From IMG/VR virus record IMGVR_UViG_3300043571_000425: a stretch of DNA of 64,000 nt; one strand, written 5' to 3'. The notes below the pieces were generated by a model. That model saw only the letters and a list, made by a program, of their open reading frames with translations, had not been told where the DNA came from and searched no databases. Positions 1-64,000 of this stretch are shown piece after piece. Numbering within the stretch: the stretch's first letter is position 1; every line of letters starts with the position of its first letter. The position numbers were made by a program, and so were the translations under genes. Source of the DNA: a virus.

Positions 1-19
1 TATATTGAGTTAGGGATAG

Positions 20-226
20 ATGAAAGTGAAATGCAAGCTACGAGAAATCATGGAAGAGAAGGAACTGACTCAGTTAGAGGTTGCCGGAAAAACTGGCTTG
101 AGTCCTACCATAATCGGGCGTTTATACCACAATCGGTTTAGCCGATTGGACAACCAAACAGTTGCTAAATTGTGCGGTTTTTTTGGGCTGTCACTAGGCG
201 AAATGTTCTACCTGACCAACGACTAA
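20..226 (+). CDS. XRE/Cro-CI family helix-turn-helix regulator
   Basis: 68 aa; HTH core ELTQLEVAGKTGLSPTIIGRLYHN typical of XRE family. Confidence 0.75.
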   Translation: MKVKCKLREIMEEKELTQLEVAGKTGLSPTIIGRLYHNRFSRLDNQTVAKLCGFFGLSLGEMFYLTND

Positions 227-316
227 TAGACTGGTAATTCATCGGCGTGTTGCAGTGTTTTCGTGTGCCTATAGTTATTGAAAAGTCAATAACTTAATTA
301 ACTTCCTGATAAATTC

Positions 317-1576
317 ATGGCAAAACATCTAATAAGGCATTACGGGAAATACATTTATCGTCACGAGGACTACCAGGCAATTTGTCAAGGCGATGACTGT
401 GCATCCCAAATACTTAGTCTTTTCGAGTTCTGGACTATTTGCAGAATAGAAGAGATTAGGCGAATAGAAAGCTATAACGAGCAAAACAAAAGGGGGAATA
501 CGCCTTTATTGCAATCACCCGGTCTATGGCTATACGAAACAACGAGCGACATAAGCGATGGTATGCTCAACGCCTATGGTGATTCATCTATCAGAAAATC
601 ATTGAAAAAGCTTATTGCATGGGAGTTTATTGAATCTCGAAAATCAAAAAACGACTTTGACAGAACCAAAGAATACAAGTTCAATACTGAGTTGATTCAA
701 TCATCGCTAGATCAGTGGTGGAACGCTCAAAACATTGAAAAATCCGATCCGGTAAAAACAACGCACGAGCCGTTAGAAAAAACGTTGGAAACAGTAAAAA
801 CAACGTACGAGCCGTTAGAAAAAACGTACGAGCCGTTGAATTTAACGACTGATCTATATTCTCTAAACAGTCTTAATAAACAATCTCTTTTAACAGAGGG
901 CGTTGAGAGCGAAATTTCAAATACCGAAGACCCCACACCTAAGACAAATCCCCTCTTAGTCAAAAATCCAAAATCTTCGGTTTCACAAATAACCCATCCT
1001 AAAGACGGGTGTTCCGCCGCCGCGCTTCAAAACATTTACACATCTTGCGAAGATGTGTATGAGTTAATAGACCTGTTTTTGCTAAGTCCAGAAACATCTG
1101 ACGCGACACCACCAAGGGAAATGATGTCTGTGTTCTGCGAGAAAGCGAAATGGCACGGGTGGGTTCTGCCTTGGCGGTCAAGCAAAATGCACCGTGAGTT
1201 CCAAAACTGCAACCCTGAGATTGTGAAAAAATTAGCCGCTGATTTGGCGAGAAGAGACAAGGCGACACCGGATCAGAAGTATGGACACGCCATAGCAACT
1301 ATCAATCAGTGGGAGAAAAGCAAAGGCGGTTGGGTGAATTTAATGGCTTTATGCGATAGACCGGTTTCCGATGAACCAAACTTATCGGAGATATCACCAG
1401 AGTTATCAATTCCCCAATACATCAGGGATTGGTACGAGGCACAGCACGAATATCAGTATCGGACTCAATACCTCAAAAGCCCGTCTCTTACTGAATTTTT
1501 CGCAGGGAAGGACAACCAGGTTTGGTATCAGTTTGCCAAAGAGAAATTCCCCTCATGGGATTGGTCAAAAGTTTGA
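317..1576 (+). CDS. putative replication initiator / origin-binding protein
   Basis: 419 aa ORF immediately upstream of dnaB. It contains iteron-like DNA repeats encoding KTT(H/Y)EPLEKT, a lambda O-like arrangement. Function is inferred from context only. Confidence 0.4.
   Translation: MAKHLIRHYGKYIYRHEDYQAICQGDDCASQILSLFEFWTICRIEEIRRIESYNEQNKRGNTPLLQSPGLWLYETTSDISDGMLNAYGDSSIRKSLKKLIAWEFIESRKSKNDFDRTKEYKFNTELIQSSLDQWWNAQNIEKSDPVKTTHEPLEKTLETVKTTYEPLEKTYEPLNLTTDLYSLNSLNKQSLLTEGVESEISNTEDPTPKTNPLLVKNPKSSVSQITHPKDGCSAAALQNIYTSCEDVYELIDLFLLSPETSDATPPREMMSVFCEKAKWHGWVLPWRSSKMHREFQNCNPEIVKKLAADLARRDKATPDQKYGHAIATINQWEKSKGGWVNLMALCDRPVSDEPNLSEISPELSIPQYIRDWYEAQHEYQYRTQYLKSPSLTEFFAGKDNQVWYQFAKEKFPSWDWSKV
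752..840. repeat. iteron-like direct repeats (candidate ori)
   Basis: Core ACG(C/T)ACGAGCCGTT at 761-774, 803-816 and 824-837, giving spacings of 42 and 21 bp. A longer 33-nt unit GTAAAAACAACGYACGAGCCGTTAGAAAAAACG occurs twice. Confidence 0.6.
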
Positions 1577-1601
1577 ATCTTAAAATCAAGGATAAGGCAT
1601 C

Positions 1602-3014
1602 ATGTTTACTTCAAATGAGTTAGACTTCGCTCCCAACGGGTACGACCGCTTGCCACCCCAAAATATAGAGGCTGAGGAAGTAATTTTAGGCGGGATACTA
1701 TTAGACCCTGAAGCAATAACCAGAATTTGCGACCGATTACCGGCAGAAGCGTTTTACATTGATTGCCACGCAACGATTTATAGAGCAATGCTGGATCTTC
1801 ATTCAAAAGGAAAGCCAACTGACCTTTTAAGCGTGACATCTTACCTGTCAGACAGAATTGATCCTCGCACCAAGGAAAGCCAACTAAAATCAATTGGTGG
1901 CAGAAATAAAATGGCCACCTTGATTGACCGCACTGTATCAGCGGTAAATATTGATTCTCTATCAGGATTGGTTTACGAGAAATATCTCAGGCGGGAATTG
2001 ATCCGAATTTCCCACCGCAATATCAAGCTTGCCTACAGCACAGAAATTGAACTTCCAAAGATTCTGGAAGAAGCCCAAAAATCAGTATTTGATCTGACTC
2101 AATCCCAATCCGATGAGCGCCCTGAATTACTTCATGTGTCAGTGGCTATGCAAGAAATGTACTCCGATATGGAGAAAAAACTATCAGGCGAAGCCGTCCC
2201 AATCCAGTCAGGATTTTATGATCTCGATGCTCTAACTAGTGGCTTTGAGCCTAATCAATTTGTAGTGATTGGCGGAAGGCCTGCGATGGGGAAAACAGCG
2301 ATTGGGGTAGATATCGCCTGGAATATTGCATCTAAGCAAAATAATCAACACAAACCTGTATTTTTCTTCTCACTAGAAATGGACAGAAGACAGTTGGCGC
2401 GGCGGTTGACAACTCGATTATCAGGGGTAGAAGGTGCGCGACTAAAAACACCGAAGATCATGAATGACGATAATTGGACGCGAATATTAATGGCGATAGA
2501 GACATCCGAAGAATCAAAGTTATACATCTGCGATCATTCTCAAATGGATATGTTTGATATTACTGGCAGTATCCGCCGATTAATAGCACGAACTGGAGAA
2601 AAGCCCGGTGCAATTTTTGTTGACCATATCCACATCTTGGCAGGGACAGAAGAGGATGCAAAAGATGAGCAATCAAAAATATCAAAAGCGTCAAGGTTGT
2701 TGAAGAATCTATCATCAGAGTCAACTGGTTTTGGATGCCCTGTATTTGGTTTAGCTCAATTAAATAGAGCGGTTGAATCAAGACAGAGTAAACGCCCAAT
2801 GTTGAGCGACTTAAGATCGTCCGGCTCACTGGAACAGGATGCAGATTTTGTATTCTTGCTTTACAGAGATGAATACTACAATCCTGATACCCCAGATAGA
2901 GGAATTGGGGAGGTGATTGTAGCTAAGGGACGTGATTCTGGAACAGGAACAATCAAGCTTTTGTACGATGCCCCGATGGCTCAATTCAAGAATTTATCCA
3001 AACCACAATACTAG
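1602..3014 (+). CDS. dnaB: replicative DNA helicase DnaB
   Basis: 470 aa; N-terminal NIEAEEVILGGILLDPEAI, Walker A GGRPAMGKTA, and LAQLNRAVESRQSKRPMLSDLRSSGSLEQDADFV. Confidence 0.95.
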   Translation: MFTSNELDFAPNGYDRLPPQNIEAEEVILGGILLDPEAITRICDRLPAEAFYIDCHATIYRAMLDLHSKGKPTDLLSVTSYLSDRIDPRTKESQLKSIGGRNKMATLIDRTVSAVNIDSLSGLVYEKYLRRELIRISHRNIKLAYSTEIELPKILEEAQKSVFDLTQSQSDERPELLHVSVAMQEMYSDMEKKLSGEAVPIQSGFYDLDALTSGFEPNQFVVIGGRPAMGKTAIGVDIAWNIASKQNNQHKPVFFFSLEMDRRQLARRLTTRLSGVEGARLKTPKIMNDDNWTRILMAIETSEESKLYICDHSQMDMFDITGSIRRLIARTGEKPGAIFVDHIHILAGTEEDAKDEQSKISKASRLLKNLSSESTGFGCPVFGLAQLNRAVESRQSKRPMLSDLRSSGSLEQDADFVFLLYRDEYYNPDTPDRGIGEVIVAKGRDSGTGTIKLLYDAPMAQFKNLSKPQY

Positions 3015-3088
3015 CCATAAATAGCGACAATGTTGGCTGATCTGTCAACATCAAAGTTCATGAATTTATCCAAACCCAAATATTAACC

Positions 3089-4087
3089 ATGAATGCAGAG
3101 CAACTGAAGATTATCGCAGAAAATTCACCCCGTGAAGCTGCCAAAATCCTAAATATTCACATCAGAAATGTCCGATATCACAAGCAAAGAATGGAGGGGA
3201 AGAGCGTGAAACAGCTAAAACAACCCAAGACAAACTATAAATGGACAGAAGAAGAGGACAATTATTTACTTACTTTCGGGAATGATTCAACTTATCCAGA
3301 GTTAGAAGAAACACTTAAAGCGTCTCGCACTCAAATAGACTATAGATGCAAAACTCTTGGTGTTTCCCCAAAGAAGCAGACAAACTATAAGAAATGGACA
3401 GAAGAAGAGGACAATTATTTACTTACTTTCGGGAATGATTCAACTTATCCAGAGTTAGAAGAAACACTTAAAGCGTCTCGCACTCAAATAGACCATAGAT
3501 GCAAAACTCTTGGTGTTTCCCCAAAAAAGCTAAAACATCATAAAATCCTCACAGAAGAGGAAAAGGAGATTTGCTTACAAGGCTATCTTCACCAAGCAGC
3601 GGAAAAGCTGGGAGTCTCCATTCCAACTGCTGGACGACGTAGGAGGGAACTACTGAAAATAGATTTAGTGCCATTACCACTACCTACACCAACAAGATCG
3701 CTGATAAATTTTGTTGGTTTCAACGATGTCAAACAACCCGTAGAACCAACAATAGAACCAACAATAGAATCAAGCATGGAATCAATAACAGATCCAGTAG
3801 TAGAGCCAACATGGACACCTAAAAACGACATACTTTTGATCAAGCGAATTAGCAATAATTCCATTGACAAAGTTGCCAAATTATTTGGACAACCTGAAGA
3901 ACAAGTCAAGATTGGGATTAATGAAATTTTGTCGCAATTCCCAGAAATGACTGTCGGACAAATTCATCAAACGAAACTTATTCATTCCTATAGCCCTAAA
4001 TCGGCTGTGAGATATTGCGAGGTAATTCGGGAATATGCAAAGAACAGAGCCGCATATTCACCAGCAAGAATTAAGAACGACAGATGA
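3089..4087 (+). CDS. DNA-binding protein with duplicated Myb/SANT-like domain
   Basis: 332 aa; two near-identical WTEEEDNYLLTFGNDSTYPELEETLKASRTQID(Y/H)RCKTLGVSPKK units plus an N-terminal HTH-like segment. Confidence 0.5.
   Translation: MNAEQLKIIAENSPREAAKILNIHIRNVRYHKQRMEGKSVKQLKQPKTNYKWTEEEDNYLLTFGNDSTYPELEETLKASRTQIDYRCKTLGVSPKKQTNYKKWTEEEDNYLLTFGNDSTYPELEETLKASRTQIDHRCKTLGVSPKKLKHHKILTEEEKEICLQGYLHQAAEKLGVSIPTAGRRRRELLKIDLVPLPLPTPTRSLINFVGFNDVKQPVEPTIEPTIESSMESITDPVVEPTWTPKNDILLIKRISNNSIDKVAKLFGQPEEQVKIGINEILSQFPEMTVGQIHQTKLIHSYSPKSAVRYCEVIREYAKNRAAYSPARIKNDR
3231..3530. repeat. near-perfect tandem duplication (about 150 bp x2) inside the CDS
   Basis: Copy 1 at 3231-3377 and copy 2 at 3381-3530. 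They differ by a 3-nt insertion and two substitutions. Confidence 0.9.
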
Positions 4088-4764
4088 ACCAATTAACTTT
4101 AGATTTTCCCGTAGAAGAAATCCCAAGACCAATCATGAAACGTCATGATTTTGACCGTTACGATAGTCCCCACTGGTTTGTTACCCATTTACCCAATTAC
4201 GTCAAATTAGAGGGCATCGTCGGCGAACCCTGTAAAGGTAGTGGGAATATATCAAATTTACTCCCCTACTTTGACCAGGTAGGCTATCACTGGACAAACG
4301 ATCTAGACCCGTCGGTTGATGCAGATTTTAACCTTGACGCGGCTGATCCAAAGTCATGGGAACAACTGCCTGAAGCTGATTGGATTATCACAAATCCGCC
4401 ATTTAATGCAGCTTTACCAATTCTCAAAAACAGCTTAAATCATGCGCGATTGGGCGTGGTTTTCTTCCTAAGACTATCGTTTGTCGAACCAACAGAAGAA
4501 CGCGGACAATGGTTGTTTGCAAACCCTCGCAATTTAGATTTAATTTACCCAAGATTCAAATTTAGAAAACGTAAGGATGGTAAGCAATGGCAGACGGATT
4601 CAGTGCCAATTATCGCTATGATTTGGCGCAAAGATTCAGATGAAAGATTAGGATCAATCACCATTCCCCAATCACATATTTTGGGGTTTCACGACAACCC
4701 TGAGAATGCGCCAAGTTTTGATCGGCAAGTGGAAATTTTGCGACAAGTTCAGTCTAATACTTAG
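4084..4764 (+). CDS. DNA N6-adenine methyltransferase (orphan)
   Basis: 226 aa; motif I-like GEPCKGSGNI and motif IV ITNPPF. Confidence 0.7.
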   Translation: MNQLTLDFPVEEIPRPIMKRHDFDRYDSPHWFVTHLPNYVKLEGIVGEPCKGSGNISNLLPYFDQVGYHWTNDLDPSVDADFNLDAADPKSWEQLPEADWIITNPPFNAALPILKNSLNHARLGVVFFLRLSFVEPTEERGQWLFANPRNLDLIYPRFKFRKRKDGKQWQTDSVPIIAMIWRKDSDERLGSITIPQSHILGFHDNPENAPSFDRQVEILRQVQSNT

Positions 4765-4830
4765 GAGGCGATTAATCATGGATACATTGCTAATCTCGCT
4801 ACATCCGCGCCAAATTAGGAGTTAAATTCA

Positions 4831-6198
4831 ATGGATGATGACGATCTAATCCCCTGGAATCCTGCCCATTTCGGACACACGGATTTTCAAAAAGAAACCG
4901 ACGGGCAACTAACAATCTTCTTTGAAGACACGAACGAACCACCAGACCCGGACGATTTCGCCAGTATTGCAGACTACGAAATCGCCTGGACTGAATGGGA
5001 ACAAACACAAACTTTACCACAAGAGGGCAAACAAATGACATTCAATATCACAACACCGTTTGACAGCGAAATCGAACAACTCAAAGCTAAATTAGCGGAA
5101 CTGGAAACCCAAAAGCACCGCGTCTCTACCTGTGCGAATAGGATTGTTGAGCAGATTGGGGAATGTGTTGTTGAGATGAAAGAAGCGGGGGTAGGAAAGG
5201 ATAGTTTATTTTCGTGGGCTGAAACAATTTTCAGTACAATCACCGGAGACTTTTTGCCTCAAGAAAAATTAAATGAATCTCAAGATCAGATTGACGATTT
5301 AACCAAAGAGCGTAATGAGGCACTACAAAAAATCACCGATTTAACTGCGGCCAGTTTACGAGTTTCTGAAGAATTGAAAGGTGTCCGCGACAGTTTAGCG
5401 ATCGCCAATCAAGAATCTTTTGACGCTCGGAAGGAATTGGCGGATCTTGAACTAAAGCGGTTGGACATAAACCAAGAAACTTCTAGCAGCAATTTAATTG
5501 AAGGCTACAAAAAGACCATTGTAGAGTTAACTATCGCCAATCAAAAAATAACTGAAGAGTTGTTAAAACTACGCGGTGAATTACCATTAGTGGAATTGGT
5601 AAAGCACATGGAAGAAACTAGCACTCAACCCGAAGAATCAGAGAAAGATCCGCGCCAAAACGCGGCATTTTTAGAGGCTACAAACAATCAAGAAATTGTC
5701 TCAGAATTTCTCAGAAAACTAGACAGAATCGCCCGTGTTGATAAGTTGGATTGGGTGAAAATCAAAGAACTCCCTCTCAATCTTGAAACCATGCGGGAGT
5801 TAGGATTGCAAGTAAGTTCTAAGTCCAAAACCCACAAATACCTATTGGAACAAATGCCCGTAATGTGCGCCAAGTACATTGAAGAGACTGGCGATAGTTC
5901 GGATTTAGATTGGTTGCCAGGACATTTTGTGGAGTCAGTTCGTGAGGCTTTAGTAGAGATTGACAGTGAATCAACAGGTGAGGAAGATGAGGAAGTAAAA
6001 AAGTCTCCTCGATCTACGTCCCTTTCTGAAGTAAAACCAGTATTCCAGCGTGGTGATATTGTCCGCCACGTAATCACAAATCAACAATTCACGGTATTAG
6101 ACGTTAATAACGAATGGTTGAACGTCCAGGACTCTGAGGGACTAACCGATATGTGGCAAGCCTCCAATCTTGAATTAGTTGCAGAATTAGCCGCATAA
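4831..6198 (+). CDS. acidic coiled-coil protein, unknown function
   Basis: 455 aa long ORF with a heptad-rich central region and an SH3-like C-terminus; no recognisable catalytic motif. Confidence 0.5.
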   Translation: MDDDDLIPWNPAHFGHTDFQKETDGQLTIFFEDTNEPPDPDDFASIADYEIAWTEWEQTQTLPQEGKQMTFNITTPFDSEIEQLKAKLAELETQKHRVSTCANRIVEQIGECVVEMKEAGVGKDSLFSWAETIFSTITGDFLPQEKLNESQDQIDDLTKERNEALQKITDLTAASLRVSEELKGVRDSLAIANQESFDARKELADLELKRLDINQETSSSNLIEGYKKTIVELTIANQKITEELLKLRGELPLVELVKHMEETSTQPEESEKDPRQNAAFLEATNNQEIVSEFLRKLDRIARVDKLDWVKIKELPLNLETMRELGLQVSSKSKTHKYLLEQMPVMCAKYIEETGDSSDLDWLPGHFVESVREALVEIDSESTGEEDEEVKKSPRSTSLSEVKPVFQRGDIVRHVITNQQFTVLDVNNEWLNVQDSEGLTDMWQASNLELVAELAA

Positions 6199-6267
6199 GG
6201 TATATTATCGGTATATCTATAGAAGAACTGATATACCGAAACCCAGATTACACCCCAATCACTCCTA

Positions 6268-6296
6268 ACCACCTCTGCGCGGGGGTGGTTTTTTTA
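6268..6296 (+). terminator. rho-independent terminator
   Basis: ACCACCTCtgcgcGGGGGTGGT hairpin followed by T7, located after the 4831-6198 stop. Confidence 0.65.
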
Positions 6297-6321
6297 TTGG
6301 GGAAATCTCAAATAAAAAACT

Positions 6322-7806
6322 ATGCCAACACTAGAAGCACTTAAACGCCGTCATCCTGAACATATCCAATTTTGCGAGTATTGGGAATTGCTCACCGCAG
6401 TAGTTGAGGGTGGCGACTCAATAACCGATGTTATGAAACGGAAGTTACTCCCCAACCCTGACGGCAGGCCAGAGGAAATCATGAAGGAGCGGGTCAAGCT
6501 GGCGACGTACTGCAATAAAATCTCACCAATTTTGAGCCGCTTCAATTCAGAACTTTTTAAAAACCCGGCTGTACCAACTGGCAGTAATGACCCGTTTTGG
6601 AGTGATGAGTTTTTAAAGAATGGCGCATTATTAGAAGGTGACGACGACGGGCGGGCATCGTTCAATACTTTCTTGATGAATAGTATGTTTATGGCGTTAA
6701 CGACTGGTAAAGCTATTGCACAAATAGATACTAAATCAGCGGTTGGGGCGGTTTCGCTTGCACAGCAAAAAGAGTCAGGAGAGTTAAATCCGTATGTAAT
6801 TCTCCACCCTAGAACTGCTTTATGGGATTGGAAAAGCGGACGGGACGGGTTCAGTTTTTGCAAATTACACCAGTTTCAATTAGTGCAGCAAACGTGGGAT
6901 AGTGCGCCAGTTCCACAGCATATTTTTACTATTTTTTACCGTAGAGACGGGGCGGTTTTTACTTCTAAATATATTGCTAGGTTAATTCCCAAAGACAATA
7001 AACCCGTACCGCCAAATCCATTTATTAACACGGCAACTGATAAAGAAATAACGATTGAAACTGTTATCGAAGACCAGCCAATTTTCAATGTGCGAGGTAA
7101 GTTTGAATTTCCAATCGTTACTCTGACTTTACCTAAATCACTATGGATGGCGGCGCAATTGTTTGATTGTCAAAAGTCGTATTTCAATCAAACCGCAGCG
7201 ATGGAATACGCGCTTTACACAAATAATTACGCAATGCCCGTGATTACGGGCGTGGACGATGAAGATGATGATCCACTGCAAAATCGGAAAATGGGAGACG
7301 GGTATTATCTGACTCTGAAAACCGGACAATCAATAACATCATTTGAACGTAGCGGGGCAAATATTCAAACTGCCATTGGGTATCGTTCCGAGATTAAACG
7401 GGATATTTATGATGTTTTGCAGCAAATAGCCATGAGTGCGTCTGATGGCGCGGCTATCATTGCCCGTTCTGGAGTCTCTAAGGCTGAGGATAGAAGGCCA
7501 GAAGAAATCCTGCTAGAACGCTACGGACAATGTGTTAAGGAATTTGTTTTGCAAGTTTTGAAACCCGCAGCGATCGCTCACGGGGAATTAGTTGATTGGG
7601 AAATTACAGGCTATGACGAGTTTCTGGGGTTTTCACTGACAGAACTTTTAGAGGATATGGCTCTCATTGACGCTGCAAATATTCCGTCCCCAATATTTAA
7701 AAAGGAAGTGCAAAAGCATTTTGTGAAACGGGCTGCCAGAAGTTATGACCTTGATCCGCAAGCCGTTCAATTGGCACTTGCGGAAATTGACGCAACGGAT
7801 TTGTGA
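6322..7806 (+). CDS. portal protein (DUF4055-like)
   Basis: 494 aa; size, position upstream of scaffold and capsid genes, and an N-terminal region resembling DUF4055 portals (recognised from memory). Confidence 0.6.
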   Translation: MPTLEALKRRHPEHIQFCEYWELLTAVVEGGDSITDVMKRKLLPNPDGRPEEIMKERVKLATYCNKISPILSRFNSELFKNPAVPTGSNDPFWSDEFLKNGALLEGDDDGRASFNTFLMNSMFMALTTGKAIAQIDTKSAVGAVSLAQQKESGELNPYVILHPRTALWDWKSGRDGFSFCKLHQFQLVQQTWDSAPVPQHIFTIFYRRDGAVFTSKYIARLIPKDNKPVPPNPFINTATDKEITIETVIEDQPIFNVRGKFEFPIVTLTLPKSLWMAAQLFDCQKSYFNQTAAMEYALYTNNYAMPVITGVDDEDDDPLQNRKMGDGYYLTLKTGQSITSFERSGANIQTAIGYRSEIKRDIYDVLQQIAMSASDGAAIIARSGVSKAEDRRPEEILLERYGQCVKEFVLQVLKPAAIAHGELVDWEITGYDEFLGFSLTELLEDMALIDAANIPSPIFKKEVQKHFVKRAARSYDLDPQAVQLALAEIDATDL

Positions 7807-7817
7807 TGCGATCGCTA

Positions 7818-8252
7818 TTAGACCATCAATTCTTCCACATCGCTCACTAAAATAGCTCCATATCCTGCCAATTCAGCAGGGCTTATTAATATTTGTGCTT
7901 GATAATTAGGGTCTAATTCAGTTCTTTGAAGTAAAGCTATGATGGCATCAAAACTTCCCTGACTTAATTTCCCACCACGCTTTAAAGTGGTCAGATTCCC
8001 AACAATCCAATCAGGTCTATTCTGATTAATTGCGTCAAGAATCTTATCGTAAATTGGACTCTCAGCTATAGCTAATACTTCATTGTCAGCAACTACATCC
8101 GATACTTCCTCTAAGGTAGTTGTCACAGGGACTTGTCCTATAGGAACTGGATTATTAACTAATACCTTATCGTTTAAATATGAAGTTAATTCCCTAGCAG
8201 ACAATTCAGGGAATTGTGCAATTTGAGAAAGCAGCCATTGTTGTTTTGTCAT
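7818..8252 (-). CDS. hypothetical protein
   Basis: 144 aa ORF with an SD-like GGAGG upstream. Confidence 0.5.
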   Translation of the reverse strand: MTKQQWLLSQIAQFPELSARELTSYLNDKVLVNNPVPIGQVPVTTTLEEVSDVVADNEVLAIAESPIYDKILDAINQNRPDWIVGNLTTLKRGGKLSQGSFDAIIALLQRTELDPNYQAQILISPAELAGYGAILVSDVEELMV

Positions 8253-8445
8253 GATTTAATCAGCTATAGGAGGAGTAAATTTAAAAGGATGGTTGCTCGC
8301 CTGCTGTTTCTAAAAACTGGAGTTTGGACTAATTTCTTCGGCTAAAGCTTCAGACGCAAGCTGAGAGAAGGTTTCAGGCTTTAGAAGTCTCCTTTGGATT
8401 CGTAAGTTCCAATGCTTATCTCGTAAGGGTTTCAGGCTATGGAAG

Positions 8446-8919
8446 TCAATTTAGTCCAAACTCAAATAAATACTCCACCATTGAGAATCCGTAAAAAGTG
8501 CTTGAGTCTGACGACCCACTTGCAGAAGCAGAAAGACGCCGAATAGTGACTTCGACATTTACCGCAGTAGCAGGAGCAGTAAAAGAAAAATCCGTAGTAC
8601 TAACTGCAAAAGTGGCAACAAATCCACTCAAAGTTGTACCATTATTCGACCAACTTACGACTATGTCCCACGCTCCAGATGTTGGAGATGCCGCCTGTGG
8701 TGATGTAACTCTATAACGTTTATTTGGTGTTACATTTGCGCGATAAGACCATCCATTAAATACCCCCGAAGTTGACGTGAGGACATTTCCAGTACGAGAC
8801 ATAGGATTCCAATTATCATAGGCACCGCGTGAATAGCCCTGTCCAGAAAATAATTCGGTTCCCCATCTCGGTGTCCACAACTTTCTACCCAACACCACCA
8901 TTCTTGTAGAAGCTCTCAT
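8446..8919 (-). CDS. hypothetical beta-rich structural protein (possible receptor-binding accessory)
   Basis: 157 aa, Ser/Thr/Asn-rich; start overlaps the stop of the tail-fibre-like gene (translational coupling). Confidence 0.45.
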   Translation of the reverse strand: MRASTRMVVLGRKLWTPRWGTELFSGQGYSRGAYDNWNPMSRTGNVLTSTSGVFNGWSYRANVTPNKRYRVTSPQAASPTSGAWDIVVSWSNNGTTLSGFVATFAVSTTDFSFTAPATAVNVEVTIRRLSASASGSSDSSTFYGFSMVEYLFEFGLN

Positions 8920-9986
8920 ACAGCAAAGCTCCTTGCGCGAACAGTAAAACTTTCACTATTGGCAGCAGGGGCAAATGCTCCATTAGTAACCACATATCCA
9001 AACAGAGAAGTTCCAGTTAGTTTATAAAGTTGGTTTAGGTTTCTCTCTTCAGCAACTACACTACCACCACCCTGAGCCAGTGATGCAGACAATGCGATAC
9101 CTCTAGGATTCATAATACTAGCTCTATCTCCAGAAGATAAAGAAAAAGCTAGATTATCTGCTATAGCAGATGGTGGAGTAACATCGTATAGATATACCGT
9201 AAAGCTACTCATACCACTAGGGACTGCTGTGATATTAAAAATAATATCTAAGCTTTCAATAAATACAAATCCGCCACTAGCACCAATATTTGTTAACTCA
9301 AATACACCGCCATAAACATCATTAGCCGTATACGGTGTAACGTTAGCAGGTCTTGTTACTAACCTCGACGCAACATAAGCTAGTCCTGCTGGTGCAGTAG
9401 CCATGCTTACAGGTTGTGTTGCTTGCCAGAATGTACCGTCTACAGTAATACTACCGCCTGCATCGCTTATTGGAATAGGATTACCGACATCATTAGCTAT
9501 TTCTAAAGCAGGTGCAGTCCCTATATTAAAAGTAGGTGTAGATGTAAATGCTGGTAATGTACCACTGATACCCACAGAGGTTGGTGGGGTAAGTGTGGTA
9601 ATTTGTGCGGCTGGTAAAACAACTGGCACGCTTGCGGTAGCTAGAGCCTGCCCTAATACTGGAGTTTTGGTGTCAATATTAGATAAAGATGTATTGGCGG
9701 TAGTTTGTAAACTACTAGTAGCAGCACCGCTTGGTAAAGGCAGGCTACTAGCACTTACAGGTTGTGTCGTTTGCCAGAATGTACCGTCTACAGTAATACT
9801 ACCGCCTGCATCGCTTATTGGAATAGGATTACCGACATCATTAGCTATTTCTAAAGAAGCATTGCCGACCGTGACATTTAAGCTACCAACTTCTACAGGG
9901 ATTTTGCCGTTGGACAATACAGGGATGCGATCTCTCGTTACCCCCCAAATAGCTGACAACAAATCTTTGATATCTGATAAAGCCAT
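8916..9986 (-). CDS. tail-fibre-like structural protein with internal duplication
   Basis: 356 aa; LEIANDVGNPIPISDAGGSITVDGTFWQ(T/A)TQPVS occurs twice; Ala/Thr/Ser/Gly-rich. Confidence 0.5.
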   Translation of the reverse strand: MALSDIKDLLSAIWGVTRDRIPVLSNGKIPVEVGSLNVTVGNASLEIANDVGNPIPISDAGGSITVDGTFWQTTQPVSASSLPLPSGAATSSLQTTANTSLSNIDTKTPVLGQALATASVPVVLPAAQITTLTPPTSVGISGTLPAFTSTPTFNIGTAPALEIANDVGNPIPISDAGGSITVDGTFWQATQPVSMATAPAGLAYVASRLVTRPANVTPYTANDVYGGVFELTNIGASGGFVFIESLDIIFNITAVPSGMSSFTVYLYDVTPPSAIADNLAFSLSSGDRASIMNPRGIALSASLAQGGGSVVAEERNLNQLYKLTGTSLFGYVVTNGAFAPAANSESFTVRARSFAV

Positions 9987-10050
9987 AAGTTTTCACATTT
10001 TAATTTATATTTCCCGGTGGGAAATATATTAAAAATTTTGATTCAACCTT

Positions 10051-18316: not shown

Positions 18317-19780
18317 CTTCCGTTCTCGCGTCTCTTTCTTGAACGGATAGATTGAATGAATTAGATAACCCGCTGCGTCGCTTAAATGTGATAGCAGCGG
18401 GTTATCGCTTTTATTGATGCCCTCATCGCTCCATGTCACCTGTTCCAAATCCTTGATAAAGTTTTGGCAGTTAGCAAAGTGAATATAGCAACGGTTTTGG
18501 CGGAAAAGTTGATTAACTGAGTGAACCCGATTCACAACAAACGGGTTAGCGTCGGCAAACTTGCGAACCAAATAACCTTTACCTCCCAGTGCTGCTAGTG
18601 GCTCTAATCCCTGAAAAACGATATCCCACGATGACAACCGACTAGCCGCAGTTCGAGCGCGTCCGGTGGCATCTCCAAATATCTGGATTTCTGGGGGTAT
18701 GCCGTATTTCTCTACCCAGTCCACAATACTTTCTGTGAGTTCCCAAATGTCGGAGTCCATGATTGACCATTCCCGGCAAAAATGAACCTCATTGCCCCGT
18801 TGTTGAGCCGCTAGACAAACTATAGGCGTGTGGTTAAAGTCAAAGGTTAGGAGTAGTGGTAAATTTGGGTCATATTCCAAAAGTTCGGCATCTTCACCTT
18901 GCAAGGCATGAGTTTGACGGTCAAAGTATTTGTAAATTAATCCGATTGAAGTATTAACAAACTTACCTTCAATTTCTTGCTGGTAAAGTTCATCACTATA
19001 ATTACCTTTTAATGACTCTACATAGTCATCGCTTAAATGGATATTATCTATTGTGGAAATATTTGTCATTTGGTGATTTTGAATCAGCTTCTCACTTCTT
19101 TTTGGATCACCAAATTTTGCATATAAATAGTTATATCCTGCGGGGGATGTCGTCAATAATCCATGCCCTTTCTCTTTATTCTTTTCTCTACCTAACCGCC
19201 CATCAATTGTTAAAAAAGCCTGTTCCGGTGCGTAGGCAAACTCATCACCCCAAAACCAATCAATTTGCAACCCACGTCCGCTTTGCACTTTACCAGAAAA
19301 GTTATTTGCTGAAATTACATAAGCGAAAGCCTTTTCATGTCCAATATAGCAATGTTGCGCCCGTGCGATCGCTATGGCATTATCTTCTATGGTTTCACGC
19401 CAAGGCACAAGCGGGATATTGAAAGTACGACATACTTCAACAAATGTCACAAGGGTGGCTCTCGCCAATTGTCCATAATCATTTGCGCTGATCATGCCTC
19501 TGGATTTGGGGCTGGAGATTGCACGGTCACAAACCCACACACCGCCCATAAAGGTTTTCCCGCTTCCTATGCCACCCAGCAAAAGAGTCCATCTGTGTTC
19601 AGGCAATTCATTTGTATTCCACCGGACTAAATTAATAAACTCAGTTTGTCCGCCGGGGTTAGGAGAGAATGACTCATACAGCGTTATCGGGTTTATTGTT
19701 GGCGTTACCCTCGCTCTGGTATTTTGCTGTGTCTTAATCTTATTTTTAGGATTTAATCTGGCAGGGGATGGAAAAATCAT
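18281..19780 (-). CDS. terL: terminase large subunit
   Basis: 499 aa; Walker A LLGGIGSGKTF, Walker B-like DWFWGDEFA, and a C-terminal nuclease-like region. Confidence 0.85.
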   Translation of the reverse strand: MIFPSPARLNPKNKIKTQQNTRARVTPTINPITLYESFSPNPGGQTEFINLVRWNTNELPEHRWTLLLGGIGSGKTFMGGVWVCDRAISSPKSRGMISANDYGQLARATLVTFVEVCRTFNIPLVPWRETIEDNAIAIARAQHCYIGHEKAFAYVISANNFSGKVQSGRGLQIDWFWGDEFAYAPEQAFLTIDGRLGREKNKEKGHGLLTTSPAGYNYLYAKFGDPKRSEKLIQNHQMTNISTIDNIHLSDDYVESLKGNYSDELYQQEIEGKFVNTSIGLIYKYFDRQTHALQGEDAELLEYDPNLPLLLTFDFNHTPIVCLAAQQRGNEVHFCREWSIMDSDIWELTESIVDWVEKYGIPPEIQIFGDATGRARTAASRLSSWDIVFQGLEPLAALGGKGYLVRKFADANPFVVNRVHSVNQLFRQNRCYIHFANCQNFIKDLEQVTWSDEGINKSDNPLLSHLSDAAGYLIHSIYPFKKETRERKLGKKKIRGLAG

Positions 19781-19797
19781 AATAAATTATCTTAAAT

Positions 19798-20130
19798 ATG
19801 CCTAATTATAAAGCCCGTTATGGCAACCTGAAAAAGCACAAGAAGAAATGCAGAAAAGCACACCTTAGAACTCATGGACTTTGTACGGTGTGCTTGGTTA
19901 ATAAGTCGGAACAGGTGCATCATTCCAGTTATCGGAAGTCGGGGGACAGGTACGGCATTAACATTTTCCCCTCGTGTTTTCACTGTCATAAATATATCTG
20001 CCATAGTCCTAAAAATTGGATTGTTCACCCCACAGATCCGGAATGGAAGAATCACAACACCCCGGCATTTACTAAGATGCTACAGGCGAATTATAGGAAG
20101 ATTCAGAAGTTTTATAATCAAAAACCCTAG
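19798..20130 (+). CDS. HNH endonuclease
   Basis: CTVC...VHHSSY...CFHCHKYICH (CxxC..HH..CxxCH); adjacent to terL, as in HNH-assisted packaging. Confidence 0.6.
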   Translation: MPNYKARYGNLKKHKKKCRKAHLRTHGLCTVCLVNKSEQVHHSSYRKSGDRYGINIFPSCFHCHKYICHSPKNWIVHPTDPEWKNHNTPAFTKMLQANYRKIQKFYNQKP

Positions 20131-20271
20131 CCTGTTTTTGATATTGTAAGTAGCTGCCAATCACTTTCAAAATAACTGATTTTTGTCGGATATTTTGCTA
20201 TATAATATTAATATTCCCCTGCGGTACTGCTAATACCCAGGGATTGAGTCAACCTGATTGGAGATCGACTA

Positions 20272-21087
20272 ATGACTAATATATCAAATGATGCACAGAA
20301 TATCATCAAGTTTCATCAAGAACTTAAATCATCTTTTGAGGAAACAAATATAGAAGGCGTGAAAGCCAAGTTTTCAATGGCGATGACAGCCCAACACGCC
20401 TTTTTTGCTGAGTTAAGAGAAGATTTAATTCCTGTTCTGTCTAATATATGTGAAGACGAGTGCTTAATCATTGATCTATGGGTGAAAGATGCCCTGGTGT
20501 TTGATGGAGACTACCGTAAATCAAAATTATCTTCTGTTGTGGAGAAAGATAATGTTAATCAATGTCTTAGTAATGCGTTAATTAACATAAAGGGAATGTA
20601 TGCTAATTTGATTCCCGTACTGTTTATTTTTAGGGAGTCTTTTGGGCAGTCGGATTACCTATCTTTTGGTTTTGACTTAATTGAAAAGCCCTTCACATGG
20701 GGCAAGGAAGATAAAAAATCGCCGTCACCTAAAATAGTCAAGCCCAAAGAAAAAGACCTGGAAAAAGAATTATTAGATTGGCTTTTTTCTTATGGGATTC
20801 AAGCCGATAGCCAAGTTAAAACTTCAAAACATCGAACCGATATTTGGATACCGTCAAAATGTTTTCTTGAACTGAAGCGAGACAAGGTAACTGGCGATGA
20901 TGTTTGTCAGGCAATTGATTATTGTGTAGAGTACAAAATGCCTATCATAATAGTCGGAAACAATATCACAGAAATGGCTTGTCGTGGGATAACAGCATTT
21001 AATAAAGCCGTTGACGCTGACTTGATTTGTTTTGTTCAGTGGAGTGCTATCAAGGTATATCTCAAAGGAATGTTTGGGCTAAGATAG
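20272..21087 (+). CDS. hypothetical protein with PD-(D/E)xK-like C-terminal module
   Basis: 271 aa; HRTDIWIPSKCFLELKRDK...QAIDYCVEY resembles the C-terminus of the 61502-63424 protein. Confidence 0.4.
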   Translation: MTNISNDAQNIIKFHQELKSSFEETNIEGVKAKFSMAMTAQHAFFAELREDLIPVLSNICEDECLIIDLWVKDALVFDGDYRKSKLSSVVEKDNVNQCLSNALINIKGMYANLIPVLFIFRESFGQSDYLSFGFDLIEKPFTWGKEDKKSPSPKIVKPKEKDLEKELLDWLFSYGIQADSQVKTSKHRTDIWIPSKCFLELKRDKVTGDDVCQAIDYCVEYKMPIIIVGNNITEMACRGITAFNKAVDADLICFVQWSAIKVYLKGMFGLR

Positions 21088-21213
21088 ATAAAACAATCCC
21101 CTGTTGGACTCGGTGCTGATAACACCATCCGGTGAGGGGATTACATGATAATTGTAACACAATTTATAGGTATTTCAAACAGTTGTACTATGGTTTCGAT
21201 AAGCAACGTTAAA

Positions 21214-21284
21214 GCGAGTAGGTAGGATTTGAACCTCCGATCATGGGTTGGACACCCACAGCTTTACCACTCAGCTATACTCGC
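21214..21284 (-). tRNA. tRNA-like gene (anticodon loop UGUCCAA, possibly Gly-UCC), non-canonical
   Basis: Perfect 7-bp acceptor GCGAGTA/TACTCGC, D-loop AGTGGTA and T-loop TTCAAAT. Non-canonical features: G at position 33, one T-stem mismatch, and one extra nt before the acceptor 3' strand. Confidence 0.5.
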
Positions 21285-21287
21285 AAT

Positions 21288-22023
21288 CTAATTATATACT
21301 ATTTTCTCACCTTTATACATTGAGAAACCACGTTTTTTAATCTCATCAAACGGGATTATGGGAACTGTTAATTTTTCTCTATAAGTAGGATCTAAAAAAT
21401 AGATATATCTCATTTGGCAGCCGCTTAATAATTCTCCACCATGATCTTGTTGTAATTTCTTCAATGGTGTATTTGGGTTTCCATAGGTGTTTGTTACCCA
21501 ATGGCTAATTGCAGATGTTTTTGTTTGTACGGTAATTCTATGAACCGTATCCCCCCCCCCGCGAGAGGTGTCTTAACTTATCAGGCAATCGCCAAATCAT
21601 ATCAGACTTACTATTTATCCCAGTCAAAATAAATCCAGAAGCCCTATAAATAGTACCGTCTCCACACTGACAAGCATCAGAAAAGCTAAGAACCCATTTT
21701 AGATGCGGCGCGTGTTTTCTTAATAGTTTAAATGCAATTGATAACGCCCTGCTTTCACTATTTCTTGGCAGATTGTCACTAAATGCCATGCGGTTTAATT
21801 CAACAAAATCATTCCATTTTGTATCTTCAACTAACCCGATGACCTTGCTTTTGTCCAGTGGTGAACCGAACTGCATCGCACCTTCAAGACTACCATTGTA
21901 GAAAACACCAATATGTATCCGTGAGTTATTAACAACCTTCCCTGAGTAATGAAGTTTTTTAATAATAGCGTTAGCTTCCTGGCTGGTGATAGGTTTTAGA
22001 ATAATGTTTTTAGCTTTACCCAT
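21288..22023 (-). pseudogene. Mom-like / GNAT-fold DNA-modification protein interrupted at a G10 (C10 on +) homopolymer
   Basis: The track ORF 21538-22023 (HYSGK, LPRNSES motifs) stops just after the C10 run at 21551-21560. With 9 Gs the frame stays open for 89 more codons (..TVHRITVQ..GCQMRYIYFLDPTYREKL..) to a TAG at 21288-21290. Confidence 0.6.
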
Positions 22024-22663
22024 GACTCCCTACAAACATTTCACATATTCTCGCTAATGAATTGCCGTTTGAATTTTGATTCGGACTCTCATCAAATTCT
22101 CCCATCCCCTTCGCCACGCTAATAGCATCTTTCACGGTGGCAACCTGTTCCTCTGTTAACGTAAAATTCATACTTGATAACGTAGCGCGATCGCCAGACG
22201 GAATATCGCCAAGCGCGTCCCCCCATTCTGAATCATCGGGCTTTTCCTCATCCAAAAAACTCAACTCCAGTTCACTAAACCCAGTCAAGTCCAAATCAAA
22301 CCCTTCATCCTGCAAAAACTCAAAATCAATCTTTAACATTTCCGGGTCAAATCCGGTATTCATTGTCAACTTATTATGAGTCAACCGATAGGCGACTTTT
22401 TGGGCTTCAGTCAGTCCCGTTACCTGAATCACTGGAATAGTAGCATCGCCTCGCTTCTTAGCCGCTAAAAGCCGTCCGTGACCCTCTAGTAATTCCCCTT
22501 TCTCGTCAACTGCCACCGGATCTAAAAATGTAAATTCCTCAATGGAGTTTGCTATCTGGTCCACATGGGAATCAGGATGTAATTTGGCGTTGTGTTTATA
22601 CGCCATTAATCTGTCAATATCCCATTCCTCAATCTGACTACGCTTAATCGTCTGTTTGTTCAT
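22016..22663 (-). CDS. ParB-like nuclease domain protein
   Basis: 215 aa; KLHPDSHVDQIANSIEEFTFLDPVAVDEKGELLEGHGRLLAAKKRG, a ParB/Srx fold motif. Confidence 0.8.
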   Translation of the reverse strand: MNKQTIKRSQIEEWDIDRLMAYKHNAKLHPDSHVDQIANSIEEFTFLDPVAVDEKGELLEGHGRLLAAKKRGDATIPVIQVTGLTEAQKVAYRLTHNKLTMNTGFDPEMLKIDFEFLQDEGFDLDLTGFSELELSFLDEEKPDDSEWGDALGDIPSGDRATLSSMNFTLTEEQVATVKDAISVAKGMGEFDESPNQNSNGNSLARICEMFVGSHG

Positions 22664-23228
22664 TTGGTTTCTCGCTTGGATCTATTATTTCGTAACCTTC
22701 CCTAGATAGCTTGTCAGCAGCCGCATTAATGTCAATGAAGTATTTAATACCCCTCACCTCATTAATGGCATCTGTTGACCGTTTTAACGCCTGTGACCAT
22801 TGATTAACTTCCGCCGCGTTATGTTGAGCGATCGCCTTCTTCTTTTCCTCACCAACTAACTTTAAATCTTCAGCTAATTGTCGAGCTTTAACTTCAATAA
22901 TTTTAGCAACATAATCCCTCGCTAATTTGTGAACTTTGTAGTTTTCAATAACTATATCTGAGAGTTCATCTGATATTTTCTCAGATGTTTTTTCAATAGT
23001 CTTCTCCTGAATGGTCGTCTTGAGGGTGTCGCGGTACTGTCGCCTCTGATCTAGCCACAATTCTCGTTTTACCCAGCCCTCAACCGTCCCCTTTGACTGT
23101 CCAGATGCGTCCGCAAGTCCCCTAATTCCTATGTCATCATCAGCCTCAACATAGCGGCGGCGACATTGTTCTTTAGTCCAAGGGCGTGGTAATTTCTCCC
23201 ATCTCAATTTAGTAATTCCTATTAGCAA
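22644..23228 (-). CDS. possible terminase small subunit / HTH protein
   Basis: 194 aa; N-terminal HTH-like IRGLADASGQSKGTVEGWVKR followed by a coiled coil; assignment is weak. Confidence 0.35.
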   Translation of the reverse strand: MLIGITKLRWEKLPRPWTKEQCRRRYVEADDDIGIRGLADASGQSKGTVEGWVKRELWLDQRRQYRDTLKTTIQEKTIEKTSEKISDELSDIVIENYKVHKLARDYVAKIIEVKARQLAEDLKLVGEEKKKAIAQHNAAEVNQWSQALKRSTDAINEVRGIKYFIDINAAADKLSREGYEIIDPSEKPNEQTDD

Positions 23229-23287
23229 CTAACTCAATAATTGCACATTAATAAAAAATCGCCATCTTGTGACAGCGATCGCAATTA

Positions 23288-24424
23288 CTATTTTCCAGGT
23301 TTCGCCGTCGTAGATTTAACCGCCGTCGTCACAGAACAAGCCAATTGTGATTTTGACATCGCCACAGTCAACGCCTCTAACGCCGCTTCGCGTTCCACAG
23401 TAGCAGGGCATTTTTTAGCTATAAAATCTGCTAAATCAGCAAACTTTGCGGTCAGTTGCCATTGCTCAGTTAGTGCCATGTGCCGGGTAATCAATAGATT
23501 TATAGATTTATCAATAACATATTTTTTCCGCCATTTACAAGCGGTTGTGGAGTCTACGCCCAAAAATATCTCACACCACTGCAAAGATTTTCCAAGCTCA
23601 ATTGCTTCAATAACTTTTAGCTTTAATTCAATATCAAAACCGACAGGCGCGGTCGGCTTGGGATTGACCCTAAACCAATATTTACAATCTTTGCAAGAAT
23701 ACCTACCGCCACGCCTAACGGTGTTGTAACTCTGGCATTTAGGACATTTAACACGCCCGTCAGCAATGGCGCGTAACTTTTCCAATCCCTCTTTTTCAAT
23801 TTGGCGGATCTTCCTGGACCCCATGCCATGAAGTCTGGCAAGTTCCCCAATCGGTATTTTATTAATGTAAAGTCCGTTGATAATTGCGGCGTGTATTTCC
23901 GGCAACTGGTTTATCAATGGCGTGATTCTATCCAGTTCCTCCTGTTGTTCATCCGTCAAAGCCTCCGGTAATTCTGAATTATGCTGATTACACGCCGTTG
24001 CACATTCTTTAGCTAAGTCCAATGGAATATCAAGAGATAAAGCAGCTTGTTCATAGGTAACGCCGTGCTTTTGTGCATACCGTTTAATCTTTTGGTGAGT
24101 TTCTTGTAGTGTTCTAGGAACTTTGATCAGCCGCCCCTTGTCACGGATAAATTGCAAGATTGCACCATTAATAAATAGAACCGCAATACTTGATAATTTA
24201 CACTTCTTTTCAGGGTCAAATCTCTCAATTGCCCTAATTAATCCAGTTGCCCCAATTTGGACTAAATCATCATAGGGTAGGTCACAGCAGAAGGTCATTT
24301 TATGAGCAACTTTATGGACTAGTCCCATGTTGTTAATAACAATCTTGTTTCTAATTCTTATATCTTTAGTGGCGTGATAATTGATTAATAATTGAAGATT
24401 GTCTTCATAATTGGTATTTGACAT
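23288..24424 (-). CDS. sigma-70 family factor fused to a C-terminal zinc-ribbon + HTH module
   Basis: Region 2 PYDDLVQIGATGLIRAIERFDP; region 4 IGELARLHGMGSRKIRQIEKEGLEKLR; then CPKCQS..YSCKDCKYWF and an HTH (IS1 InsA-like). Confidence 0.85.
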   Translation of the reverse strand: MSNTNYEDNLQLLINYHATKDIRIRNKIVINNMGLVHKVAHKMTFCCDLPYDDLVQIGATGLIRAIERFDPEKKCKLSSIAVLFINGAILQFIRDKGRLIKVPRTLQETHQKIKRYAQKHGVTYEQAALSLDIPLDLAKECATACNQHNSELPEALTDEQQEELDRITPLINQLPEIHAAIINGLYINKIPIGELARLHGMGSRKIRQIEKEGLEKLRAIADGRVKCPKCQSYNTVRRGGRYSCKDCKYWFRVNPKPTAPVGFDIELKLKVIEAIELGKSLQWCEIFLGVDSTTACKWRKKYVIDKSINLLITRHMALTEQWQLTAKFADLADFIAKKCPATVEREAALEALTVAMSKSQLACSVTTAVKSTTAKPGK

Positions 24425-24477
24425 AAGTGATTGAAGTTGTGATAAAATTATCTGAATATCTATAATCTAATACAATC

Positions 24478-24651
24478 ATGGATGATTTAACGCAGAAACT
24501 TCAATCATTATTAGACGGATTTGGGAATAGAGGTAGTGGCAGAATTGAACGACGGAGCGACGGTTTTTATTATGTGAATAAAATCGTTGTCATGCACCTT
24601 GACCGCAACTATCACAACGCAGTTTCAATATTAAAGCAATTGTTTATTTAA
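24478..24651 (+). CDS. unannotated 57-aa ORF containing an RGSGR motif
   Basis: MDDLTQKLQSLLDGFGNRGSGRIERRSDGFYYVNKIVVMHLDRNYHNAVSILKQLFI; TATAAT at 24461-24466; below the track's length cutoff. Confidence 0.4.
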   Translation: MDDLTQKLQSLLDGFGNRGSGRIERRSDGFYYVNKIVVMHLDRNYHNAVSILKQLFI

Positions 24652-24660
24652 GAGTTAATC

Positions 24661-25272
24661 ATGATTTTAAACGATGCACAGATAACGGAATTGGCAGCTA
24701 GTGGGATGATCAACCCATTTCAGCCTCAATTAATTAGAGAGGTTAGTATCTGCGGTCATGAACTAATGGAGAATCAGATCAGGAAAGTGATTAGTTATGG
24801 GCTGTCGTCTTACGGTTACGATATCCGATTAAGCCCTAAAGAATTTAAAGTTTTTAAGCATATTCCGGGTACAATTGTTAACCCTAAGAACTTTAATTCT
24901 GGTAATTTAGAGTCAGTAGAATTACAGCGTGATCAATGGGGTGATTTTTTCATAATCCCCGCTCATTCTTACGGGCTGGGTGTGGCAATTGAAAGGTTAG
25001 AAATGCCGTCAGATTTAACAGCTATTTGTGTGGGAAAATCAACTTATGCGAGGGCTGGTTTAATAGCTAATTTAACACCTGTAGAAAGTTCGTGGCGAGG
25101 GAATTTAACTATCGAGATATCCAATTCATCAAGTGCAGATTGTCGAGTGTATGCGAATGAAGGTATTTGTCAACTGCTATTTTTCAAAGGTGAACCATGC
25201 GCTGTTTCTTATGAAGATAGGCATGGTAAATATCAAGATCAACCTGAGCAAATTGTACTAGCAAAAGTTTAA
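24661..25272 (+). CDS. dcd: dCTP deaminase
   Basis: 203 aa; SYGLSSYGYDIRL and a conserved C-terminal HGKYQDQ-type region. Confidence 0.9.
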   Translation: MILNDAQITELAASGMINPFQPQLIREVSICGHELMENQIRKVISYGLSSYGYDIRLSPKEFKVFKHIPGTIVNPKNFNSGNLESVELQRDQWGDFFIIPAHSYGLGVAIERLEMPSDLTAICVGKSTYARAGLIANLTPVESSWRGNLTIEISNSSSADCRVYANEGICQLLFFKGEPCAVSYEDRHGKYQDQPEQIVLAKV

Positions 25273-25273
25273 T

Positions 25274-25498
25274 ATGAATCACGATCATCCATCTCATTAC
25301 AACCAAGGCAATATAGAGTGTATTGACGCGATCGCCTCCGCACTTTCTCCCCAAGAATTAGACGGTTTTGTTCGCGGTAATGTAATGAAATATATATGGC
25401 GATCGCCTCACAAAAATAAAGTTGAGGACTTGAAAAAAGCCCTATGGTATTTGAGTTGGTATATATCTAGGTTGGAGAAAGATGATGCAACTAATTAA
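25274..25498 (+). CDS. DUF3310-family phage protein
   Basis: HYNQGNIECIDAI...GFVRGNVMKYIWRSPHKNKVEDLKKALWYL. Confidence 0.7.
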   Translation: MNHDHPSHYNQGNIECIDAIASALSPQELDGFVRGNVMKYIWRSPHKNKVEDLKKALWYLSWYISRLEKDDATN

Positions 25499-26219
25499 AG
25501 ATTCTCGATTTCAAGTAGTTATTGATAAAGATGCGAGTTCCCCAAACCCCCAAGTCGCTATATGGAAAGGTCAGCATAGATGTGTTGCCGAAAAGTTTTT
25601 ACCCGACGATAAGACACCTACCCCAGAAAGCTGTGGAGAAGCCGTCATCAAATATCAGTTAGCAGGTGACAGGGGGCATTATTCAGTTCTCAGAAAAGCC
25701 TTTGTTAGTTTCCACTGTTTAGGATTTCCCCATAGTGTCGTGAGTCAAATCACAAGACATCAAGATTCAGCTTTTCTTGTTCAGTCAATGCGATATACAG
25801 GACAAAGAATTGTTGATTGTGCTGAGGGTGATATTCCTATTGAGGATGTTTTCTATTTCCGTCCTGTGGGGAGTTATTTTGACAGGAAAGGGAAAAAATA
25901 TGAATACACGGAAGAGAGAAGAGAGAAGCAAAAAAGAAGCAGATTGTTAGCAGCAAAAGAATATGCTAATGAAATGAGTCTGGGATATTCTGAGGAGCAT
26001 TCCAGAGATGATTTACCTTATGGATTCCGCCAAGATTTTGACCTTAGTGGAGACTTGCAAGCTGTTTGGCATTTGCTTGACCAGCGCACCAAAGCCGATT
26101 CTCAAATAGAAGTCAGAACACTTGCATGGATGATATTAGATTGTTTGAAAGAATTTACTCCTGAGCTTACCCAATGGTATTTAGAAAATCGTGCGGGTAA
26201 AGCTAGACTTGCTCCTTGA
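25482..26219 (+). CDS. thyX: flavin-dependent thymidylate synthase ThyX
   Basis: ThyX signature-like TRHQDSAFLVQSMRY; about 245 aa. Confidence 0.85.
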   Translation: MMQLIKDSRFQVVIDKDASSPNPQVAIWKGQHRCVAEKFLPDDKTPTPESCGEAVIKYQLAGDRGHYSVLRKAFVSFHCLGFPHSVVSQITRHQDSAFLVQSMRYTGQRIVDCAEGDIPIEDVFYFRPVGSYFDRKGKKYEYTEERREKQKRSRLLAAKEYANEMSLGYSEEHSRDDLPYGFRQDFDLSGDLQAVWHLLDQRTKADSQIEVRTLAWMILDCLKEFTPELTQWYLENRAGKARLAP

Positions 26220-26424
26220 TGTTTAACGCGATCGCTTTTCCATCTTGTAGGGATTGGTGCGCGATCGCATTTCTATTATACCGAATTATGTTATTATTAG
26301 TAAATACCCAAAAACGCGACTATTCAAAGTAGCCACGTTTTTAATTATCGGGTATGCGAATTATTTGTGATGTAGCAATATTTAAACAATGTTATTATTT
26401 ATGGAATAACTATTAATAAATAAC

Positions 26425-27342
26425 ATGAAAAATCAAATTATTCACGGTGATTGTTTTGAGGTTTTAAAGAGTATTTCTGATAAATCAATTGATGCTGTAA
26501 TCACAGATCCGCCTTATAAGTATTTAAAGCATAAACTAGAAACTAACTGGGATGAGAAACTATTTTTCATTGAGGTTTTACGCATCCTCAAAAAAGATAG
26601 TTTCTTAGTATTTTTCGGCAGGGGTGAATCTTGGTTTAGGTGGAATTATCTTTGTCAGGAATTAGGCTTTAATTTTAAAGAAGAGATTATATGGGACAAG
26701 GTTAGAACTTCTAATCCTATGTGTACGATGCCACGTTCTCATGAAAATATTGCTATTTATACAAATGGTAAAGGTACATTAAACGAAGCTAGGATAGATA
26801 AGCTGGAATATGATTCAATCGCAAACCCAAAAGCTATGGTTAATGATTTCAAGAGAATGCTGGCAACTATTAAAAATATTAATTCATGGGATGATTTTAT
26901 ATTATTTAAAAGCGGTACTCTAGGTAGTTCTGATGTTATTAGGCGCAGTGAGGTTACGATACAAGGCGGAATGAAAAAATGTGATAGAGGTTCAGGAACT
27001 TTTAAATCTCACGACAAAGGGCGGAGAATACCCTCTATTTTCAGATGTTTGAACGATTACTATAATTACGTACACCCCACACAAAAGCCATTATTACTTA
27101 TACAGAAATTAATAGAATTGACCACTGTTTCAGGTGCTATGATCTTAGATCCCTTTTGTGGTAGTGGTACAACTGCCGTAGCCTGTAAAGAACTTGGTAG
27201 AAATTATATTTGCATTGAGAAAGAATTAGAATATTATCAAATAGCTTGTCAACGCATAAACCAACCTATTGAACCTGAAAAAGAGGTTGTTCCGGTGGTT
27301 GAGGAGTTGCCGAAAGTTGAGCAATTATCACTATTTGGTTAA
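26425..27342 (+). CDS. DNA methyltransferase (beta-class N6A/N4C)
   Basis: DPPY motif (VITDPPYKY) and C-terminal HPTQKP...LDPFCGSGTTAVA. Confidence 0.9.
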   Translation: MKNQIIHGDCFEVLKSISDKSIDAVITDPPYKYLKHKLETNWDEKLFFIEVLRILKKDSFLVFFGRGESWFRWNYLCQELGFNFKEEIIWDKVRTSNPMCTMPRSHENIAIYTNGKGTLNEARIDKLEYDSIANPKAMVNDFKRMLATIKNINSWDDFILFKSGTLGSSDVIRRSEVTIQGGMKKCDRGSGTFKSHDKGRRIPSIFRCLNDYYNYVHPTQKPLLLIQKLIELTTVSGAMILDPFCGSGTTAVACKELGRNYICIEKELEYYQIACQRINQPIEPEKEVVPVVEELPKVEQLSLFG

Positions 27343-27558
27343 TCCCTAAAACCCTTACCCTGCCTACGTTCCCAGCTTTCCCTACAGAATCTTATTCATG
27401 GTTGCCAAAAGTGAAGAATTTAATTAATTTTTTCTTCTGATTGATCTGTTTCCCCTAAAATCCTCTTTTTGATTAAACGCATTTAAGTTATATGGCATGA
27501 AGAAAAAGATTCTGTATGGAAAATCCAGAACCTAGTCACAGCAAGGGTTATTGAAATA

Positions 27559-27587
27559 TTGATAATCTTATTAAAATAGCCTATAAT
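27559..27587 (+). promoter_or_regulatory. near-consensus sigma-70 promoter of the type IV-B-like operon
   Basis: TTGATA (27559-27564), 17 nt spacer, TATAAT (27582-27587). Confidence 0.6.
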
Positions 27588-27611
27588 ACCCATAACGGAC
27601 AAAACGCCCCA

Positions 27612-28571
27612 GTGGCCCTGAACCCACCAAGACGTTTTTTATCAGTCCGCTCAATCTGCTCATTTTTCACCCGCACAGATCAAGAAATATATATGAATAA
27701 TAACGTAAAACTCCCAGAATTGCAAGGTACAACCGTACTCACCCGCCAACAAATTTTAGACACCCGTGAAATGGCGTTTGGCGTGGCGGACAAGATGAGC
27801 GATCGCCAACTTCTAACCCACATGGGGATATTAAACTCATTGATATGGCGGGCTGCTACTGACTATCAGGCTATACGCAAGGATAACGACGGCGTGGAAA
27901 GGATTATTCCTGAGAACTGGAATAATTTATTAGCCTGTTCGGTTCAGGGTGAGGTACAAATAACAATCCCTATTGACTGGACTGACAAGTATTTAAAAAC
28001 CTATTGGACGGGCGCGTTCCATGACCAGAAAACCGTGAGAACCTACCGGAAACAGCAGTTATCATGGGGACTATTTTATTTTGATATTGAGAACCGTCCC
28101 AAGGGCGCTATGTGGGGAGCATTCACAGGCACTCCCAACCAAGGAATAGCTACACCGCCCGTATTAGAACGGGTTGACGTTGCCAGAATATTAATTTTTT
28201 ATCAGATGTTTGATCAAATTAGGCGCTCCAAAATTAACGAAAAACTTAAAAATTCTGAGGATGTAACCGCGTTTGACTGTATGCCGGATCATGGCGGTAT
28301 GGTGATGGTTGAACTCTACAACGCCTTATTTTTTGGTGTCTCAGAGTTTTTTGGGGGTTCTTATGGGAGTTCCGATATAGTCATCGGGAGCATAGAACCC
28401 TTACCAGCGACTAAGGTGATTGTATGGCAGTGGCAGAAGCCGAAGGGACTATTTAGGGCATTATGGGAACGGATGGTGATTAAGGCTGGATTTGTTGCTA
28501 AACAGGCGTTAAAGATTGTCACTCAGATGGTAGTCGAGCCGATGGGAGAATTAGCAGAAGTTCCGTTTTAA
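27612..28571 (+). CDS. hypothetical protein, first gene of the Cas7/Cas5/CysH operon
   Basis: 319 aa from the GTG at 27612 (alternative ATG at 27693); no motif recognised. Confidence 0.5.
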   Translation: MALNPPRRFLSVRSICSFFTRTDQEIYMNNNVKLPELQGTTVLTRQQILDTREMAFGVADKMSDRQLLTHMGILNSLIWRAATDYQAIRKDNDGVERIIPENWNNLLACSVQGEVQITIPIDWTDKYLKTYWTGAFHDQKTVRTYRKQQLSWGLFYFDIENRPKGAMWGAFTGTPNQGIATPPVLERVDVARILIFYQMFDQIRRSKINEKLKNSEDVTAFDCMPDHGGMVMVELYNALFFGVSEFFGGSYGSSDIVIGSIEPLPATKVIVWQWQKPKGLFRALWERMVIKAGFVAKQALKIVTQMVVEPMGELAEVPF

Positions 28572-28617
28572 ATGTCCAATTTTCTCCGATAATAATGTTA
28601 GTTAATTTAAAATTAAG

Positions 28618-29136
28618 ATGAACAATAATAATTATGGAATGTCTCAAACACGAGACAAATGTTATGGCGTAGCCGCTTGTCTTACCTATTGGGCTTTCAA
28701 GTGCCGTGACAGAAAACGTAGTCCAGCGATGGGTACTAAAACCTGGACTTACTTGGAATCAAGTATTAGAAATTCGGCTGAAATATCAACTAATTTAGAA
28801 GATTATTTGCAGCGACTTTGTGATAAACTTTGTTCACAATTACGCCCAATCGAGTTAACAAAAATAATTCAGCCAACACAACGGATACTAAGAGTAAATG
28901 AAGATGCGACGGAAATCAAGGAACTTCCTGTAGATCAAAACTTAGTATTCATGGGATGGTTGGACTTATTGAATGACATAGCTCCTCACGGATTTAGTGA
29001 ATGGGATGTCTTGGAACTACTGAGAACCAAAGCAGGGATTATTCAAGTAATTTGTAGATTACGGTTTGAGGAAGACCGCAGTTTAGGGTTAGATGAACCA
29101 GAAGAGTTTATAGAAGTTGAGGTGACAAATGTTTGA
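28618..29136 (+). CDS. small helical protein, candidate Cas11-like small subunit
   Basis: 172 aa; stop overlaps the Cas7-like start by 8 nt; the call rests only on size and position. Confidence 0.3.
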   Translation: MNNNNYGMSQTRDKCYGVAACLTYWAFKCRDRKRSPAMGTKTWTYLESSIRNSAEISTNLEDYLQRLCDKLCSQLRPIELTKIIQPTQRILRVNEDATEIKELPVDQNLVFMGWLDLLNDIAPHGFSEWDVLELLRTKAGIIQVICRLRFEEDRSLGLDEPEEFIEVEVTNV

Positions 29137-30259
29137 TAATTACGATGTTTTTGACCGTGAAAGATTGACATTGCATTGTGTAATTACGACACAAACGCCA
29201 CTTTCACATATTGGGGAAGTGTCGGGAAATGTGAGCAATTTAAAAACATTAAAATTACTGGATTTTGAAGGTAATCCCAGAAGTGTTTTCACCTATTCTG
29301 GAAATGCCTTGAGAAATGGTTTGTTACGGCGTGTAGGTGTAGCTGCGGCGTTAACTGAATTAGGATTACAGGTAAATCCTGATACACACCATACAATGTT
29401 TGCAGGTGGCAGGATTGATGCCGGTACAGCTTCAGATATGGAACTTGATAAAAAGATCCGGGTTCTAATGCCTTGGTTGTCGGTCTTAGGAACTGCTAAA
29501 CCTGCTAAAGTGTTTGGTTCTAAAGATGCCCAAATGGTGCAAGGTAGGATTAATGTAGGTTCTGCTTACTTGGCTTGTTATGAGTCAGCAGAGTACATCT
29601 ACAATCAGATACCAGCAATATTACCACCGGAAATACAGCCAGCCATTCAGAAGCTAATTGAGGCTAAAAATAGACTATCTTCAGACCCATTCACCCCTAC
29701 AAAGGCTGAGGATTTAGATAATTGGAATCAAGTAAAAAGTGATTATTTACCTTTAATTAGAAAGGTAATGAAAACTTGGACTGAGTATTTAACGGTTGAT
29801 CAAACTACCCGCAGAGATGCAACTTTAGATCCTAATTTGATTAAATTTCTGCCAACAGAAGTACAGGCGCAACTCAAGGGAGATGGTGCAGCTAAAGAGA
29901 AAAAATCAGATCAAATGATTGCTTCCGATAGATTAATTATGCCAGGAGCAAAACTATATTCAAGATGGGACTTGAACTGCACCAAGGTTGAGCAGGGTTG
30001 GATTTTTGATACATTACTCAAGTTTGCACAATTTCCATACTTGGGCGGTAAAGGTAATCGTGGCAATGGTCGAGTTAGCATGAATTTCTGGTTTAGTTCT
30101 GAATCAGAGCGCGGATTGTTGTGGAGTTCTGAAAGTGGAGTTGAGAGCGATAAATTCAATCTAGCACACGCTAAATATAGGGAATATATCAATCAGTATC
30201 AACAGTTTTTAAGTGAAGCGAAAACATCAACTGAATTAAGGAGTCTGTTAGGTGGATAA
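29129..30259 (+). CDS. RAMP protein, Cas7 (Csf2)-like
   Basis: 376 aa; TPLSHIGEVSG...YSGNALRNGLLRR at the N-terminus and glycine-rich loop YLGGKGNRGNGRVS near the C-terminus. Confidence 0.6.
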   Translation: MFDNYDVFDRERLTLHCVITTQTPLSHIGEVSGNVSNLKTLKLLDFEGNPRSVFTYSGNALRNGLLRRVGVAAALTELGLQVNPDTHHTMFAGGRIDAGTASDMELDKKIRVLMPWLSVLGTAKPAKVFGSKDAQMVQGRINVGSAYLACYESAEYIYNQIPAILPPEIQPAIQKLIEAKNRLSSDPFTPTKAEDLDNWNQVKSDYLPLIRKVMKTWTEYLTVDQTTRRDATLDPNLIKFLPTEVQAQLKGDGAAKEKKSDQMIASDRLIMPGAKLYSRWDLNCTKVEQGWIFDTLLKFAQFPYLGGKGNRGNGRVSMNFWFSSESERGLLWSSESGVESDKFNLAHAKYREYINQYQQFLSEAKTSTELRSLLGG

Positions 30260-30941
30260 TCTAAGAATTACAGCCCATTTAGCGACATCTTTAGCAGCTT
30301 ATGACAATTGGAGTCCATCGTTAGAAGGGATTTTAGTTTATAAACTCTTGGAAGAAAATAATCTATTTTCACCTAATCCCACGCCTAGTCAAGTAGCAGA
30401 TGTCCAGACTTTTGTTGAGCAGAATTTACTACTAAAACAGGGGATAATTAAATCAGAGAAATATTGGTGTGTGAGTTCACCTTATTATGTTTTGCAAGGT
30501 GAAGCTACAGACAAATATAGAAAGCGGTGGGATAATCACGACAATAATTTAGATTGGGGTAAGCGCAAACCTAAATTTCTAACAGGTGAAGGTGCGGAAA
30601 AGTCCTATGATTTACCTCTTTACACAAGGTCAATTAATTCTATTTCTTGGTTTGCTGTAGGCGATAAGTCAAAAATTAAGGATTTATTGCAAACTGTTAC
30701 TCACATTCAGAAAAAACGTAGTTACGGAAATGGTGAAGTTAGGGAATGGGAAATAGGGATAATTTACAATGATTACCATCTGTGGCGTGACAGTAAATTA
30801 ATGCGCCCAATTCCTGTTAGATTACTTGATCAGAAAATAGATAATCCTCAGATGATCTGGGGGTGGAGAAGCCCCGCGTGGTTAGCTGCAAATAAGGAGT
30901 TATGCTATATGCCAAAGGATAATGTGATTTATGCTAAGTAA
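30252..30941 (+). CDS. RAMP protein, Cas5 (Csf3)-like
   Basis: 229 aa; RITAHLATSL..SPSLEGILVY at the N-terminus, KKRSYGNGEVREWEI G-loop; GTG start overlaps the previous stop. Confidence 0.5.
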   Translation: MDNLRITAHLATSLAAYDNWSPSLEGILVYKLLEENNLFSPNPTPSQVADVQTFVEQNLLLKQGIIKSEKYWCVSSPYYVLQGEATDKYRKRWDNHDNNLDWGKRKPKFLTGEGAEKSYDLPLYTRSINSISWFAVGDKSKIKDLLQTVTHIQKKRSYGNGEVREWEIGIIYNDYHLWRDSKLMRPIPVRLLDQKIDNPQMIWGWRSPAWLAANKELCYMPKDNVIYAK

Positions 30942-31677
30942 CGGATCTGGCGTTCAATATCCCTGGTTAAAAAAGAAAATAATCAGGGCAAAAGACTCAA
31001 TTAAAACCTGGTTAGAGCAATGCGATTATCAGGTTTACGCCAGCATTTCGGGCGGTAAAGATAGCTTGGTGATGTCGCATTTAATTAGGCAAATTTATCC
31101 TGATTGTCCTTTGGTATGGGTAAATCAGGGTTCGCTTGCCGAATGGGACGATTGCATTGAACTATTAGGGTTTTTGAAAACTCAAGGCTGGAATATTATT
31201 GAACTTTGTCCAGTTCGTGATCTGTGGCATTTATATCTTGATTATGGCGTTCCTCTTGAAGGAACAATGGACACAAAAGCCGATAAAATAATCAACCAAA
31301 AATTGATTTATGACCCTCTTAATGAGTACCAAGAACTGAATCAAATTAAGGGTTATGCGTGGGGAATACGTAAGCAAGAAAGCAGAAACCGCGCATTTTA
31401 TCTCAACAAATATGGTGAAGTGCATACGCTCAAAAACGGGTTGATTTGTTGCTCACCCGTGGCATTTTGGACTACTCAAAATATCTGGGAATATATTGAT
31501 ATGCACTCGTTAAAATACCCTGCTATTTATGATGTTGATAGAATGACAGTTAGGAATGGATGCCCAATCGGTACAACAGGTGCTAACTGGGGAAGATTAG
31601 CAGAGTTAAGAAAGCATTACCCAGATATTTATAATCAATTTGCTACTAAATTTCCACAGGTATCAACCTATGTCTAA
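30931..31677 (+). CDS. PAPS reductase family (CysH-like) PP-loop enzyme
   Basis: YASISGGKDSLVMSHL PP-loop; about 248 aa; family-typical layout. Confidence 0.85.
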   Translation: MLSNGSGVQYPWLKKKIIRAKDSIKTWLEQCDYQVYASISGGKDSLVMSHLIRQIYPDCPLVWVNQGSLAEWDDCIELLGFLKTQGWNIIELCPVRDLWHLYLDYGVPLEGTMDTKADKIINQKLIYDPLNEYQELNQIKGYAWGIRKQESRNRAFYLNKYGEVHTLKNGLICCSPVAFWTTQNIWEYIDMHSLKYPAIYDVDRMTVRNGCPIGTTGANWGRLAELRKHYPDIYNQFATKFPQVSTYV

Positions 31678-32422
31678 TTGCTACCTTTGCGCTAAACCAG
31701 GCAACAACCCATTGGAATTATCCAATACATTTACCATGCACTCATCAGCTAAATGCCCGGATTCTAAAGTGCTTTGTAATCGCTGTCACTCTACAATTTC
31801 CGGTAATCAAAAGCAGCTTTGGTACTGGAATGAAGGTAAAAATAAATGGTCAAAGCTGTGGGGACGTTCTTTGTCCAGGGTTTATCAGGGTGATAAGCTA
31901 ATTGCGCCTGTCGTTGAAGGTGAATATACAGAAGGCAAGGATACTTTTTCAATAGTTAAAAACTTGCTGACTAGGGTGGGAATTAGGCAATACTTGTTAA
32001 ATCCACCTGAACCGCCTTTTACTATAGCCATAGCAGAATCGGGGCAAAAACATATTATCCCTTGGGCGTTAGAAGGTCAAAACAGAGATTTATTCCCTGT
32101 GCAATTTGAACTCGACACTATTTATATTGACAATAGATTTAGAGAATATTTGGAAATTTACGAACAATTGATGGGGTTGGGCTTTAGTAAGTCTGAAATT
32201 GATTCTGGAGATTATCGAAGCGATCGCCTAATGAAAGTTTTTGATCAATATGGGGAACTTGAGGAACGGATAGCGCGTATTAGGGGAACGAGATTAATGC
32301 AATTAATTAGCTATGTTGCCCAAGTGCAAGACGCGCCGCCAATTACGGAAGTAGTGCAAATTCCCGTAATGCCTGTTTCACCAAAAACACTTGAGAAGCC
32401 ACTGCAATTATCTTTGTTTTAG
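31670..32422 (+). CDS. zinc-finger protein, Csf1 (Cas8-like)-like
   Basis: ATG at 31670 overlaps the cysH-like stop; MSNCYLCAKPG...AKCPDSKVLCNRCHS (CxxC...C..CxxC). Confidence 0.45.
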   Translation: MSNCYLCAKPGNNPLELSNTFTMHSSAKCPDSKVLCNRCHSTISGNQKQLWYWNEGKNKWSKLWGRSLSRVYQGDKLIAPVVEGEYTEGKDTFSIVKNLLTRVGIRQYLLNPPEPPFTIAIAESGQKHIIPWALEGQNRDLFPVQFELDTIYIDNRFREYLEIYEQLMGLGFSKSEIDSGDYRSDRLMKVFDQYGELEERIARIRGTRLMQLISYVAQVQDAPPITEVVQIPVMPVSPKTLEKPLQLSLF

Positions 32423-32440
32423 GCAAAAATAAAATCAAAA

Positions 32441-32884
32441 ATGTCCAAACTATTCATCCCCAATTTCATCATTTACGCCACGCTCCCAACCATAGAAGCG
32501 ACTTGTGGAGACTATGAAGTTGACCCGGAAACCGGAAACCCGATTGCAGTCAATACCACCCTGGAGATTAAGGCATGGATGCAAGGCTATGATCAGCTAC
32601 GGCAGGGGCGAACCACGGCTAAACCGGAACATCCAAGCGTAGATTTTAACACCGTTTATTTGTCAGGTTATGCCGTCACACCTAAAGCCATACCCGCCCG
32701 GACATTGTTGGCGCGTGAAAAATATAACGCCAAATACATAGAACCAATTACAGGAACGGAACAGCAGGGAACTTTCGTACTAGCACCTCAAGTAAACGAA
32801 CAACGCCCTAGAGTTGCTAAGGCGTTGGCAAAAAGATTGGGGATGGAACTGCAAGGAACTTTTGAATTTGGTTATGGAAGTTGA
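32441..32884 (+). CDS. hypothetical protein
   Basis: 147 aa, 18 nt after the previous stop. Confidence 0.45.
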   Translation: MSKLFIPNFIIYATLPTIEATCGDYEVDPETGNPIAVNTTLEIKAWMQGYDQLRQGRTTAKPEHPSVDFNTVYLSGYAVTPKAIPARTLLAREKYNAKYIEPITGTEQQGTFVLAPQVNEQRPRVAKALAKRLGMELQGTFEFGYGS

Positions 32885-33090
32885 GAATTAATAAACTGTT
32901 TTAACCTGTTATCCCAGTCTACCCAGCCACAATCAAATACTGGGTTATTGTCTTGATCGTGAATTACATTTGATTCGCCGTCAATTTCTCTATCAATACT
33001 ACCGTCAACCAATATTTTCTTACACTTGAATTTATCGCCTAATCCTTTACTTACCAATATTTCGTTGATACTGTCTCTAGTTAATGCCAT
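32872..33090 (-). CDS. hypothetical protein
   Basis: 72 aa; preceded by the shared leader AAGATTAAACAAC. Confidence 0.45.
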   Translation of the reverse strand: MALTRDSINEILVSKGLGDKFKCKKILVDGSIDREIDGESNVIHDQDNNPVFDCGWVDWDNRLKQFINSQLP

Positions 33091-33120
33091 GATATAATAC
33101 CTCTAGTTGTTTAATCTTAT

Positions 33121-33153
33121 CCCCTGTAATTTGCGTTACAGGGGTTTTGTTTT
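33121..33153 (+). terminator. hairpin + T-tract (terminator-like on +; intercistronic on the minus-strand operon)
   Basis: CCCCTGTAA tttgcg TTACAGGGG followed by TTTTGTTTT. Confidence 0.45.
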
Positions 33154-33586
33154 ATGCTGCGCTGTATTGATACATTCCGTCAATGACAGTTTCTCGCCCG
33201 TATTTAATCGCTATTCTCTTTTTGCCCTGATAACAAAATCCATTTTTATCTCCATCAACAATATTTTCAAACCACACAGTCTTATCTGTTCTTTTGGTGA
33301 TTTGAATTTTGAATGACTGGTTAGTGGTTGCGTAGACCTTGCCAACTTCAAATTTAACCACGCTATCAATGCTATCAATTTTGTTTTCAATATCAACCAC
33401 TTGAATTTTGATGAAACTTTCGCCGTTTAATCGTAGTTGCATCTCTTCTTTCATCATTTCTACTACAATCATTCCAAAGTCATCAGTAGTAAAACCTTCT
33501 TGTCCTGCTTCGTTAATTGATTCTGTTAATACTTCAGTTGTTAATGTGGCTACTTGCAATCTGGTGTAATCTAAATCGTAAGTCAT
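33152..33586 (-). CDS. hypothetical protein
   Basis: 144 aa; driven by the promoter at 33622-33650. Confidence 0.5.
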   Translation of the reverse strand: MTYDLDYTRLQVATLTTEVLTESINEAGQEGFTTDDFGMIVVEMMKEEMQLRLNGESFIKIQVVDIENKIDSIDSVVKFEVGKVYATTNQSFKIQITKRTDKTVWFENIVDGDKNGFCYQGKKRIAIKYGRETVIDGMYQYSAA

Positions 33587-33621
33587 TTGTCCGCTTCCTT
33601 GTTGTTGTTTAATCTTCTTTT

Positions 33622-33650
33622 ATAATAGTGGATAAGCTACATAATGTCAA
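33622..33650 (-). promoter_or_regulatory. consensus-like promoter (minus strand), copy 1
   Basis: Minus-strand reading: TTGACA, 17 nt spacer, TATTAT; lies in a roughly 76-bp repeat shared with 34505-34581. Confidence 0.6.
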
Positions 33651-33712
33651 CCCCTAAATTAAAATAATTTCAGACAAAATAAAACCCCGATAAACTCAGG
33701 GTTGCACAATCA

Positions 33713-33874
33713 TTATTCTTCCTGCTGTTTTTTCTCCGCTCGTTTCCGCCGCATATAATCCCGTTTCCGTATCCGTTGCAATTCCTTCTGCTCAGGCGAT
33801 AAATTAGCCTGTGCTTTACGGTTTCGTGCCTTTCCTTTCTCGGTTTGATTGTAGCGGCTAAACCTGTCTGTCAT
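33713..33874 (-). CDS. small basic protein
   Basis: The start MTDRFSRYNQ... at 33874 is preferred. The track start at 33922 would read through the conserved hairpin and leader. Confidence 0.45.
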   Translation of the reverse strand: MTDRFSRYNQTEKGKARNRKAQANLSPEQKELQRIRKRDYMRRKRAEKKQQEE

Positions 33875-33903
33875 GATATAATGCTCCTGTTGTTTAATCT
33901 TAT

Positions 33904-33937
33904 CCCCAGTAGTTTCGGTCACTGGGGATTTTATTTT
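33904..33937 (+). terminator. hairpin + T-tract, paralogous to 33121-33153
   Basis: CCCCAGT agtttcggtc ACTGGGG followed by ATTTTATTTT. Confidence 0.4.
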
Positions 33938-34493
33938 AAAAACTTATTAGTTTTTTCTCGAAGGGTTTTACATCTTGGCTCAACGCTTCAATTATTTTAC
34001 TAATTGATTTAATCATTTTTTCACTCATATTAGGCAAGATTTCGTTTGCTATGTCGCTTACACCAATTTTTTTATTTTCATAGTAAAAAGATTCTTGGAA
34101 ATGAGCTATTGTGTAACCTTTTTCGCTCCCAGCCACAAACTTCAATGATTCATATACACCATTGCTGCAACCGATTCGCCCTGTAGTAAACAAGAAATAT
34201 AATTTATCAAGATTAATGTTTTCTCTTTTCAGAAAAGACAATAAAATCTGCATTCTTTTACTAGGAGTAGACTGGTTTATCATCTTTGTCGTCTTGGCTT
34301 TTTTTGCCTTTACTAGCTCAGATTGTTTTTCTATTCTTGCAAATACAAGCGTAACTTTCCCACTTGAATGATTGATAATTTGATAGTTTAATCCTACAGG
34401 ACGATCTTTTGTTGCCACGAAATCAGATTGATTGCTGTAGTAGTAATCGTAGGCATCATCTTCTTTGTTAAAAGTTATAGCTGAATACTTCAT
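33936..34493 (-). CDS. hypothetical protein
   Basis: 185 aa; driven by the promoter at 34531-34559. Confidence 0.5.
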   Translation of the reverse strand: MKYSAITFNKEDDAYDYYYSNQSDFVATKDRPVGLNYQIINHSSGKVTLVFARIEKQSELVKAKKAKTTKMINQSTPSKRMQILLSFLKRENINLDKLYFLFTTGRIGCSNGVYESLKFVAGSEKGYTIAHFQESFYYENKKIGVSDIANEILPNMSEKMIKSISKIIEALSQDVKPFEKKLISF

Positions 34494-34530
34494 TTTGCCC
34501 GTTTCCTTGTTCGTTGTTTAATCTTCTTTT

Positions 34531-34559
34531 ATAATAGTGGATAAGCTACATAATGTCAA
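34531..34559 (-). promoter_or_regulatory. consensus-like promoter (minus strand), copy 2
   Basis: Same TTGACA-17-TATTAT sequence as 33622-33650. Confidence 0.6.
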
Positions 34560-34641
34560 CCCCTAAAGTTAAAATAATTTTCAAATCCCTAAAACCATTA
34601 CCAGTAGTGGGAAAAATCAGATCAACCTCACAAAACCCGCT

Positions 34642-35034
34642 ATGGTTCAAGTCAACTGGAATAAAATCAACATCCCTCGCAAGCAGACGGCGACACTCAC
34701 CTGGTCAGCAGATCACGCCGCGCTAGTCCATGAGGGTGCGACTTTGAAAAACGGAACAGAATTACCCGCGCGCCCTTGGGTAGATGAAACAGTGCAACAA
34801 TTCAACGCCCCCGAAAGTTATGCTGACAGTTTTCAAAAATCAGAAGATTTTGCACAAGCATTTACAGAAATGGCGGAGGGCTTTGGGGAGAAGGCACAGG
34901 AAATTATAGAAACTCAAATGTGGGAATGGACACGCGAAACCGTCAGGCAAAATGGAACGGTAGCCGGCTCACCCCGTGACATCGTAGATACTGGAGAATT
35001 ACGAGACTCCTATTCTATAGAGGTGCAGTCATGA
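34642..35034 (+). CDS. putative head-tail adaptor / tail completion protein
   Basis: 130 aa; resembles HK97 gp10-like proteins (..ELPARPWVD..); position upstream of the tail tube gene. Confidence 0.4.
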   Translation: MVQVNWNKINIPRKQTATLTWSADHAALVHEGATLKNGTELPARPWVDETVQQFNAPESYADSFQKSEDFAQAFTEMAEGFGEKAQEIIETQMWEWTRETVRQNGTVAGSPRDIVDTGELRDSYSIEVQS

Positions 35035-35408
35035 CTACAGTTGCAGAACTACGGACAAAACTAGCCGCGCTGTTAGCTCCCGACTTGGGCAAATACACCA
35101 ATGGCTGTCCATCTGTTTGGACTTACGGATCTAACGCAGATCCGCCGTCTGCCAGTAACGGACTGGAGTGCCTGATCAAGCAAGTGCCAATGGGATCCGC
35201 GCAGGGTTCTAGTGGCGGACAAAGGTATAAACCCCAGCAATGGGAAGTGGTGCTTAAAAACTTCAAGAGGTCGTCCAATCTAGCTAACGCACTACGCAAA
35301 ATTGAGATTAATTTTGTAGTTTATCGCTATTCCCACACACCAGCGACGGACACGACATTTGAGCAAGCAAGGATTATAATTTTCGCGCCAATTACTATCA
35401 ATATTTAG
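35031..35408 (+). CDS. putative tail terminator / neck protein
   Basis: 125 aa, overlapping start/stop; assigned by position only. Confidence 0.35.
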   Translation: MTTVAELRTKLAALLAPDLGKYTNGCPSVWTYGSNADPPSASNGLECLIKQVPMGSAQGSSGGQRYKPQQWEVVLKNFKRSSNLANALRKIEINFVVYRYSHTPATDTTFEQARIIIFAPITINI

Positions 35409-35446
35409 CGATGGGAAAGCTATAAAAAATTCTCACAGGAATTACT

Positions 35447-36157
35447 ATGACTAGACCCGTGCAAGATATTATTCTTCAGGATTACACCCTAGATATCCTG
35501 CTACTTAATCCCAATAGCAGAGCAGTGATTAAAGCCGTGATCACTTTTGATGCGCCGGCTGTTGTTGGCGCAACTAGCGTTAGCCTGACAGCCGCTACCA
35601 GTACGACAATCAAGGCAGGAACTTCCCTTAGCTTTGCAGCACCATCAGCACCTACCGACCGCCAACAAGTTCTATTTACCGCTGACGCAACCATTACAGC
35701 AACAGCCGCGTCTTTTGCCGTCGCACCTCTCAAGAAAGCAATCGCTGATTCTTCGGTTGGCGATTTTGTGGTTGGAACTGTGCCATTGTTTGGGATTCAG
35801 ACAATGGACAAAACTAACCAAGAAACCCAAGTTGACACCACTAATTTCCAAAGCGGTTCAGGTACAGAAATGGCCATTGTTCGGAATGCCCGGACGTTGA
35901 ATATTTCAGGAATCGTCAAAGCTGGTGATTTAGCTTACGTCAATATCATCAAACGTGTATCTGATAATTCTGCATTCTTGAATAGAGAGATTTACGCGAT
36001 CGCGACCTTACCGGACGGCGAAAAATTTGAGGGCGCGACTAAACTCATGGGATTGAACGAACCAGCGAACCAGAACGAAATCAAAAAATACACTTTTAAT
36101 CTAACTTTCCAAGGTGACTCATTCATTTGGACACCTGGTTATTACGCTGCTGCATAA
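35447..36157 (+). CDS. major tail (tube) protein
   Basis: 236 aa, Ala/Thr-rich, located before the chaperone-like genes. Confidence 0.55.
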   Translation: MTRPVQDIILQDYTLDILLLNPNSRAVIKAVITFDAPAVVGATSVSLTAATSTTIKAGTSLSFAAPSAPTDRQQVLFTADATITATAASFAVAPLKKAIADSSVGDFVVGTVPLFGIQTMDKTNQETQVDTTNFQSGSGTEMAIVRNARTLNISGIVKAGDLAYVNIIKRVSDNSAFLNREIYAIATLPDGEKFEGATKLMGLNEPANQNEIKKYTFNLTFQGDSFIWTPGYYAAA

Positions 36158-36396
36158 TGCAACTTTTGACTGACAAAACACAAGTATTGGCAGTTTTAAT
36201 AAACTGCCGACTTGATGGCAATTATATCAAGTGTGGCGCGGCTGTATTTAGGGGTGGGATGTCTGGAGAAATTGAAGTTTCAAATGAGTCCCAAAAGTTC
36301 AAAATCAAAATCCCTGAATCAGTTCAAAATTGCGCCACGCATCAAATCTTCACTGACAAAAACGATAACCTAGAAATTGAATTATGCGCCCAGTAA
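36157..36396 (+). CDS. hypothetical protein (tail module)
   Basis: ATG overlaps the tail tube stop (TAATG). Confidence 0.35.
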   Translation: MQLLTDKTQVLAVLINCRLDGNYIKCGAAVFRGGMSGEIEVSNESQKFKIKIPESVQNCATHQIFTDKNDNLEIELCAQ

Positions 36397-37238
36397 TTAA
36401 CAGAAAATCTCGTTCCGAAGTAGTAGCCATTGGTGATGAAAATATTGGTATCCTCTATTTAGAAAAACGCGGCTTTATTTCCGTTGGGGAACGGATGGAA
36501 ATTGATGAATATGAATTGAGTAGAAGCAAAGCCCAAATTGTTGCCACAAAATTAATTAAGACTATTGCCAAAGATAGAAATATTAGTTTTGAAGCTGCAC
36601 AAGAATTGTTATCACCAAAACCAGTTGACGGCGTGGCAGTAGATAATAGCGATATTGTCTATGATTACGTGGAAGAATTTGCGGAATTACAGTCATTAAG
36701 CGCACTTAACAGCAATACTTTAGCTGTAGCAATTGCAACTATTTTCATTCAGAATCGCGCTGCATATCCTATTCAAATTGATTATGACGCTGCGATTAAT
36801 GCCACTGCATTGGACATTATTCCGCAGTCGTTACACCTCAAAAATAAACAACAAATTGCATTTGGTGGATTCACTGGACACAAGGTAATTATCAAGGGTA
36901 ATCAGTCTAGTGATGTTTCTGTAATTCAAGTTGAACCAATTGAACAACCATTATCGGAGGGTGATATTGGCTTTTTAATTGATGGTAGAAAATACATTGT
37001 TGGTTCGGATGAGTGGACAATTGAGGATACAAAATCACTTGATGAAAACCTAATTTCCGCTATTTATGAGTTCTATCAAAATGAGCGTTTAGGCTGGGTA
37101 AAACCTGAACCCGTAGTAACTACAAGTGAGGAAGAAACGGCGGGGGAGTCCCTACAATTGACTGGAGCGGACTCTACTGGAGAATCCAATACTACGGAAT
37201 CAGAGACTCGCGTTTTAGTAGCTGGGACTGCTTCTTAG
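36384..37238 (+). CDS. putative tail assembly chaperone
   Basis: 284 aa, acidic C-terminus, lies between the tube gene and (after an inserted island) the tape measure gene. Confidence 0.4.
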   Translation: MRPVINRKSRSEVVAIGDENIGILYLEKRGFISVGERMEIDEYELSRSKAQIVATKLIKTIAKDRNISFEAAQELLSPKPVDGVAVDNSDIVYDYVEEFAELQSLSALNSNTLAVAIATIFIQNRAAYPIQIDYDAAINATALDIIPQSLHLKNKQQIAFGGFTGHKVIIKGNQSSDVSVIQVEPIEQPLSEGDIGFLIDGRKYIVGSDEWTIEDTKSLDENLISAIYEFYQNERLGWVKPEPVVTTSEEETAGESLQLTGADSTGESNTTESETRVLVAGTAS

Positions 37239-37252
37239 AACAACCCGACTAC

Positions 37253-37531
37253 GTGGTTTTTGATTGTGTTAGCAACCTTGAAAAACTGCGTAGGGAAAAT
37301 GCAAATACAGAAGCCAGAATACACGCTATAGGGTGGTCTGGCTTGTTTAATGCCTTCAAGGGTAAAGACGACGCGCCAATGGATTTTGTGGACTTATTGC
37401 CGTTTGCAGATGATATTAAAACTGGCAGCAAACGGATAAGTTTCGCCACAGAAAAGGTCATTAAAAAGTTGGTCAAAGACGAATCTTTGCCAACTCAAAT
37501 ATTATCTATTTTGGGGATGTTGTTAGAATGA
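37253..37531 (+). CDS. hypothetical protein (possible chaperone partner)
   Basis: 92 aa ORF directly after the chaperone-like gene. Confidence 0.35.
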   Translation: MVFDCVSNLEKLRRENANTEARIHAIGWSGLFNAFKGKDDAPMDFVDLLPFADDIKTGSKRISFATEKVIKKLVKDESLPTQILSILGMLLE

Positions 37532-37592
37532 TTTGTGTTATAATAGTCGCATATATTGAACTTTTATAACACTGCTATCTTCGTCTTGGTTG

Positions 37593-37886
37593 TCAGGTTT
37601 CCCCGTCCCCTTGGATGGGGTTTTGTTGTTTACAGATGAAACGATCTTTTAGTGACGGAAATTCCTCTAGAAATTGTTCTAAATTTAACAACTGAAACTC
37701 ATTTCTGAAATATGAATCTGGCACAGAATTAATGGCATTAGGGAAGGTTATTTTCCCATTTATGTCAACAGAAGGATCGTTACAAGTTTGTTGTAGCTCA
37801 ACTGTTCCGTCATCTGCTATTGCGCGAACAGAATAGTGAGTGCCATTGGTTTTAAGCCGAACGCCATAAGGATAATCTTGGTTCAT
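37593..37886 (-). CDS. hypothetical protein
   Basis: 97 aa ORF, first gene encountered in the minus-strand island. Confidence 0.4.
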   Translation of the reverse strand: MNQDYPYGVRLKTNGTHYSVRAIADDGTVELQQTCNDPSVDINGKITFPNAINSVPDSYFRNEFQLLNLEQFLEEFPSLKDRFICKQQNPIQGDGET

Positions 37887-38054
37887 CTTGGTTTTTGTTC
37901 TTTACTTCGTGAAATACCACACGCAAAATATTAACACTACCAACTAAATTACCTGCTCACCAATTAATCTTTGTCTAGCAGTTCCGAATACCAAATCAAT
38001 CACCTCATCCAGTGAGTCGGGCGCGATGTATTCATTGGTGCTGTGACGTTAGGT

Positions 38055-38456
38055 TCATTGGTTTTGGTGTGCGACAAATAACATAAGTCTGTTCTTTTCT
38101 GGGTTGATATTACAAGCTGCTAAATTCCTATTCCCCCAAATCAGAAGTAATCCTAATGGGAATTTGTCAGCAATATCGTGTGTGATAATTTCTGCGCTGT
38201 AAGCCGCTTTTGTAAATTCTATTACTTGTTGGTGAGATATAGAATCAGTTGATAATATGTCTCCTGCTTGGGTATCGTGGTGAATTTGGATGGTGTGATC
38301 GCCTATCAGGTACAGCCAAGCAAATACAGGTAATTTAGAATCAAGTTGCAAGTGGAATAACCACTCATCAAGTCTTTTTTGGTTTTTGGTTCTTTGATCA
38401 TTCATGGTTTTAGCTAGTTGATTCAGTTGTTTATTTGCTTCTTTAATTGACAACAC
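38055..38456 (-). CDS. hypothetical protein
   Basis: 133 aa, GTG start, conserved 30-nt upstream element. Confidence 0.4.
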   Translation of the reverse strand: MLSIKEANKQLNQLAKTMNDQRTKNQKRLDEWLFHLQLDSKLPVFAWLYLIGDHTIQIHHDTQAGDILSTDSISHQQVIEFTKAAYSAEIITHDIADKFPLGLLLIWGNRNLAACNINPEKNRLMLFVAHQNQ

Positions 38457-38591
38457 AATTACCTCACAACTGGATATATTGAAACTAATTTTGTAAATTA
38501 CTTAAACCTAAAAGTCGGGTAAGTGGTGATGGATTTTACTGTTGCTATGCCTTCTTCTTCCTCTTGTTTTTGGGATTGTTTTAATAATTCC

Positions 38592-39767
38592 TTAAGGGAA
38601 TCCACTTTTGATGAATACTGGTAGGATTTTCTTGACAATTTGAGGTAGTTCTTTTTGACAGTGGTTCATGTTTAACGGCGGATCAAATTTTCGGATATAA
38701 CCTATTTCCCATTCCTCCAGGTCGTTTGCATCAGTCCAGGTGAAATAAGCTATATGTTGTATTTTGTGTTCTTTAAATTCTGATATTTTTTCGTGTTTAG
38801 CATGGCGATTTCTTAGGCTAGTAGTTGATATACCAACGTACCATACACGACTAGCAGCGTCTAAAGCAAAGTAAATACCGGGTGAATCTGGCAGATTATT
38901 GTGATCTCCCAATAGCGTTTTTGCTAGTTTCTTGATAGAAAAACTAGGGATAAATTGATTGTCGTCTGCTTCTATTTCTACTGTATTTTGTGGTTCAGTC
39001 TTAGGACTATTTGGCAAAAAAGATGCTAACTCGCTATCTTTAATATATTCTTGATAAATTTCTGGCTTAACAAAAAACATATTCCAGTCTTCATCCATGC
39101 AATGAATCATCCTATCTGCTATTTCTCTTATTAAACACATCCATTTTTTATTTACGTCTTTATTGTCTGAATCACAAAAATCATTTGCGCTTTTTGGGTA
39201 ATTTTCCTCAAAAAAGCTTCTTTGTTCTTCCTCTGTCTCCCATCCGTAATAGCTAATATCCTTTTCCTGTTGGAAAAAATCATTTAATACTGCTGTTTCC
39301 CAGATGTGATTCAAGACTTCAGGACGATCCTCAGAGAAAACCGAGAATTGAATTTTACATTGATAAGATAGCCAGTATAAGGGTGCTAACGCAAGTGCCT
39401 CAGAAGCAATACCTACAGGTGAAAGATTGTATCCCAATGCGGGTAGAACTGATTTGGGATTAGTCAGAATATCACGGCAATGCCTAATCGCTATTGGCTT
39501 CAGGTGCGCCGGAAAACCAAAATCGAAGCCACTTATGCCCGTCATTAGCGAATTAACGCACTGATCTTTTTGATAATCTGTGAAATCGACATATTGACTG
39601 TATTCTCCTTCCCAAAAACATTCTTCTTCTATATCAAAATTCTCAAGGAACAAATCACAAGCCAACATATAAAGCTTAGATTCTATTCCTTTTAGTAGTA
39701 GTTTTTCCTCGCCAGTATGGTAGTAACCTGTTTCAAGTGCTGTTTGTTTTTCAATTACGATAGTCAT
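38592..39767 (-). CDS. GIY-YIG nuclease domain protein
   Basis: C-terminus PGIYFALDAASRVWYVGISTTSLRNRHAKH...EWEIGYIRKFDPPLN. Confidence 0.65.
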   Translation of the reverse strand: MTIVIEKQTALETGYYHTGEEKLLLKGIESKLYMLACDLFLENFDIEEECFWEGEYSQYVDFTDYQKDQCVNSLMTGISGFDFGFPAHLKPIAIRHCRDILTNPKSVLPALGYNLSPVGIASEALALAPLYWLSYQCKIQFSVFSEDRPEVLNHIWETAVLNDFFQQEKDISYYGWETEEEQRSFFEENYPKSANDFCDSDNKDVNKKWMCLIREIADRMIHCMDEDWNMFFVKPEIYQEYIKDSELASFLPNSPKTEPQNTVEIEADDNQFIPSFSIKKLAKTLLGDHNNLPDSPGIYFALDAASRVWYVGISTTSLRNRHAKHEKISEFKEHKIQHIAYFTWTDANDLEEWEIGYIRKFDPPLNMNHCQKELPQIVKKILPVFIKSGFP

Positions 39768-39821
39768 AAAATCCTTCCTTCGCTTTAATGTATTGTTCAG
39801 TTTCTTGATGAGCGTAATAGA

Positions 39822-40559
39822 TTAATCTGCTGTAGTTATTTCATCCGTTGCGCCTACCTTCTTATAAGGACGGTATCTAACACCGTCTTGTTTTTTAAGA
39901 TTGCAATCAGAACAGAGTATTTGATAGTCAGCTTGATTGTCATGGAAAAGTTGCCATGCTTCAATAAACGCAGTAAAGGCTTTTCTGGTTTTCTTGAACC
40001 GATAAGTGTGGATTGAGTTACATCTTTCTATTGTTGGATATTTTTCTGGTTTGTAAAATAACTCAAACTGATTGACAATAGAAATAAAGCTTTTGCTTTT
40101 ATGGTCAATTTGCAGCTTCACATTAGAACCACAACAGGAACACGCTGAATTATTTGCAAAAAGAGACTCGCCAGCTTTTTGTACTTGATAAAATACAGAT
40201 TCCCTGTAACTTTCAAGTCTACTTCTATTCTCAATTGAGTTAATAACTTTGTCTCTGTTTTTGATACTGCGCGGGGAACATTTTTTGTAGGAAAAATCCT
40301 GTTCATTGCCTTTTGCATCAACAATAACAAAGCAGCAATATTGACTGACTGCTGGAAATTCAGGATACCCTACTTTAATTGTAGAAACGCCGTCTCGCTT
40401 CTTTTTCCGCTTGTGAGGGTGAAATTCTAGTAAATCTTTTGTAAACTTGAGATCGTTGCCAGTGAGTATTCTTGCACCTTTCGCAAGCATTGATCTAGCG
40501 TGATCTTTGACATCCTCCCACGTATTGAATGACTGGTTTCCTAACTGGTATTTATTCAT
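39822..40559 (-). CDS. HNH endonuclease with an N-terminal DUF3223-like domain
   Basis: CSCCGSNVKLQIDHKS...ILCSDCNLKK. Confidence 0.6.
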   Translation of the reverse strand: MNKYQLGNQSFNTWEDVKDHARSMLAKGARILTGNDLKFTKDLLEFHPHKRKKKRDGVSTIKVGYPEFPAVSQYCCFVIVDAKGNEQDFSYKKCSPRSIKNRDKVINSIENRSRLESYRESVFYQVQKAGESLFANNSACSCCGSNVKLQIDHKSKSFISIVNQFELFYKPEKYPTIERCNSIHTYRFKKTRKAFTAFIEAWQLFHDNQADYQILCSDCNLKKQDGVRYRPYKKVGATDEITTAD

Positions 40560-40621
40560 CTTGATTTTCCTGTTTTATAAATGTGCGATCGCTATCCCAC
40601 CCACCCAGCCAGCGATCTAAA

Positions 40622-41299
40622 TTACTTGAAAACTTCAATCAGAATTGATTCAGGGTACAACCCGACATAGCCAAAGCGCGGATCATAAATCCGTTCAATG
40701 TCTATTTCCCGTTTACGGCATAGAAGGGATGCTTGCCTACCTTTTTGACTTGCAACTTTAGCAGACACTTCCAGCCCTTGTTTAACCGCAAATCCCAAAA
40801 CAGTGTATTTGTTGCCACTAGGAGCAATGTAACGCCCTTGCTCACATTCAACAGCCGCTAAACGTGCTTCAGCTAGTTTTAATTGCTGTTCCTGCTCAAT
40901 CATGCGACGTTCCTGTTCCGCCATTTGATTGACCATGACGGCTAAAGCCTGAATAGTGGTCATAGGTTGAGGTTGCTGCAATTGCTTACGGGCATTAGAG
41001 AAAGCCTTGACTAAGTTCATCTTGCACTGAATGACTCGCTCCGTATTCCGGGAAAGTGTCATCACAAACAAAACTTGATCTTCTGTCAACCAAACGAAAT
41101 TTTCTGATGTAGCACCGATTTCTCTTTTCTTCACTTCGTTTTCAAAACGGAGTGAGCCAAACCCTTGCTCTATCTGGGCTTGATACTTCTTAATGATATT
41201 TCTCATCCAGTCGGAGTGAGTAACATTCAATTCACTGGCAACCAATCGGGAATCTACGACGAGTACCCCGTTTTGCTCAAAAACTGCTAAATTAGACAT
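40622..41299 (-). CDS. Rha family phage regulatory protein
   Basis: N-terminus NGVLVVDSRLVASELNVTHSDWMRNIIKK typical of Phage_pRha. Confidence 0.7.
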   Translation of the reverse strand: MSNLAVFEQNGVLVVDSRLVASELNVTHSDWMRNIIKKYQAQIEQGFGSLRFENEVKKREIGATSENFVWLTEDQVLFVMTLSRNTERVIQCKMNLVKAFSNARKQLQQPQPMTTIQALAVMVNQMAEQERRMIEQEQQLKLAEARLAAVECEQGRYIAPSGNKYTVLGFAVKQGLEVSAKVASQKGRQASLLCRKREIDIERIYDPRFGYVGLYPESILIEVFK

Positions 41300-41524
41300 A
41301 GTAGAGTAACCCGTCCTTTCCGGGTGAAAAACTAACCATTGAAACCACCGGAATACTGCAATATTCCTGCGTGGTATGGTTACGATAATTTTATCATGTT
41401 TTCAATAGTCTTATTAATTCTTCAATAACTTAGGATACAATATTATCCAGTCGCGTGATGGTGTTGGTAGCACCGATTCACCACTGGCTGTAGGTCTTGT
41501 ACACCCACATTGATATTATTCCCA

Positions 41525-43393
41525 ATGAAAACTATTAAAATCAAGGTCAAACTTCTTGCTGAACAGGCGCAATCATGCGATCGCTACCTAGAAGAATTGA
41601 CATGGCTATGGAATCAGGTATTGGCTAATCAATTGCATAACCATTGCATCACCTGGTACAACTGGGCTGGTAAGTTGAGCGCAGATTTAGCTAAGGCGAC
41701 GGAAAAGTTAGAGAAGCTAAAACCGGAACAACAGCAGCTTGTTAGGAACTACTACCGCAGCAAAGACAAGCCAAAACTCAACAAAAAAGAACAGGAATTA
41801 GTTGCCAAATTTGATATATTTTCCCGGTGGTTGCCGTTTGACTTAGAAAATATTATTCCCGTACCTTTGCGAGTTGGCAACAGTGGCTACGAGGGCTTAT
41901 CGTGCCAGATTGCTACAGGCGGAAGTTACTGGAAACGGGACGATAATTTTAATATTCCAATCAAAACCAAAAAGGGGATTATTCACGTCAAAGGGTCTAA
42001 ATTAGTTAAGGGTGATTACCCCTGGAAACGAATACAAATAATGCCACATCAATATAAAACTTTCCCCAGTGGTAAGTTTGAGGGGAGGGAATTAATAGAT
42101 TTAATGAAGTTTGATAATTTGAACGGGTTAAACGGGTTAAGAGCGATGCAAAATCTACCTGATTTATCCGTTTCCTCGCACTACGTCGGAGGCTTGTTAG
42201 AGTTTTTCAAACAGTCATGGTTAGCATTTTTAGACCCCAAAAGGATAAACAGCAGGAAGCCAAAATTCAAAAAAGATGCTGATAAGATTAGCACTTTATT
42301 TAATAAGCAATGTCCACCAAATAAGATAGACATAAAGAATAATTCAGTTGAAATTACTGGATTTGGCAATTTAATCGTTACTGATAGAAGTTGGGGGGAA
42401 AGACTGAACCTAGATAGCAGTCTTCCTCGGACGTATATGCTAACCAAAAAAGCATCTGGCTACTATATCAATATTGTCCTTGCTCACCCATTGCAAGAAG
42501 AAAAAGCGGTTTTAACAAAGAAATTACCCAAGGTTAAAAAGGAGCTTGGAGAAGACAGCCAAGAGTACGAAGATATTAAGTCTAAAATCAAGTTTATTGA
42601 ACAGCAAATCAAGGATTCGTTAATCGTAGTGGGAAAGAATTTAAGTGTAGGGATTGACCCTGGAGTACAGGCTATTGTGGCGACAGATCACGGGGCGTTA
42701 TTCCTCCCAAATCTAAGCAGGGAAAGAGTGTCAATCCATATAGAGGAACTACAATCAAGGCTTGATAACCTTGAATTAATTAATGATAAAAAGTGGAAAG
42801 ATTCAGGAAGCAAAGGTGCTAGACCTAAGACAAAAAACGAGATTAAGATACAAGATAAAATTACCAGATTACATGAACGTGGGGCTAATTCTTCTAATGC
42901 CTTTAATCATAAAATGTCAACTAGATTAAGCAGGACTTACGAGCATATAGCATGGGAGGATACCCAGTTAACCAATCTCCTAAAACAAACAGAAGCTAAA
43001 GCATTGCCTGAAGGGGTGGGATATGCTCACAACGGCGCGTCTGCTAAACGGGGTTTAAATTGGATTATGAGACAAAGATGCTTGGGTGATTTAAAAGCTA
43101 AAACTAAGCAAAAAGTTGAGAACAGAGGCGGTAGTTTTCATGAACCACCTGCTAACTACAGTTCTCAACTATGCCATTGTTGTCATCAGAAAGGTGAGCG
43201 ATTATCACAGTATGAGTTTGTCTGCAAAAACTCTGAATGTGAGTTATTTGAACAGGTGCAACAAGCTGACACCAATGCGGCTAGGAATCACAAACATAAT
43301 AGTAGTTTTGAACTAGGAGAAGTCAAATATCACAACACTAGATTGGTTTACCAAAAACCCAAGAGATTTAAAAAGAAACGCTTGACAAAGTAG
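41525..43393 (+). CDS. TnpB-like RuvC nuclease = candidate type V (Cas12-like, V-U-type) CRISPR effector
   Basis: 622 aa from the ATG (TTG alternative at 41510). RuvC-I VGIDPGV, RuvC-II IAWEDTQL, zinc finger CHCCHQ..VCKNSEC, RuvC-III QADTNAARN. A CRISPR array lies 350 bp downstream on the same strand. Confidence 0.8.
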   Translation: MKTIKIKVKLLAEQAQSCDRYLEELTWLWNQVLANQLHNHCITWYNWAGKLSADLAKATEKLEKLKPEQQQLVRNYYRSKDKPKLNKKEQELVAKFDIFSRWLPFDLENIIPVPLRVGNSGYEGLSCQIATGGSYWKRDDNFNIPIKTKKGIIHVKGSKLVKGDYPWKRIQIMPHQYKTFPSGKFEGRELIDLMKFDNLNGLNGLRAMQNLPDLSVSSHYVGGLLEFFKQSWLAFLDPKRINSRKPKFKKDADKISTLFNKQCPPNKIDIKNNSVEITGFGNLIVTDRSWGERLNLDSSLPRTYMLTKKASGYYINIVLAHPLQEEKAVLTKKLPKVKKELGEDSQEYEDIKSKIKFIEQQIKDSLIVVGKNLSVGIDPGVQAIVATDHGALFLPNLSRERVSIHIEELQSRLDNLELINDKKWKDSGSKGARPKTKNEIKIQDKITRLHERGANSSNAFNHKMSTRLSRTYEHIAWEDTQLTNLLKQTEAKALPEGVGYAHNGASAKRGLNWIMRQRCLGDLKAKTKQKVENRGGSFHEPPANYSSQLCHCCHQKGERLSQYEFVCKNSECELFEQVQQADTNAARNHKHNSSFELGEVKYHNTRLVYQKPKRFKKKRLTK

Positions 43394-43528
43394 ATGGTTT
43401 TAGTTATTATCAATTTACCGCAGTTTGGACGGGATGACTGGTTCTGTCAGTCTATGACTTGATGATTTTACGATCAAAAAGTAAGGGAGATGGTGACTAC
43501 TCCCATAGACCAGCCGGAACTATGGCTG

Positions 43529-43560
43529 GCAATCCTCAGAAGGGATTAATCATTTTGCAA
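43529..43560 (+). ncRNA. anti-repeat (candidate tracrRNA core)
   Basis: GCAATCCTCAGAAGGGATTAATCATTTTGCAA. Its reverse complement aligns to repeat positions 2-33 with about 28 Watson-Crick and 2 G:U pairs. A weaker second copy lies at 43618-43642. Confidence 0.55.
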
Positions 43561-43742
43561 TCATCGAAGCAGCGTGGCTAAAACAAACCCGCGCGCAAAT
43601 CCAGAACCTAGACAAGCGAAGGGATTAGAGCTATCTTTGCAGAATATCAAAAGGGATTTAAGCGGCTGTAATGGACTTTTTGGATTAGCTCGCGCAAACA
43701 GCCTCTAGGATTCAAGTATATCAAGGGTTTCAGGTTGCCGCA

Positions 43743-44700
43743 CTTGCAGGATGACTAATCCCTTCTGAGGGATTGAAACAAGTACAATTGATGGAAATAA
43801 AATATTAAGCATAGACTTGCAGGATGACTAATCCCTTCTGAGGGATTGAAACAATTTTGAGCTTGACATAATCATCGTTATGTCACTTGCAGGATGACTA
43901 ATCCCTTCTGAGGGATTGAAACGTCATGCTTATCAGATGAACTTCACCCAAATACGCTTGCAGGATGACTAATCCCTTCTGAGGGATTGAAACAACTTGC
44001 TCCTGCACTGCCTTGCAGGATGACTAATCCCCTTGCAGGATGACTAATCCCTTCTGAGGGATTGAAACAGGCGTGAGTTTGGCGTGACGTGGCGTAAATC
44101 TCTTGCAGGATGACTAATCCCTTCTGAGGGATTGAAACCTTAGATGTTAAGACTGTCAGAAAATATCAAGGTAGACTTGCAGGATGACTAATCCCTTCTG
44201 AGGGATTGAAACGTCGGTTCTTCATTAATTTGCTTGCAGGATGACTAATCCCTTCTGAGGGATTGAAACTACCGTTAAAGTGTTCATGAATCTTTTGGGG
44301 ATGACTTGCAGGATGACTAATCCCTTCTGAGGGATTGAAACAGTGTGTGCAGTCAAATACTTAGATATTCCATCTGGATTGCAACTTGCAGGATGACTAA
44401 TCCCTTCTGAGGGATTGAAACAACTTATGACCCTAACATTGCTTGCAGGATGACTAATCCCTTCTGAGGGATTGAAACCGACTGATAGCTGATTTTTCCA
44501 AATAAACGGAGTCCTTGCAGGATGACTAATCCCTTCTGAGGGATTGAAACTGTACTCTTTTGGCAATTGTGGTTAACATCTTCCTACGCTCCTTGCAGGA
44601 TGACTAATCCCTTCTGAGGGATTGAAACTTCTAATATCTGCGAGCGATATTTATTAAAACCATCTTGCAGGATGACTAATCCCTTCTGAGGGATTGAAAC
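43743..44700 (+). CRISPR. CRISPR array, 14 identical 37-nt repeats + 1 truncated repeat, 13 spacers
   Basis: Repeat CTTGCAGGATGACTAATCCCTTCTGAGGGATTGAAAC (7-bp hairpin AATCCCT/AGGGATT, 3' tag ATTGAAAC). Spacers are 33-43 nt, plus three short ones of 18, 20 and 20 nt. Confidence 0.97.
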
Positions 44701-44744
44701 GAGGCGTGGCAACTATAAGGAAAATCCCTTACCAGTTGCCAGTT

Positions 44745-47700
44745 ATGAATTTAGGCGAACTAATTGTTGACCTGTCACTCGACTATGCAGAATTTAACCA
44801 GTCATTAGAACAGGCGAAAAAAGCCGCATCTAGCGCCGCCGCAAGTATTGAGAAATCATTCCAGAAATTATCCCTATCCGTTGACATTGACGACAAGTCA
44901 CTAACGGATTTAAACCAGCACATCAACATATCCGTACAACACTTAAAGCAAGCTAATACCTTCTTTAGAAACAACCCGATTACAACTTACGTCAATGATG
45001 ACAGCCTCACGGACTTAAACGAACACCTCAACGTGAAAGTCCGTCATTTAAAAGAGGTTAACCATTTTTACGCCCAAAATCCTATCACCGTCCGCACCAA
45101 TACCGGACAACTCGATGAGCTAGAGGAACGACTAGACAGACTTGGTAACAGAAAGGTGACGATGGAAGTTGACACCATAGTTCTGAACCAATACCAGGAC
45201 AAAACCGCAGAAGTTGTGGAACAGGCTATTTCTAATGCCATCCGTCAAATGCAAGTTCCCCAATCTAGCGGACAATCGGCGCAACAATCACCACAATCTC
45301 AACAAAATAGAGTCCAGCGGGTTCAACTGGGATTAGACCCTTTGAGGTCAATTGGCGAGGGCGTTTTTGAAAATGTCGGGAAACAGTTGAGCAAAGGCGT
45401 TGGATCGTCAATGCAGGACTCATTGGGCGTGGATATGAAGTCTTTTACTCAAATAGCCTCTAACTCAGTTCTACGTTATTTTGGCGTTGGTAAAAAAGCG
45501 CAAAAAGACCCCAAAAACAATAAATCAAAAATCAAATCTATTGTTGAGGATGCAATTAAAGATTACTCTACGGCTGTTGACAAAGGGTCAGGATCTATCA
45601 GAGGTGAACTTGACGACGTTGATTTAAGTTCAGTTGATGCGATCGCAAGAAACAGTTTATTGAGATATTTTGGAGTAGGCAAAAAAGCACAATCAGACCC
45701 CAAAAATAACCAAGCTAAGATTAAATCTATAATTGAAGATGCTGTTAAACAATATTCAGGAACTGATGTAAAAAAAGAAAATTCCGGCGTTATATCAAAT
45801 ACATTCTCTGAAATAAATAAAGCATTTTCAGAAACAGTTAATAAAGGTGTTCAGGGAATAGCAGAACGAGCTAAACTCGCAACTATCAAGGAAGTTAGAA
45901 GGGCATCAACTAACGTTTTAGCCAACTCATCAAGTGGTGTTAGAGACAGCGTAAATGGTCTTTTTGACGCTGCCGAAAGTGGTAAAAAAGGGTCTGTCAG
46001 TCAATATATCGGGCGTGGTTTAGCATCACAATCCAGGAAGGCTGTGGAAGGAACTTTTAGCAATTTATTCCCTACAGTTGCACCGATAGTTAAAGAATTT
46101 TTAGCCACTGGGAACAAACCACCTGTAGAAAAACAAGCTCCTAAACAACGCCCAGCAGACGGATTATTAGAAGCGGCCAATCAACTCAAGGAAGCCGCGA
46201 AGGCAATCAGTGAATCAGCGATTAAAGTACAATCTGTAGCACCTGTTATTCATGAACAAATAGCAGATCCTTGGGGTAGTGCTGACTTAACGCCAGTTCA
46301 AATTCCACTGAAACCAGCGAAACAGAAAACCAAGAAACAAGAGCCTGAACCCGAATTAGTTTTACTAGAACTTCCACAACAAACACAACAGCATTTTAAG
46401 ACATTAAATGCAGAAGTAGGGAAGAATACCGCTAAATCTCTGGAGTTTTTAAAAGCAACTACACAGGAAAATATTAAGCAACAAACTACACAATCAATCG
46501 CTAATATTAAGGCTGCTTTAGCTGCTATTAATCAATATTTCAAAACAGAATACAAGCAGGTAAAAGACGCTGTAGATAATGCAAAATCTACAGGGCATAT
46601 TGACGATATTAACGCTGCTAGAAGTGCAGCTAAAAATTATCAGCGTAGATTATCTGGTGCGGTTAAAGAGATAGATAGAATTGTTAAATCTGGCGAGGAT
46701 GCTGGTTTTAGTAAAGAATTTGGATCTGAATTAAGTCAAGTACACGCAACTGGCAAAGGTCAACTTGTAGCTAGTGACAAGCGTGTTGGACAGCAATTAG
46801 GTGGATTAAACTTACTCGAAGCTAATCAGTTTAAGAAAGACGTAAAAACCTACACAGAACTAGCTAAAAAAGCGGGCATTGAGATTGACGCAGGATTAAT
46901 CAAAGGATTAGATATTGGTTCAGCGGGTGTAACGGCTGAAACACGCGACCTGCTAAACGGATTGATCGCCACTGTTAAGAAAACAATGGGTATTCAGTCG
47001 CCATCATGGGTAATGATGGGAATTGGTGCGATGATTGCGGCTGGTTTAGGACTAGGTATTAAAAACGGTGTCGTTGACGTTTCTAGTGCCGTTGGGCTGT
47101 TAACGGATGCTATTGGGGATGGATTAAAAGATATTCAGTCTATTCCATCAGAAGGAATTGAGGCATATAATCAGGCGTTAGAAAATGCAGTAAGCGACAA
47201 ATCGGAACTGACCAAGAAAGTATTTGAGGAAGCTAAGGGAGCAAGCAAAGCGACATTACCTGGAATGGTATTAGGTACAACCATGATGGGTGTTGCTAAC
47301 GCGGGTTTAGTCCCTAAATCAATTGAAACACCGTTAAGGCATTTAGGAGCATTTTATCAAGGGAAAGCAGGGGTTCATCAGATGAATCCGCAATTGGCTA
47401 GAGAGGCTGAAATTGCAACTATCTTTAATATGATGCAATTGGCTGAAAAAGGCGACGGGTATTTTCCTGATAGTGGTTTTGTGGGCATGGTTAAACACAA
47501 AACTTTGCCTACTTTAGCTCATACATTGGGAGGTTTTAACTACACACAAAACAAAGACAAGGGGTTGCAAATTAACGATGTTTACGACTGGCATCAAGAT
47601 ACTAATACAGACAAAAATACACCATTCAAACTACCTAAAAATTTAGGTAGTAAAATATATAAATTCCTGGAGTCAAAGAAATGGCTACAAGATTTATTAG

Positions 47701-50700
47701 GAGTTGAAGAGAATTTATTTGGTAATACCAAAGCATTTACTAAATACAATAAAAAAACAGGGCGTGAATTATTCTCAGTCCTTAACACTCAATCTGGGAA
47801 TGATTTTCAATTAGGGCATTCAGTCCATTCTGAATTAATTGGTGGTAATCCCTACATTCAAACGCACCGATTGGATGGGAAAGGGCTGGATGATTTAACA
47901 GACTTAGCAACAAACCCTTATATTGCATCTAAAGGCAATTTTGGGCAATTCTTGAATCACCCTAAAATTCAAGAATACGTTTTAGGCGGTAGTCAACAAA
48001 ATCAACAACCGTCTGGATTATTAGGACAATTATTACCAGCATTAAAGAAAGATTTAGGCAGCAATCCCATACTCACAAATCTATTCAGTAGTGCTACAAA
48101 AGCAATTGGTAAAGGTGGCAGTTTCAAAGATATTGGTACTAATCTAATAACGTCATTTGGGCAGGGTATTTTATCATCAGATGATGGTGTTTTTGGAATA
48201 CTTGGAACTTTTGCTAAGTCTGCAATTGGTTTAGTTAAAAAGATTTTTGGTATTGCATCACCATCTAAGATATTTCATTGGATAGGATTGATGCTTGGGC
48301 TAGGATTGGAAGAAGGTGCAATGTCTTCTTTGTCTAAGGCAAATCAAAAAATAACTGGTTCAGTAAAAGCTACGACAAATAACGCAAAAACAATAATTCA
48401 GGGGGATCATTCACTTGGATTAATTGGGAACATACCCCTAGGCGTTAAAAAAGAAGTTTCAATAGGCAATCAAGTACAGGGGGCTGACGGCACTGTGTCT
48501 GGTAGTGCTGGGTATGTAAAAAACGTTCCTTACACAATAAATGACTTACGGAATCACGTAGGAGATATACTATCTGCTAACAAAAATTACGGGACTTCGG
48601 TAGTACCAGGACTGAGTGGTATCTTGGAAAATAATTTATTTCCGACTTTTAGCAAGGCGTTTAAAACAATAAAGTCTTCTCCTGTTTATACTCAAAAAAA
48701 TCAACAAAAAAATCCTCAAGCTGTATATGCTGCAACACCAAATATTCACTCACAGCCTACGATACTAAACCACGCTCAACATGCATTTAACACATTATCA
48801 AGTATTCACTCACAGCCCACTAGGTTAAACGCACCTCAGCAATCACAAGCTACAGTTTTACAGCCTACCAATACAATTTTACAGCCCTTACAGTCAAATA
48901 CTCTAAGACAGGCTAATACAGTTTTACAGCCTACCAATACAATTTTACAGCCCTTACAGTCAAATACTCTAAGACAGGCTAATACAGTTTTACAGCCTAA
49001 TTGGATGTTCCACAATCCAACAAGTCCCCAAACCGTATCTGCTGCTATCCCCCTACAGCAAATTACGCAGCTAGGGACTGAATTAGGGAATAACGTAATT
49101 TCCGCAGTCGGGAACAGCATTAAACAGACAAGGGGGTTAAGCTATCCAACATTAGGGCAATATATGAGAAATGCCGTAGTTGCTGCGGGTTCTGCTATGT
49201 CAGGGTCACTTATGGGGATGTTAGGAGGGCATTTAAAAACCTTCTTCCCCATGATCATGAAAGTTGCTTTACCAATGGCAGGTGTAGCGGCGTTGAAACT
49301 TGGTGACGGCATTACAGGCAACTTACTGAAAAATGGAATATTCAAGCAAGGCGGATTTTTAACCGAATTACTCAGTGCTTTTAGTGGCATTAAACTGGGT
49401 TCTATGGGTGGTGCAGGTATTAAATCTGCGATTACCGGGATTACACAGTTTTTGGGCGTATTTCCGATGCTGTCACCATTGGCAAGAATTGGATCAATGG
49501 CTGCTAATGCGGGTGTAGTGGCTCACGATGTTTTTAGTGGTGGCAACGGGGGACGGAAATCAGTTAATACAGTTTTAGAAAACAAGACTACTGAAAACCT
49601 GAAAGAAGCGGGTTTAAACTCTACAGGAAATTCCACCGCAGATTTAGTAGAGAATTTGGCAGAAACTACCGTCGGTGCTTTGTTTAGGATGATTGGGTTC
49701 GATGGTGTAAAAGCATCCGCCGTACAAGCATTAATCAAGGGTAAAGTTAAGCAACATTCTGAACAAATCGCTAACGCCGTTGGTGGTGTTGGTAACGGTC
49801 AAATATCCGCATTGATAGATGGATACGTAAAAGGCGATTCTACCCAATTGGCGGGTACAGCGGAATCCATGCTCAAAAACATGGGTATCACCGGATTGGA
49901 CTCTAAGCAAATTAAGCTTGCTGCTAATGCAATTACGGCTACCCTATCAGGTCTTCATGCCAAATTCGGACAGGAAGGATTTGGACTTGGTGAGTCAATT
50001 AATAAGGGATTTAGAAAATCTTTAGCAAATCTAGCTAACGCCAAAGATGATCTAGAATACAACCTCAAAAAGGCTGTAGGAAAAGCCAGCGCAGGTGACG
50101 TAATCGGCAACATCTTCAAACGGATGTCACGCGGTTTCGTTGTTGACAAGGGGATGTTTGATGAAATGTGGAATCAGGTGGGAGCATCCTTTAAAAAAGG
50201 TGCTTTCAAAGGCATGAGTGGCAACGAACAAGAGGGAATGTTCGGGAATATGATGGGATTCATGGCATCCGCTACAGCTATGTTTGCGCCGATTACCGCA
50301 ATGGCTGCATCTCTAGCTCCTTTATTCCTCCCTCTAATGCCTATAATCGCGGGTATTGGCGGTGCTATCAGGATGGTAATGCCCCAATTGAGCAAGCTGT
50401 TTGAGGGTATGCAACGGGTAGAAACCTTGCAACGCCGATTCACCTTTTTGGGTGGCTCTAAAGCGGGCGGTATCGCCGAATTGAACTACGCCAAGGGTGT
50501 CGCCAATCAAATGAATGTTCCGTCAGAAGTTGCGGCCAACTCATATTCTCAGTTGGCAATTGCGTCCAAAGGAACAAAGATGGAGGGGCAAGGCGTAAAA
50601 GACTTGTTTGAAGGTATCACCGCTTCCCTAAGTGCTTTAGGCATCAGCGGTCAAGATGCCTCCCTGGTATTTATGGCATACACTCAGATCATGGCAAAAG

Positions 50701-53700
50701 GCAAGCTGTCAATGGAAGAATTGAGACAGCAGTTAGGCGAGAAATTCCCACCGGCAATGGGTGTATTTGCTAAAGCAATGGGTGTTTCTGTGGCAGAAAT
50801 GAATGATTTAGTCGCAAGCGGTTCTATTCTGTCACAGGATATTTTACCCAAGGTCGCCAAAGTCTTAAAGCTGGATTACGGTAAATCAGCTTCAGGTAGT
50901 GCCGACAGCCTAGTTTTGGCACTTACTAAACTTGGTAACGTAGGGTTTGAAATCACTTCAATATTTACTGATAAACTATCTGGAGCGCTTGCAGGGATTG
51001 TTAATTTTGCATCGAACGGACTGGGGTTTCTAAAAGATTCTCTAGGTACTTTGATCCCATTAGGGCAATCTTTTGTAATCGGTTTTACCGCAACGATAGC
51101 GGTAGGATTGACGGTCATGATGACAAAAATTAAGCCTGTAGTAGTGCTATTGGGAACTCTACAAAGCCTTGTATTATCAACCTTTTCAGCGATTGCATCC
51201 AATTTAATGCCAATGATCATAGGCATAACCTCAGACGTTGCAGACGGTTGGTTAGGGGCTGAAAGTGATTTGATGCAAAACATGACGCGCGGGTTCACCA
51301 ATATGTTTACCGGATTGTTTTCGGCAATTGATTCCGGTGTCCGTGCCATGTCAGGCAAACCACTATTTGCTGAAGGTTTAATCGGTGGTAAAGGTGTAAA
51401 TCTAATAGTCGCTGGTATAGATGCTATCAAGGGAGCGTTGGGTGCGGTGTTTTCGATTATTCCCCCTGGAGTCGTTGAACTTGGGGCGTTGGTGTTCATG
51501 CTTGAGCAAGCGATCGCTCTTGGAAGTATGGCACTTGGTCCGGCGTTAGTCGGTGGCGGAAAAGCATTATTGGGAATGGTAGTAGGCATCAAAAACGCTT
51601 TCATCGGAACAGTTGGGACGGTGAAGATTTGGGGTGAGTTAATGATGACCTCAATGAACGCTGGTGCAGTAGCTACAGAAAAAGCAGCGGCTAGAGCGAT
51701 GATTGCTAATCAAGGTTGGAAAATGAGTCTGATAGCACTCAGATCAATGGCTACTCACGTGGCTATTGCGATGGGTATCTTGATGTTTTCCAAAGGTGAT
51801 TTCAGCAATCCACTGGGTGACAAGATTGGCGAAACTAGCAAGAAAGTTACAGTAAATCTAAATAACATGAAATCGGCTGCTTTATCGCTGGGTGAGGCGT
51901 TTGATAAAGCCGCTGGACAGTTGGTGAACTTAAACAATAAATTGACGGATACCCTGCCATCTAAAGGCGTACAGCTTGATATTCGTAACTTCTGGGATAA
52001 GACGAAAAGCACTACTTCAGATGATTTGATTCGGAATAGTAACCGCGCAGAAGTTGAAAGACGACAACGCGAAAAAGACGGCAAGCAAACTTTTGGCGAT
52101 AAAGCCTTAAACGTTGCGGACAAAGCTCTAAAATACAGCGGGATTACAACACCAATGTATTTGTACAACTCTTGGTTAAGCGATCGCTTAGTCCCAAAAA
52201 CGGACGATGCAACGATTGATTTAGTCAAGAAATACGGACTAGAAAAATATATTGCCCCTGACAAAAACCTACGGGTTGATATGGCGCAATCCCAAGTAAT
52301 CAAGGCTTTGCAGGATTCAGAAGCTAACACCAAAGCATTAGCAAGCACCTATTCTAAATTAGGACTAACGAAACAGACTCAACAAAATTATTTAATCCCT
52401 GAAAAAATGGGTCCAGTCAGCAACACTTTTGATATTGACGCGCAGATTAAAGCCGCTAACGACAAAATAGCGCGGCTTAATGAATTAGATAAAAAATATA
52501 CTTTTTATCAAAGCAGTAGAGCTGATGGAAGAATCTCAAAAGAAGAGGATCTATCAGGTTTTAGTTTTGGCGGAAAAACAGCAAATCCAGAAAGAATAAT
52601 CAGGGGTGATTTGGATATTGAAAAAAACATTATCAGGGAACAAATAAAACAACTTGAAAACCAGCGTGCATCAACAGCCCAAGGTGTGGAACGGTTCAAA
52701 TCTAACAAAGAAATTCAACTGATTGACGCGCAGATTTTAGCTAGAGTTAAGCGTGGTGTACAACTTGAAAAAGCCAACCCTTCTGATGCTACAAGAAAGG
52801 AGCTTGGTGGAATTGATACCGCAGTCCTGGAACTCAAAACCAGACGGGAGAAAATCATCAATGGCATGGGTTCAGATGTCAAAGACGCAAAAGAAACCCT
52901 TGATATATTAGAACAGCACAAGAAAGACATCCTGGATGGTGCTGATGAAGCCACTAAATCATTTAACATCCAAATCCGGCGAGCGATCGCCAAAAACATA
53001 GATCAGCAAATTGAGCTTGCTAAAAATGCTTTTGACATTGCACAAAAATCCGTACCCGCGCAGTTTGGAGACGACCTGTACAAAAATGCAGCTAACAAGT
53101 TACGAGACACACAAATTGCATTTGATAGGACTTCCAGTGCTGATAAAATTGCATCTGCAACCTTCAGGGCATCGGTTAATAGTTCTTCTGAAAGATCCGC
53201 TAATGTAGCCCCTATTCTGGCGAATAGACAAGTTGCTGATTTAGAAAAACAGCAGAAAGAATTAGACAATTTAACATCTCGCAAAAAAGAAACTATTGAC
53301 GCTTATGCAGCTATTCTCAGATATGGTGCGAACAAAGATGTTAAAGATGAACTAGAAAAACTCAAAGCCGAAGTTTTAAAAGATGATGAAAGCTTGGCTC
53401 AACTACAAGATGATGTTGCTACAGCAAAGCGCGGTATCCGTCAAACTTTAGTGGATCAAACTAAGCAAGTAGCCGACTATTACCGCACCGCAGTTAGAGA
53501 AGCTCAAGCTGTTAGCATCGAGTTCCAAAAAGCCCAAAAGACCCTTGAGAACTCCAGAATGCAAAACAAACTGAGAGAGGCTTTAATAGGTGCTGGCGAT
53601 AACATCTACACTCAGTTTATTGAAGGAATTATTAATATAATTTCGCAAACAACTGAGATTGAAAAACAACAATTAGAAGCCAGGAAACAACGCATTGACT

Positions 53701-56700
53701 ATGAGAATAATATTGAGGATATCCGGTTACAAGCGGCAGAATTACAGCGCAGCTTACCAGGGAAGATAATTCCGCTAGATTCTAGCATGGCGGATAATTT
53801 TAATCTCAGTCTTGAGGAGATAAACGGCACGGTTAACACGATTAACAACAGTGTTAAAAATGTCGCAAATACCCTGTCGAATGACGTTGTAGATGCCGCT
53901 AAAAAAGCTAATACTGAACTGGATAAACTGAACCAAAGTATCAAAACCATTGACAATAGCAGCAATTCATGGATAGAAGGTTTTGGCAGTAAGTTTGCTG
54001 ATTTGACTAAATCACTTGAAAACGGTTTTGATGGTGTTGGAAATGCGATCGCTGATATGACACTAAAAACCTCTAGCTGGTTAGCGTCAATGGCTACCGG
54101 ACAAGGTTTGTTGCAGAATTTAGCAGGTGGCGTTAAATCGGTAGTTAGTGGCGTATTTGGACAACAAGCGGGACAGCAATTAGATCAGGGTGTTCAGCAG
54201 CTTGCTAGTAATCCGATTGGGGCTATCAATAACTTCTTGGGCGCAAAAAACAAAATTCTCTCCCCAATCCAAGGAACTACAGTAGAAGATTTACTTAGGT
54301 ACAAGCCGTCGTATCAGCAGGGCTTTTATGGAAGTAGAGACAAAGGTGCGAGACAACACAGCAAGGTGGATTTCGACTCACGCGCCAAAGCCGGACAAAA
54401 TGCTGAAATAATTGCCAGCCTACCGGGTACAGCTACAGCTAAAAAATGGACTGGCAATAGCGGCGGCGTGTTCATTAATAGTATTTTGCCATCAGGTCAA
54501 AAAATAACCCTGGAATACGGGCATCTGTCACTTGAGAGCATTAAAAAGACTTTTGGTGGACAGCTTGGCAAAAGTATTGAGGTTCAGGCGGGGCAAAAAC
54601 TAGGCAACGTGATTCATGATGCTTTATCATCTGGTCCACATTTAGATTTTGGGGTGAGACTGAATGGTAAATACATTGAACCTCAGAAATTCTTGCAAGA
54701 TTTCATGGGTGGTAAATATGGTGGGGTGGTAAGTGGAAAAACCATGCAACAGCGTCAACCAGTCCCCAAAGTCCCGCCCATTCCCGGTCTAGATCCACGC
54801 ATAGATACCAAATTCCTGCAAACTGTAGCTAATATAGCTCAAAGCGTAGGAGCGAAACCTGAAGACCTGCTCAAAACAATGCTGTATGAAACAGGTGGTA
54901 CACTTTCACCATCTGCCAGAAACAGCCGCACCAGTGCCACAGGCTTAATTCAGTTCATGCCAGCTACAGCTAGAGGGCTGGGAACGAATATCAACGCTTT
55001 AGCACAAATGAGTCCACAAGATCAATTAGTATTTGTTCAAAAATATTTGAAACAAAATAGTAGGGGGCAAAAACTGGACTCTTTTAGAAAAGTTTTGTCA
55101 ACTGTTTTTGCTGGTAATCCTAACGCTTCATTGGGAATAGGTGATGGGGACATTACCCTTGGTAATTACCTCAAAAAAGCAGAAAGCCGATATGGAAACA
55201 CAGCACGACAATTAACACAAATTGCTATGCAAGGCGGAGCAATAGACCCAAATTCAATGCAGCAAGCGGTAACTCAAGCGGGTAGACTCAAGTTAAATAC
55301 AGCAGCCCAGCAACTCCAAACCAACCAAATCAACAGCAATTTAACTCCTGAACAAATTAGAGAAAATGAACTGAGGCAAAGGTTAGAAGCTTACAGATTT
55401 ATTAGATCAACTCGAAAATCGGCATTGGGAGACATCAGCAGCACGAAAGATTCCACATTAGGAACGCAAAGAACCGTATTAGAGGGACTATCCCCTAATA
55501 TGAGCAATGCTGACAGATTTGGAATTCAGCTTGCCGATTTGCGCCGAAAAATAGAGAAGGATATGGAGGCACTACAGCAGATTATTGATGATACGGATGG
55601 AGCGATCGCACAAAAACCAGATTTACAGGCTGCTTTTAATTTGGCGATGAAGAAATTCCCCAATGATCCAAAGTTAGCGGCTGATGCAGTTAAAGCAAAT
55701 GATCTGACTTTCAAAGCGACAGCGTTCCGTAATGCAGAAGCCAAAAAGGATCTGGCTTTCTTGAAATCTAATGCTGACGACATACTCAAAGCGTCAATAG
55801 CAGATTTTGACAAAAAAGAATTTTTCAGATTAAGTGAACAGGATATAGCGCAACAAACGAAGGTTATTGAGCAACTACAACAACAGCTACAGTCAATACA
55901 AAAATTAGAAGAGATTGACCCGCTGAATCCGTTAGTTTTAAAGATTCCGTCACTCCAGAAAAATATTGACTTACTATCATTAAACCGTGACCAATACCAA
56001 CAATTGCTAGACCTCCAAAAACGGTATTACGAAGGTGGTGGTAAGGGTGGCAACATGAGCGAAGAGGCTTATCAGAAGGAATTTAAAGCCATCCTCAATG
56101 TTAATTCTGTCAAAAAAGAAGGCATTGATCTTAACTTCAATTATGCCAATACGGTTAAGAAGATTGAGCAGGCACAAGTTGAATTAGATACGTCAAGCAA
56201 AATGTTTGACCTTTTGAATCAGAATAAATTTGATCTCCGTTCCTCAAACATTGAAACGCTAAAAAGTGGAATGGCGAATGAATTTTATACTAATCGCCTA
56301 ACAAGAGATTTGGAGACAGAAAAGGAGATGGAACGCGCCCGGCGTGCCAAAGAACAATTAGCAATTGATGTCAATGAATATAATCTTAAATTCCCAGAAA
56401 ATGCTTTTAATGCAGATCAAATCAAGGAAATGACCGCCGCATTGGATGAATTGAATAAGAAAAAATTAGACGACATCACCAGATCGGCGAAAACTTTTGA
56501 TATGGCATTAAAGGAGATGTTCCAGGAGAATCTAATCAATGGATTGACATCTGGATTCACTGAGTTAATAAACGGCACTAAATCTTTTGGTGACGTGCTT
56601 AACGACTTAGCGAATAACATTTTAAATGGGGTGCTAAATATTGCTCTGAACTCATTACTTAAAGGTGCGTTCGGTGGAGGCGGGCTGTTTAACTTCAACA

Positions 56701-57101
56701 AAGGTGGTAAAGTCCCCAACTATGCCGACGGTGGAGTAATTGGGGCAATTGGTGATGCACTTCAAAGGGAGCGTCAAGCATCAGGAGTAAAACCAGTATT
56801 AGCGGCGTTGACTCCGGGTGAAAGGGTGCTAACGGTACGCCAGAACAAACGGTTTGAGGAATTGCAAATGGAACGGGTTCTCAATTACGCCGGAGGTGGC
56901 GTGGTTGGCGGTTCAGTTCCCAACATGAACTTTACCGCTCCCAGTCAATCATCAACCGTTAATGTCAATGTACCCGTCAATGTGAATGGGGGACAGGGTG
57001 ATACATCTGTTAATGTGCCACAACTACAAAACGCCGTCCGGTCTGCGGTATTGTCAGAAATTCAGAAACAGCAAAGGCCAGGTGGTGCGTTGAATAAGTA
57101 G
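44745..57101 (+). CDS. tape measure protein with M23-peptidase-like and SLT/lysozyme-like domains
   Basis: About 4,118 aa from the ATG at 44745 (the track's TTG at 44694 lies inside the last CRISPR repeat). Coiled-coil and Gly/Ala-rich TM-like segments. HSKVDFD...GPHLDFGVRLNGKYIEP at about 54300-54700; ETGGTLSP..SATGLIQFMPATARGLG at about 54815-55060. Confidence 0.85.
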   Translation: MNLGELIVDLSLDYAEFNQSLEQAKKAASSAAASIEKSFQKLSLSVDIDDKSLTDLNQHINISVQHLKQANTFFRNNPITTYVNDDSLTDLNEHLNVKVRHLKEVNHFYAQNPITVRTNTGQLDELEERLDRLGNRKVTMEVDTIVLNQYQDKTAEVVEQAISNAIRQMQVPQSSGQSAQQSPQSQQNRVQRVQLGLDPLRSIGEGVFENVGKQLSKGVGSSMQDSLGVDMKSFTQIASNSVLRYFGVGKKAQKDPKNNKSKIKSIVEDAIKDYSTAVDKGSGSIRGELDDVDLSSVDAIARNSLLRYFGVGKKAQSDPKNNQAKIKSIIEDAVKQYSGTDVKKENSGVISNTFSEINKAFSETVNKGVQGIAERAKLATIKEVRRASTNVLANSSSGVRDSVNGLFDAAESGKKGSVSQYIGRGLASQSRKAVEGTFSNLFPTVAPIVKEFLATGNKPPVEKQAPKQRPADGLLEAANQLKEAAKAISESAIKVQSVAPVIHEQIADPWGSADLTPVQIPLKPAKQKTKKQEPEPELVLLELPQQTQQHFKTLNAEVGKNTAKSLEFLKATTQENIKQQTTQSIANIKAALAAINQYFKTEYKQVKDAVDNAKSTGHIDDINAARSAAKNYQRRLSGAVKEIDRIVKSGEDAGFSKEFGSELSQVHATGKGQLVASDKRVGQQLGGLNLLEANQFKKDVKTYTELAKKAGIEIDAGLIKGLDIGSAGVTAETRDLLNGLIATVKKTMGIQSPSWVMMGIGAMIAAGLGLGIKNGVVDVSSAVGLLTDAIGDGLKDIQSIPSEGIEAYNQALENAVSDKSELTKKVFEEAKGASKATLPGMVLGTTMMGVANAGLVPKSIETPLRHLGAFYQGKAGVHQMNPQLAREAEIATIFNMMQLAEKGDGYFPDSGFVGMVKHKTLPTLAHTLGGFNYTQNKDKGLQINDVYDWHQDTNTDKNTPFKLPKNLGSKIYKFLESKKWLQDLLGVEENLFGNTKAFTKYNKKTGRELFSVLNTQSGNDFQLGHSVHSELIGGNPYIQTHRLDGKGLDDLTDLATNPYIASKGNFGQFLNHPKIQEYVLGGSQQNQQPSGLLGQLLPALKKDLGSNPILTNLFSSATKAIGKGGSFKDIGTNLITSFGQGILSSDDGVFGILGTFAKSAIGLVKKIFGIASPSKIFHWIGLMLGLGLEEGAMSSLSKANQKITGSVKATTNNAKTIIQGDHSLGLIGNIPLGVKKEVSIGNQVQGADGTVSGSAGYVKNVPYTINDLRNHVGDILSANKNYGTSVVPGLSGILENNLFPTFSKAFKTIKSSPVYTQKNQQKNPQAVYAATPNIHSQPTILNHAQHAFNTLSSIHSQPTRLNAPQQSQATVLQPTNTILQPLQSNTLRQANTVLQPTNTILQPLQSNTLRQANTVLQPNWMFHNPTSPQTVSAAIPLQQITQLGTELGNNVISAVGNSIKQTRGLSYPTLGQYMRNAVVAAGSAMSGSLMGMLGGHLKTFFPMIMKVALPMAGVAALKLGDGITGNLLKNGIFKQGGFLTELLSAFSGIKLGSMGGAGIKSAITGITQFLGVFPMLSPLARIGSMAANAGVVAHDVFSGGNGGRKSVNTVLENKTTENLKEAGLNSTGNSTADLVENLAETTVGALFRMIGFDGVKASAVQALIKGKVKQHSEQIANAVGGVGNGQISALIDGYVKGDSTQLAGTAESMLKNMGITGLDSKQIKLAANAITATLSGLHAKFGQEGFGLGESINKGFRKSLANLANAKDDLEYNLKKAVGKASAGDVIGNIFKRMSRGFVVDKGMFDEMWNQVGASFKKGAFKGMSGNEQEGMFGNMMGFMASATAMFAPITAMAASLAPLFLPLMPIIAGIGGAIRMVMPQLSKLFEGMQRVETLQRRFTFLGGSKAGGIAELNYAKGVANQMNVPSEVAANSYSQLAIASKGTKMEGQGVKDLFEGITASLSALGISGQDASLVFMAYTQIMAKGKLSMEELRQQLGEKFPPAMGVFAKAMGVSVAEMNDLVASGSILSQDILPKVAKVLKLDYGKSASGSADSLVLALTKLGNVGFEITSIFTDKLSGALAGIVNFASNGLGFLKDSLGTLIPLGQSFVIGFTATIAVGLTVMMTKIKPVVVLLGTLQSLVLSTFSAIASNLMPMIIGITSDVADGWLGAESDLMQNMTRGFTNMFTGLFSAIDSGVRAMSGKPLFAEGLIGGKGVNLIVAGIDAIKGALGAVFSIIPPGVVELGALVFMLEQAIALGSMALGPALVGGGKALLGMVVGIKNAFIGTVGTVKIWGELMMTSMNAGAVATEKAAARAMIANQGWKMSLIALRSMATHVAIAMGILMFSKGDFSNPLGDKIGETSKKVTVNLNNMKSAALSLGEAFDKAAGQLVNLNNKLTDTLPSKGVQLDIRNFWDKTKSTTSDDLIRNSNRAEVERRQREKDGKQTFGDKALNVADKALKYSGITTPMYLYNSWLSDRLVPKTDDATIDLVKKYGLEKYIAPDKNLRVDMAQSQVIKALQDSEANTKALASTYSKLGLTKQTQQNYLIPEKMGPVSNTFDIDAQIKAANDKIARLNELDKKYTFYQSSRADGRISKEEDLSGFSFGGKTANPERIIRGDLDIEKNIIREQIKQLENQRASTAQGVERFKSNKEIQLIDAQILARVKRGVQLEKANPSDATRKELGGIDTAVLELKTRREKIINGMGSDVKDAKETLDILEQHKKDILDGADEATKSFNIQIRRAIAKNIDQQIELAKNAFDIAQKSVPAQFGDDLYKNAANKLRDTQIAFDRTSSADKIASATFRASVNSSSERSANVAPILANRQVADLEKQQKELDNLTSRKKETIDAYAAILRYGANKDVKDELEKLKAEVLKDDESLAQLQDDVATAKRGIRQTLVDQTKQVADYYRTAVREAQAVSIEFQKAQKTLENSRMQNKLREALIGAGDNIYTQFIEGIINIISQTTEIEKQQLEARKQRIDYENNIEDIRLQAAELQRSLPGKIIPLDSSMADNFNLSLEEINGTVNTINNSVKNVANTLSNDVVDAAKKANTELDKLNQSIKTIDNSSNSWIEGFGSKFADLTKSLENGFDGVGNAIADMTLKTSSWLASMATGQGLLQNLAGGVKSVVSGVFGQQAGQQLDQGVQQLASNPIGAINNFLGAKNKILSPIQGTTVEDLLRYKPSYQQGFYGSRDKGARQHSKVDFDSRAKAGQNAEIIASLPGTATAKKWTGNSGGVFINSILPSGQKITLEYGHLSLESIKKTFGGQLGKSIEVQAGQKLGNVIHDALSSGPHLDFGVRLNGKYIEPQKFLQDFMGGKYGGVVSGKTMQQRQPVPKVPPIPGLDPRIDTKFLQTVANIAQSVGAKPEDLLKTMLYETGGTLSPSARNSRTSATGLIQFMPATARGLGTNINALAQMSPQDQLVFVQKYLKQNSRGQKLDSFRKVLSTVFAGNPNASLGIGDGDITLGNYLKKAESRYGNTARQLTQIAMQGGAIDPNSMQQAVTQAGRLKLNTAAQQLQTNQINSNLTPEQIRENELRQRLEAYRFIRSTRKSALGDISSTKDSTLGTQRTVLEGLSPNMSNADRFGIQLADLRRKIEKDMEALQQIIDDTDGAIAQKPDLQAAFNLAMKKFPNDPKLAADAVKANDLTFKATAFRNAEAKKDLAFLKSNADDILKASIADFDKKEFFRLSEQDIAQQTKVIEQLQQQLQSIQKLEEIDPLNPLVLKIPSLQKNIDLLSLNRDQYQQLLDLQKRYYEGGGKGGNMSEEAYQKEFKAILNVNSVKKEGIDLNFNYANTVKKIEQAQVELDTSSKMFDLLNQNKFDLRSSNIETLKSGMANEFYTNRLTRDLETEKEMERARRAKEQLAIDVNEYNLKFPENAFNADQIKEMTAALDELNKKKLDDITRSAKTFDMALKEMFQENLINGLTSGFTELINGTKSFGDVLNDLANNILNGVLNIALNSLLKGAFGGGGLFNFNKGGKVPNYADGGVIGAIGDALQRERQASGVKPVLAALTPGERVLTVRQNKRFEELQMERVLNYAGGGVVGGSVPNMNFTAPSQSSTVNVNVPVNVNGGQGDTSVNVPQLQNAVRSAVLSEIQKQQRPGGALNK

Positions 57102-57422
57102 TTATCGAGACCGCATTAACACAAACTCTACTTCCCAATTCCGATCATCTAATTCTTGTTGGGAAAAAACGGCTGCCCCTCTATTTCCTACTCCAATGCT
57201 GTAAAACCTTGATTTTGGTATGTTTTTGATGCTGAAAGAAAAGATACATCTAACACCAGAGTCTTCTGTTGGACGCTTGCCAAGTCCAGTAGATCCTGAA
57301 GTAATTATCTTTTCTTGCTCATCTTTCACAATCACAGGCATTGGTCTGGTTACATTTCTAAACCTTTCTGTTCCATAACAGTCATCGTCCGTTCCTTTAA
57401 TACCAGCCGCTAATGTTTTCAT
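57102..57422 (-). CDS. hypothetical protein
   Basis: The start MKTLAAG at 57422 is preferred, 4 nt after the KilA-N gene stop. The longer track ORF overlaps that gene. Confidence 0.4.
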   Translation of the reverse strand: MKTLAAGIKGTDDDCYGTERFRNVTRPMPVIVKDEQEKIITSGSTGLGKRPTEDSGVRCIFSFSIKNIPKSRFYSIGVGNRGAAVFSQQELDDRNWEVEFVLMRSR

Positions 57423-57426
57423 TGTT

Positions 57427-58221
57427 TTACTCCCCAAACCACAATTGGCGGGAATCATCGAGAATCTTCTTATCCAATTCTTCAAGGTAGTCGCGGCGTA
57501 ATTCTTGGTTTTCACGGACGCTCGACACATTTTCCCAGGCATAATCAGGAATTTTGATTGACTCAAGATGCTTGTTTAGCTTTTTGTAGTCAGGATTACC
57601 ACTTTTAGTCATGAACCCGTACCGTTTGCACAGTTCCGTTTTGTTGACTGTTGATCCGTCATTAATTATTTGATCATCTTGGATTATGCGATCACGGTAT
57701 TCAATTTCCTTGACCGTTGAATAGCCTAAAACTTTTTGCTGTACGAGTTCAGGGAGTGCCGTTGCTACGTATTGTCTAAGTTGTAGCAACTTTAATTCCG
57801 CCTGAACTTTGTCATTTTCCAGTTTTGCCAATTCCAGTTTTAGTTTCATTTCTTCAACGGGGTTTATCTCAATTGAAGTTGAGCCAGATGCCATTAGATT
57901 GAAAATATGCGCGTTACACCAAACATGGAATGACGGGCTAATCCACTGAGCCAAGTGCAATGCTATTAATGGATGACCCCATGTACCTTGTGTAAATTCT
58001 GCGGAATTTCCTTTTTTGATTACTAAAAGTTCCGATATTGTGATCCCAATATCACTCGAAACTGCCTCTAGGTAAGACTTTGTGGACTTGAGATTATTCC
58101 AGTTCCCTAGTAGCTTTCCATTCGCTTGGCACATTTGGGTTAAGTTGACAAACCCATCTGCGCGTCGTTGAATTAATTGCCCGTTGTAATCAAAATTCTG
58201 TATCATAGTCATTATGTTCAC
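57427..58221 (-). CDS. KilA-N domain protein
   Basis: FDYNGQLIQRRADGFVNLTQMCQANGK...GTWGHPLIALHLAQWISPSFHVW. Confidence 0.75.
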   Translation of the reverse strand: MNIMTMIQNFDYNGQLIQRRADGFVNLTQMCQANGKLLGNWNNLKSTKSYLEAVSSDIGITISELLVIKKGNSAEFTQGTWGHPLIALHLAQWISPSFHVWCNAHIFNLMASGSTSIEINPVEEMKLKLELAKLENDKVQAELKLLQLRQYVATALPELVQQKVLGYSTVKEIEYRDRIIQDDQIINDGSTVNKTELCKRYGFMTKSGNPDYKKLNKHLESIKIPDYAWENVSSVRENQELRRDYLEELDKKILDDSRQLWFGE

Positions 58222-58365
58222 TTCGCAGTTAGTGGACGGTCAGTTGTAACGGCGGGAGTGTTGACTACTCCCATCCCGTGCTGACACTATTTATTGATTA
58301 TACGATGAGATTACTGATTTTTCGATAAGCACGGGTAAATGAAAACGCCCGGCGTGTTTGTAAGG

Positions 58366-58620
58366 TCAAGAATCAAAATTTACTCCACTTATCCAAGCGC
58401 GATCAACCGCGATAGAATATTCTAAGTTTAATGCTGCCATAGACAAAATGCGGCGATATTTCCCCCGTCGTAGAGAGTCAATATCGCCGTTTAGTGAATT
58501 TGAATAATTATTTATAGGTGCGGCTGGTTGTATATTTGCAATATTTTCAAGCCACACAATATGAGATTCATATTTTTTTATCCAGTTCATTGACTCAATA
58601 GATGTTATTGGATGCGCCAT
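58366..58620 (-). CDS. hypothetical protein
   Basis: 84 aa; the conserved 30-nt upstream element is shared with 38055-38456. Confidence 0.4.
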   Translation of the reverse strand: MAHPITSIESMNWIKKYESHIVWLENIANIQPAAPINNYSNSLNGDIDSLRRGKYRRILSMAALNLEYSIAVDRAWISGVNFDS

Positions 58621-58867
58621 ATCTACCTCACTACTGGATATATTGAAACTGATTTAATTGTAGCAATTCCTTCTGATTCTTCCTGTTTTTTGTATTCTTT
58701 AATTCGTTTTTCCTCGGTTTCTATCCAACGTGAATATTCATAAGTCACCCGTTTGCATCTGGATTATGTATGCCACTACTGGAACTGGCACGTTAGACAA
58801 GTATAATATATGCGACGGTTATTATTTTAACTTGTTTCGATTATAAGTTAAGCGATCGCAATGGTAA

Positions 58868-59092
58868 CTATTTAGATGTTGCTGAGTCTTGGATTGGTAC
58901 GGACATGACGACTACATAGTGCCAATCAACCCAGAATTTAAAGCAAGCGAATTGAATTATCAAGTTGCCGTAAAGCGTGGTGAAGTAAAACCATTTCCAA
59001 TTGAGTAAAGTTATTTGGAATTTTACCTCAATTCCATCAATAGTTTGTCCGTTATATTTGCCTTTGGGAAGTTTATTTTTGAGTTGGTTCAC
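58868..59092 (-). CDS. hypothetical protein
   Basis: 74 aa ORF. Confidence 0.3.
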   Translation of the reverse strand: MNQLKNKLPKGKYNGQTIDGIEVKFQITLLNWKWFYFTTLYGNLIIQFACFKFWVDWHYVVVMSVPIQDSATSK

Positions 59093-59258
59093 GGTTTTTA
59101 ATAATTGTATTAATCTATAATATTATACATATTTGTGAAACTATTTATGATCAAAAAAGCCCCTGATTTCTCAGAGGCTAATTTCTAAAATGGCAGAAAA
59201 TCGTATAAATTTCTTTTACCAGATAGACTTTCTCTACCACTTAAATTCCTCCAAAAGA

Positions 59259-59477
59259 TTAATCTTCATCAGCTTCATAGTCAGGGCGATCGCCAGTGAG
59301 TAGCTGAAATATTTCTTCAGCCGCGCAAAGAATTGATTTTTCTGTTGGATGCTGGGAATTAAAAAAATAGCCCGGATTTTGCCGTTTTGCATACCCTAGA
59401 TACCCGTAGATGATCCAACAAAGGTCTTCAATAAACTCTTTTTGATTGCAGTCAAATGATGTGTCGATCTTCATCAT
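59259..59477 (-). CDS. hypothetical protein
   Basis: 72 aa ORF. Confidence 0.35.
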   Translation of the reverse strand: MMKIDTSFDCNQKEFIEDLCWIIYGYLGYAKRQNPGYFFNSQHPTEKSILCAAEEIFQLLTGDRPDYEADED

Positions 59478-59585
59478 GCTATTTGCTCTTTTGAATTAAA
59501 TAAAACTTCTCCAACAAATCCTTTCTGTCTTTGATCGTTTGCGCGATCGCTCAAATATTTTAACTAAAGCGATCGTGCTAACTAA

Positions 59586-60605
59586 TTAAATTGATAAAAC
59601 AATATCAATTATTTCTGACGGGCTTAACCGACTTGGTGTGTTCCAACCGCTTCCACCAACTGTTTTACGCCCTCCCCAACCGTCTGCATTAGGGTTAATT
59701 TTGCGTTCGGCTTCTGTCAAGGCTTCAAAAGTGCCTTGTGTGTAGTCTAGGGTTGAGAGTTTGGGGTGTAGCGGAATACAACCGATTGTGTAACTAAATC
59801 CTTTAAATTCGTTGTCTACGAATACTTCTCGCTGCGCTAGAGTAATCGGTGTTGCACAGTCGTGACCGTGATTTTCCCGAATAAAATCGTAGGCTTTTAG
59901 AGCGCAACGCGGATCTATGTACCGCCCTTGTAAACCTTTGTAGTCAATTAACAAAGTATCTTTGTAGAAAGTTACACGGTTTTCATCAAGTAGTAGCTGC
60001 GTATTACTTTCAACCTTCTCCCAATATTCCTTAGCTTCCCCACATTCTCCAGGGAATTTACGTTCACCCTTGCAAGCAGCTATTAGGGATTCTGTACCGC
60101 GTTGGAAAGCTAGAGAAGCATATTCTTCTTTTTGCTCAATTGTCCACTGTTTACGGTCTTTCGGAAGACCTAATTCAATAATTAAACTATCTGAATCGGA
60201 TTTCATTGCTGCTACGCATTGAGCGGCAAAGTTGGATAGGTGCGACAATTCGGACGGAACACCAAGATGATCGCAGTCGTAGGCGATCGACCGGAGTTTG
60301 TTCAATGTTTCTTGGCTTAAATTATTAATCTGAAGATAAGCAGCAGCTACGCAAGCATCTGCATCAACCTGAGTAGTCACAATCAACCCTTGTAAATCAG
60401 AATTGATCATCAACTCATTACTTTTAGGCATTTCATCAATCTGAATGTCTGCACCATCTTGGCGATGATGATCAAAATGGTAATCCTCCCCTTTCATTGA
60501 GTTTATTAACCATCCCGGAACAGTCCCATCAACCATGAAAACTTGGCATCCAGATGATGCTTTTTCTAAAACTTCTAAACGAGTTGTCACCAAATATTTG
60601 ACCAT
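59586..60605 (-). CDS. hypothetical protein (possible metal-dependent phosphoesterase)
   Basis: 339 aa; the HFDHHRQDG and VDADACVAA motifs are only suggestive of a DHH-like enzyme. Confidence 0.4.
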   Translation of the reverse strand: MVKYLVTTRLEVLEKASSGCQVFMVDGTVPGWLINSMKGEDYHFDHHRQDGADIQIDEMPKSNELMINSDLQGLIVTTQVDADACVAAAYLQINNLSQETLNKLRSIAYDCDHLGVPSELSHLSNFAAQCVAAMKSDSDSLIIELGLPKDRKQWTIEQKEEYASLAFQRGTESLIAACKGERKFPGECGEAKEYWEKVESNTQLLLDENRVTFYKDTLLIDYKGLQGRYIDPRCALKAYDFIRENHGHDCATPITLAQREVFVDNEFKGFSYTIGCIPLHPKLSTLDYTQGTFEALTEAERKINPNADGWGGRKTVGGSGWNTPSRLSPSEIIDIVLSI

Positions 60606-60850
60606 TTTGAATCCTTTTAGGTAAATTAATTAGCAGTTTAACGACTTACTCAGGTCAATTGATGTTTACTTTCCTGCAAGCTCATAGGCATTTTCAACTA
60701 ATTCTGCCACAGCTTCATAGGGCGTAGTTAGCAGACTTATACTGAGGCTGGTTATCCACAGCCCTGAATAATTGCACGATATTTCTCTTCTTTGCCGGAG
60801 GGGCGATCGCTTTGCTTATACAATAATTCTATGTCCATAGAATAAATTTG

Positions 60851-61057
60851 TCAAGCTATTTTTGAAGATTTTTCTTTGTTCTCAATAAAAACAGCCAAAC
60901 CCCTTGCTACAGAAGGAATACGAACTACTTGCTCTAGTAGCTCACTCAGTTTTAAATTAAGATTAGCAGCATATTCCTCATACAATGCGATCGCTGTAGG
61001 AGTGAGGTTAATGTGCTTAGAAACCTTCTTTTCACTATATTTCTGACTTCGTGCCAT
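60851..61057 (-). CDS. ribbon-helix-helix (CopG/Arc-like) regulator
   Basis: The start MARSQKYSEKKVSKHINLTPTAIALYEEYA is preferred; flanked by two identical 16-bp palindromic sites. Confidence 0.5.
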   Translation of the reverse strand: MARSQKYSEKKVSKHINLTPTAIALYEEYAANLNLKLSELLEQVVRIPSVARGLAVFIENKEKSSKIA

Positions 61058-61501
61058 ATCTCTCCTTTCTATGTCCATAGAATAGAGAATATCACAAAAA
61101 ATCCCCACTGCCTTCAGTCCAGCAGGGATTTTTGTAGTGGTAGTGCGATCGCTAAAATACGAGTAACAAATAAGATTCCTAGAACATCACTCCCAGGAAG
61201 TAAAAATCCCCAGCTTACTAGCCAGGGATATAAACCAGATCTTAACCGCAGAGGGAGGAGTTGAACCGTCCATAGAAGATAACAAAATACCCACCGATGT
61301 CTTACCATTTAAACGACTCTGCATATTTATTATATCAAAAATCTGATAATGTACCAGTATTAAACCGCCAATATTTTGCAATCATTTTGTCAATTAGCCG
61401 TTGAGTTTTTGATGGTAATTCCCAATAGATGCTATTGATTGCATCGGCGTTTTGCTCATCAATTAATTGATTAATTTGTTGTTGATTCAACATGATTTCA
61501 C

Positions 61502-63424
61502 CTAAATAAACAAAACTTTGATTCTCTCACCCTGCGACACCATTGAGGCTGTAGTTTTCGCTTGCGCTTGATCACCGTCGTTACTTGGTAAAAAACCTAT
61601 AGCAAGCAATTTATATTCATTACCAATACCATACAGGTGCAATTGTCCAGCCGCTTGGTAAATTGTATCTCTGGTCAGATATTTTTTGACTTCAACAATA
61701 GTACCGCCATTAAAATCAGTGGCAATATCAATGAAGCCGCCATTGCTTTTAACTTCTGTTTGCACCTTATAGCCGTGTTCAGTTAGTCGAGTTGCTATAG
61801 CTTTTTGTAAATCTTCCTCCCGCCATTTTTCGGGCAATTCTAAATTAGCGGTAATCATTGCCCAAGTGACAACTTCATCCGTTAGTTCCAAAGCATTTTT
61901 TAAAAGTTTTAGAGCGTCAGGAGTTAAAGTTTCACCCTTTACCTGTTGCCATGCTTGAGTTAATTCGGAATCAGTGGGATTCCTACCTAATTTGTCTATC
62001 CATGAGCCTATAACATGATAAGGATTTATGTCTTCTTTCTGCTCCGGTTGTGGTGTGTCTTGTGGTTTTTCAGTTTGCTCCAAATCATCAATATTAAATT
62101 GAGGAATTAGAGCAATATAAGGATTACCTTTAGTGGGAATTACTAGCGCATAGCGTACACCCTGCTTATCAAGTAGCTCACAAACTTCTTTCAATAAGTC
62201 AAGAATATCACCTTTAACATTAAGAAAGTCGGATGGATTACTTAATATATAGCCTGACACTTTACCCAGTGCAATAAAGCAAATATTCTTGTAACTAGGA
62301 CGACTAAAACCAGTGCAGCCACTTAGCGGATTTTGCCCCATAAACACGCCATGAATTTTCATTGCGGCTGTGAAATTAATGATGTAATTCCACATTCCCT
62401 GCAAGTTAAGTGCGGTTTCTTTGGTTACTTGTTTTTTGCCTGTTCCTGGTAGTCCCTTCCCTCCACCGTAGACGACATTTACCTCATCCTGAATTAAGAA
62501 TATTTCTGATAGACCCGCACCTTTCCGATTGTGTTCAAATTCTTGTTGCCTCTCATCAATAATCTTAGTGGCAAACTTAATCCATTCTGGCAATGATTCC
62601 AGTCCCTCAAACTTTTTAGAGAACTTGCACAACCAACGGGTGACAAAATTCTTGGGGTCACTCCCAATCACATAAGCAGCACCTTGTGATTGAGCCGCAA
62701 TCTTATTAATGATTACCCCTGCCAGAGTTGATTTACCAGACTGAGTTTCACCCCATAATCCAAAGTGGTGGTTAGCCCTATTCCCCATATCCTGAACTGC
62801 GGAACTATCACACAATTCATCAATCCAATTATCATCAATTCTGATGTATTCAGGATATTCTGTAGCTAATTCTTGCAGCACAGCCATCACGCCAGGGTTA
62901 ATGATTTCTTGGACTGCATCCTCATTAAATTCCGCTACTTCAGGACTAGGGATAGAAGATTGAGAGCTTGGTAATTGTCGAGGTTGTTCAATTACCGCTT
63001 GTTGGACTTGCGGCAGTTCCACTAATCCCTGAAGCCCATATTGTTGCATCCATCTACCGCGTTCTTCCACTGGCAGGGAGTTAACGTAAGCTGCTAATTC
63101 CCGTTTGGAATTAATCTGTTGACGGGCTTGCTCAAATGCAAATTCACCCTTCAAACTTTCTTTAACAATAGCGTGGTTAGCCGTTCCAATAGCTTGGTAA
63201 TCTTTCTCTTTTTGACTTCTATCTAGCGCAGAAGTTGTAAATATTCCGCCTGAAACTAATCCCCAAATTGATTGAATTAATTTAACTTCTGGTAGTTGCT
63301 GTGGGAACATTACAGGTGCAAAAGTTCCAGTAATTGCGGACGCTGCAACCAATCCCATCAGCCACCGTTCAGCGTTCATTAAAGGGCTAAATGCCTCCTT
63401 TCTCGTAGCAAATGGATTGGTCAT
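61502..63424 (-). CDS. membrane-anchored FtsK/HerA-type P-loop ATPase with a C-terminal PD-(D/E)xK-like domain
   Basis: N-terminal TM helices; Walker A WGETQSGKST; Walker B IFLIQDEVN; C-terminus GGFIDIATDFNGGTIVEVKKY. Confidence 0.6.
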   Translation of the reverse strand: MTNPFATRKEAFSPLMNAERWLMGLVAASAITGTFAPVMFPQQLPEVKLIQSIWGLVSGGIFTTSALDRSQKEKDYQAIGTANHAIVKESLKGEFAFEQARQQINSKRELAAYVNSLPVEERGRWMQQYGLQGLVELPQVQQAVIEQPRQLPSSQSSIPSPEVAEFNEDAVQEIINPGVMAVLQELATEYPEYIRIDDNWIDELCDSSAVQDMGNRANHHFGLWGETQSGKSTLAGVIINKIAAQSQGAAYVIGSDPKNFVTRWLCKFSKKFEGLESLPEWIKFATKIIDERQQEFEHNRKGAGLSEIFLIQDEVNVVYGGGKGLPGTGKKQVTKETALNLQGMWNYIINFTAAMKIHGVFMGQNPLSGCTGFSRPSYKNICFIALGKVSGYILSNPSDFLNVKGDILDLLKEVCELLDKQGVRYALVIPTKGNPYIALIPQFNIDDLEQTEKPQDTPQPEQKEDINPYHVIGSWIDKLGRNPTDSELTQAWQQVKGETLTPDALKLLKNALELTDEVVTWAMITANLELPEKWREEDLQKAIATRLTEHGYKVQTEVKSNGGFIDIATDFNGGTIVEVKKYLTRDTIYQAAGQLHLYGIGNEYKLLAIGFLPSNDGDQAQAKTTASMVSQGERIKVLFI

Positions 63425-63425
63425 T

Positions 63426-63725
63426 TTATCCCCCTACGTTAATTCCAATTATCAAAGCCGTGATTGCAAATGCCCCAAAAACAAGGCTCGGAGCAAACCC
63501 AATTATTGTTTGGTTTTGATTTAAAATCCCCCTGGACTTGTACCAGAGTCCACACCAATTTGTGAATCCCAGTGCGAATATTAAGAACATTCCTAAAATG
63601 AATAGCGCGATCGCCCCAACTCTACTATTGGGAAAGCTTCTGATTACTATTCCTAATAATTGAAAGAAGGCGTATCCGCAGAATAGACATCCGCTAATAA
63701 ACAATTCCTTCATTGTGATCTTCAT
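63426..63725 (-). CDS. small integral membrane protein
   Basis: 99 aa, 3 predicted TM helices; its stop abuts the ATPase start. Confidence 0.5.
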   Translation of the reverse strand: MKITMKELFISGCLFCGYAFFQLLGIVIRSFPNSRVGAIALFILGMFLIFALGFTNWCGLWYKSRGILNQNQTIIGFAPSLVFGAFAITALIIGINVGG

Positions 63726-63804
63726 TTTTTACCTTCTCATGTCGTATTGCAACCAAAGAATCATGCCCAAAAACAGGGCAACCAACAGAATTACAATCAC
63801 ACCT

Positions 63805-63996
63805 TTAGCGTCTGGAACTATCATTCACACTACTCTCCTTACTAGATAAATAAAATATATTTGCACATCCAAAAGCTAATTCTGCACCAATTACAAATAC
63901 AGCACAGAGAACTTTTACAAACATTACGCTAGGATTACCTAATTGCTTCAAATTAATTTGATAATCCGTCCAAAAAGTGTAAGCAGCAATTAACAA
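63805..63996 (-). CDS. small integral membrane protein (may be truncated by the window edge)
   Basis: 63 aa, hydrophobic. Confidence 0.4.
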   Translation of the reverse strand: MLIAAYTFWTDYQINLKQLGNPSVMFVKVLCAVFVIGAELAFGCANIFYLSSKESSVNDSSRR

Positions 63997-64000
63997 GAAA

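Follow-up and report, generated by a model that had tools for sequence, protein, structure and literature searches.

A small early cyanophage protein with an internal RGSGR sequence is probably not a PatS-type heterocyst inhibitor

Background

Three described cyanobacterial proteins are the closest points of comparison for a phage protein that contains the pentapeptide RGSGR. In PatS, the motif is located at the C-terminus (PMC7761841, PMC4649674). After export of PatX, the peptidase PatP cleaves it and releases the hexapeptide HRGTGR (PMC12756182). HetN is a putative ketoacyl reductase that carries an internal ERGSGR sequence (PMC7761841). The hexapeptides that bind with high affinity are ERGSGR (PMC4649674) and HRGTGR (PMC12756182). 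In a crystal structure, ERGSGR (PatS6) is bound to the hood domain of HetR as an extended strand; Glu254 and Asp256 hold its free amino terminus, and Arg223 is close to its carboxyl terminus. The amino terminus has been credited with the higher affinity (PMC4649674).

The closest described phage gene is gp068 of cyanophage vB_AphaS-CL131 (hereafter CL131), which is deposited as a hypothetical protein of 57 amino acids (ATW59336.1). The CL131 genome paper makes no mention of PatS, RGSGR or heterocysts, and our literature search returned no paper linking RGSGR, PatS or HetR with a phage gene.

We analysed a 57-codon open reading frame (ORF) in IMG/VR virus record IMGVR_UViG_3300043571_000425. 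The stretch of 64,000 nucleotides that was examined is called the window. The original prediction proposed that this ORF, which encodes RGSGR, might specify a PatS-like small inhibitory pre-peptide. We compare the gene and its product with known systems and consider which reading of the RGSGR sequence fits best.

Results

Position and gene context

The coordinates and the 57-residue translation that had been given for the ORF were both confirmed, as was the position of its RGSGR sequence, whose codons are unlike those of the copies at 16769 and 16799 (Table 1). Three copies of RG[ST]GR are present in the six reading frames of the window, one in the 57-aa ORF and two in an ORF for a 290-aa protein. 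The ORF fills the gap between the divergent sigma-factor gene and the dCTP deaminase gene (dcd), as had been noticed. Its description as unannotated is right in so far as it falls below the 60-aa cutoff of the first-stage ORF list, but gene callers do call it: members of its family are labelled "hypothetical protein" by JGI and gp068 in CL131. The computed product is a basic protein of 6.6 kDa with a pI of 9.3.

Table 1. Coordinates of the 57-aa gene, its neighbors and the RGSGR sequences of the window
Feature	Position	Strand	Details
290-aa protein with two RGSGR copies	16166..17038	+	Included for context
HRGSGR	16769-16783	+	RGSGR codons AGG GGG TCG GGT CGC
ERGSGR	16799-16813	+	RGSGR codons CGC GGC AGT GGT CGC
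Divergent phage sigma-70-family factor, 378 aa, with C-terminal zinc-ribbon-like extension	23288..24424	-	Pfam Sigma70_r2 and Sigma70_r4, PHROG 351
Sigma-70-type promoter-like element TTGTGA / 18-nt spacer / TATAAT	24437..24466	+	Consensus scan
57-aa gene, homologue of CL131 gp068	24478..24651	+	ATG to TAA, 57 codons
RGSGR codons AGA GGT AGT GGC AGA	24529..24543	+	Residues 18-22 (R18-G-S-G-R22)
Junction TAA-GAGTTAATC-ATG, 57-aa gene to dcd	24649..24663	+	Purine-rich Shine-Dalgarno-like stretch overlapping or following the stop codon
Phage dCTP deaminase (dcd), 203 aa, no intein	24661..25272	+	Pfam DCD 1.9e-23, PHROG 1663 3.2e-55

The gene order in the window is sigma-factor gene (minus strand), 57-aa gene, dcd. 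The TATAAT box that had been reported upstream of the ORF was found at 24461-24466, and in a consensus scan its partner is TTGTGA at 24437-24442, across a spacer of 18 nt. Taken by itself the scan is not significant, as it yields 8 sites versus 5.4 +/- 2.7 in shuffled sequences. The promoter-like element to which the box belongs is conserved across lineages. The upstream block GTGATAAAATT[A/G]TCTGAATAT[C/T]TATAATCTAAT shows hardly any variation between the window and lineage L014/L030, whose ORF is 79% identical to that of the window. It is largely retained in L067, and is partly retained and still recognisable in L020, where the gene upstream of the 57-aa gene differs from that of the window and is co-directional. 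Only 11 nt separate the end of TATAAT from the ATG, implying a very short 5' leader, and no Shine-Dalgarno sequence is visible before the ORF.

The product of the downstream dcd gene and the extein parts of CL131 gp069 share 83% identity. Junctions between the 57-aa gene and dcd in other lineages resemble that of the window, and read TAG-GGGGAACT-ATG, TAG-GAGAATTT-ATG and TAG-GGGAAACT-ATG. In five of eight lineage contexts (the window, CL131, L017, L018 and L020), dcd starts 6 to 9 nt past the stop codon of the 57-aa gene, with a Shine-Dalgarno-like sequence at that stop codon, and a scan of the window found no terminator-like site between the two genes. This architecture suggests that the 57-aa gene and dcd may be co-transcribed and translationally coupled. 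A sigma-factor gene lies no more than 300 bp from the 57-aa gene in four of the eight contexts. The window ORF is thus a member of the early module of CL131-like cyanophages, in which the gene usually resides directly upstream of dcd.

The association with dcd is not universal. In L014/L030 and L067 the downstream gene is a different one and dcd is missing there, and the dcd frame of L016 is interrupted a few codons in; these exceptions weaken any functional inference from the neighborhood. We also considered whether the 57-aa protein might be an obligate subunit of the deaminase, and rejected this idea because related cyanophages have dcd genes without a homologue: those of Cr-LKS4 and Dfl-JY23 are 61-65% identical to the gene of the window and lack one upstream. 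In addition, the three gp068-bearing lineages just named have no intact dcd downstream.

A conserved protein-coding gene

Among phage isolates, a protein-level search found a single relative of the 57-aa protein, CL131 gp068, which is 75% identical over a full-length alignment and likewise has 57 residues. A megablast search with positions 23200-25400 found no near-identical genome in the phage collection, and the window does not correspond to a sequenced isolate. Homologues form 15 clusters in a large protein collection; the length is exactly 57 aa in 13 clusters, and in the other two an earlier start was called, giving 68 and 63 aa. The exact sequence of the window's 57-aa protein occurs in 62 blocks of this collection, which derive from many lake metagenomes, and always lies between the sigma-factor gene and dcd.

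From the clusters, their members and viral contigs we compiled 28 distinct family sequences. All 28 retain an intact frame of close to 57 codons, down to 56% identity. Pairwise dN/dS values against the homologues range from 0.03 to 0.24, with dS often saturated, and 16 of the codon differences from the nearest RGSGR-free relative are synonymous, whereas 6 are not. Because the frame is conserved and dN/dS is far below 1, the coding status is clear, and the substitution pattern indicates that the ORF is a genuine protein-coding gene under purifying selection. Disruption of the ORF in close relatives had been named in advance as an outcome that would speak against the gene; no relative shows it, and the reading as a real gene stands. 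Conserved segments of the family are QKLQSLLDGFG, IE, DGFYY and the C-terminal ILKQLFI, and the alignment contains 26 invariant columns, all of which are present in the copy of the window, placing it within the gp068-like family.

A profile search of 1.84 billion representative proteins recovered one cluster at the 50%-identity level, which is the family itself. The other matches in that search were spurious, and consisted of multiple short stretches in long proteins. There is no relative in 185,579 GTDB species genomes, and on this ground an origin of the gene from a prophage or host was rejected. Judging from these searches, the gp068-like family is narrow and phage-only. A non-coding RNA or leader was also considered and rejected, as the region of the ORF has no match in Rfam and its substitutions are of the coding type.

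Origin of the RGSGR sequence

RGSGR is confined to one of the 28 distinct family sequences, and it is the rest of the protein that is conserved. At the position of the motif, the pentamers are KNNGR in 12 sequences, RNNGR in 7, RNNGK in 2 and RGNAK in 2, with single occurrences of RGNGK, PNNGR, KHNGK, RGSGR and a deletion of the loop. Thus, 26 of the 27 other members fit the pattern [RKP][NGH]N[GA][RK], and the remaining one lacks the loop. The nearest RGSGR-free relatives, at 86-89% identity, have RNNGR or RNNGK. All 26 other sequences that retain the loop have Asn where the window protein has Ser20, whereas Gly19 is also found in the RGNAK and RGNGK relatives, which do not have the complete motif.

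At the nucleotide level, codons 19 and 20 are AAC AAT or AAC AAC (Asn-Asn) in the relatives and GG[T/C] AGT in the lineage of the window. Within this lineage, the ORF is polymorphic at only two sites, both synonymous, one of which is the GGT/GGC difference in codon 19. We looked for a source of the motif by gene conversion or micro-recombination from another RGSGR gene and rejected it: the best match to the 21-nt core is 17 of 21 positions, and the flanks are unrelated. These comparisons indicate that point mutations in an RNNGR loop of the ancestor gave rise to the RGSGR copy, and that duplication or transfer did not. The differing codons of the three copies had been taken as an argument for selection on the peptide. 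That argument does not hold, because the motif arose by point mutation rather than transfer, and the codon difference is therefore uninformative on selection at the peptide level.

Predicted structure and family searches

An AlphaFold2 model based on the family alignment (mean pLDDT 72) predicts a helix at residues 3-14, strands at 21-25 and 31-35, and a second helix at 43-56. In this model Arg18 to Ser20 are in a coil or turn and Gly21-Arg22 open the first strand, with a mean pLDDT of 75 for residues 11-20 and 82 for residues 21-30. The motif is therefore predicted to lie at a fairly ordered junction between helix and strand within a folded domain. The pentapeptide occupies residues 18-22 and is followed by 35 residues, which include the invariant ILKQLFI. 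It is preceded by Asn17, so that the protein lacks the E- or H-RG(S/T)GR hexapeptide context. The N-terminus, MDDLTQKLQSLLDGFGN, is hydrophilic (mean Kyte-Doolittle value -0.43), and no hydrophobic or export leader is present in the 57-aa protein, in which the highest mean over 15 residues is 0.51.

Family and fold searches returned little. The window protein matches nothing in Pfam or PHROGs, and comparison of all 15 family members with Pfam and NCBIfam, and of the family profile with PDB sequences, gave nothing meaningful. The protein also lacks the reductase match in Pfam or NCBIfam that homology to HetN would entail. A similarity of the DGFYY hairpin to FadD10- and UNC119-like PDB sequences (E = 0.02-0.3) was treated as chance. 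A fold search of the PDB gave nothing with E below 0.5, and the one significant match in BFVD (E = 2e-5) is A0A2H4PAT1, a protein of 57 aa and 69% identity that is presumably CL131 gp068. None of the fold or family matches points to a biochemical activity, which weakens functional inference.

Other RGSGR proteins and the role of chance

The 290-aa protein of the window belongs to a family in which RG[ST]GR is found in 54 of 69 homologues. The usual form is (D)ERGSGR, with Ile, Leu, Val or Met as the next residue. Among 30 members that carry the motif and were aligned, at 39-90% identity, R-G-S-G-R is invariant within a stretch that is otherwise variable. According to AlphaFold2, both copies in the window's 290-aa protein (residues 202-216) fall in a linker of pLDDT 33-39 that joins a helical N-terminal part to a beta-rich C-terminal domain. 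A shorter relative, CL131 gp103, ends in ...LVCDERGSGRDKIPQFVAV. The last eight residues of PatS in Anabaena PCC 7120 are CDERGSGR. In genomes of the L020 type, a gene of the 290-aa family lies about 1.5 kb upstream of the 57-aa gene. From these alignments, the conserved carrier of phage RGSGR is the 290-aa family and not the 57-aa protein, and this conservation sets the prior for the 57-aa copy.

Expected numbers of RGSGR are low: about 0.011 from the amino acid composition of the window (18,434 aa in ORFs of at least 100 aa), and about 0.10 in the six frames of the shuffled window sequence. We also surveyed about 770 kb of related phage loci, in which ORFs of at least 50 aa were clustered into 763 families. 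RGSGR is found in 4 of the 763 clusters, and the remaining 29 arrangements of R, R, G, G and S account for 1 cluster in total. Four independent clusters could not be upheld and were reduced to three, as two of them are adjacent genes that have one homologous segment in common. The first of this pair is a ribbon-helix-helix-like ORF of 66 aa that ends in MIKKHRGSGR followed by the stop codon, and the second is an ORF of 125 aa that begins with MKVQDMIKNHRGSGR. The shared segment has moved between the two frames, and reads HRGSSR in some relatives. Of the three independent carriers, two were the basis on which the survey data were collected. Chance is not a comfortable explanation for the third RGSGR of the window.

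Discussion

The original prediction of a PatS-like inhibitory pre-peptide fared poorly, in that the motif is found in one of 28 homologues, is internal, follows Asn, and is part of a predicted fold in a protein without a leader. A PatS-type role as heterocyst inhibitor is improbable for the 57-aa product, which is more likely an ordinary early protein of the phage. Overall, we think it rather likely that the ORF is a genuine early gene of the gp068 family, that its product is a folded, cytoplasmic, basic protein of 57 aa, and that RGSGR is incidental to it. The hosts of the phage are probably Aphanizomenon or Dolichospermum.

Under this preferred reading, the 57-aa gene would be the first cistron of an operon that is transcribed by the host RNA polymerase and that continues with dcd, a DUF3310 gene and thyX. 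Translation would take place from a transcript with a short leader and would be coupled to that of dcd. The protein would then act inside the infected cell, perhaps as a small accessory protein or binding factor that serves the early module for nucleotide supply and transcription, and might make its contacts through a conserved face formed by its two helices. RGSGR would represent a conservative variant of a turn with the pattern basic-Asn-Asn-Gly-basic, altered at two residues (Asn19 to Gly and Asn20 to Ser). The match to the PatS pentapeptide would be a coincidence of spelling, and not the reason for which the gene exists.

An alternative that we consider unlikely, although it deserves a detailed comparison, is convergent gain. 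The surface turn of a gp068-like protein would have been selected into an internal HetR-binding RGSGR, in the manner of the ERGSGR of HetN, and would provide a second phage source of the heterocyst-inhibitor signal besides the 290-aa protein. The HetR hood domain would be the target of the 57-aa protein, or of a fragment released from it by proteolysis, and infected cells would thereby be held back from commitment to heterocysts. The over-representation of RGSGR on independent scaffolds (four clusters of three origins, versus one cluster for 29 controls) and the small chance expectation for the window are consistent with this idea. So are the occurrence of Ser20 at an otherwise invariant Asn and the fact that the protein is monomorphic across many metagenomes while codon 19 carries a synonymous polymorphism; the variant is also widely sampled, as its 62 collection blocks indicate. 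Moreover, an invariant (D)ERGSGR is present in the disordered linker of the 290-aa protein of these phages, CL131 gp103 ends in ...CDERGSGRDKIPQFVAV, and CL131, the cultured relative, infects the heterocyst-former Aphanizomenon flos-aquae. However, the gain is restricted to a single lineage with a single origin, and the ORF was picked for study because of its motif. Replacements of Asn by Gly and by Ser are among the mildest that occur in turns, and Gly19 is already present in relatives without the full motif. The residue before the motif is Asn, and not the Glu of ERGSGR (PMC4649674) or the His of HRGTGR (PMC12756182). The 57-aa copy is also in an ordered region, with Gly21-Arg22 in a predicted strand, unlike the copies of the 290-aa protein. 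Finally, it has no free termini, both of which are near oppositely charged HetR residues in the published complex (PMC4649674), and a buried internal copy would lack these contacts. We put the odds well against a broader scenario in which CL131-like cyanophages repeatedly place RGSGR on unrelated proteins, namely on the 290-aa family with its invariant copy, at the junction between the 66-aa and 125-aa genes in a more distant clade, and on the 57-aa protein. In that scenario the 57-aa copy would be a recent, convergent functional gain through which an abundant early protein binds HetR and helps to bar infected cells from heterocyst differentiation.

Two further readings concern the nature of the product. 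The protein could be a small RNA-binding protein of a degenerate HicA-like (dsRNA-binding-domain-like) type, with its catalytic histidine lost. It would then modulate the mRNA or translation of adjacent early genes, and its RGSGR would be located at the G-S-x-H loop of HicA. Its length is similar to that of E. coli HicA (58 aa), the order helix, strand, strand, helix is compatible with the HicA topology, and the C-terminal ILKQL is identical in E. coli HicA, a sequence that was confirmed against PDB 6HPB. In an hhalign alignment, IVVMH...ILKQLF is paired with VMPRH...ILKQLG, and weak fold matches were obtained with 1WHZ in the PDB, presumably a HicA-like protein although its PDB title says only hypothetical, and with a "HicA-like antitoxin" in BFVD. 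However, the hhalign probability is 5.9% against E. coli HicA alone and 10.7% against an alignment of 27 HicA sequences, the Foldseek E values are 2.2 (PDB) and 0.23 (BFVD), and the TM-scores are 0.34-0.40. No family member matches Pfam HicA_toxin (PF07927) at a threshold of E = 10, and neither the PHROGs search with the window protein nor the NCBIfam search with the family turned up a toxin family. H23, which is invariant in the 27 HicA sequences, has no counterpart: a manual alignment of the G-S-x-H loop puts Asn-Gly-Arg of the family, and Ser-Gly-Arg of the window, at this place. There is also no evident HicB-like partner gene adjoining. The HicA-like idea is thus not supported by profile or fold, and we treat it as a weak lead that is quite improbable. 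The other reading, to which we give almost no credence, is that the ORF is not translated, and that the region is a promoter or leader for dcd with a fortuitous open frame. The ORF is short, it has no Shine-Dalgarno sequence, and TATAAT is just 11 nt before its ATG, all of which would suit a leader. Against this stand the frame of about 57 codons that is intact in 28 distinct homologues down to 56% identity, the low dN/dS values with their large synonymous excess, the retention of the gene where dcd is absent, and the lack of an Rfam match. The untranslated reading is effectively refuted by this substitution pattern.

What was already known is that a homologue is deposited as CL131 gp068; what is new is the RGSGR-bearing variant of this uncharacterised family of small proteins. 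Taken alone, the ORF is another conserved small phage gene without an assigned function. It has value as a control, in that a match to RGSGR is insufficient to call a gene PatS-like, and as a pointer to the real phage-borne RGSGR signal, which is in the 290-aa family. If the 57-aa copy did bind HetR, it would be a case of viral mimicry of a bacterial developmental signal caught in the act, on a second scaffold. Natural variants with RGSGR or RNNGR would then bear on the question of whether heterocyst patterning is manipulated by cyanophages in bloom-forming Aphanizomenon and Dolichospermum.

Comparison with known systems

The closest counterpart, CL131 gp068, resembles the window gene in being directly upstream of a phage dCTP deaminase gene. 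The two differ in the pentamer, which is RNNGR in CL131 and RGSGR in the window. In CL131 the upstream neighbor is a co-directional hypothetical gene rather than a divergent sigma-factor gene, and the CL131 dcd contains an intein that is absent from that of the window.

The 290-aa family and the 57-aa protein are unrelated in sequence, although both carry a phage RGSGR that is followed by Ile, Leu, Val or Met and both are encoded in the same early region. In the 290-aa family, the motif is invariant, resides in a disordered linker and usually follows Asp-Glu, as it does in PatS. The two hexapeptides of the window's 290-aa protein correspond to different contexts, as HRGSGR resembles the PatX type (PMC12756182) and ERGSGR the PatS and HetN type (PMC4649674).

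HicA is similar to the 57-aa protein in size, in a compatible order of secondary-structure elements and in its C-terminal ILKQL, but the 57-aa protein has no significant sequence, profile or fold match to it and no catalytic histidine.

Like the genes for PatS and PatX, the window gene is a small ORF with an exact RGSGR, and it belongs to a phage group that infects heterocyst-forming hosts. However, the motif is C-terminal in PatS, whereas in the 57-aa protein it is internal and preceded by Asn. PatX depends on export and cleavage by PatP, whereas the 57-aa protein has no leader and is predicted to be folded. Also, the homologues of the 57-aa protein do not contain RGSGR.

Should the 57-aa copy be active, HetN would be the better functional analogy, as its motif is likewise internal to a folded protein. 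HetN is nevertheless unrelated to the 57-aa protein in sequence or fold, and the motif that is required for the activity of HetN is specific to one lineage in the family of the 57-aa protein.

Candidate RGSGR-containing genes

Homologues of the 290-aa protein form a family that matches nothing in Pfam or PHROG, and a literature search found no publication connecting its motif with phages. RG[ST]GR is present in 54 of the 69 homologues, and (D)ERGSGR is invariant in the family. The motif sits in a linker that is predicted to be disordered (pLDDT 33-39). It occurs twice, as HRGSGR and as ERGSGR, in both the window protein and its homologue P0016, and another homologue, P0048, also has two copies.

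Coordinates of features in the window and in related phage loci (L-numbers)
Feature	Location	Strand	Description
290-aa protein gene	window 16166-17038	+	RGSGR-coding motifs at 16769-16783 and 16799-16813
Mom-like (PF25680) and ParB_N-like genes	window 21538-22663	-	upstream of sigma gene; matching genes in L002/L003
Sigma-70-family factor	window 23288-24424	-	378 aa; regions 2 and 4
dCTP deaminase (dcd)	window 24661-25272		203 aa; no intein
Largest window ORF by far	window 44694-57101	+	single ORF, 4135 aa
CL131 dCTP deaminase homologue	L001 4183-5850		555 aa; HNH-containing intein
CL131 gp103	L025 2501-2938 = MG209611.1 87056-87493		145 aa; related to N-terminal part of 290-aa protein
66-aa ribbon-helix-helix-like ORF	L059 513-713, L060 586-792, L061 407-607		ends ...MIKKHRGSGR-stop
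125-aa ORF, adjoining gene	L056 3386-3763, L062 4864-5241		N-terminus MKVQDMIKNHRGSGR

Genomic context of the 57-aa gene

The module comprising the sigma gene, the 57-aa gene (a homologue of gp068 of Aphanizomenon phage CL131) and dcd shares ~98% nucleotide identity between the window (21097-25273) and contigs L032 and L026, but the 290-aa genes of these same contigs have merely 52-61% protein identity to that of the window. Blocks of 83-99% identity are interspersed with unalignable stretches, and on these alignments the region is mosaic. Where other contigs have an identical copy of the 57-aa gene, the place of the Mom-like and ParB_N-like genes is taken by DNA methylase genes (PF00145 or PF01555). 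Beyond regions 2 and 4, residues 224-249 of the sigma factor weakly resemble a zinc ribbon, and the ~130 residues that follow match no family; its counterpart in the L067 lineage is 232 aa long and lacks this C-terminal extension.

Only TAA GAG TTA ATC separates the 57-aa ORF from dcd (window 24478-25272), and both share one reading frame, such that stop read-through in the window lineage would yield a fusion with the dcd product. However, the shared frame is probably incidental, because this arrangement does not occur in CL131 or in the related loci L017 and L018. In L016, the dcd frame (from ~3176) begins with MILNDA and diverges thereafter, so it is disrupted or replaced.

RGSGR in related phages

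In a more distant phage clade, the terminal segment of the 66-aa ORF is found in sister genomes as the N-terminus of the 125-aa ORF, so a single RGSGR-coding segment moved between two adjoining genes. The corresponding segment in L054 and L063 carries HRGSSR.

Phage mimicry of the heterocyst-inhibitor signal finds its strongest candidate in the 290-aa protein family. A relative of this family, gp103 of the cultured phage CL131, has the C-terminal end ...LVCDERGSGRDKIPQFVAV, and the C-terminal octapeptide of PatS in Anabaena PCC 7120 is CDERGSGR.

Follow-up and report, generated by a model that had tools for sequence, protein, structure and literature searches.

Subtype IV-B CRISPR-Cas systems have been described mainly from actinobacterial plasmids. 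They form the one widespread class 1 subtype lacking a known function, and reviews of 2024 and 2025 still call IV-B uncharacterised (PMC11656645, PMC12669027). The IV-B system on megaplasmids of Mycobacterium sp. JS623 (PDB 7JHY) comprises Csf1, Cas11, Csf2, Csf3 and a cysH-like gene, and has no Cas6, helicase, nuclease, adaptation genes or adjacent array. Type IV-A systems (P. oleovorans IV-A1 and K. pneumoniae IV-A3; PDB 8RC3, 8RC2, 7XFZ) have DinG, Cas6/Csf5 and their own array but no Cas11 or CysH. Phage-borne IV-B has been reported before. A virus-borne IV-B effector module that includes a CysH-like gene is known from the ‘Fuxiviridae’ of Bathyarchaeia, for which a role in counter-defence or inter-element competition was proposed (PMC10848311). 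In addition, type IV loci have been reported in prophages and some lytic phages.

The module described here lies in a window of 64,000 nucleotides (64 kb), the whole stretch of viral DNA that was analyzed (IMG/VR record IMGVR_UViG_3300043571_000425). Its phage genes include DnaB, portal, TerL, sigma factor and tape measure genes. The portal, terminase and tape measure proteins are homologous to those of Aphanizomenon phage vB_AphaS-CL131 (CL131), and the carrier is a siphovirus related to this phage. Its hosts are likely Nostocales, e.g., Dolichospermum or Aphanizomenon. Positions 28618-32422 very probably represent a complete IV-B effector module with the order cas11-csf2-csf3-cysH-like-csf1. 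This module, its surroundings and a CRISPR system further downstream consist of the following features:

27559..27587, + strand: sigma-70-like promoter candidate, TTGATA-17 nt-TATAAT, in a 270-nt gap after a DNA methyltransferase gene
27690..28571, + strand: first gene, homologue of CL131 gp018, ~292 aa (phrog_34986, E 2.7e-127)
28618..29136, + strand: cas11, type IV small subunit, 172 aa (PADLOC typeIV_Cas11, E 2e-6, 2.9e-4 and 6.3e-3)
29129..30259, + strand: csf2, type IV Cas7 backbone subunit, 376 aa (PADLOC Csf2_0_IV, E 1.1e-36, residues 13-333)
30252..30941, + strand: csf3, type IV Cas5, 229 aa (PADLOC Csf3_0_IV, E 1.5e-40, full length)
30931..31677, + strand: cysH-like gene with a PP-loop ATP-pyrophosphatase fold, 248 aa, between csf3 and csf1 (PF01507, E 4.5e-15)
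31670..32422, + strand: csf1, type IV large subunit, 250 aa (PADLOC Csf1_0_IV, E 6e-23, residues 2-217)
32441..32884, + strand: co-directional ORF of 147 aa, 18 nt after csf1
33121..33144, + strand: terminator-like hairpin followed by a T run (10-bp stem with 5 GC pairs, tail TTTTGTTTTA)
41510..43393, + strand: Cas12u2 (type V-U2, TnpB-like) nuclease, 627 aa (PADLOC Cas12u2, E 3.8e-57)
43743..44700, + strand: CRISPR array with 14 repeats of 37 nt, all identical (CTTGCAGGATGACTAATCCCTTCTGAGGGATTGAAAC), separated by 13 spacers 20-43 nt long

The type IV profiles (PADLOC HMMs, derived from CRISPRCasTyper) match Cas11, Csf2, Csf3 and Csf1 in four adjacent genes, and the fifth gene matches PF01507. 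An earlier note on this DNA had proposed a IV-B effector module at this place, and this proposal is borne out: the five ORF coordinates and their 8-11 nt overlaps are exact, all the motifs it quoted are present in the translations, the 172-aa gene that it had called Cas11-sized is recognized by the type IV Cas11 HMM, and the best relatives among solved structures are type IV Csf2 and Csf3. For Csf2, NCBIfam cas7_csf2 is also matched (E 8.7e-8), and a profile search of the PDB gives 7JHY Csf2 as best match (E 1.3e-4). With the AF2 model (pLDDT 75), Foldseek finds the IV-A Csf2 8rc2_D at 2.4e-10; the top 31 matches are all type IV-A Csf2, while the IV-B chain 7jhy_a ranks 36th (2.5e-5). The glycine loop of Csf2 (G306, G307, K308, R311, G312, N313, G314) is invariant across the relatives. 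The Csf3 profile aligns over its full length with PDB Csf3 7xfz_B (E 1.3e-12), and a precomputed Pfam assignment (PF27782, Csf3) exists for an identical protein. Csf1 matches NCBIfam cas8u_csf1 (E 1.5e-8) and starts with an N-terminal zinc finger whose four cysteines, C4, C7, C36 and C39, do not vary across 15 relatives; its profile barely detects the PDB Csf1 (E 0.53). Searches of Pfam and NCBIfam gave no HD or Cas10 domain as in the IV-C large subunit. Cas11 is modeled by AF2 as a helical bundle (pLDDT 82) and aligns with the Cas11-position gene of a Rhodovastum plasmid IV-B locus (hhalign E 3.9e-5, probability 70%). Its profile does not match the Cas11-position gene of Rhodococcus pROB01, and neither Foldseek with the model (7JHY Cas11 included) nor a sequence search yields a match in the PDB.

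In Pfam, NCBIfam and PADLOC searches the operon contains no nuclease, DinG/RecD helicase, Cas6, adaptation gene or array, and no Cas6 is found in the whole 64 kb window. The lack of a helicase, Cas6, adaptation gene and array fits subtype IV-B. The module has the same gene set as the JS623 system and lacks the same components, but it is carried by a phage instead of a plasmid and its genes are arranged differently, csf1 being the last and cysH lying within the operon. Csf2 is also larger (376 aa against 300 aa in JS623) with a large helical insertion at approximately residues 150-260. The NCBIfam scores of csf2, csf3 and csf1 (31.8-39.1 bits) are far under the curated cut-offs (130-140), indicating a divergent clade, and the Cas11 fold match to 7JHY is not recovered. 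Type IV-A provides the closest solved Csf2 and Csf3 structures and shares nuclease-free interference, but no IV-A-specific gene is present here. The Fuxiviridae differ in having an archaeal host and their own two-repeat mini-array, whereas the present phage has a cyanobacterial host, no array belonging to the module and an unrelated V-U2 system as co-resident.

The closest cellular relative is located on plasmid pGMOR1 of Gloeobacter morelensis (NZ_CP063846, 77.4-82.9 kb), with a Csf2 that is 51% identical. It has the same order, cas11-csf2-(cas6)-csf3-PAPS reductase-(cupin)-csf1, but differs by a Cas6 of the type I-MYXAN Cmx6 family, a cupin, a second type of CysH-like protein and the plasmid carrier. 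All Csf genes of pGMOR1 are annotated as hypothetical. Beyond this plasmid, hundreds of metagenomic proteins without annotation are related to the module, and the five genes are kept together in 33 IMG/VR viral contigs with a gene order that varies among loci. The clade comprises at least 301 protein clusters in addition to the 33 viral contigs, every member being named ‘hypothetical’. Csf2 identity goes down to 26-27% across the 33 viral loci and to 39% within the cyanophage-type clade. All five genes have a dN/dS of 0.03-0.09 at a dS of 0.6-1.0 (0.04 for cas11, 0.06 for the cysH-like gene), substitution patterns showing that they are conserved as a unit under strong purifying selection. Viruses of bloom-forming cyanobacteria are the main carriers of the clade, which is a new, virus-rich branch of the known type IV-B kind, not a new kind. 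The locus leaves the picture of what IV-B is unchanged. It opens, however, a large clade without annotation in any public source, with natural variation for comparison (presence or absence of Cas6, two interchangeable CysH-like cassettes, presence or absence of a linked V-U2 array), which offers a handle on crRNA use by IV-B complexes and on the role of the CysH-like enzyme.

Successive ORFs from 28618-29136 through 31670-32422 overlap by 8, 8, 11 and 8 nt, and the five module genes are translationally coupled. The promoter sequence TTGATA-17-TATAAT at 27559-27587 is present as the earlier note had reported; it matches the consensus at 11 of 12 positions and is the best + strand site within 26-34 kb. 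The number of promoter-like sites in this region does not exceed that of shuffled sequences (29 against 26 +/- 4.9), so the site is a consensus match and no proof of a promoter. Terminator-like sites are likewise no more numerous than in shuffles, and the hairpin at 33121-33144 possibly marks the end of the transcription unit. The operon is flanked by the DNA methyltransferase, the gp018 homologue and the 147-aa ORF. The series of six co-directional genes described before is confirmed, but a seventh, the 147-aa ORF, follows csf1. This ORF has no match in Pfam, NCBIfam, PADLOC or PHROGs and is placed outside the conserved module because it is present only in the closest relatives (L006-L008 and L032). 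The first gene does exist, but not with the 319 aa given before: the listed ORF begins at GTG 27612, whereas its product aligns with CL131 gp018 (57% identity) only from 27693 on and the gene is called in public data with 292 aa, which makes a start at ATG 27690 most likely. The suggestion that it may be a new component of the system does not hold. Apart from CL131, which has no IV-B genes, only the closest relatives have a homologue of it, and of the 33 viral loci with the module 28 lack it. Judged by this distribution, the first gene is a passenger and no IV-B component.

The CysH-like protein (phrog_424, E 3.5e-27) has a PP-loop, SGGKDS, of which S40, G42, K43, D44 and S45 are invariant across the relatives. 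Its sole C-terminal cysteine (RNGCPIG) is replaced by proline in relatives. The same pattern, with a nucleotide-binding loop that is kept and a catalytic cysteine that is missing, has been described for CasCysH (PMC8175902). Since the PP-loop is kept and the redox cysteine is missing, the protein is, on sequence grounds, most likely an ATP-dependent accessory enzyme and not a sulfonucleotide reductase. In otherwise conserved modules, one CysH cassette is swapped for a second, unrelated one, and one of the two includes a cupin.

The array and the type V-like nuclease noted earlier are real, but they are not both 11 kb away: the nuclease lies 9 kb and the array 11 kb downstream of the module. 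Cas12u2 matches Pfam Cas12f1-like_TNB and OrfB_IS605, has the RuvC D/E/D motifs and is 29% identical to the TnpB-like effector of CL131, with GIDPG, WED and DTNAARN aligning. The region 41510-44700 is homologous to the CL131 V-U2 system, which has 36-37-nt repeats and spacers of variable length (PMC6293099) but no IV-B module. The array begins 350 nt downstream of Cas12u2, and its repeat has an 8-bp hairpin near the 3' end. Targets of the phage's own array spacers were searched for and none was found.

Could the IV-B complex use the crRNAs of this array (43743-44700), making module and array one system, as the earlier note had considered? We give this little credence. IV-B, Cas12u2 and the array do occur together in all close relatives, and in two loci (L014 and L015) the distance from csf1 to the start of Cas12u2 is under 1 kb. 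Following its 3' hairpin, the repeat has ATTGAAAC as its end, which resembles class 1 handles and is counted in favor of this reading. On an Actinomyces plasmid, too, a type V effector with a mini-array has been drawn next to a IV-B locus (PMC12669027). However, the array stands directly downstream of Cas12u2, and the repeats differ among relatives with diverged Cas12u2 (window, L013, L014, L060 and CL131), although all of them begin with CTTGC or something very similar. Between Cas12u2 and the array lies an anti-repeat (43530-43560, 28/32), which suggests processing in the manner of type V. Moreover, CL131 has Cas12u2 and an array without IV-B, and, conversely, viral loci with a Csf2 of 69% identity or less have IV-B but show neither Cas12u2 nor an array in flanks of up to 10 kb. 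No supporting evidence for a tie between array and IV-B was obtained, and Cas12u2 and its array most likely form a type V-U2 system of their own, separate from IV-B.

By analogy with the solved IV-B and IV-A complexes, Csf2 would polymerise on a small RNA as backbone, with Cas11 as minor filament and with Csf3 and Csf1 capping the 5' end. The complex would receive crRNA-like guides in trans, with class 1 crRNAs of the host as the most plausible source. It would then cleave nothing and either bind complementary nucleic acid or keep guides away from host effectors, in phage counter-defence or in competition between mobile elements. This putative mechanism is the reading we prefer, tentatively and at a little under an even chance. 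Six viral relatives and pGMOR1 encode a Cas6 gene inside the module (PF09559, E 5e-47 and 6.4e-35), and no array was found within up to 10 kb of flank in the loci scanned. This is a hint that the guide RNAs come in trans. A Cas6 in IV-B loci has been noted before as a rare exception (PMC7038947). The strong constraint on Csf3 and Csf1, the handle-end subunits, counts toward the same view. Against a guide mechanism counts that the only purified IV-B complex, that of Mycobacterium, carried heterogeneous RNA and not crRNA (PMC7937560); the lack of a Cas6 in this window and of targets for the spacers of the phage's array count on the same side. The Mycobacterium assembly would suit a sequence-independent RNA sponge or anti-CRISPR decoy that takes up host crRNAs or small RNAs without target recognition. 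Earlier authors raised the sponge idea, and IV-B anticorrelates with other CRISPR systems in its hosts (PMC7038947); with the host I-D and III-B systems (PMC6293099), a lytic phage would gain from such a protein complex. Yet a sponge needs no Csf3, Csf1 or ATP-dependent enzyme, all of which are maintained here at a dN/dS of 0.06-0.09, and the presence of Cas6 in related modules speaks for RNAs that are defined and derived from repeats. The same earlier authors thought it unlikely that an anti-CRISPR would take five genes (PMC7038947), and we likewise consider a sponge unlikely. A further and quite improbable reading makes the complex a putative platform that delivers the CysH-like PP-loop enzyme under RNA guidance. 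Guides in trans, from host class 1 systems (processed by Cas6 where encoded) or from the phage V-U2 array, would let an ATP-dependent activity, adenylylating or modifying, act on complementary nucleic acid of the host or a rival virus. If so, this would represent nuclease-free, guide-directed modification or silencing as viral counter-defence, and the exchange of CysH cassettes would be a switch of effector chemistry.

Two explanations that take the cluster out of functional CRISPR-Cas altogether deserve next to no credit. One considers it a DNA modification system of the Dnd/Ssp/BREX kind around a PAPS-reductase-like enzyme and a methyltransferase; a Dnd/Dpd-like pathway had been named beforehand as the match that would speak against IV-B, and no rival pathway matches. 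The CysH-like protein has weak matches to BrxP (5.1e-8), SspD (3e-4) and DndC (0.014), and 270 nt upstream there is an N6/N4 DNA methyltransferase, with methyltransferases near the module in approximately 10 loci. However, the four genes around it encode type IV Cas proteins (E 1e-6 to 1e-40), none of the partners DndA, DndB, DndD, DndE, SspB, SspC or BREX (BrxA-C, PglX, PglZ) is detected in Pfam, NCBIfam or PADLOC, the methyltransferase is not conserved beside the module, and the cysteine for sulfur chemistry is not conserved. The type IV HMMs, the Csf3 profile match in the PDB and the Csf2 Foldseek result effectively refute this explanation. The other, equally disfavored, sees a decaying remnant derived from a host or plasmid and functionless in the phage. 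Array, nuclease and adaptation genes are absent from the module, and the function of the IV-B subtype is itself unsolved, but all five ORFs are intact and coupled, their dN/dS values are low, and the unit survives rearrangements across the 33 viral loci. A single stop codon was seen among the relatives, in csf1 of locus L018.

The operon encodes Csf1, Cas11, Csf2, Csf3 and a CysH-like protein, and it is a divergent, virus-rich new branch of the known subtype IV-B, not a new kind of system. All ORFs described in the earlier note are present where it placed them, the peptide motifs that it quoted were confirmed in the translations, and the last five ORFs are chained by start/stop overlaps of 8, 8, 11 and 8 nt, as their coordinates show. 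The PADLOC models used are CRISPRCasTyper-derived.

Features of the operon region, with PADLOC matches (model, E-value, matched residues)
27559-27587 (+), candidate promoter
27690-28571 (+), first gene
28618-29136 (+), cas11; 172 aa; typeIV_Cas11, 2e-6, residues 10-151; overlaps csf2 by 8 nt
29129-30259 (+), csf2 (Cas7-like); 376 aa; Csf2_0_IV, 1.1e-36, residues 13-333; overlaps csf3 by 8 nt
30252-30941 (+), csf3 (Cas5-like); 229 aa; Csf3_0_IV, 1.5e-40, full length; overlaps the cysH-like gene by 11 nt
30931-31677 (+), cysH-like gene; overlaps csf1 by 8 nt
31670-32422 (+), csf1; 250 aa; Csf1_0_IV, 6e-23, residues 2-217
32441-32884 (+), seventh co-directional ORF, 3' of csf1; 147 aa
33121-33144 (+), terminator-like hairpin

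With the general Pfam library, the RAMP family signal was weak (0.0055). The NCBIfam models for csf2, csf3 and csf1 matched three adjacent genes with E-values of 1e-8 to 1e-10, although the matches fell well short of the curated cut-offs. The PADLOC matches are decisive for the predicted identities of Cas11, Csf2, Csf3 and Csf1, and the PF01507 profile matches the cysH-like product (PAPS-reductase family, 4.5e-15), so that every profile proposed for checking finds its gene in the module. In searches with profiles built from relatives, the top PDB match of Csf2 is the type IV-B Csf2 of the Mycobacterium Csf complex (7JHY), and Csf3 matches a type IV-A Csf3 over its full length (E 1.3e-12). The AlphaFold model of Csf2 (pLDDT 75) retrieved type IV-A Csf2 chains as top Foldseek matches (2.4e-10), followed by type III Csm3 and the 7JHY Csf2 (about 1e-5). 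The model of the 172-aa Cas11 is a confident helical bundle, for which Foldseek retrieved nothing from the PDB. The Cas11 sequence profile likewise recovered no PDB Cas11; its match was to the Cas11-position gene of a IV-B locus on a Rhodovastum plasmid (hhalign E 3.9e-5). The assignment as Cas11 is based on the HMMs, this one match, and the position of the gene and its translational coupling to csf2. Three of the motifs do not vary among relatives: the glycine loop in the Cas7-like protein, the SGGKDS PP-loop of the CysH-like protein and the four N-terminal cysteines of Csf1. A Dnd/Ssp/BREX reading of the cluster was rejected after the NCBIfam and PADLOC searches.

The operon contains no DinG/RecD helicase, Cas10-HD protein, Cas6, adaptation genes or array, and Cas6 is undetectable across the full 64 kb of the window. 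Exactly such a gene content defines IV-B in the literature (PMC8175902, PMC7038947), and with the agreement of the HMMs and PDB matches the type IV-B reading holds. Compared with the canonical csf1-cas11-csf2-csf3-cysH, the genes are permuted here; three distant viral loci (L036-L038) and the Rhodovastum plasmid keep the canonical order.

Within 26-34 kb of the window, TTGATA-17-TATAAT is the + strand sequence closest to the promoter consensus, but promoter-like sites are no commoner there than in shuffled sequences, leaving the promoter described earlier as a candidate only. The first gene, given as a 319-aa ORF and a possible new component, probably starts at the ATG at 27690, corresponding to about 292 aa. 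We rejected it as a IV-B component: it has a homologue (gp018) in Aphanizomenon phage vB_AphaS-CL131 (CL131), is found without the module and is missing from most module-bearing loci. Both this gene and the 147-aa gene are restricted to the closest relatives, and neither is therefore part of the module. In some of these relatives (L007, L008, L009, L032: 9693-10000), cas11 and csf2 are set apart by an insertion of 308 nt, which carries a small ORF of ~100 aa that ends in EVEVTNV, as does Cas11, and that again overlaps csf2.

The window belongs to a tailed phage, with genes for a DnaB helicase, portal, large terminase, sigma factor, dCTP deaminase, ThyX and a 4135-aa tape measure (44694-57101; TMP_3 and Peptidase_M23 domains), whose listed TTG start lies within the last CRISPR repeat and whose gene contains a perfect 66-nt tandem repeat (48851-48999). 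Immediately upstream of the operon (24661-27342) lies a nucleotide-metabolism/modification block of dCTP deaminase-like, DUF3310, ThyX and CcrM-like N6/N4 DNA methyltransferase genes; about 10 of the 33 viral loci have methyltransferase genes close to their IV-B module. A search of Rfam returned tRNA only. CL131 is the sole nucleotide-level relative among isolated phages, and its gp018 is followed by unrelated small genes, with no IV-B module.

Type IV loci are known from plasmids, integrative elements, prophages and some lytic phages, and a IV-B module is known in Bathyarchaeia viruses (PMC10848311, PMC11656645). IV-B has been reported mainly in Actinobacteria, with fewer cases in Archaea, Firmicutes and Proteobacteria. 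We found no report of IV-B in cyanophages in the literature searched. In the protein collection, at least 301 proteins are related to Csf2, all unnamed or annotated ‘hypothetical protein’ and none with a precomputed Pfam domain. Thirty-three IMG/VR contigs carry Csf2; across them the order of the module genes varies and extra genes are occasionally inserted. All five genes are present in 28, which form a cyanophage-type clade (Csf2 identity of 39% or more). The five distant loci (Csf2 26-27%) contain the core genes, with one gene missing at a contig end in two, and tblastn detected no Cas11 in them. Between the window and one relative (dS 0.6-1.0), dN/dS is 0.03-0.09 for all five genes. The module is scarce outside viral contigs. 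In species-representative cellular genomes, close relatives were found only on small MAG contigs (Dolichospermum, Spirulinaceae), the other matches being distant loci in Bacillota; among plasmids, one from Gloeobacter carries a relative (51% identity). No Csf2 homologue was found in isolated phages (tblastn against INPHARED), nor did Foldseek find a match in BFVD. These modules are of value as natural variants for the question of what IV-B does. On one module-bearing 80-kb contig, genes for cyclic-di-GMP turnover (EAL and PAS-GGDEF) lie upstream by a few kb (L004:2630-5878); this is unusual for a phage, and the contig may be a plasmid or prophage region.

A second CRISPR-related locus lies downstream in the window.

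Features of the Cas12u2 locus
41510-43393 (+), Cas12u2 gene; 627 aa
43530-43560, anti-repeat
43743-44700, CRISPR array
43994-44031, ‘spacer’ 4 of the array

The 627-aa protein was identified as Cas12u2 (E 3.8e-57) with RuvC motifs present, and is 29% identical to the CL131 effector, typed V-U2 by the CL131 authors. It is conceivable that the array serves the IV-B module, since IV-B, Cas12u2 and array co-occur in close relatives, and Cas12u2 starts less than 1 kb past csf1 in two of them (L014, L015). However, the array adjoins Cas12u2, starting 350 nt downstream of it, its repeat varies between relatives with diverged Cas12u2, and an anti-repeat complementary to the CRISPR repeat at 28 of 32 positions (local score 46; the highest at any other place in the window is 28) lies between the two. 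In addition, CL131 has the Cas12u2-array pair without IV-B, and in viral loci with Csf2 of 69% identity or less, neither Cas12u2 nor an array was seen in flanks of up to 10 kb. We conclude that IV-B and Cas12u2-array are two systems sharing a variable region of the phage lineage; the earlier suggestion that the phage's own array supplies crRNAs to IV-B is thus disfavored. The anti-repeat may hint at a tracrRNA-like partner; next to the arrays of L013, L014, L060 and CL131, nothing equivalent was found. Two relatives encode a further Cas12u2/TnpB-like gene on the opposite strand, distant in sequence (about 29% identical) and located either about 300 nt or less from the csf1 end (L017:13630-14595) or about 6 kb downstream, just past the array (L015:19515-20480).

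The window array was compared with those of L006, L039-L043 and L058-L062. Its spacers are unusually variable in length (20-43 nt), and none is common to phages whose Csf2 and Cas12u2 are 97-99% identical; across the related arrays, only 90 of 121 spacers are unique. Both observations point to spacer turnover, although the scanned parts of the window yielded no adaptation gene. The 13 window spacers and the 90 unique spacers had no match outside arrays among the relatives' loci compared, and ten window spacers had none in INPHARED phages. ‘Spacer’ 4 terminates in 20 nt that duplicate the repeat's first half (CTTGCAGGATGACTAATCCC) and abut a full repeat, so that the array includes a truncated repeat unit.

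Six viral relatives and the Gloeobacter plasmid contain a Cas6 gene inside the module (PF09559, 5e-47 and 6.4e-35), inserted in otherwise homologous IV-B modules (L022:11674-12432; L020:2300-3181, also in L023-L026; L045:7207-7998); on the plasmid (pGMOR1) its annotation is type I-MYXAN Cas6/Cmx6. A scan of the available flanks of L020, L022, L024, L026 and L045 revealed no CRISPR array. A Cas6 within the module and no array in these flanks suggest processing of repeat RNAs from arrays at other sites, those of the host being the most plausible.

The conserved coupled set comprises a class 1 backbone, small subunit, Cas5 cap, large subunit and PP-loop enzyme, with no nuclease or helicase. By analogy with 7JHY and IV-A structures, Csf2 and Cas11 would form an RNA-bound double filament capped by Csf3 and Csf1. 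The complex would be loaded with guides in trans and act in a nuclease-free, guide-dependent manner, in counter-defense or inter-element competition. We favor such action tentatively, as a possibility somewhat short of even, because the handle-end subunits are strongly constrained and Cas6 lies inside related modules. The same two observations argue for defined guide RNAs over a non-specific RNA sponge, which we consider unlikely.

In the CysH-like protein, the PP-loop is invariant and the sole C-terminal cysteine is replaced by proline in relatives, as has been described for the Cas-associated CysH of IV-B (PMC8175902). Since its ATP-binding loop is conserved and a redox cysteine is missing, its putative reaction is probably ATP-dependent and other than sulfonucleotide reduction. 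Two CysH-like types, mutually only 25-30% identical, were observed: one of about 248 aa with SGGKDS and an insertion of roughly 30 aa (window 30931-31677), and one of about 234 aa with SWGKDS (L003:11859-12933, L013:11806-13207, L045:8692-9779). They are exchanged among modules with Csf proteins 72-90% identical, and the second type is followed 3' by a cupin gene (PF07883) or a 230-aa ORF without family match. Within one viral module (L019:3387-7962), three csf3 paralogues and both types of CysH-like gene are arranged in tandem.

Follow-up and report, generated by a model that had tools for sequence, protein, structure and literature searches.

The window, the whole stretch of 64,000 nucleotides of viral DNA analyzed here, carries phage genes that include those for the large terminase, the tape measure protein and a tail completion protein. 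An upstream non-coding segment (41331..41524), a cas12p gene (41525..43393), a tracrRNA (43417 to about 43569), a CRISPR leader (43570..43742) and a CRISPR array (43743..44700) follow one another on the plus strand. The right-hand neighbour, also on the plus strand, was the gene for a tape measure protein of 4118 aa (44745..57101) with TMP_3 and Peptidase_M23 domains, in which a 533-aa segment shared 46% identity (2e-125) with the corresponding protein of Cylindrospermopsis virus CrV-01T. Its ATG at 44745 stands 44 nt beyond the end of the last repeat, while the TTG at 44694, which lies within a repeat, is a start of the ORF caller only. No terminator was detected between the array and the tape-measure gene. 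Pfam scans covered the window's plausible ORFs of at least 90 aa, with obvious antisense and shadow ORFs skipped, and found no Cas1, Cas2, Cas4, Cas6, TnpA, Tn7 proteins or thioredoxin among them. A sequence-only reading of the same DNA had already listed cas1, cas2, cas4, cas6, tnpA and Tn7 genes as absent, and the scans agreed with it.

First, the effector was analyzed. An ORF at 41510-43393 is present on the plus strand, and its true start is the ATG at 41525, not the TTG at 41510, which gives a protein of 622 aa followed by a stop codon and fits the length of the homologs. The N-terminus MKTIKIK read from this ATG also agrees with that of the homologs and of the PDB construct. The sequence-only reading had given a length of 622-627 aa, of which 622 aa stood; its TTG start lies 15 nt ahead of the true one. 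The protein is a type V-P effector, and comparison with PDB 9jfs_A ('Cas12p') by phmmer showed 79.2% identity over 615 aa without large gaps (E = 0, 1146 bits). Its domains are those of Cas12p, namely WED/REC, a thioredoxin-binding (TB) insertion, PI, RuvC and a zinc finger. The three RuvC motifs, GIDPG (D378), AWED (E478) and QQADTNAA (D582), were all found, as was the zinc finger CxxC...CxxxxC (C550, C553, C567 and C572). In a family alignment of 16 sequences D378, E478, D582, C550, C553 and C572 were invariant, C567 was present in 15 and C127 was kept in 14. The earlier expectation that the protein, unlike Cas12k, has an intact RuvC domain and should be nuclease-competent is borne out by the conservation of this triad and of the zinc finger, as far as sequence can tell. 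All 14 residues of the TrxA pocket (W44, Y45, W47, L51, W102, F105, L107, I110, I111, V113, L115, C127, I129 and I172) were identical to those of Cas12p-1; the residue lists for the thioredoxin pocket, the RuvC triad and the zinc finger were taken from the preprint on this protein (bioRxiv 10.1101/2025.01.20.633832). The PAM contacts D197, Q262 and K332 were kept, but N261 was replaced by K. Over its N-terminal 370 residues, where the TB insertion lies, the protein matched Cas12p-type proteins only, and genome matches outside cyanobacteria spanned residues ~357-618 only.

The region between cas12p and the array contains the tracrRNA. The best promoter-like site in 41200-44900 (11/12 matches) was found at 43382..43410 on the plus strand, with a -35 box TTGACA, a 17-nt spacer and a -10 box TATTAT, and its -35 box sits within the last codons of cas12p. 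Both boxes were conserved in 7 of 9 loci, each time equally far from the scaffold start, and the site predicts a tracrRNA start at the first scaffold base, 43417. For cas12p itself, no strong sigma-70-like site was found on the plus strand of the upstream segment 41331..41524. The tracrRNA scaffold (43417..43531, plus strand) is 115 nt long and holds the motif ACCGCAGTTTGGRCGGG, which is present once in the window and does not vary across nine diverse loci. Covariation analysis of the scaffold showed that 97.3% of cells were paired, with double changes in 13 of 25 pairs; none of 500 shuffles reached as high a value, and slid controls were 27-50% paired. The GUUU at scaffold nt 7-10 (43423-43426) is the pseudoknot partner of the AAAC at the 3' end of the repeat. 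The 3' part of the tracrRNA is an anti-repeat (43532..43569, plus strand), which pairs with repeat positions ~1-32 and has arms of 27-36 nt with a complementarity of 81-89% to every repeat. RNAduplex gave -43.4 kcal/mol and ~31 bp for the duplex of anti-repeat and repeat, compared with -13.4 +/- 3.3 kcal/mol for shuffled repeats. Repeat and anti-repeat changed jointly in L006, L017, L019, L021 and L022, and the cognate pair was ranked first in 6 of the 9 loci. The co-evolution of the anti-repeat with the repeat ties the array to this effector and makes use by the host alone improbable. The tracrRNA, with its complement of the repeat at 43532-43569, had been overlooked in the sequence-only reading.

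The leader, on the plus strand, contains the conserved block CAGAACCTAGACAAGCRAAGGGATTAG... and was kept among the window and loci L006, L014, L017, L019 and L024. A promoter-like site with 9/12 matches (TAGACA-17-TATCTT) was present within it at 43609-43637. The array, also on the plus strand, consists of 14 identical 37-nt repeats, CTTGCAGGATGACTAATCCCTTCTGAGGGATTGAAAC, and 13 spacers. Each repeat forms an AATCCCT/AGGGATT hairpin followed by a GAAAC tail. Ten of the spacers are 33-43 nt long and two are 20 nt long, while 'spacer 4' is made up of 18 nt plus a truncated 20-nt copy of the repeat at 44012-44031.

Comparison of sister loci showed that the gene, the tracrRNA, the leader and the array were transferred jointly, as a single block. 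Homology to the sister contigs L003, L004 and L007 restarts exactly at 41331, that to L006 at 41305, and that to L014, which has another phage backbone, at 41396. The upstream non-coding segment travels with the module and marks its left boundary. The Cas12p module is the segment 41331-44700, which has been exchanged among phage backbones and plasmid-like elements of Anabaena, and its edges are recombination breakpoints common to other phages. Immediately to the left, outside the CRISPR module, lies a hypervariable cassette on the minus strand (37952..41330), in whose place L003 and L007 carry an unrelated 1.7-2.2 kb; outside the cassette, L003 is 98.5-99% and L007 95-99% identical to the window. 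The sequence-only reading had placed the insertion among phage tail genes, which was correct, but had also described a 'nuclease island' at 37593-41299, which found little support in this cassette. Its sole solid call was a Rha-like regulator (40622-41299, minus strand; Pfam 1.6e-9, PHROG 1e-19). The other two minus-strand genes were a 245-aa protein with a DUF3223 match (39822-40559) and a sub-threshold GIY-YIG candidate (38592-39767).

The locus as a whole is very probably a CRISPR interference module of type V-P (Cas12p, 'Cas12 hacker') that is complete in itself and is carried by a long-tailed Nostocales phage. The TnpB-like type V effector and the same-strand array of 14 repeats described in the sequence-only reading were both recovered, as an ORF and as 14 exact repeats, and the suspicion that the class might not be new proved right. 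Cas12p has already been described and structurally solved, so the system is not new. Cas12p-1 ('Cas12 hacker', type V-P; PDB 9JFS and 9JG3; Wang et al., bioRxiv 10.1101/2025.01.20.633832) has a 37-nt repeat, a tracrRNA, a G7-U10:AAAC pseudoknot and a GTN PAM; it is activated by TrxA through C127, and it is of phage origin and adjoins tail genes. The window system resembles it in its domain set, RuvC triad, zinc finger and C127 pocket, in the 37-nt repeat ending in AAAC and the GUUU element, in being phage-borne next to tail genes, and probably in the GTN PAM, read as GTT at the targets of sister locus L004. However, the two proteins have diverged by 21% in sequence, including the PAM contact N261K, the repeat and anti-repeat likely differ in sequence, and activity of the window system is predicted from homology. 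In the preprint, hosts remain to be determined, and adaptation and natural targets are not addressed (bioRxiv 10.1101/2025.01.20.633832). The hosts of the Cas12p-carrying elements are Nostocales cyanobacteria, which links Cas12p to bloom-forming filamentous cyanobacteria, whose phages and plasmid-like elements carry it. The value of the locus is this ecological and mechanistic context, absent from bioRxiv 10.1101/2025.01.20.633832: the natural use of a phage-encoded CRISPR system, and its means of staying current, can now be tested.

The spacers were also compared with known mobile elements. Spacer 13 (44629..44663, plus strand) was identical at 31 of 35 positions to A. cylindrica PCC 7122 pANACY.06 (2672-2706), a match above all 276 shuffled-spacer placements (maximum 0.80), and its probable target family is the CyRepA1 plasmid replication gene of Anabaena plasmids. 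The site in pANACY.06 is a diverged homolog, and its 5' flank was ATC, not GTN. For spacer 3 (43923..43956, plus strand) a weak candidate target was found in Anabaena sp. 90 plasmid pANA03, with 26/34 identity at 18031-18064 and a CTC flank; taken alone this match was not above the shuffle null, and it lies 25 nt from the protospacer of L004_sp13 (33/34), in the same pANA03 gene. Since the matches of the window's spacers are imperfect and their flanks are ATC and CTC, the evidence on PAM and targets comes from L004. In this 99%-identical locus, which has identical PAM-contact residues and agrees with the window at 294 of 297 tracrRNA and leader positions, three spacers matched pANA03 (33/34, 30/35 and 34/37), and all three protospacers had a 5' GTT flank. 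These are the first natural Cas12p protospacers, in Anabaena plasmids and with a GTT PAM. The predicted targets are other mobile elements of the same host, which, judged through L004, demonstrably include Anabaena plasmids. Most spacers found no target: INPHARED and PLSDB gave no match for 43 of the 47 distinct spacers, and none was obtained with seven spacer probes against IMG/VR or with one against the JGI metagenome collection.

Near-identical phages carried almost entirely different spacers, yet they have no cas1 or cas2. Any two sister arrays had at most one spacer in common and none was shared with the window array, and this turnover was seen in sister loci whose Cas12p differs by just 3-7 amino acids. 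The likely supplier of spacers in such fast turnover is the host type I-D adaptation module. The array fits the type I-D adaptation signature, with its 37-nt repeat, its modal spacer length of 35 nt and, as read from L004, its GTN PAM, which is part of that signature (Kieper et al. 2018). Borrowed type I-D adaptation would explain why a 37-nt DR5-like repeat goes together with 35-nt spacers and a GTN PAM. Alternatively, spacer diversity may arise mainly by recombination, through exchange of arrays or segments between co-infecting phages and plasmid-like elements, and not by Cas1-Cas2 acting in trans. Several features are in keeping with such exchange: L006 has two tandem arrays, and a leader copy of the window type stands before the second; sister arrays of L007 and L008 carry duplicated internal leader fragments; one spacer is common to otherwise different arrays; trailer-end spacers are never shared despite an identical trailer flank; and the window array has a truncated repeat and 20-nt spacers. 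However, recombination reshuffles existing spacers and cannot create new ones, and the GTT PAMs and the 35-nt mode point to selection of the Cas4-Cas1-Cas2 type upstream. Recombination as the main source is possible but rather unlikely. The two processes are not mutually exclusive and could operate together.

The same features raise the question of whether the array belongs to the host, that is, whether it is a host-type (DR5, type I-D) array processed by host Cas6 and used by host Cascade, with the TnpB-like gene unrelated or a co-user. The repeat has the AATCCCT/AGGGATT hairpin stem, the ATTGAAAC tail and the 37-nt length of the type I-D-linked DR5 repeats of Nostocales hosts (PMC4916379), to which it is 68-76% identical; spacer mode and PAM have type I-D values, and no further cas genes were found in the phage. 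Set against this are the ~31-bp anti-repeat pairing that co-varies with the repeat across loci, the transfer of gene, tracrRNA, leader and array as one mobile block, and the biochemical validation of Cas12p-1, which has a like architecture. Because of these three points exclusive host use is improbable, and the co-evolution of anti-repeat and repeat likewise answers the suggestion in the earlier reading that the array might serve host Cas proteins only. Host type I-D may still be a second user of the array alongside Cas12p. None of the Rfam CRISPR-DR families was significant for the repeat, and no host genome with the exact repeat (3' 23-mer) was present among 185,579 species representatives. 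The array of Nostoc cyanophage N-1 (PMC4916379) is similar in being phage-borne, in its 37-nt DR5-like repeats and in having no adaptation genes; it has neither an adjoining effector nor a tracrRNA, whereas the window array has both, and reliance on the Cas proteins of its host has been proposed for it.

Another explanation takes the effector for a regulator, either catalytically silent or binding-only, which would silence genes instead of cutting DNA. Such a role has been suggested for small V-U effectors and was raised for V-U2 in the paper on Aphanizomenon phage vB_AphaS-CL131 (PMC6293099), and the window protein is small for a Cas12. It is, nevertheless, very improbable here, given that the D-E-D triad is intact and invariant and that the 79%-identical Cas12p-1, when thioredoxin-bound, cuts both strands and acts in vivo against plasmids as well as phages. 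CL131, which has a putative V-U2 (C2c8) system, is like the window phage in its filamentous Nostocales host, in a TnpB-like effector followed by an array (11 repeats in CL131) without cas1/2, and in a divergently flanking antirepressor or Rha-type gene. However, its effector is 466 aa long and 28% identical over 64% of the window query, its 36-nt repeat is unrelated to the window repeat (47% identity), and no tracrRNA was reported (PMC6293099). Assignment of the window protein to V-U2 was rejected: NCBIfam V_cas_c2c8 gave 187.3 bits against a cut-off of 350, with good alignment in the C-terminal half only.

An ordinary TnpB of the IS200/IS605 or IS607 type, brought in by an insertion sequence and guided by omega RNA next to coincidental repeats, can practically be discarded as the identity of the protein, since, although Pfam and NCBIfam detect a TnpB-type RuvC/TNB core and GenBank labels the phage homologs 'transposase', the scores were 32-34 bits against cut-offs of 350-425, no TnpA was found among the scanned ORFs of the window, the N-terminal 370 residues are Cas12p-type, and 14 repeats with variable spacers stand where one fixed guide would be expected. 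TnpB with its omega RNA (IS200/IS605) does resemble the window system in the RuvC and zinc-finger core, the scaffold from the 3' end of the gene and the pseudoknot; it differs in that the window protein has an additional N-terminal REC/TB/PI part and that a separate tracrRNA and a multi-spacer array replace the single fused guide.

Cas12k, the effector of type V-K CAST, has an inactive RuvC site and acts with the Tn7-like partners TnsB, TnsC and TniQ. It is like the window effector in size, in its cyanobacterial origin, in a pseudoknotted tracrRNA and in having no adaptation genes of its own. It was rejected as an identity for the window protein, in which RuvC is intact and which is encoded in a window whose scanned ORFs yielded no Tn7-type genes such as tnsB, tnsC or tniQ; no significant sequence match to Cas12k chains was found in the PDB. 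The PI domain of Cas12k has a layout like that of Cas12p, and the PAM is likewise GTN (bioRxiv 10.1101/2025.01.20.633832). Placement among the families in the end favoured Cas12p over V-U2, Cas12k and both TnpB types.

For the Cas12p module, the following mode of action is proposed. The tracrRNA would be made from its own promoter, starting at ~43417, and the array would be transcribed from the leader. In each repeat the 5' ~31 nt would pair with the anti-repeat, the GUUU at nt 7-10 of the tracrRNA would form a pseudoknot with the terminal AAAC of the repeat, and the adjoining spacer would act as guide over its first ~20 nt. By analogy with Cas12p-1, the complex is expected to recognise dsDNA with a 5'-GTN PAM and to cut both strands at the D378/E478/D582 site, and host thioredoxin, bound in the hydrophobic pocket around C127, is expected to be necessary for activity. 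Spacers are most likely loaded in trans by host type I-D Cas4-Cas1-Cas2, and the arrays would additionally be reshuffled through recombination between phages. We infer that the module depends on thioredoxin in cyanobacteria, that it is adapted in trans by type I-D and that it is of biological benefit to the phage. Tentatively, these steps can be joined in one reading, which we regard as plausible though short of an even chance: the module would be doubly host-parasitic, through the thioredoxin switch and through type I-D spacer loading, and cyanophages and Anabaena/Dolichospermum protelomerase plasmid-like elements would swap it and use it to attack each other's replication genes. If true, it is a CRISPR weapon in a three-way conflict of phages, plasmids and host. 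Cyanobacterial thioredoxin is reduced through photosynthetic electron flow, and the nuclease might therefore respond to light and to the redox state inside an infected cell.

The effector encoded in the window was identified as Cas12p, and the locus is a further member of the already known type V-P family. A search of solved structures gave a full-length alignment of the effector (residues 4-618 when the ORF is read from TTG) with 9jfs_A, 'Cas12p' (E = 0, 79.2% identity); 9JFS and 9JG3 show 'Cas12 hacker' together with thioredoxin, sgRNA, and DNA by cryo-EM. The sequence-only reading had proposed a nuclease-competent, TnpB-like type V effector with a CRISPR array, and this interpretation was supported overall; its caution that the class might already be known was right. 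The top NCBIfam model was C2c8 (V-U2), which scored 187 bits against a cut-off of 350, and membership of V-U2 was therefore rejected. The generic TnpB models ranked below even this sub-cut-off model, and an ordinary insertion-sequence TnpB was rejected. A Cas12k-like CAST was rejected because RuvC is intact and Tn7 genes are absent. The window locus is possibly among the twelve members already catalogued. The Cas12p system itself is known; this locus and its relatives make questions about its host, natural targets, and mode of spacer supply testable.

Type V-P is a phage-encoded family of 500-700 aa effectors; its repeat is 37 nt long and its tracrRNA 185 nt, and AAAC of the crRNA forms a pseudoknot with tracrRNA G7-U10 (Wang et al., bioRxiv 10.1101/2025.01.20.633832). 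The enzyme recognizes a GTN PAM, makes staggered double-strand cuts, uses only about 20 nt of guide, and is strictly activated by host thioredoxin, which docks around C127 in a hydrophobic pocket of TB/REC (bioRxiv 10.1101/2025.01.20.633832). The effector ORF spans 41510-43393 on the plus strand when read from TTG. The start is ATG 41525 and TTG 41510 was rejected, since the resulting product of 622 aa has the same length as its homologs and begins with MKTIKIK, the N-terminus common to the homologs and the PDB construct. All motifs cited earlier (GIDPG, AWED, QQADTNAA, and CxxC...CxxxxC) were found, and they place the RuvC residues at D378, E478, and D582 and the zinc finger at C550, C553, C567, and C572. 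Across 16 family members with identity down to 31%, no change was seen in the RuvC triad or in three of the zinc-finger cysteines; the fourth, C567, was kept in 15 and C127 in 14 of the 16. The catalytic triad was the same as that of the solved ortholog Cas12p-1, all 14 thioredoxin-pocket residues named in the preprint were identical, C127 included, and the PAM contacts agreed at three of four positions, N261 being K in the window protein. These comparisons established the identity of the effector and its intact active site at the sequence level, and by analogy with the characterised ortholog it would perform thioredoxin-activated, PAM-dependent, staggered double-strand cleavage. Two short non-coding palindromes were present upstream of cas12p, GGAATA-N6-TATTCC at 41350-41367, right at the left boundary of the module, and GGATA-N6-TATCC at 41433-41448; they could be operator sites or could have arisen by chance.

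The region between cas12p and the array contained a tracrRNA that had been overlooked earlier. Sequence complementary to the repeat was found at 43532-43569, and the best promoter-like site of the region (TTGACA-17 nt-TATTAT, 43382-43410, 11/12 matches) predicts a transcript start at about 43417. A motif that was invariant in nine diverse loci and occurred once in the window, ACCGCAGUUUGG..., begins at this very base; starting there puts GUUU at nt 7-10, the same position as in the published Cas12p structure. The -35 and -10 boxes lay at a fixed distance from the scaffold in seven of the nine loci. The fold of the 115-nt scaffold (43417-43531) was backed by covariation, with compensatory changes in 13 of 25 pairs. 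In the scaffold alignment 97.3% of cells were paired, compared with 27-50% in slid controls, and none of 500 shuffles was as high in covariation score or in pairing. The anti-repeat:repeat duplex was about 31 bp long with an energy of -43.4 kcal/mol (shuffled repeats, -13.4 +/- 3.3). The anti-repeat also changed together with the repeat across other loci, and the cognate pair ranked first in six of nine loci and second in two more. Because the anti-repeat pairs and co-changes with the repeat, the array is tied to this effector. The tracrRNA, the repeat:anti-repeat pairing, and the pseudoknot elements were all established from sequence and comparison. Rfam had no family for the tracrRNA and yielded nothing beyond a sub-threshold, spurious CRISPR-DR7 match.

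Related scaffolds were seen in two other settings. The cultured phage CrV-01T (L001, MH636380.1) carries a Cas12p-like gene that is 45% identical and lacks a CRISPR array. Tracr-like scaffolds occur at three dispersed positions in this phage (6799, 7372, and 13988), against 0.2 expected by chance. They open with CCGCAGTTCGGGCGG, in which GUUC replaces GUUU, and CATTG... follows in two of the three (...ATTGAAC in one); they resemble natural single-guide RNAs that stand on their own. In the contig of an NblA-bearing cyanophage (L015, 3045-3894; also in L016), a second, orphan tracr scaffold and an array of eight repeats were encoded on the strand opposite to cas12p, about 2 kb upstream of the gene.

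The 14-repeat array reported earlier on the strand of the effector was confirmed as exact 37-nt copies of CTTGCAGGATGACTAATCCCTTCTGAGGGATTGAAAC at 43743-44700. It holds 13 spacers, two of just 20 nt; in 'spacer 4', 18 nt precede a truncated repeat copy of 20 nt (44012-44031). The start of the tape-measure gene is ATG 44745, 44 nt past the last repeat; TTG 44694 was rejected since it sits within that repeat. The array was compared with those of IMG/VR sister contigs, whose effectors differ from that of the window by 3-9 residues (L003, L004, and L007/L008) or 44 residues (L005/L006). Sister arrays with the window-type repeat held 19, 14, and 2 spacers, none of which was common to the window, and just one spacer was common to any sister arrays among themselves. 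Contig L007 had internal copies of the leader end, and contig L006 carried two tandem arrays behind a single cas12p (8231-9315). The first comprised about 11 repeats of ATTGCAAGGCGGCTAATCCCTTTTAAGGGACTGAAAC, which is unlike the window repeat and is matched by the L006 anti-repeat, and the second comprised a window-type leader copy and three window-type repeats. The near-unique arrays and the internal and second leader copies argue that spacers turn over far faster than the flanks, partly via recombination. Spacers 5 and 12 of L007/L008 had a 17-nt core in common in opposite orientation with differing flanks, a pattern suggestive of two separate acquisitions, from diverged copies of a single target.

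The window repeat shared 68-76% identity with the Nostocales DR5 repeats that are given for the cyanophage N-1 host range (PMC4916379), with 26-29 matches in comparison with 19.1 +/- 2.1 (maximum 26) for shuffles, and the hairpin stem and the ATTGAAAC tail were common to both. Type I-D adaptation is characterized by a 37-nt repeat, 35-nt spacers, and a GTN PAM (Kieper et al. 2018), and the Cas12p arrays had all three features, with a spacer mode of 35 among 48 spacers. No cas1, cas2, or cas4 was found in the window. The simplest reading is adaptation in trans, in which spacers would be supplied by a host type I-D system; adaptation, Cas1, Cas6, and type I-D are not mentioned in the preprint (bioRxiv 10.1101/2025.01.20.633832). 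The exact repeat found no host among 185,579 GTDB species-representative genomes and had no match in the JGI metagenome collection or in phage and plasmid collections. In Rfam the repeat was placed in no curated DR family.

Targets were sought with 47 distinct spacers from the window and related arrays. No target was found in 50,697 GenBank phage records, and a search of all spacers against the window and every comparison locus gave only self-matches and chance 13-15-mers. Exact IMG/VR scans with PAM-proximal parts of window spacers 1, 3, 5, and 12, a 17-mer of two L007 spacers, and the single shared spacer returned nothing or the arrays themselves; window spacer 9 had no match in the JGI metagenome collection. 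Among 72,556 plasmids only three records matched, all of them Anabaena plasmids. Two of these were compared whole, with shuffled spacers as the null (maximum fractional identity 0.78-0.80). Three spacers of sister contig L004 matched pANA03 of Anabaena sp. 90: spacer 13 in a hypothetical gene (33/34), spacer 17 just before the DUF3987 gene (30/35), and spacer 6 in the DUF3987 gene (34/37 with a 3-nt indel). All three had the 5' flank GTT, and GTN flanks in 3/3 have a chance of about 2e-4. Natural plasmid targets with a GTT PAM were thereby shown for this 99%-identical sister locus. The PAM-contact residues of L004 and the window are the same and their tracr/leader regions are identical at 294 of 297 positions, so a GTN PAM probably holds for the window locus too. 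Window spacer 13 matched the CyRepA1 replication gene of pANACY.06 from A. cylindrica PCC 7122 (31/35, 5' flank ATC), and window spacer 3 weakly matched pANA03 (26/34, 5' flank CTC) 25 nt from the L004 spacer 13 protospacer; both matches were to diverged homologs. The module may be used to compete against other mobile elements, including resident plasmids.

The window is a phage genome with genes for DnaB, large terminase, Mom-like protein, sigma factor, dCTP deaminase, ThyX, methylase, and KilA-N; among its tail genes are those for a tail completion protein and for a tape measure of 4118 aa. Large terminase had just remote relatives (<28%) among cultured phages, so the backbone is not that of a known phage. 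A 533-aa segment of the tape measure shared 46% identity with the tape measure of Cylindrospermopsis virus CrV-01T, in which the Cas12p-like gene (45% identical) also lies just upstream of the tape-measure gene. The tape measure (44745-57101) is unusually long and contains an M23 peptidase domain; it has internal tandem repeats, such as 2.3 copies of a 66-nt unit at 48851-48999.

Comparison of loci established a mobile module without adaptation genes. In sister contigs homology to the window resumed exactly at 41331, whereas the 3.4 kb to the left (37952-41330) was unrelated DNA in L003 and L007, which elsewhere were 98.5-99% and 95-99% identical to the window, respectively. This hypervariable cassette separates the CRISPR module from the tail-assembly genes. 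It had been described as a nuclease island; the Rha-like regulator was the one firm annotation, and a GIY-YIG match was weak. The cassette also holds two small ORFs and a DUF3223 protein, in which a Cys-rich, HNH-like motif was recognized by eye at the C-terminus. Elsewhere, the gene-tracr-array block adjoined a terminase in L014 and a Mu-like portal in the NblA-bearing cyanophage L015, and it was also present in cyanobacterial chromosomes (L021 and L022) and in an Anabaena sp. WFMT contig (L017). The last was 76-89% identical in four blocks, protelomerase included, to the protelomerase/CyRepA1 plasmid pANACY.06 (L109, NC_019775.1), and its Cas12p module occupied the place of a hypothetical gene of the plasmid. 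Thus, Cas12p also rides plasmid-like elements, of the same family as the apparent target of a window spacer. Full-length relatives among 185,579 species genomes were found in just three MAGs, all cyanobacterial. The host range is thus filamentous cyanobacteria, a point that the preprint left open (bioRxiv 10.1101/2025.01.20.633832).

Elsewhere in the window, a 153-nt unit was tandemly duplicated at 96% identity (3228-3530) inside an ORF with weak HTH/sigma-like matches (3089-4087). The segment 21213-27342 contained tRNA-Gly(UCC) and genes for a Mom-like protein, a phage sigma factor, dCTP deaminase, ThyX, and an N6/N4 methylase, which suggests DNA modification or nucleotide metabolism. Together with a PAPS-reductase-like protein at 30931-31677, this cluster hints at a modified phage genome.
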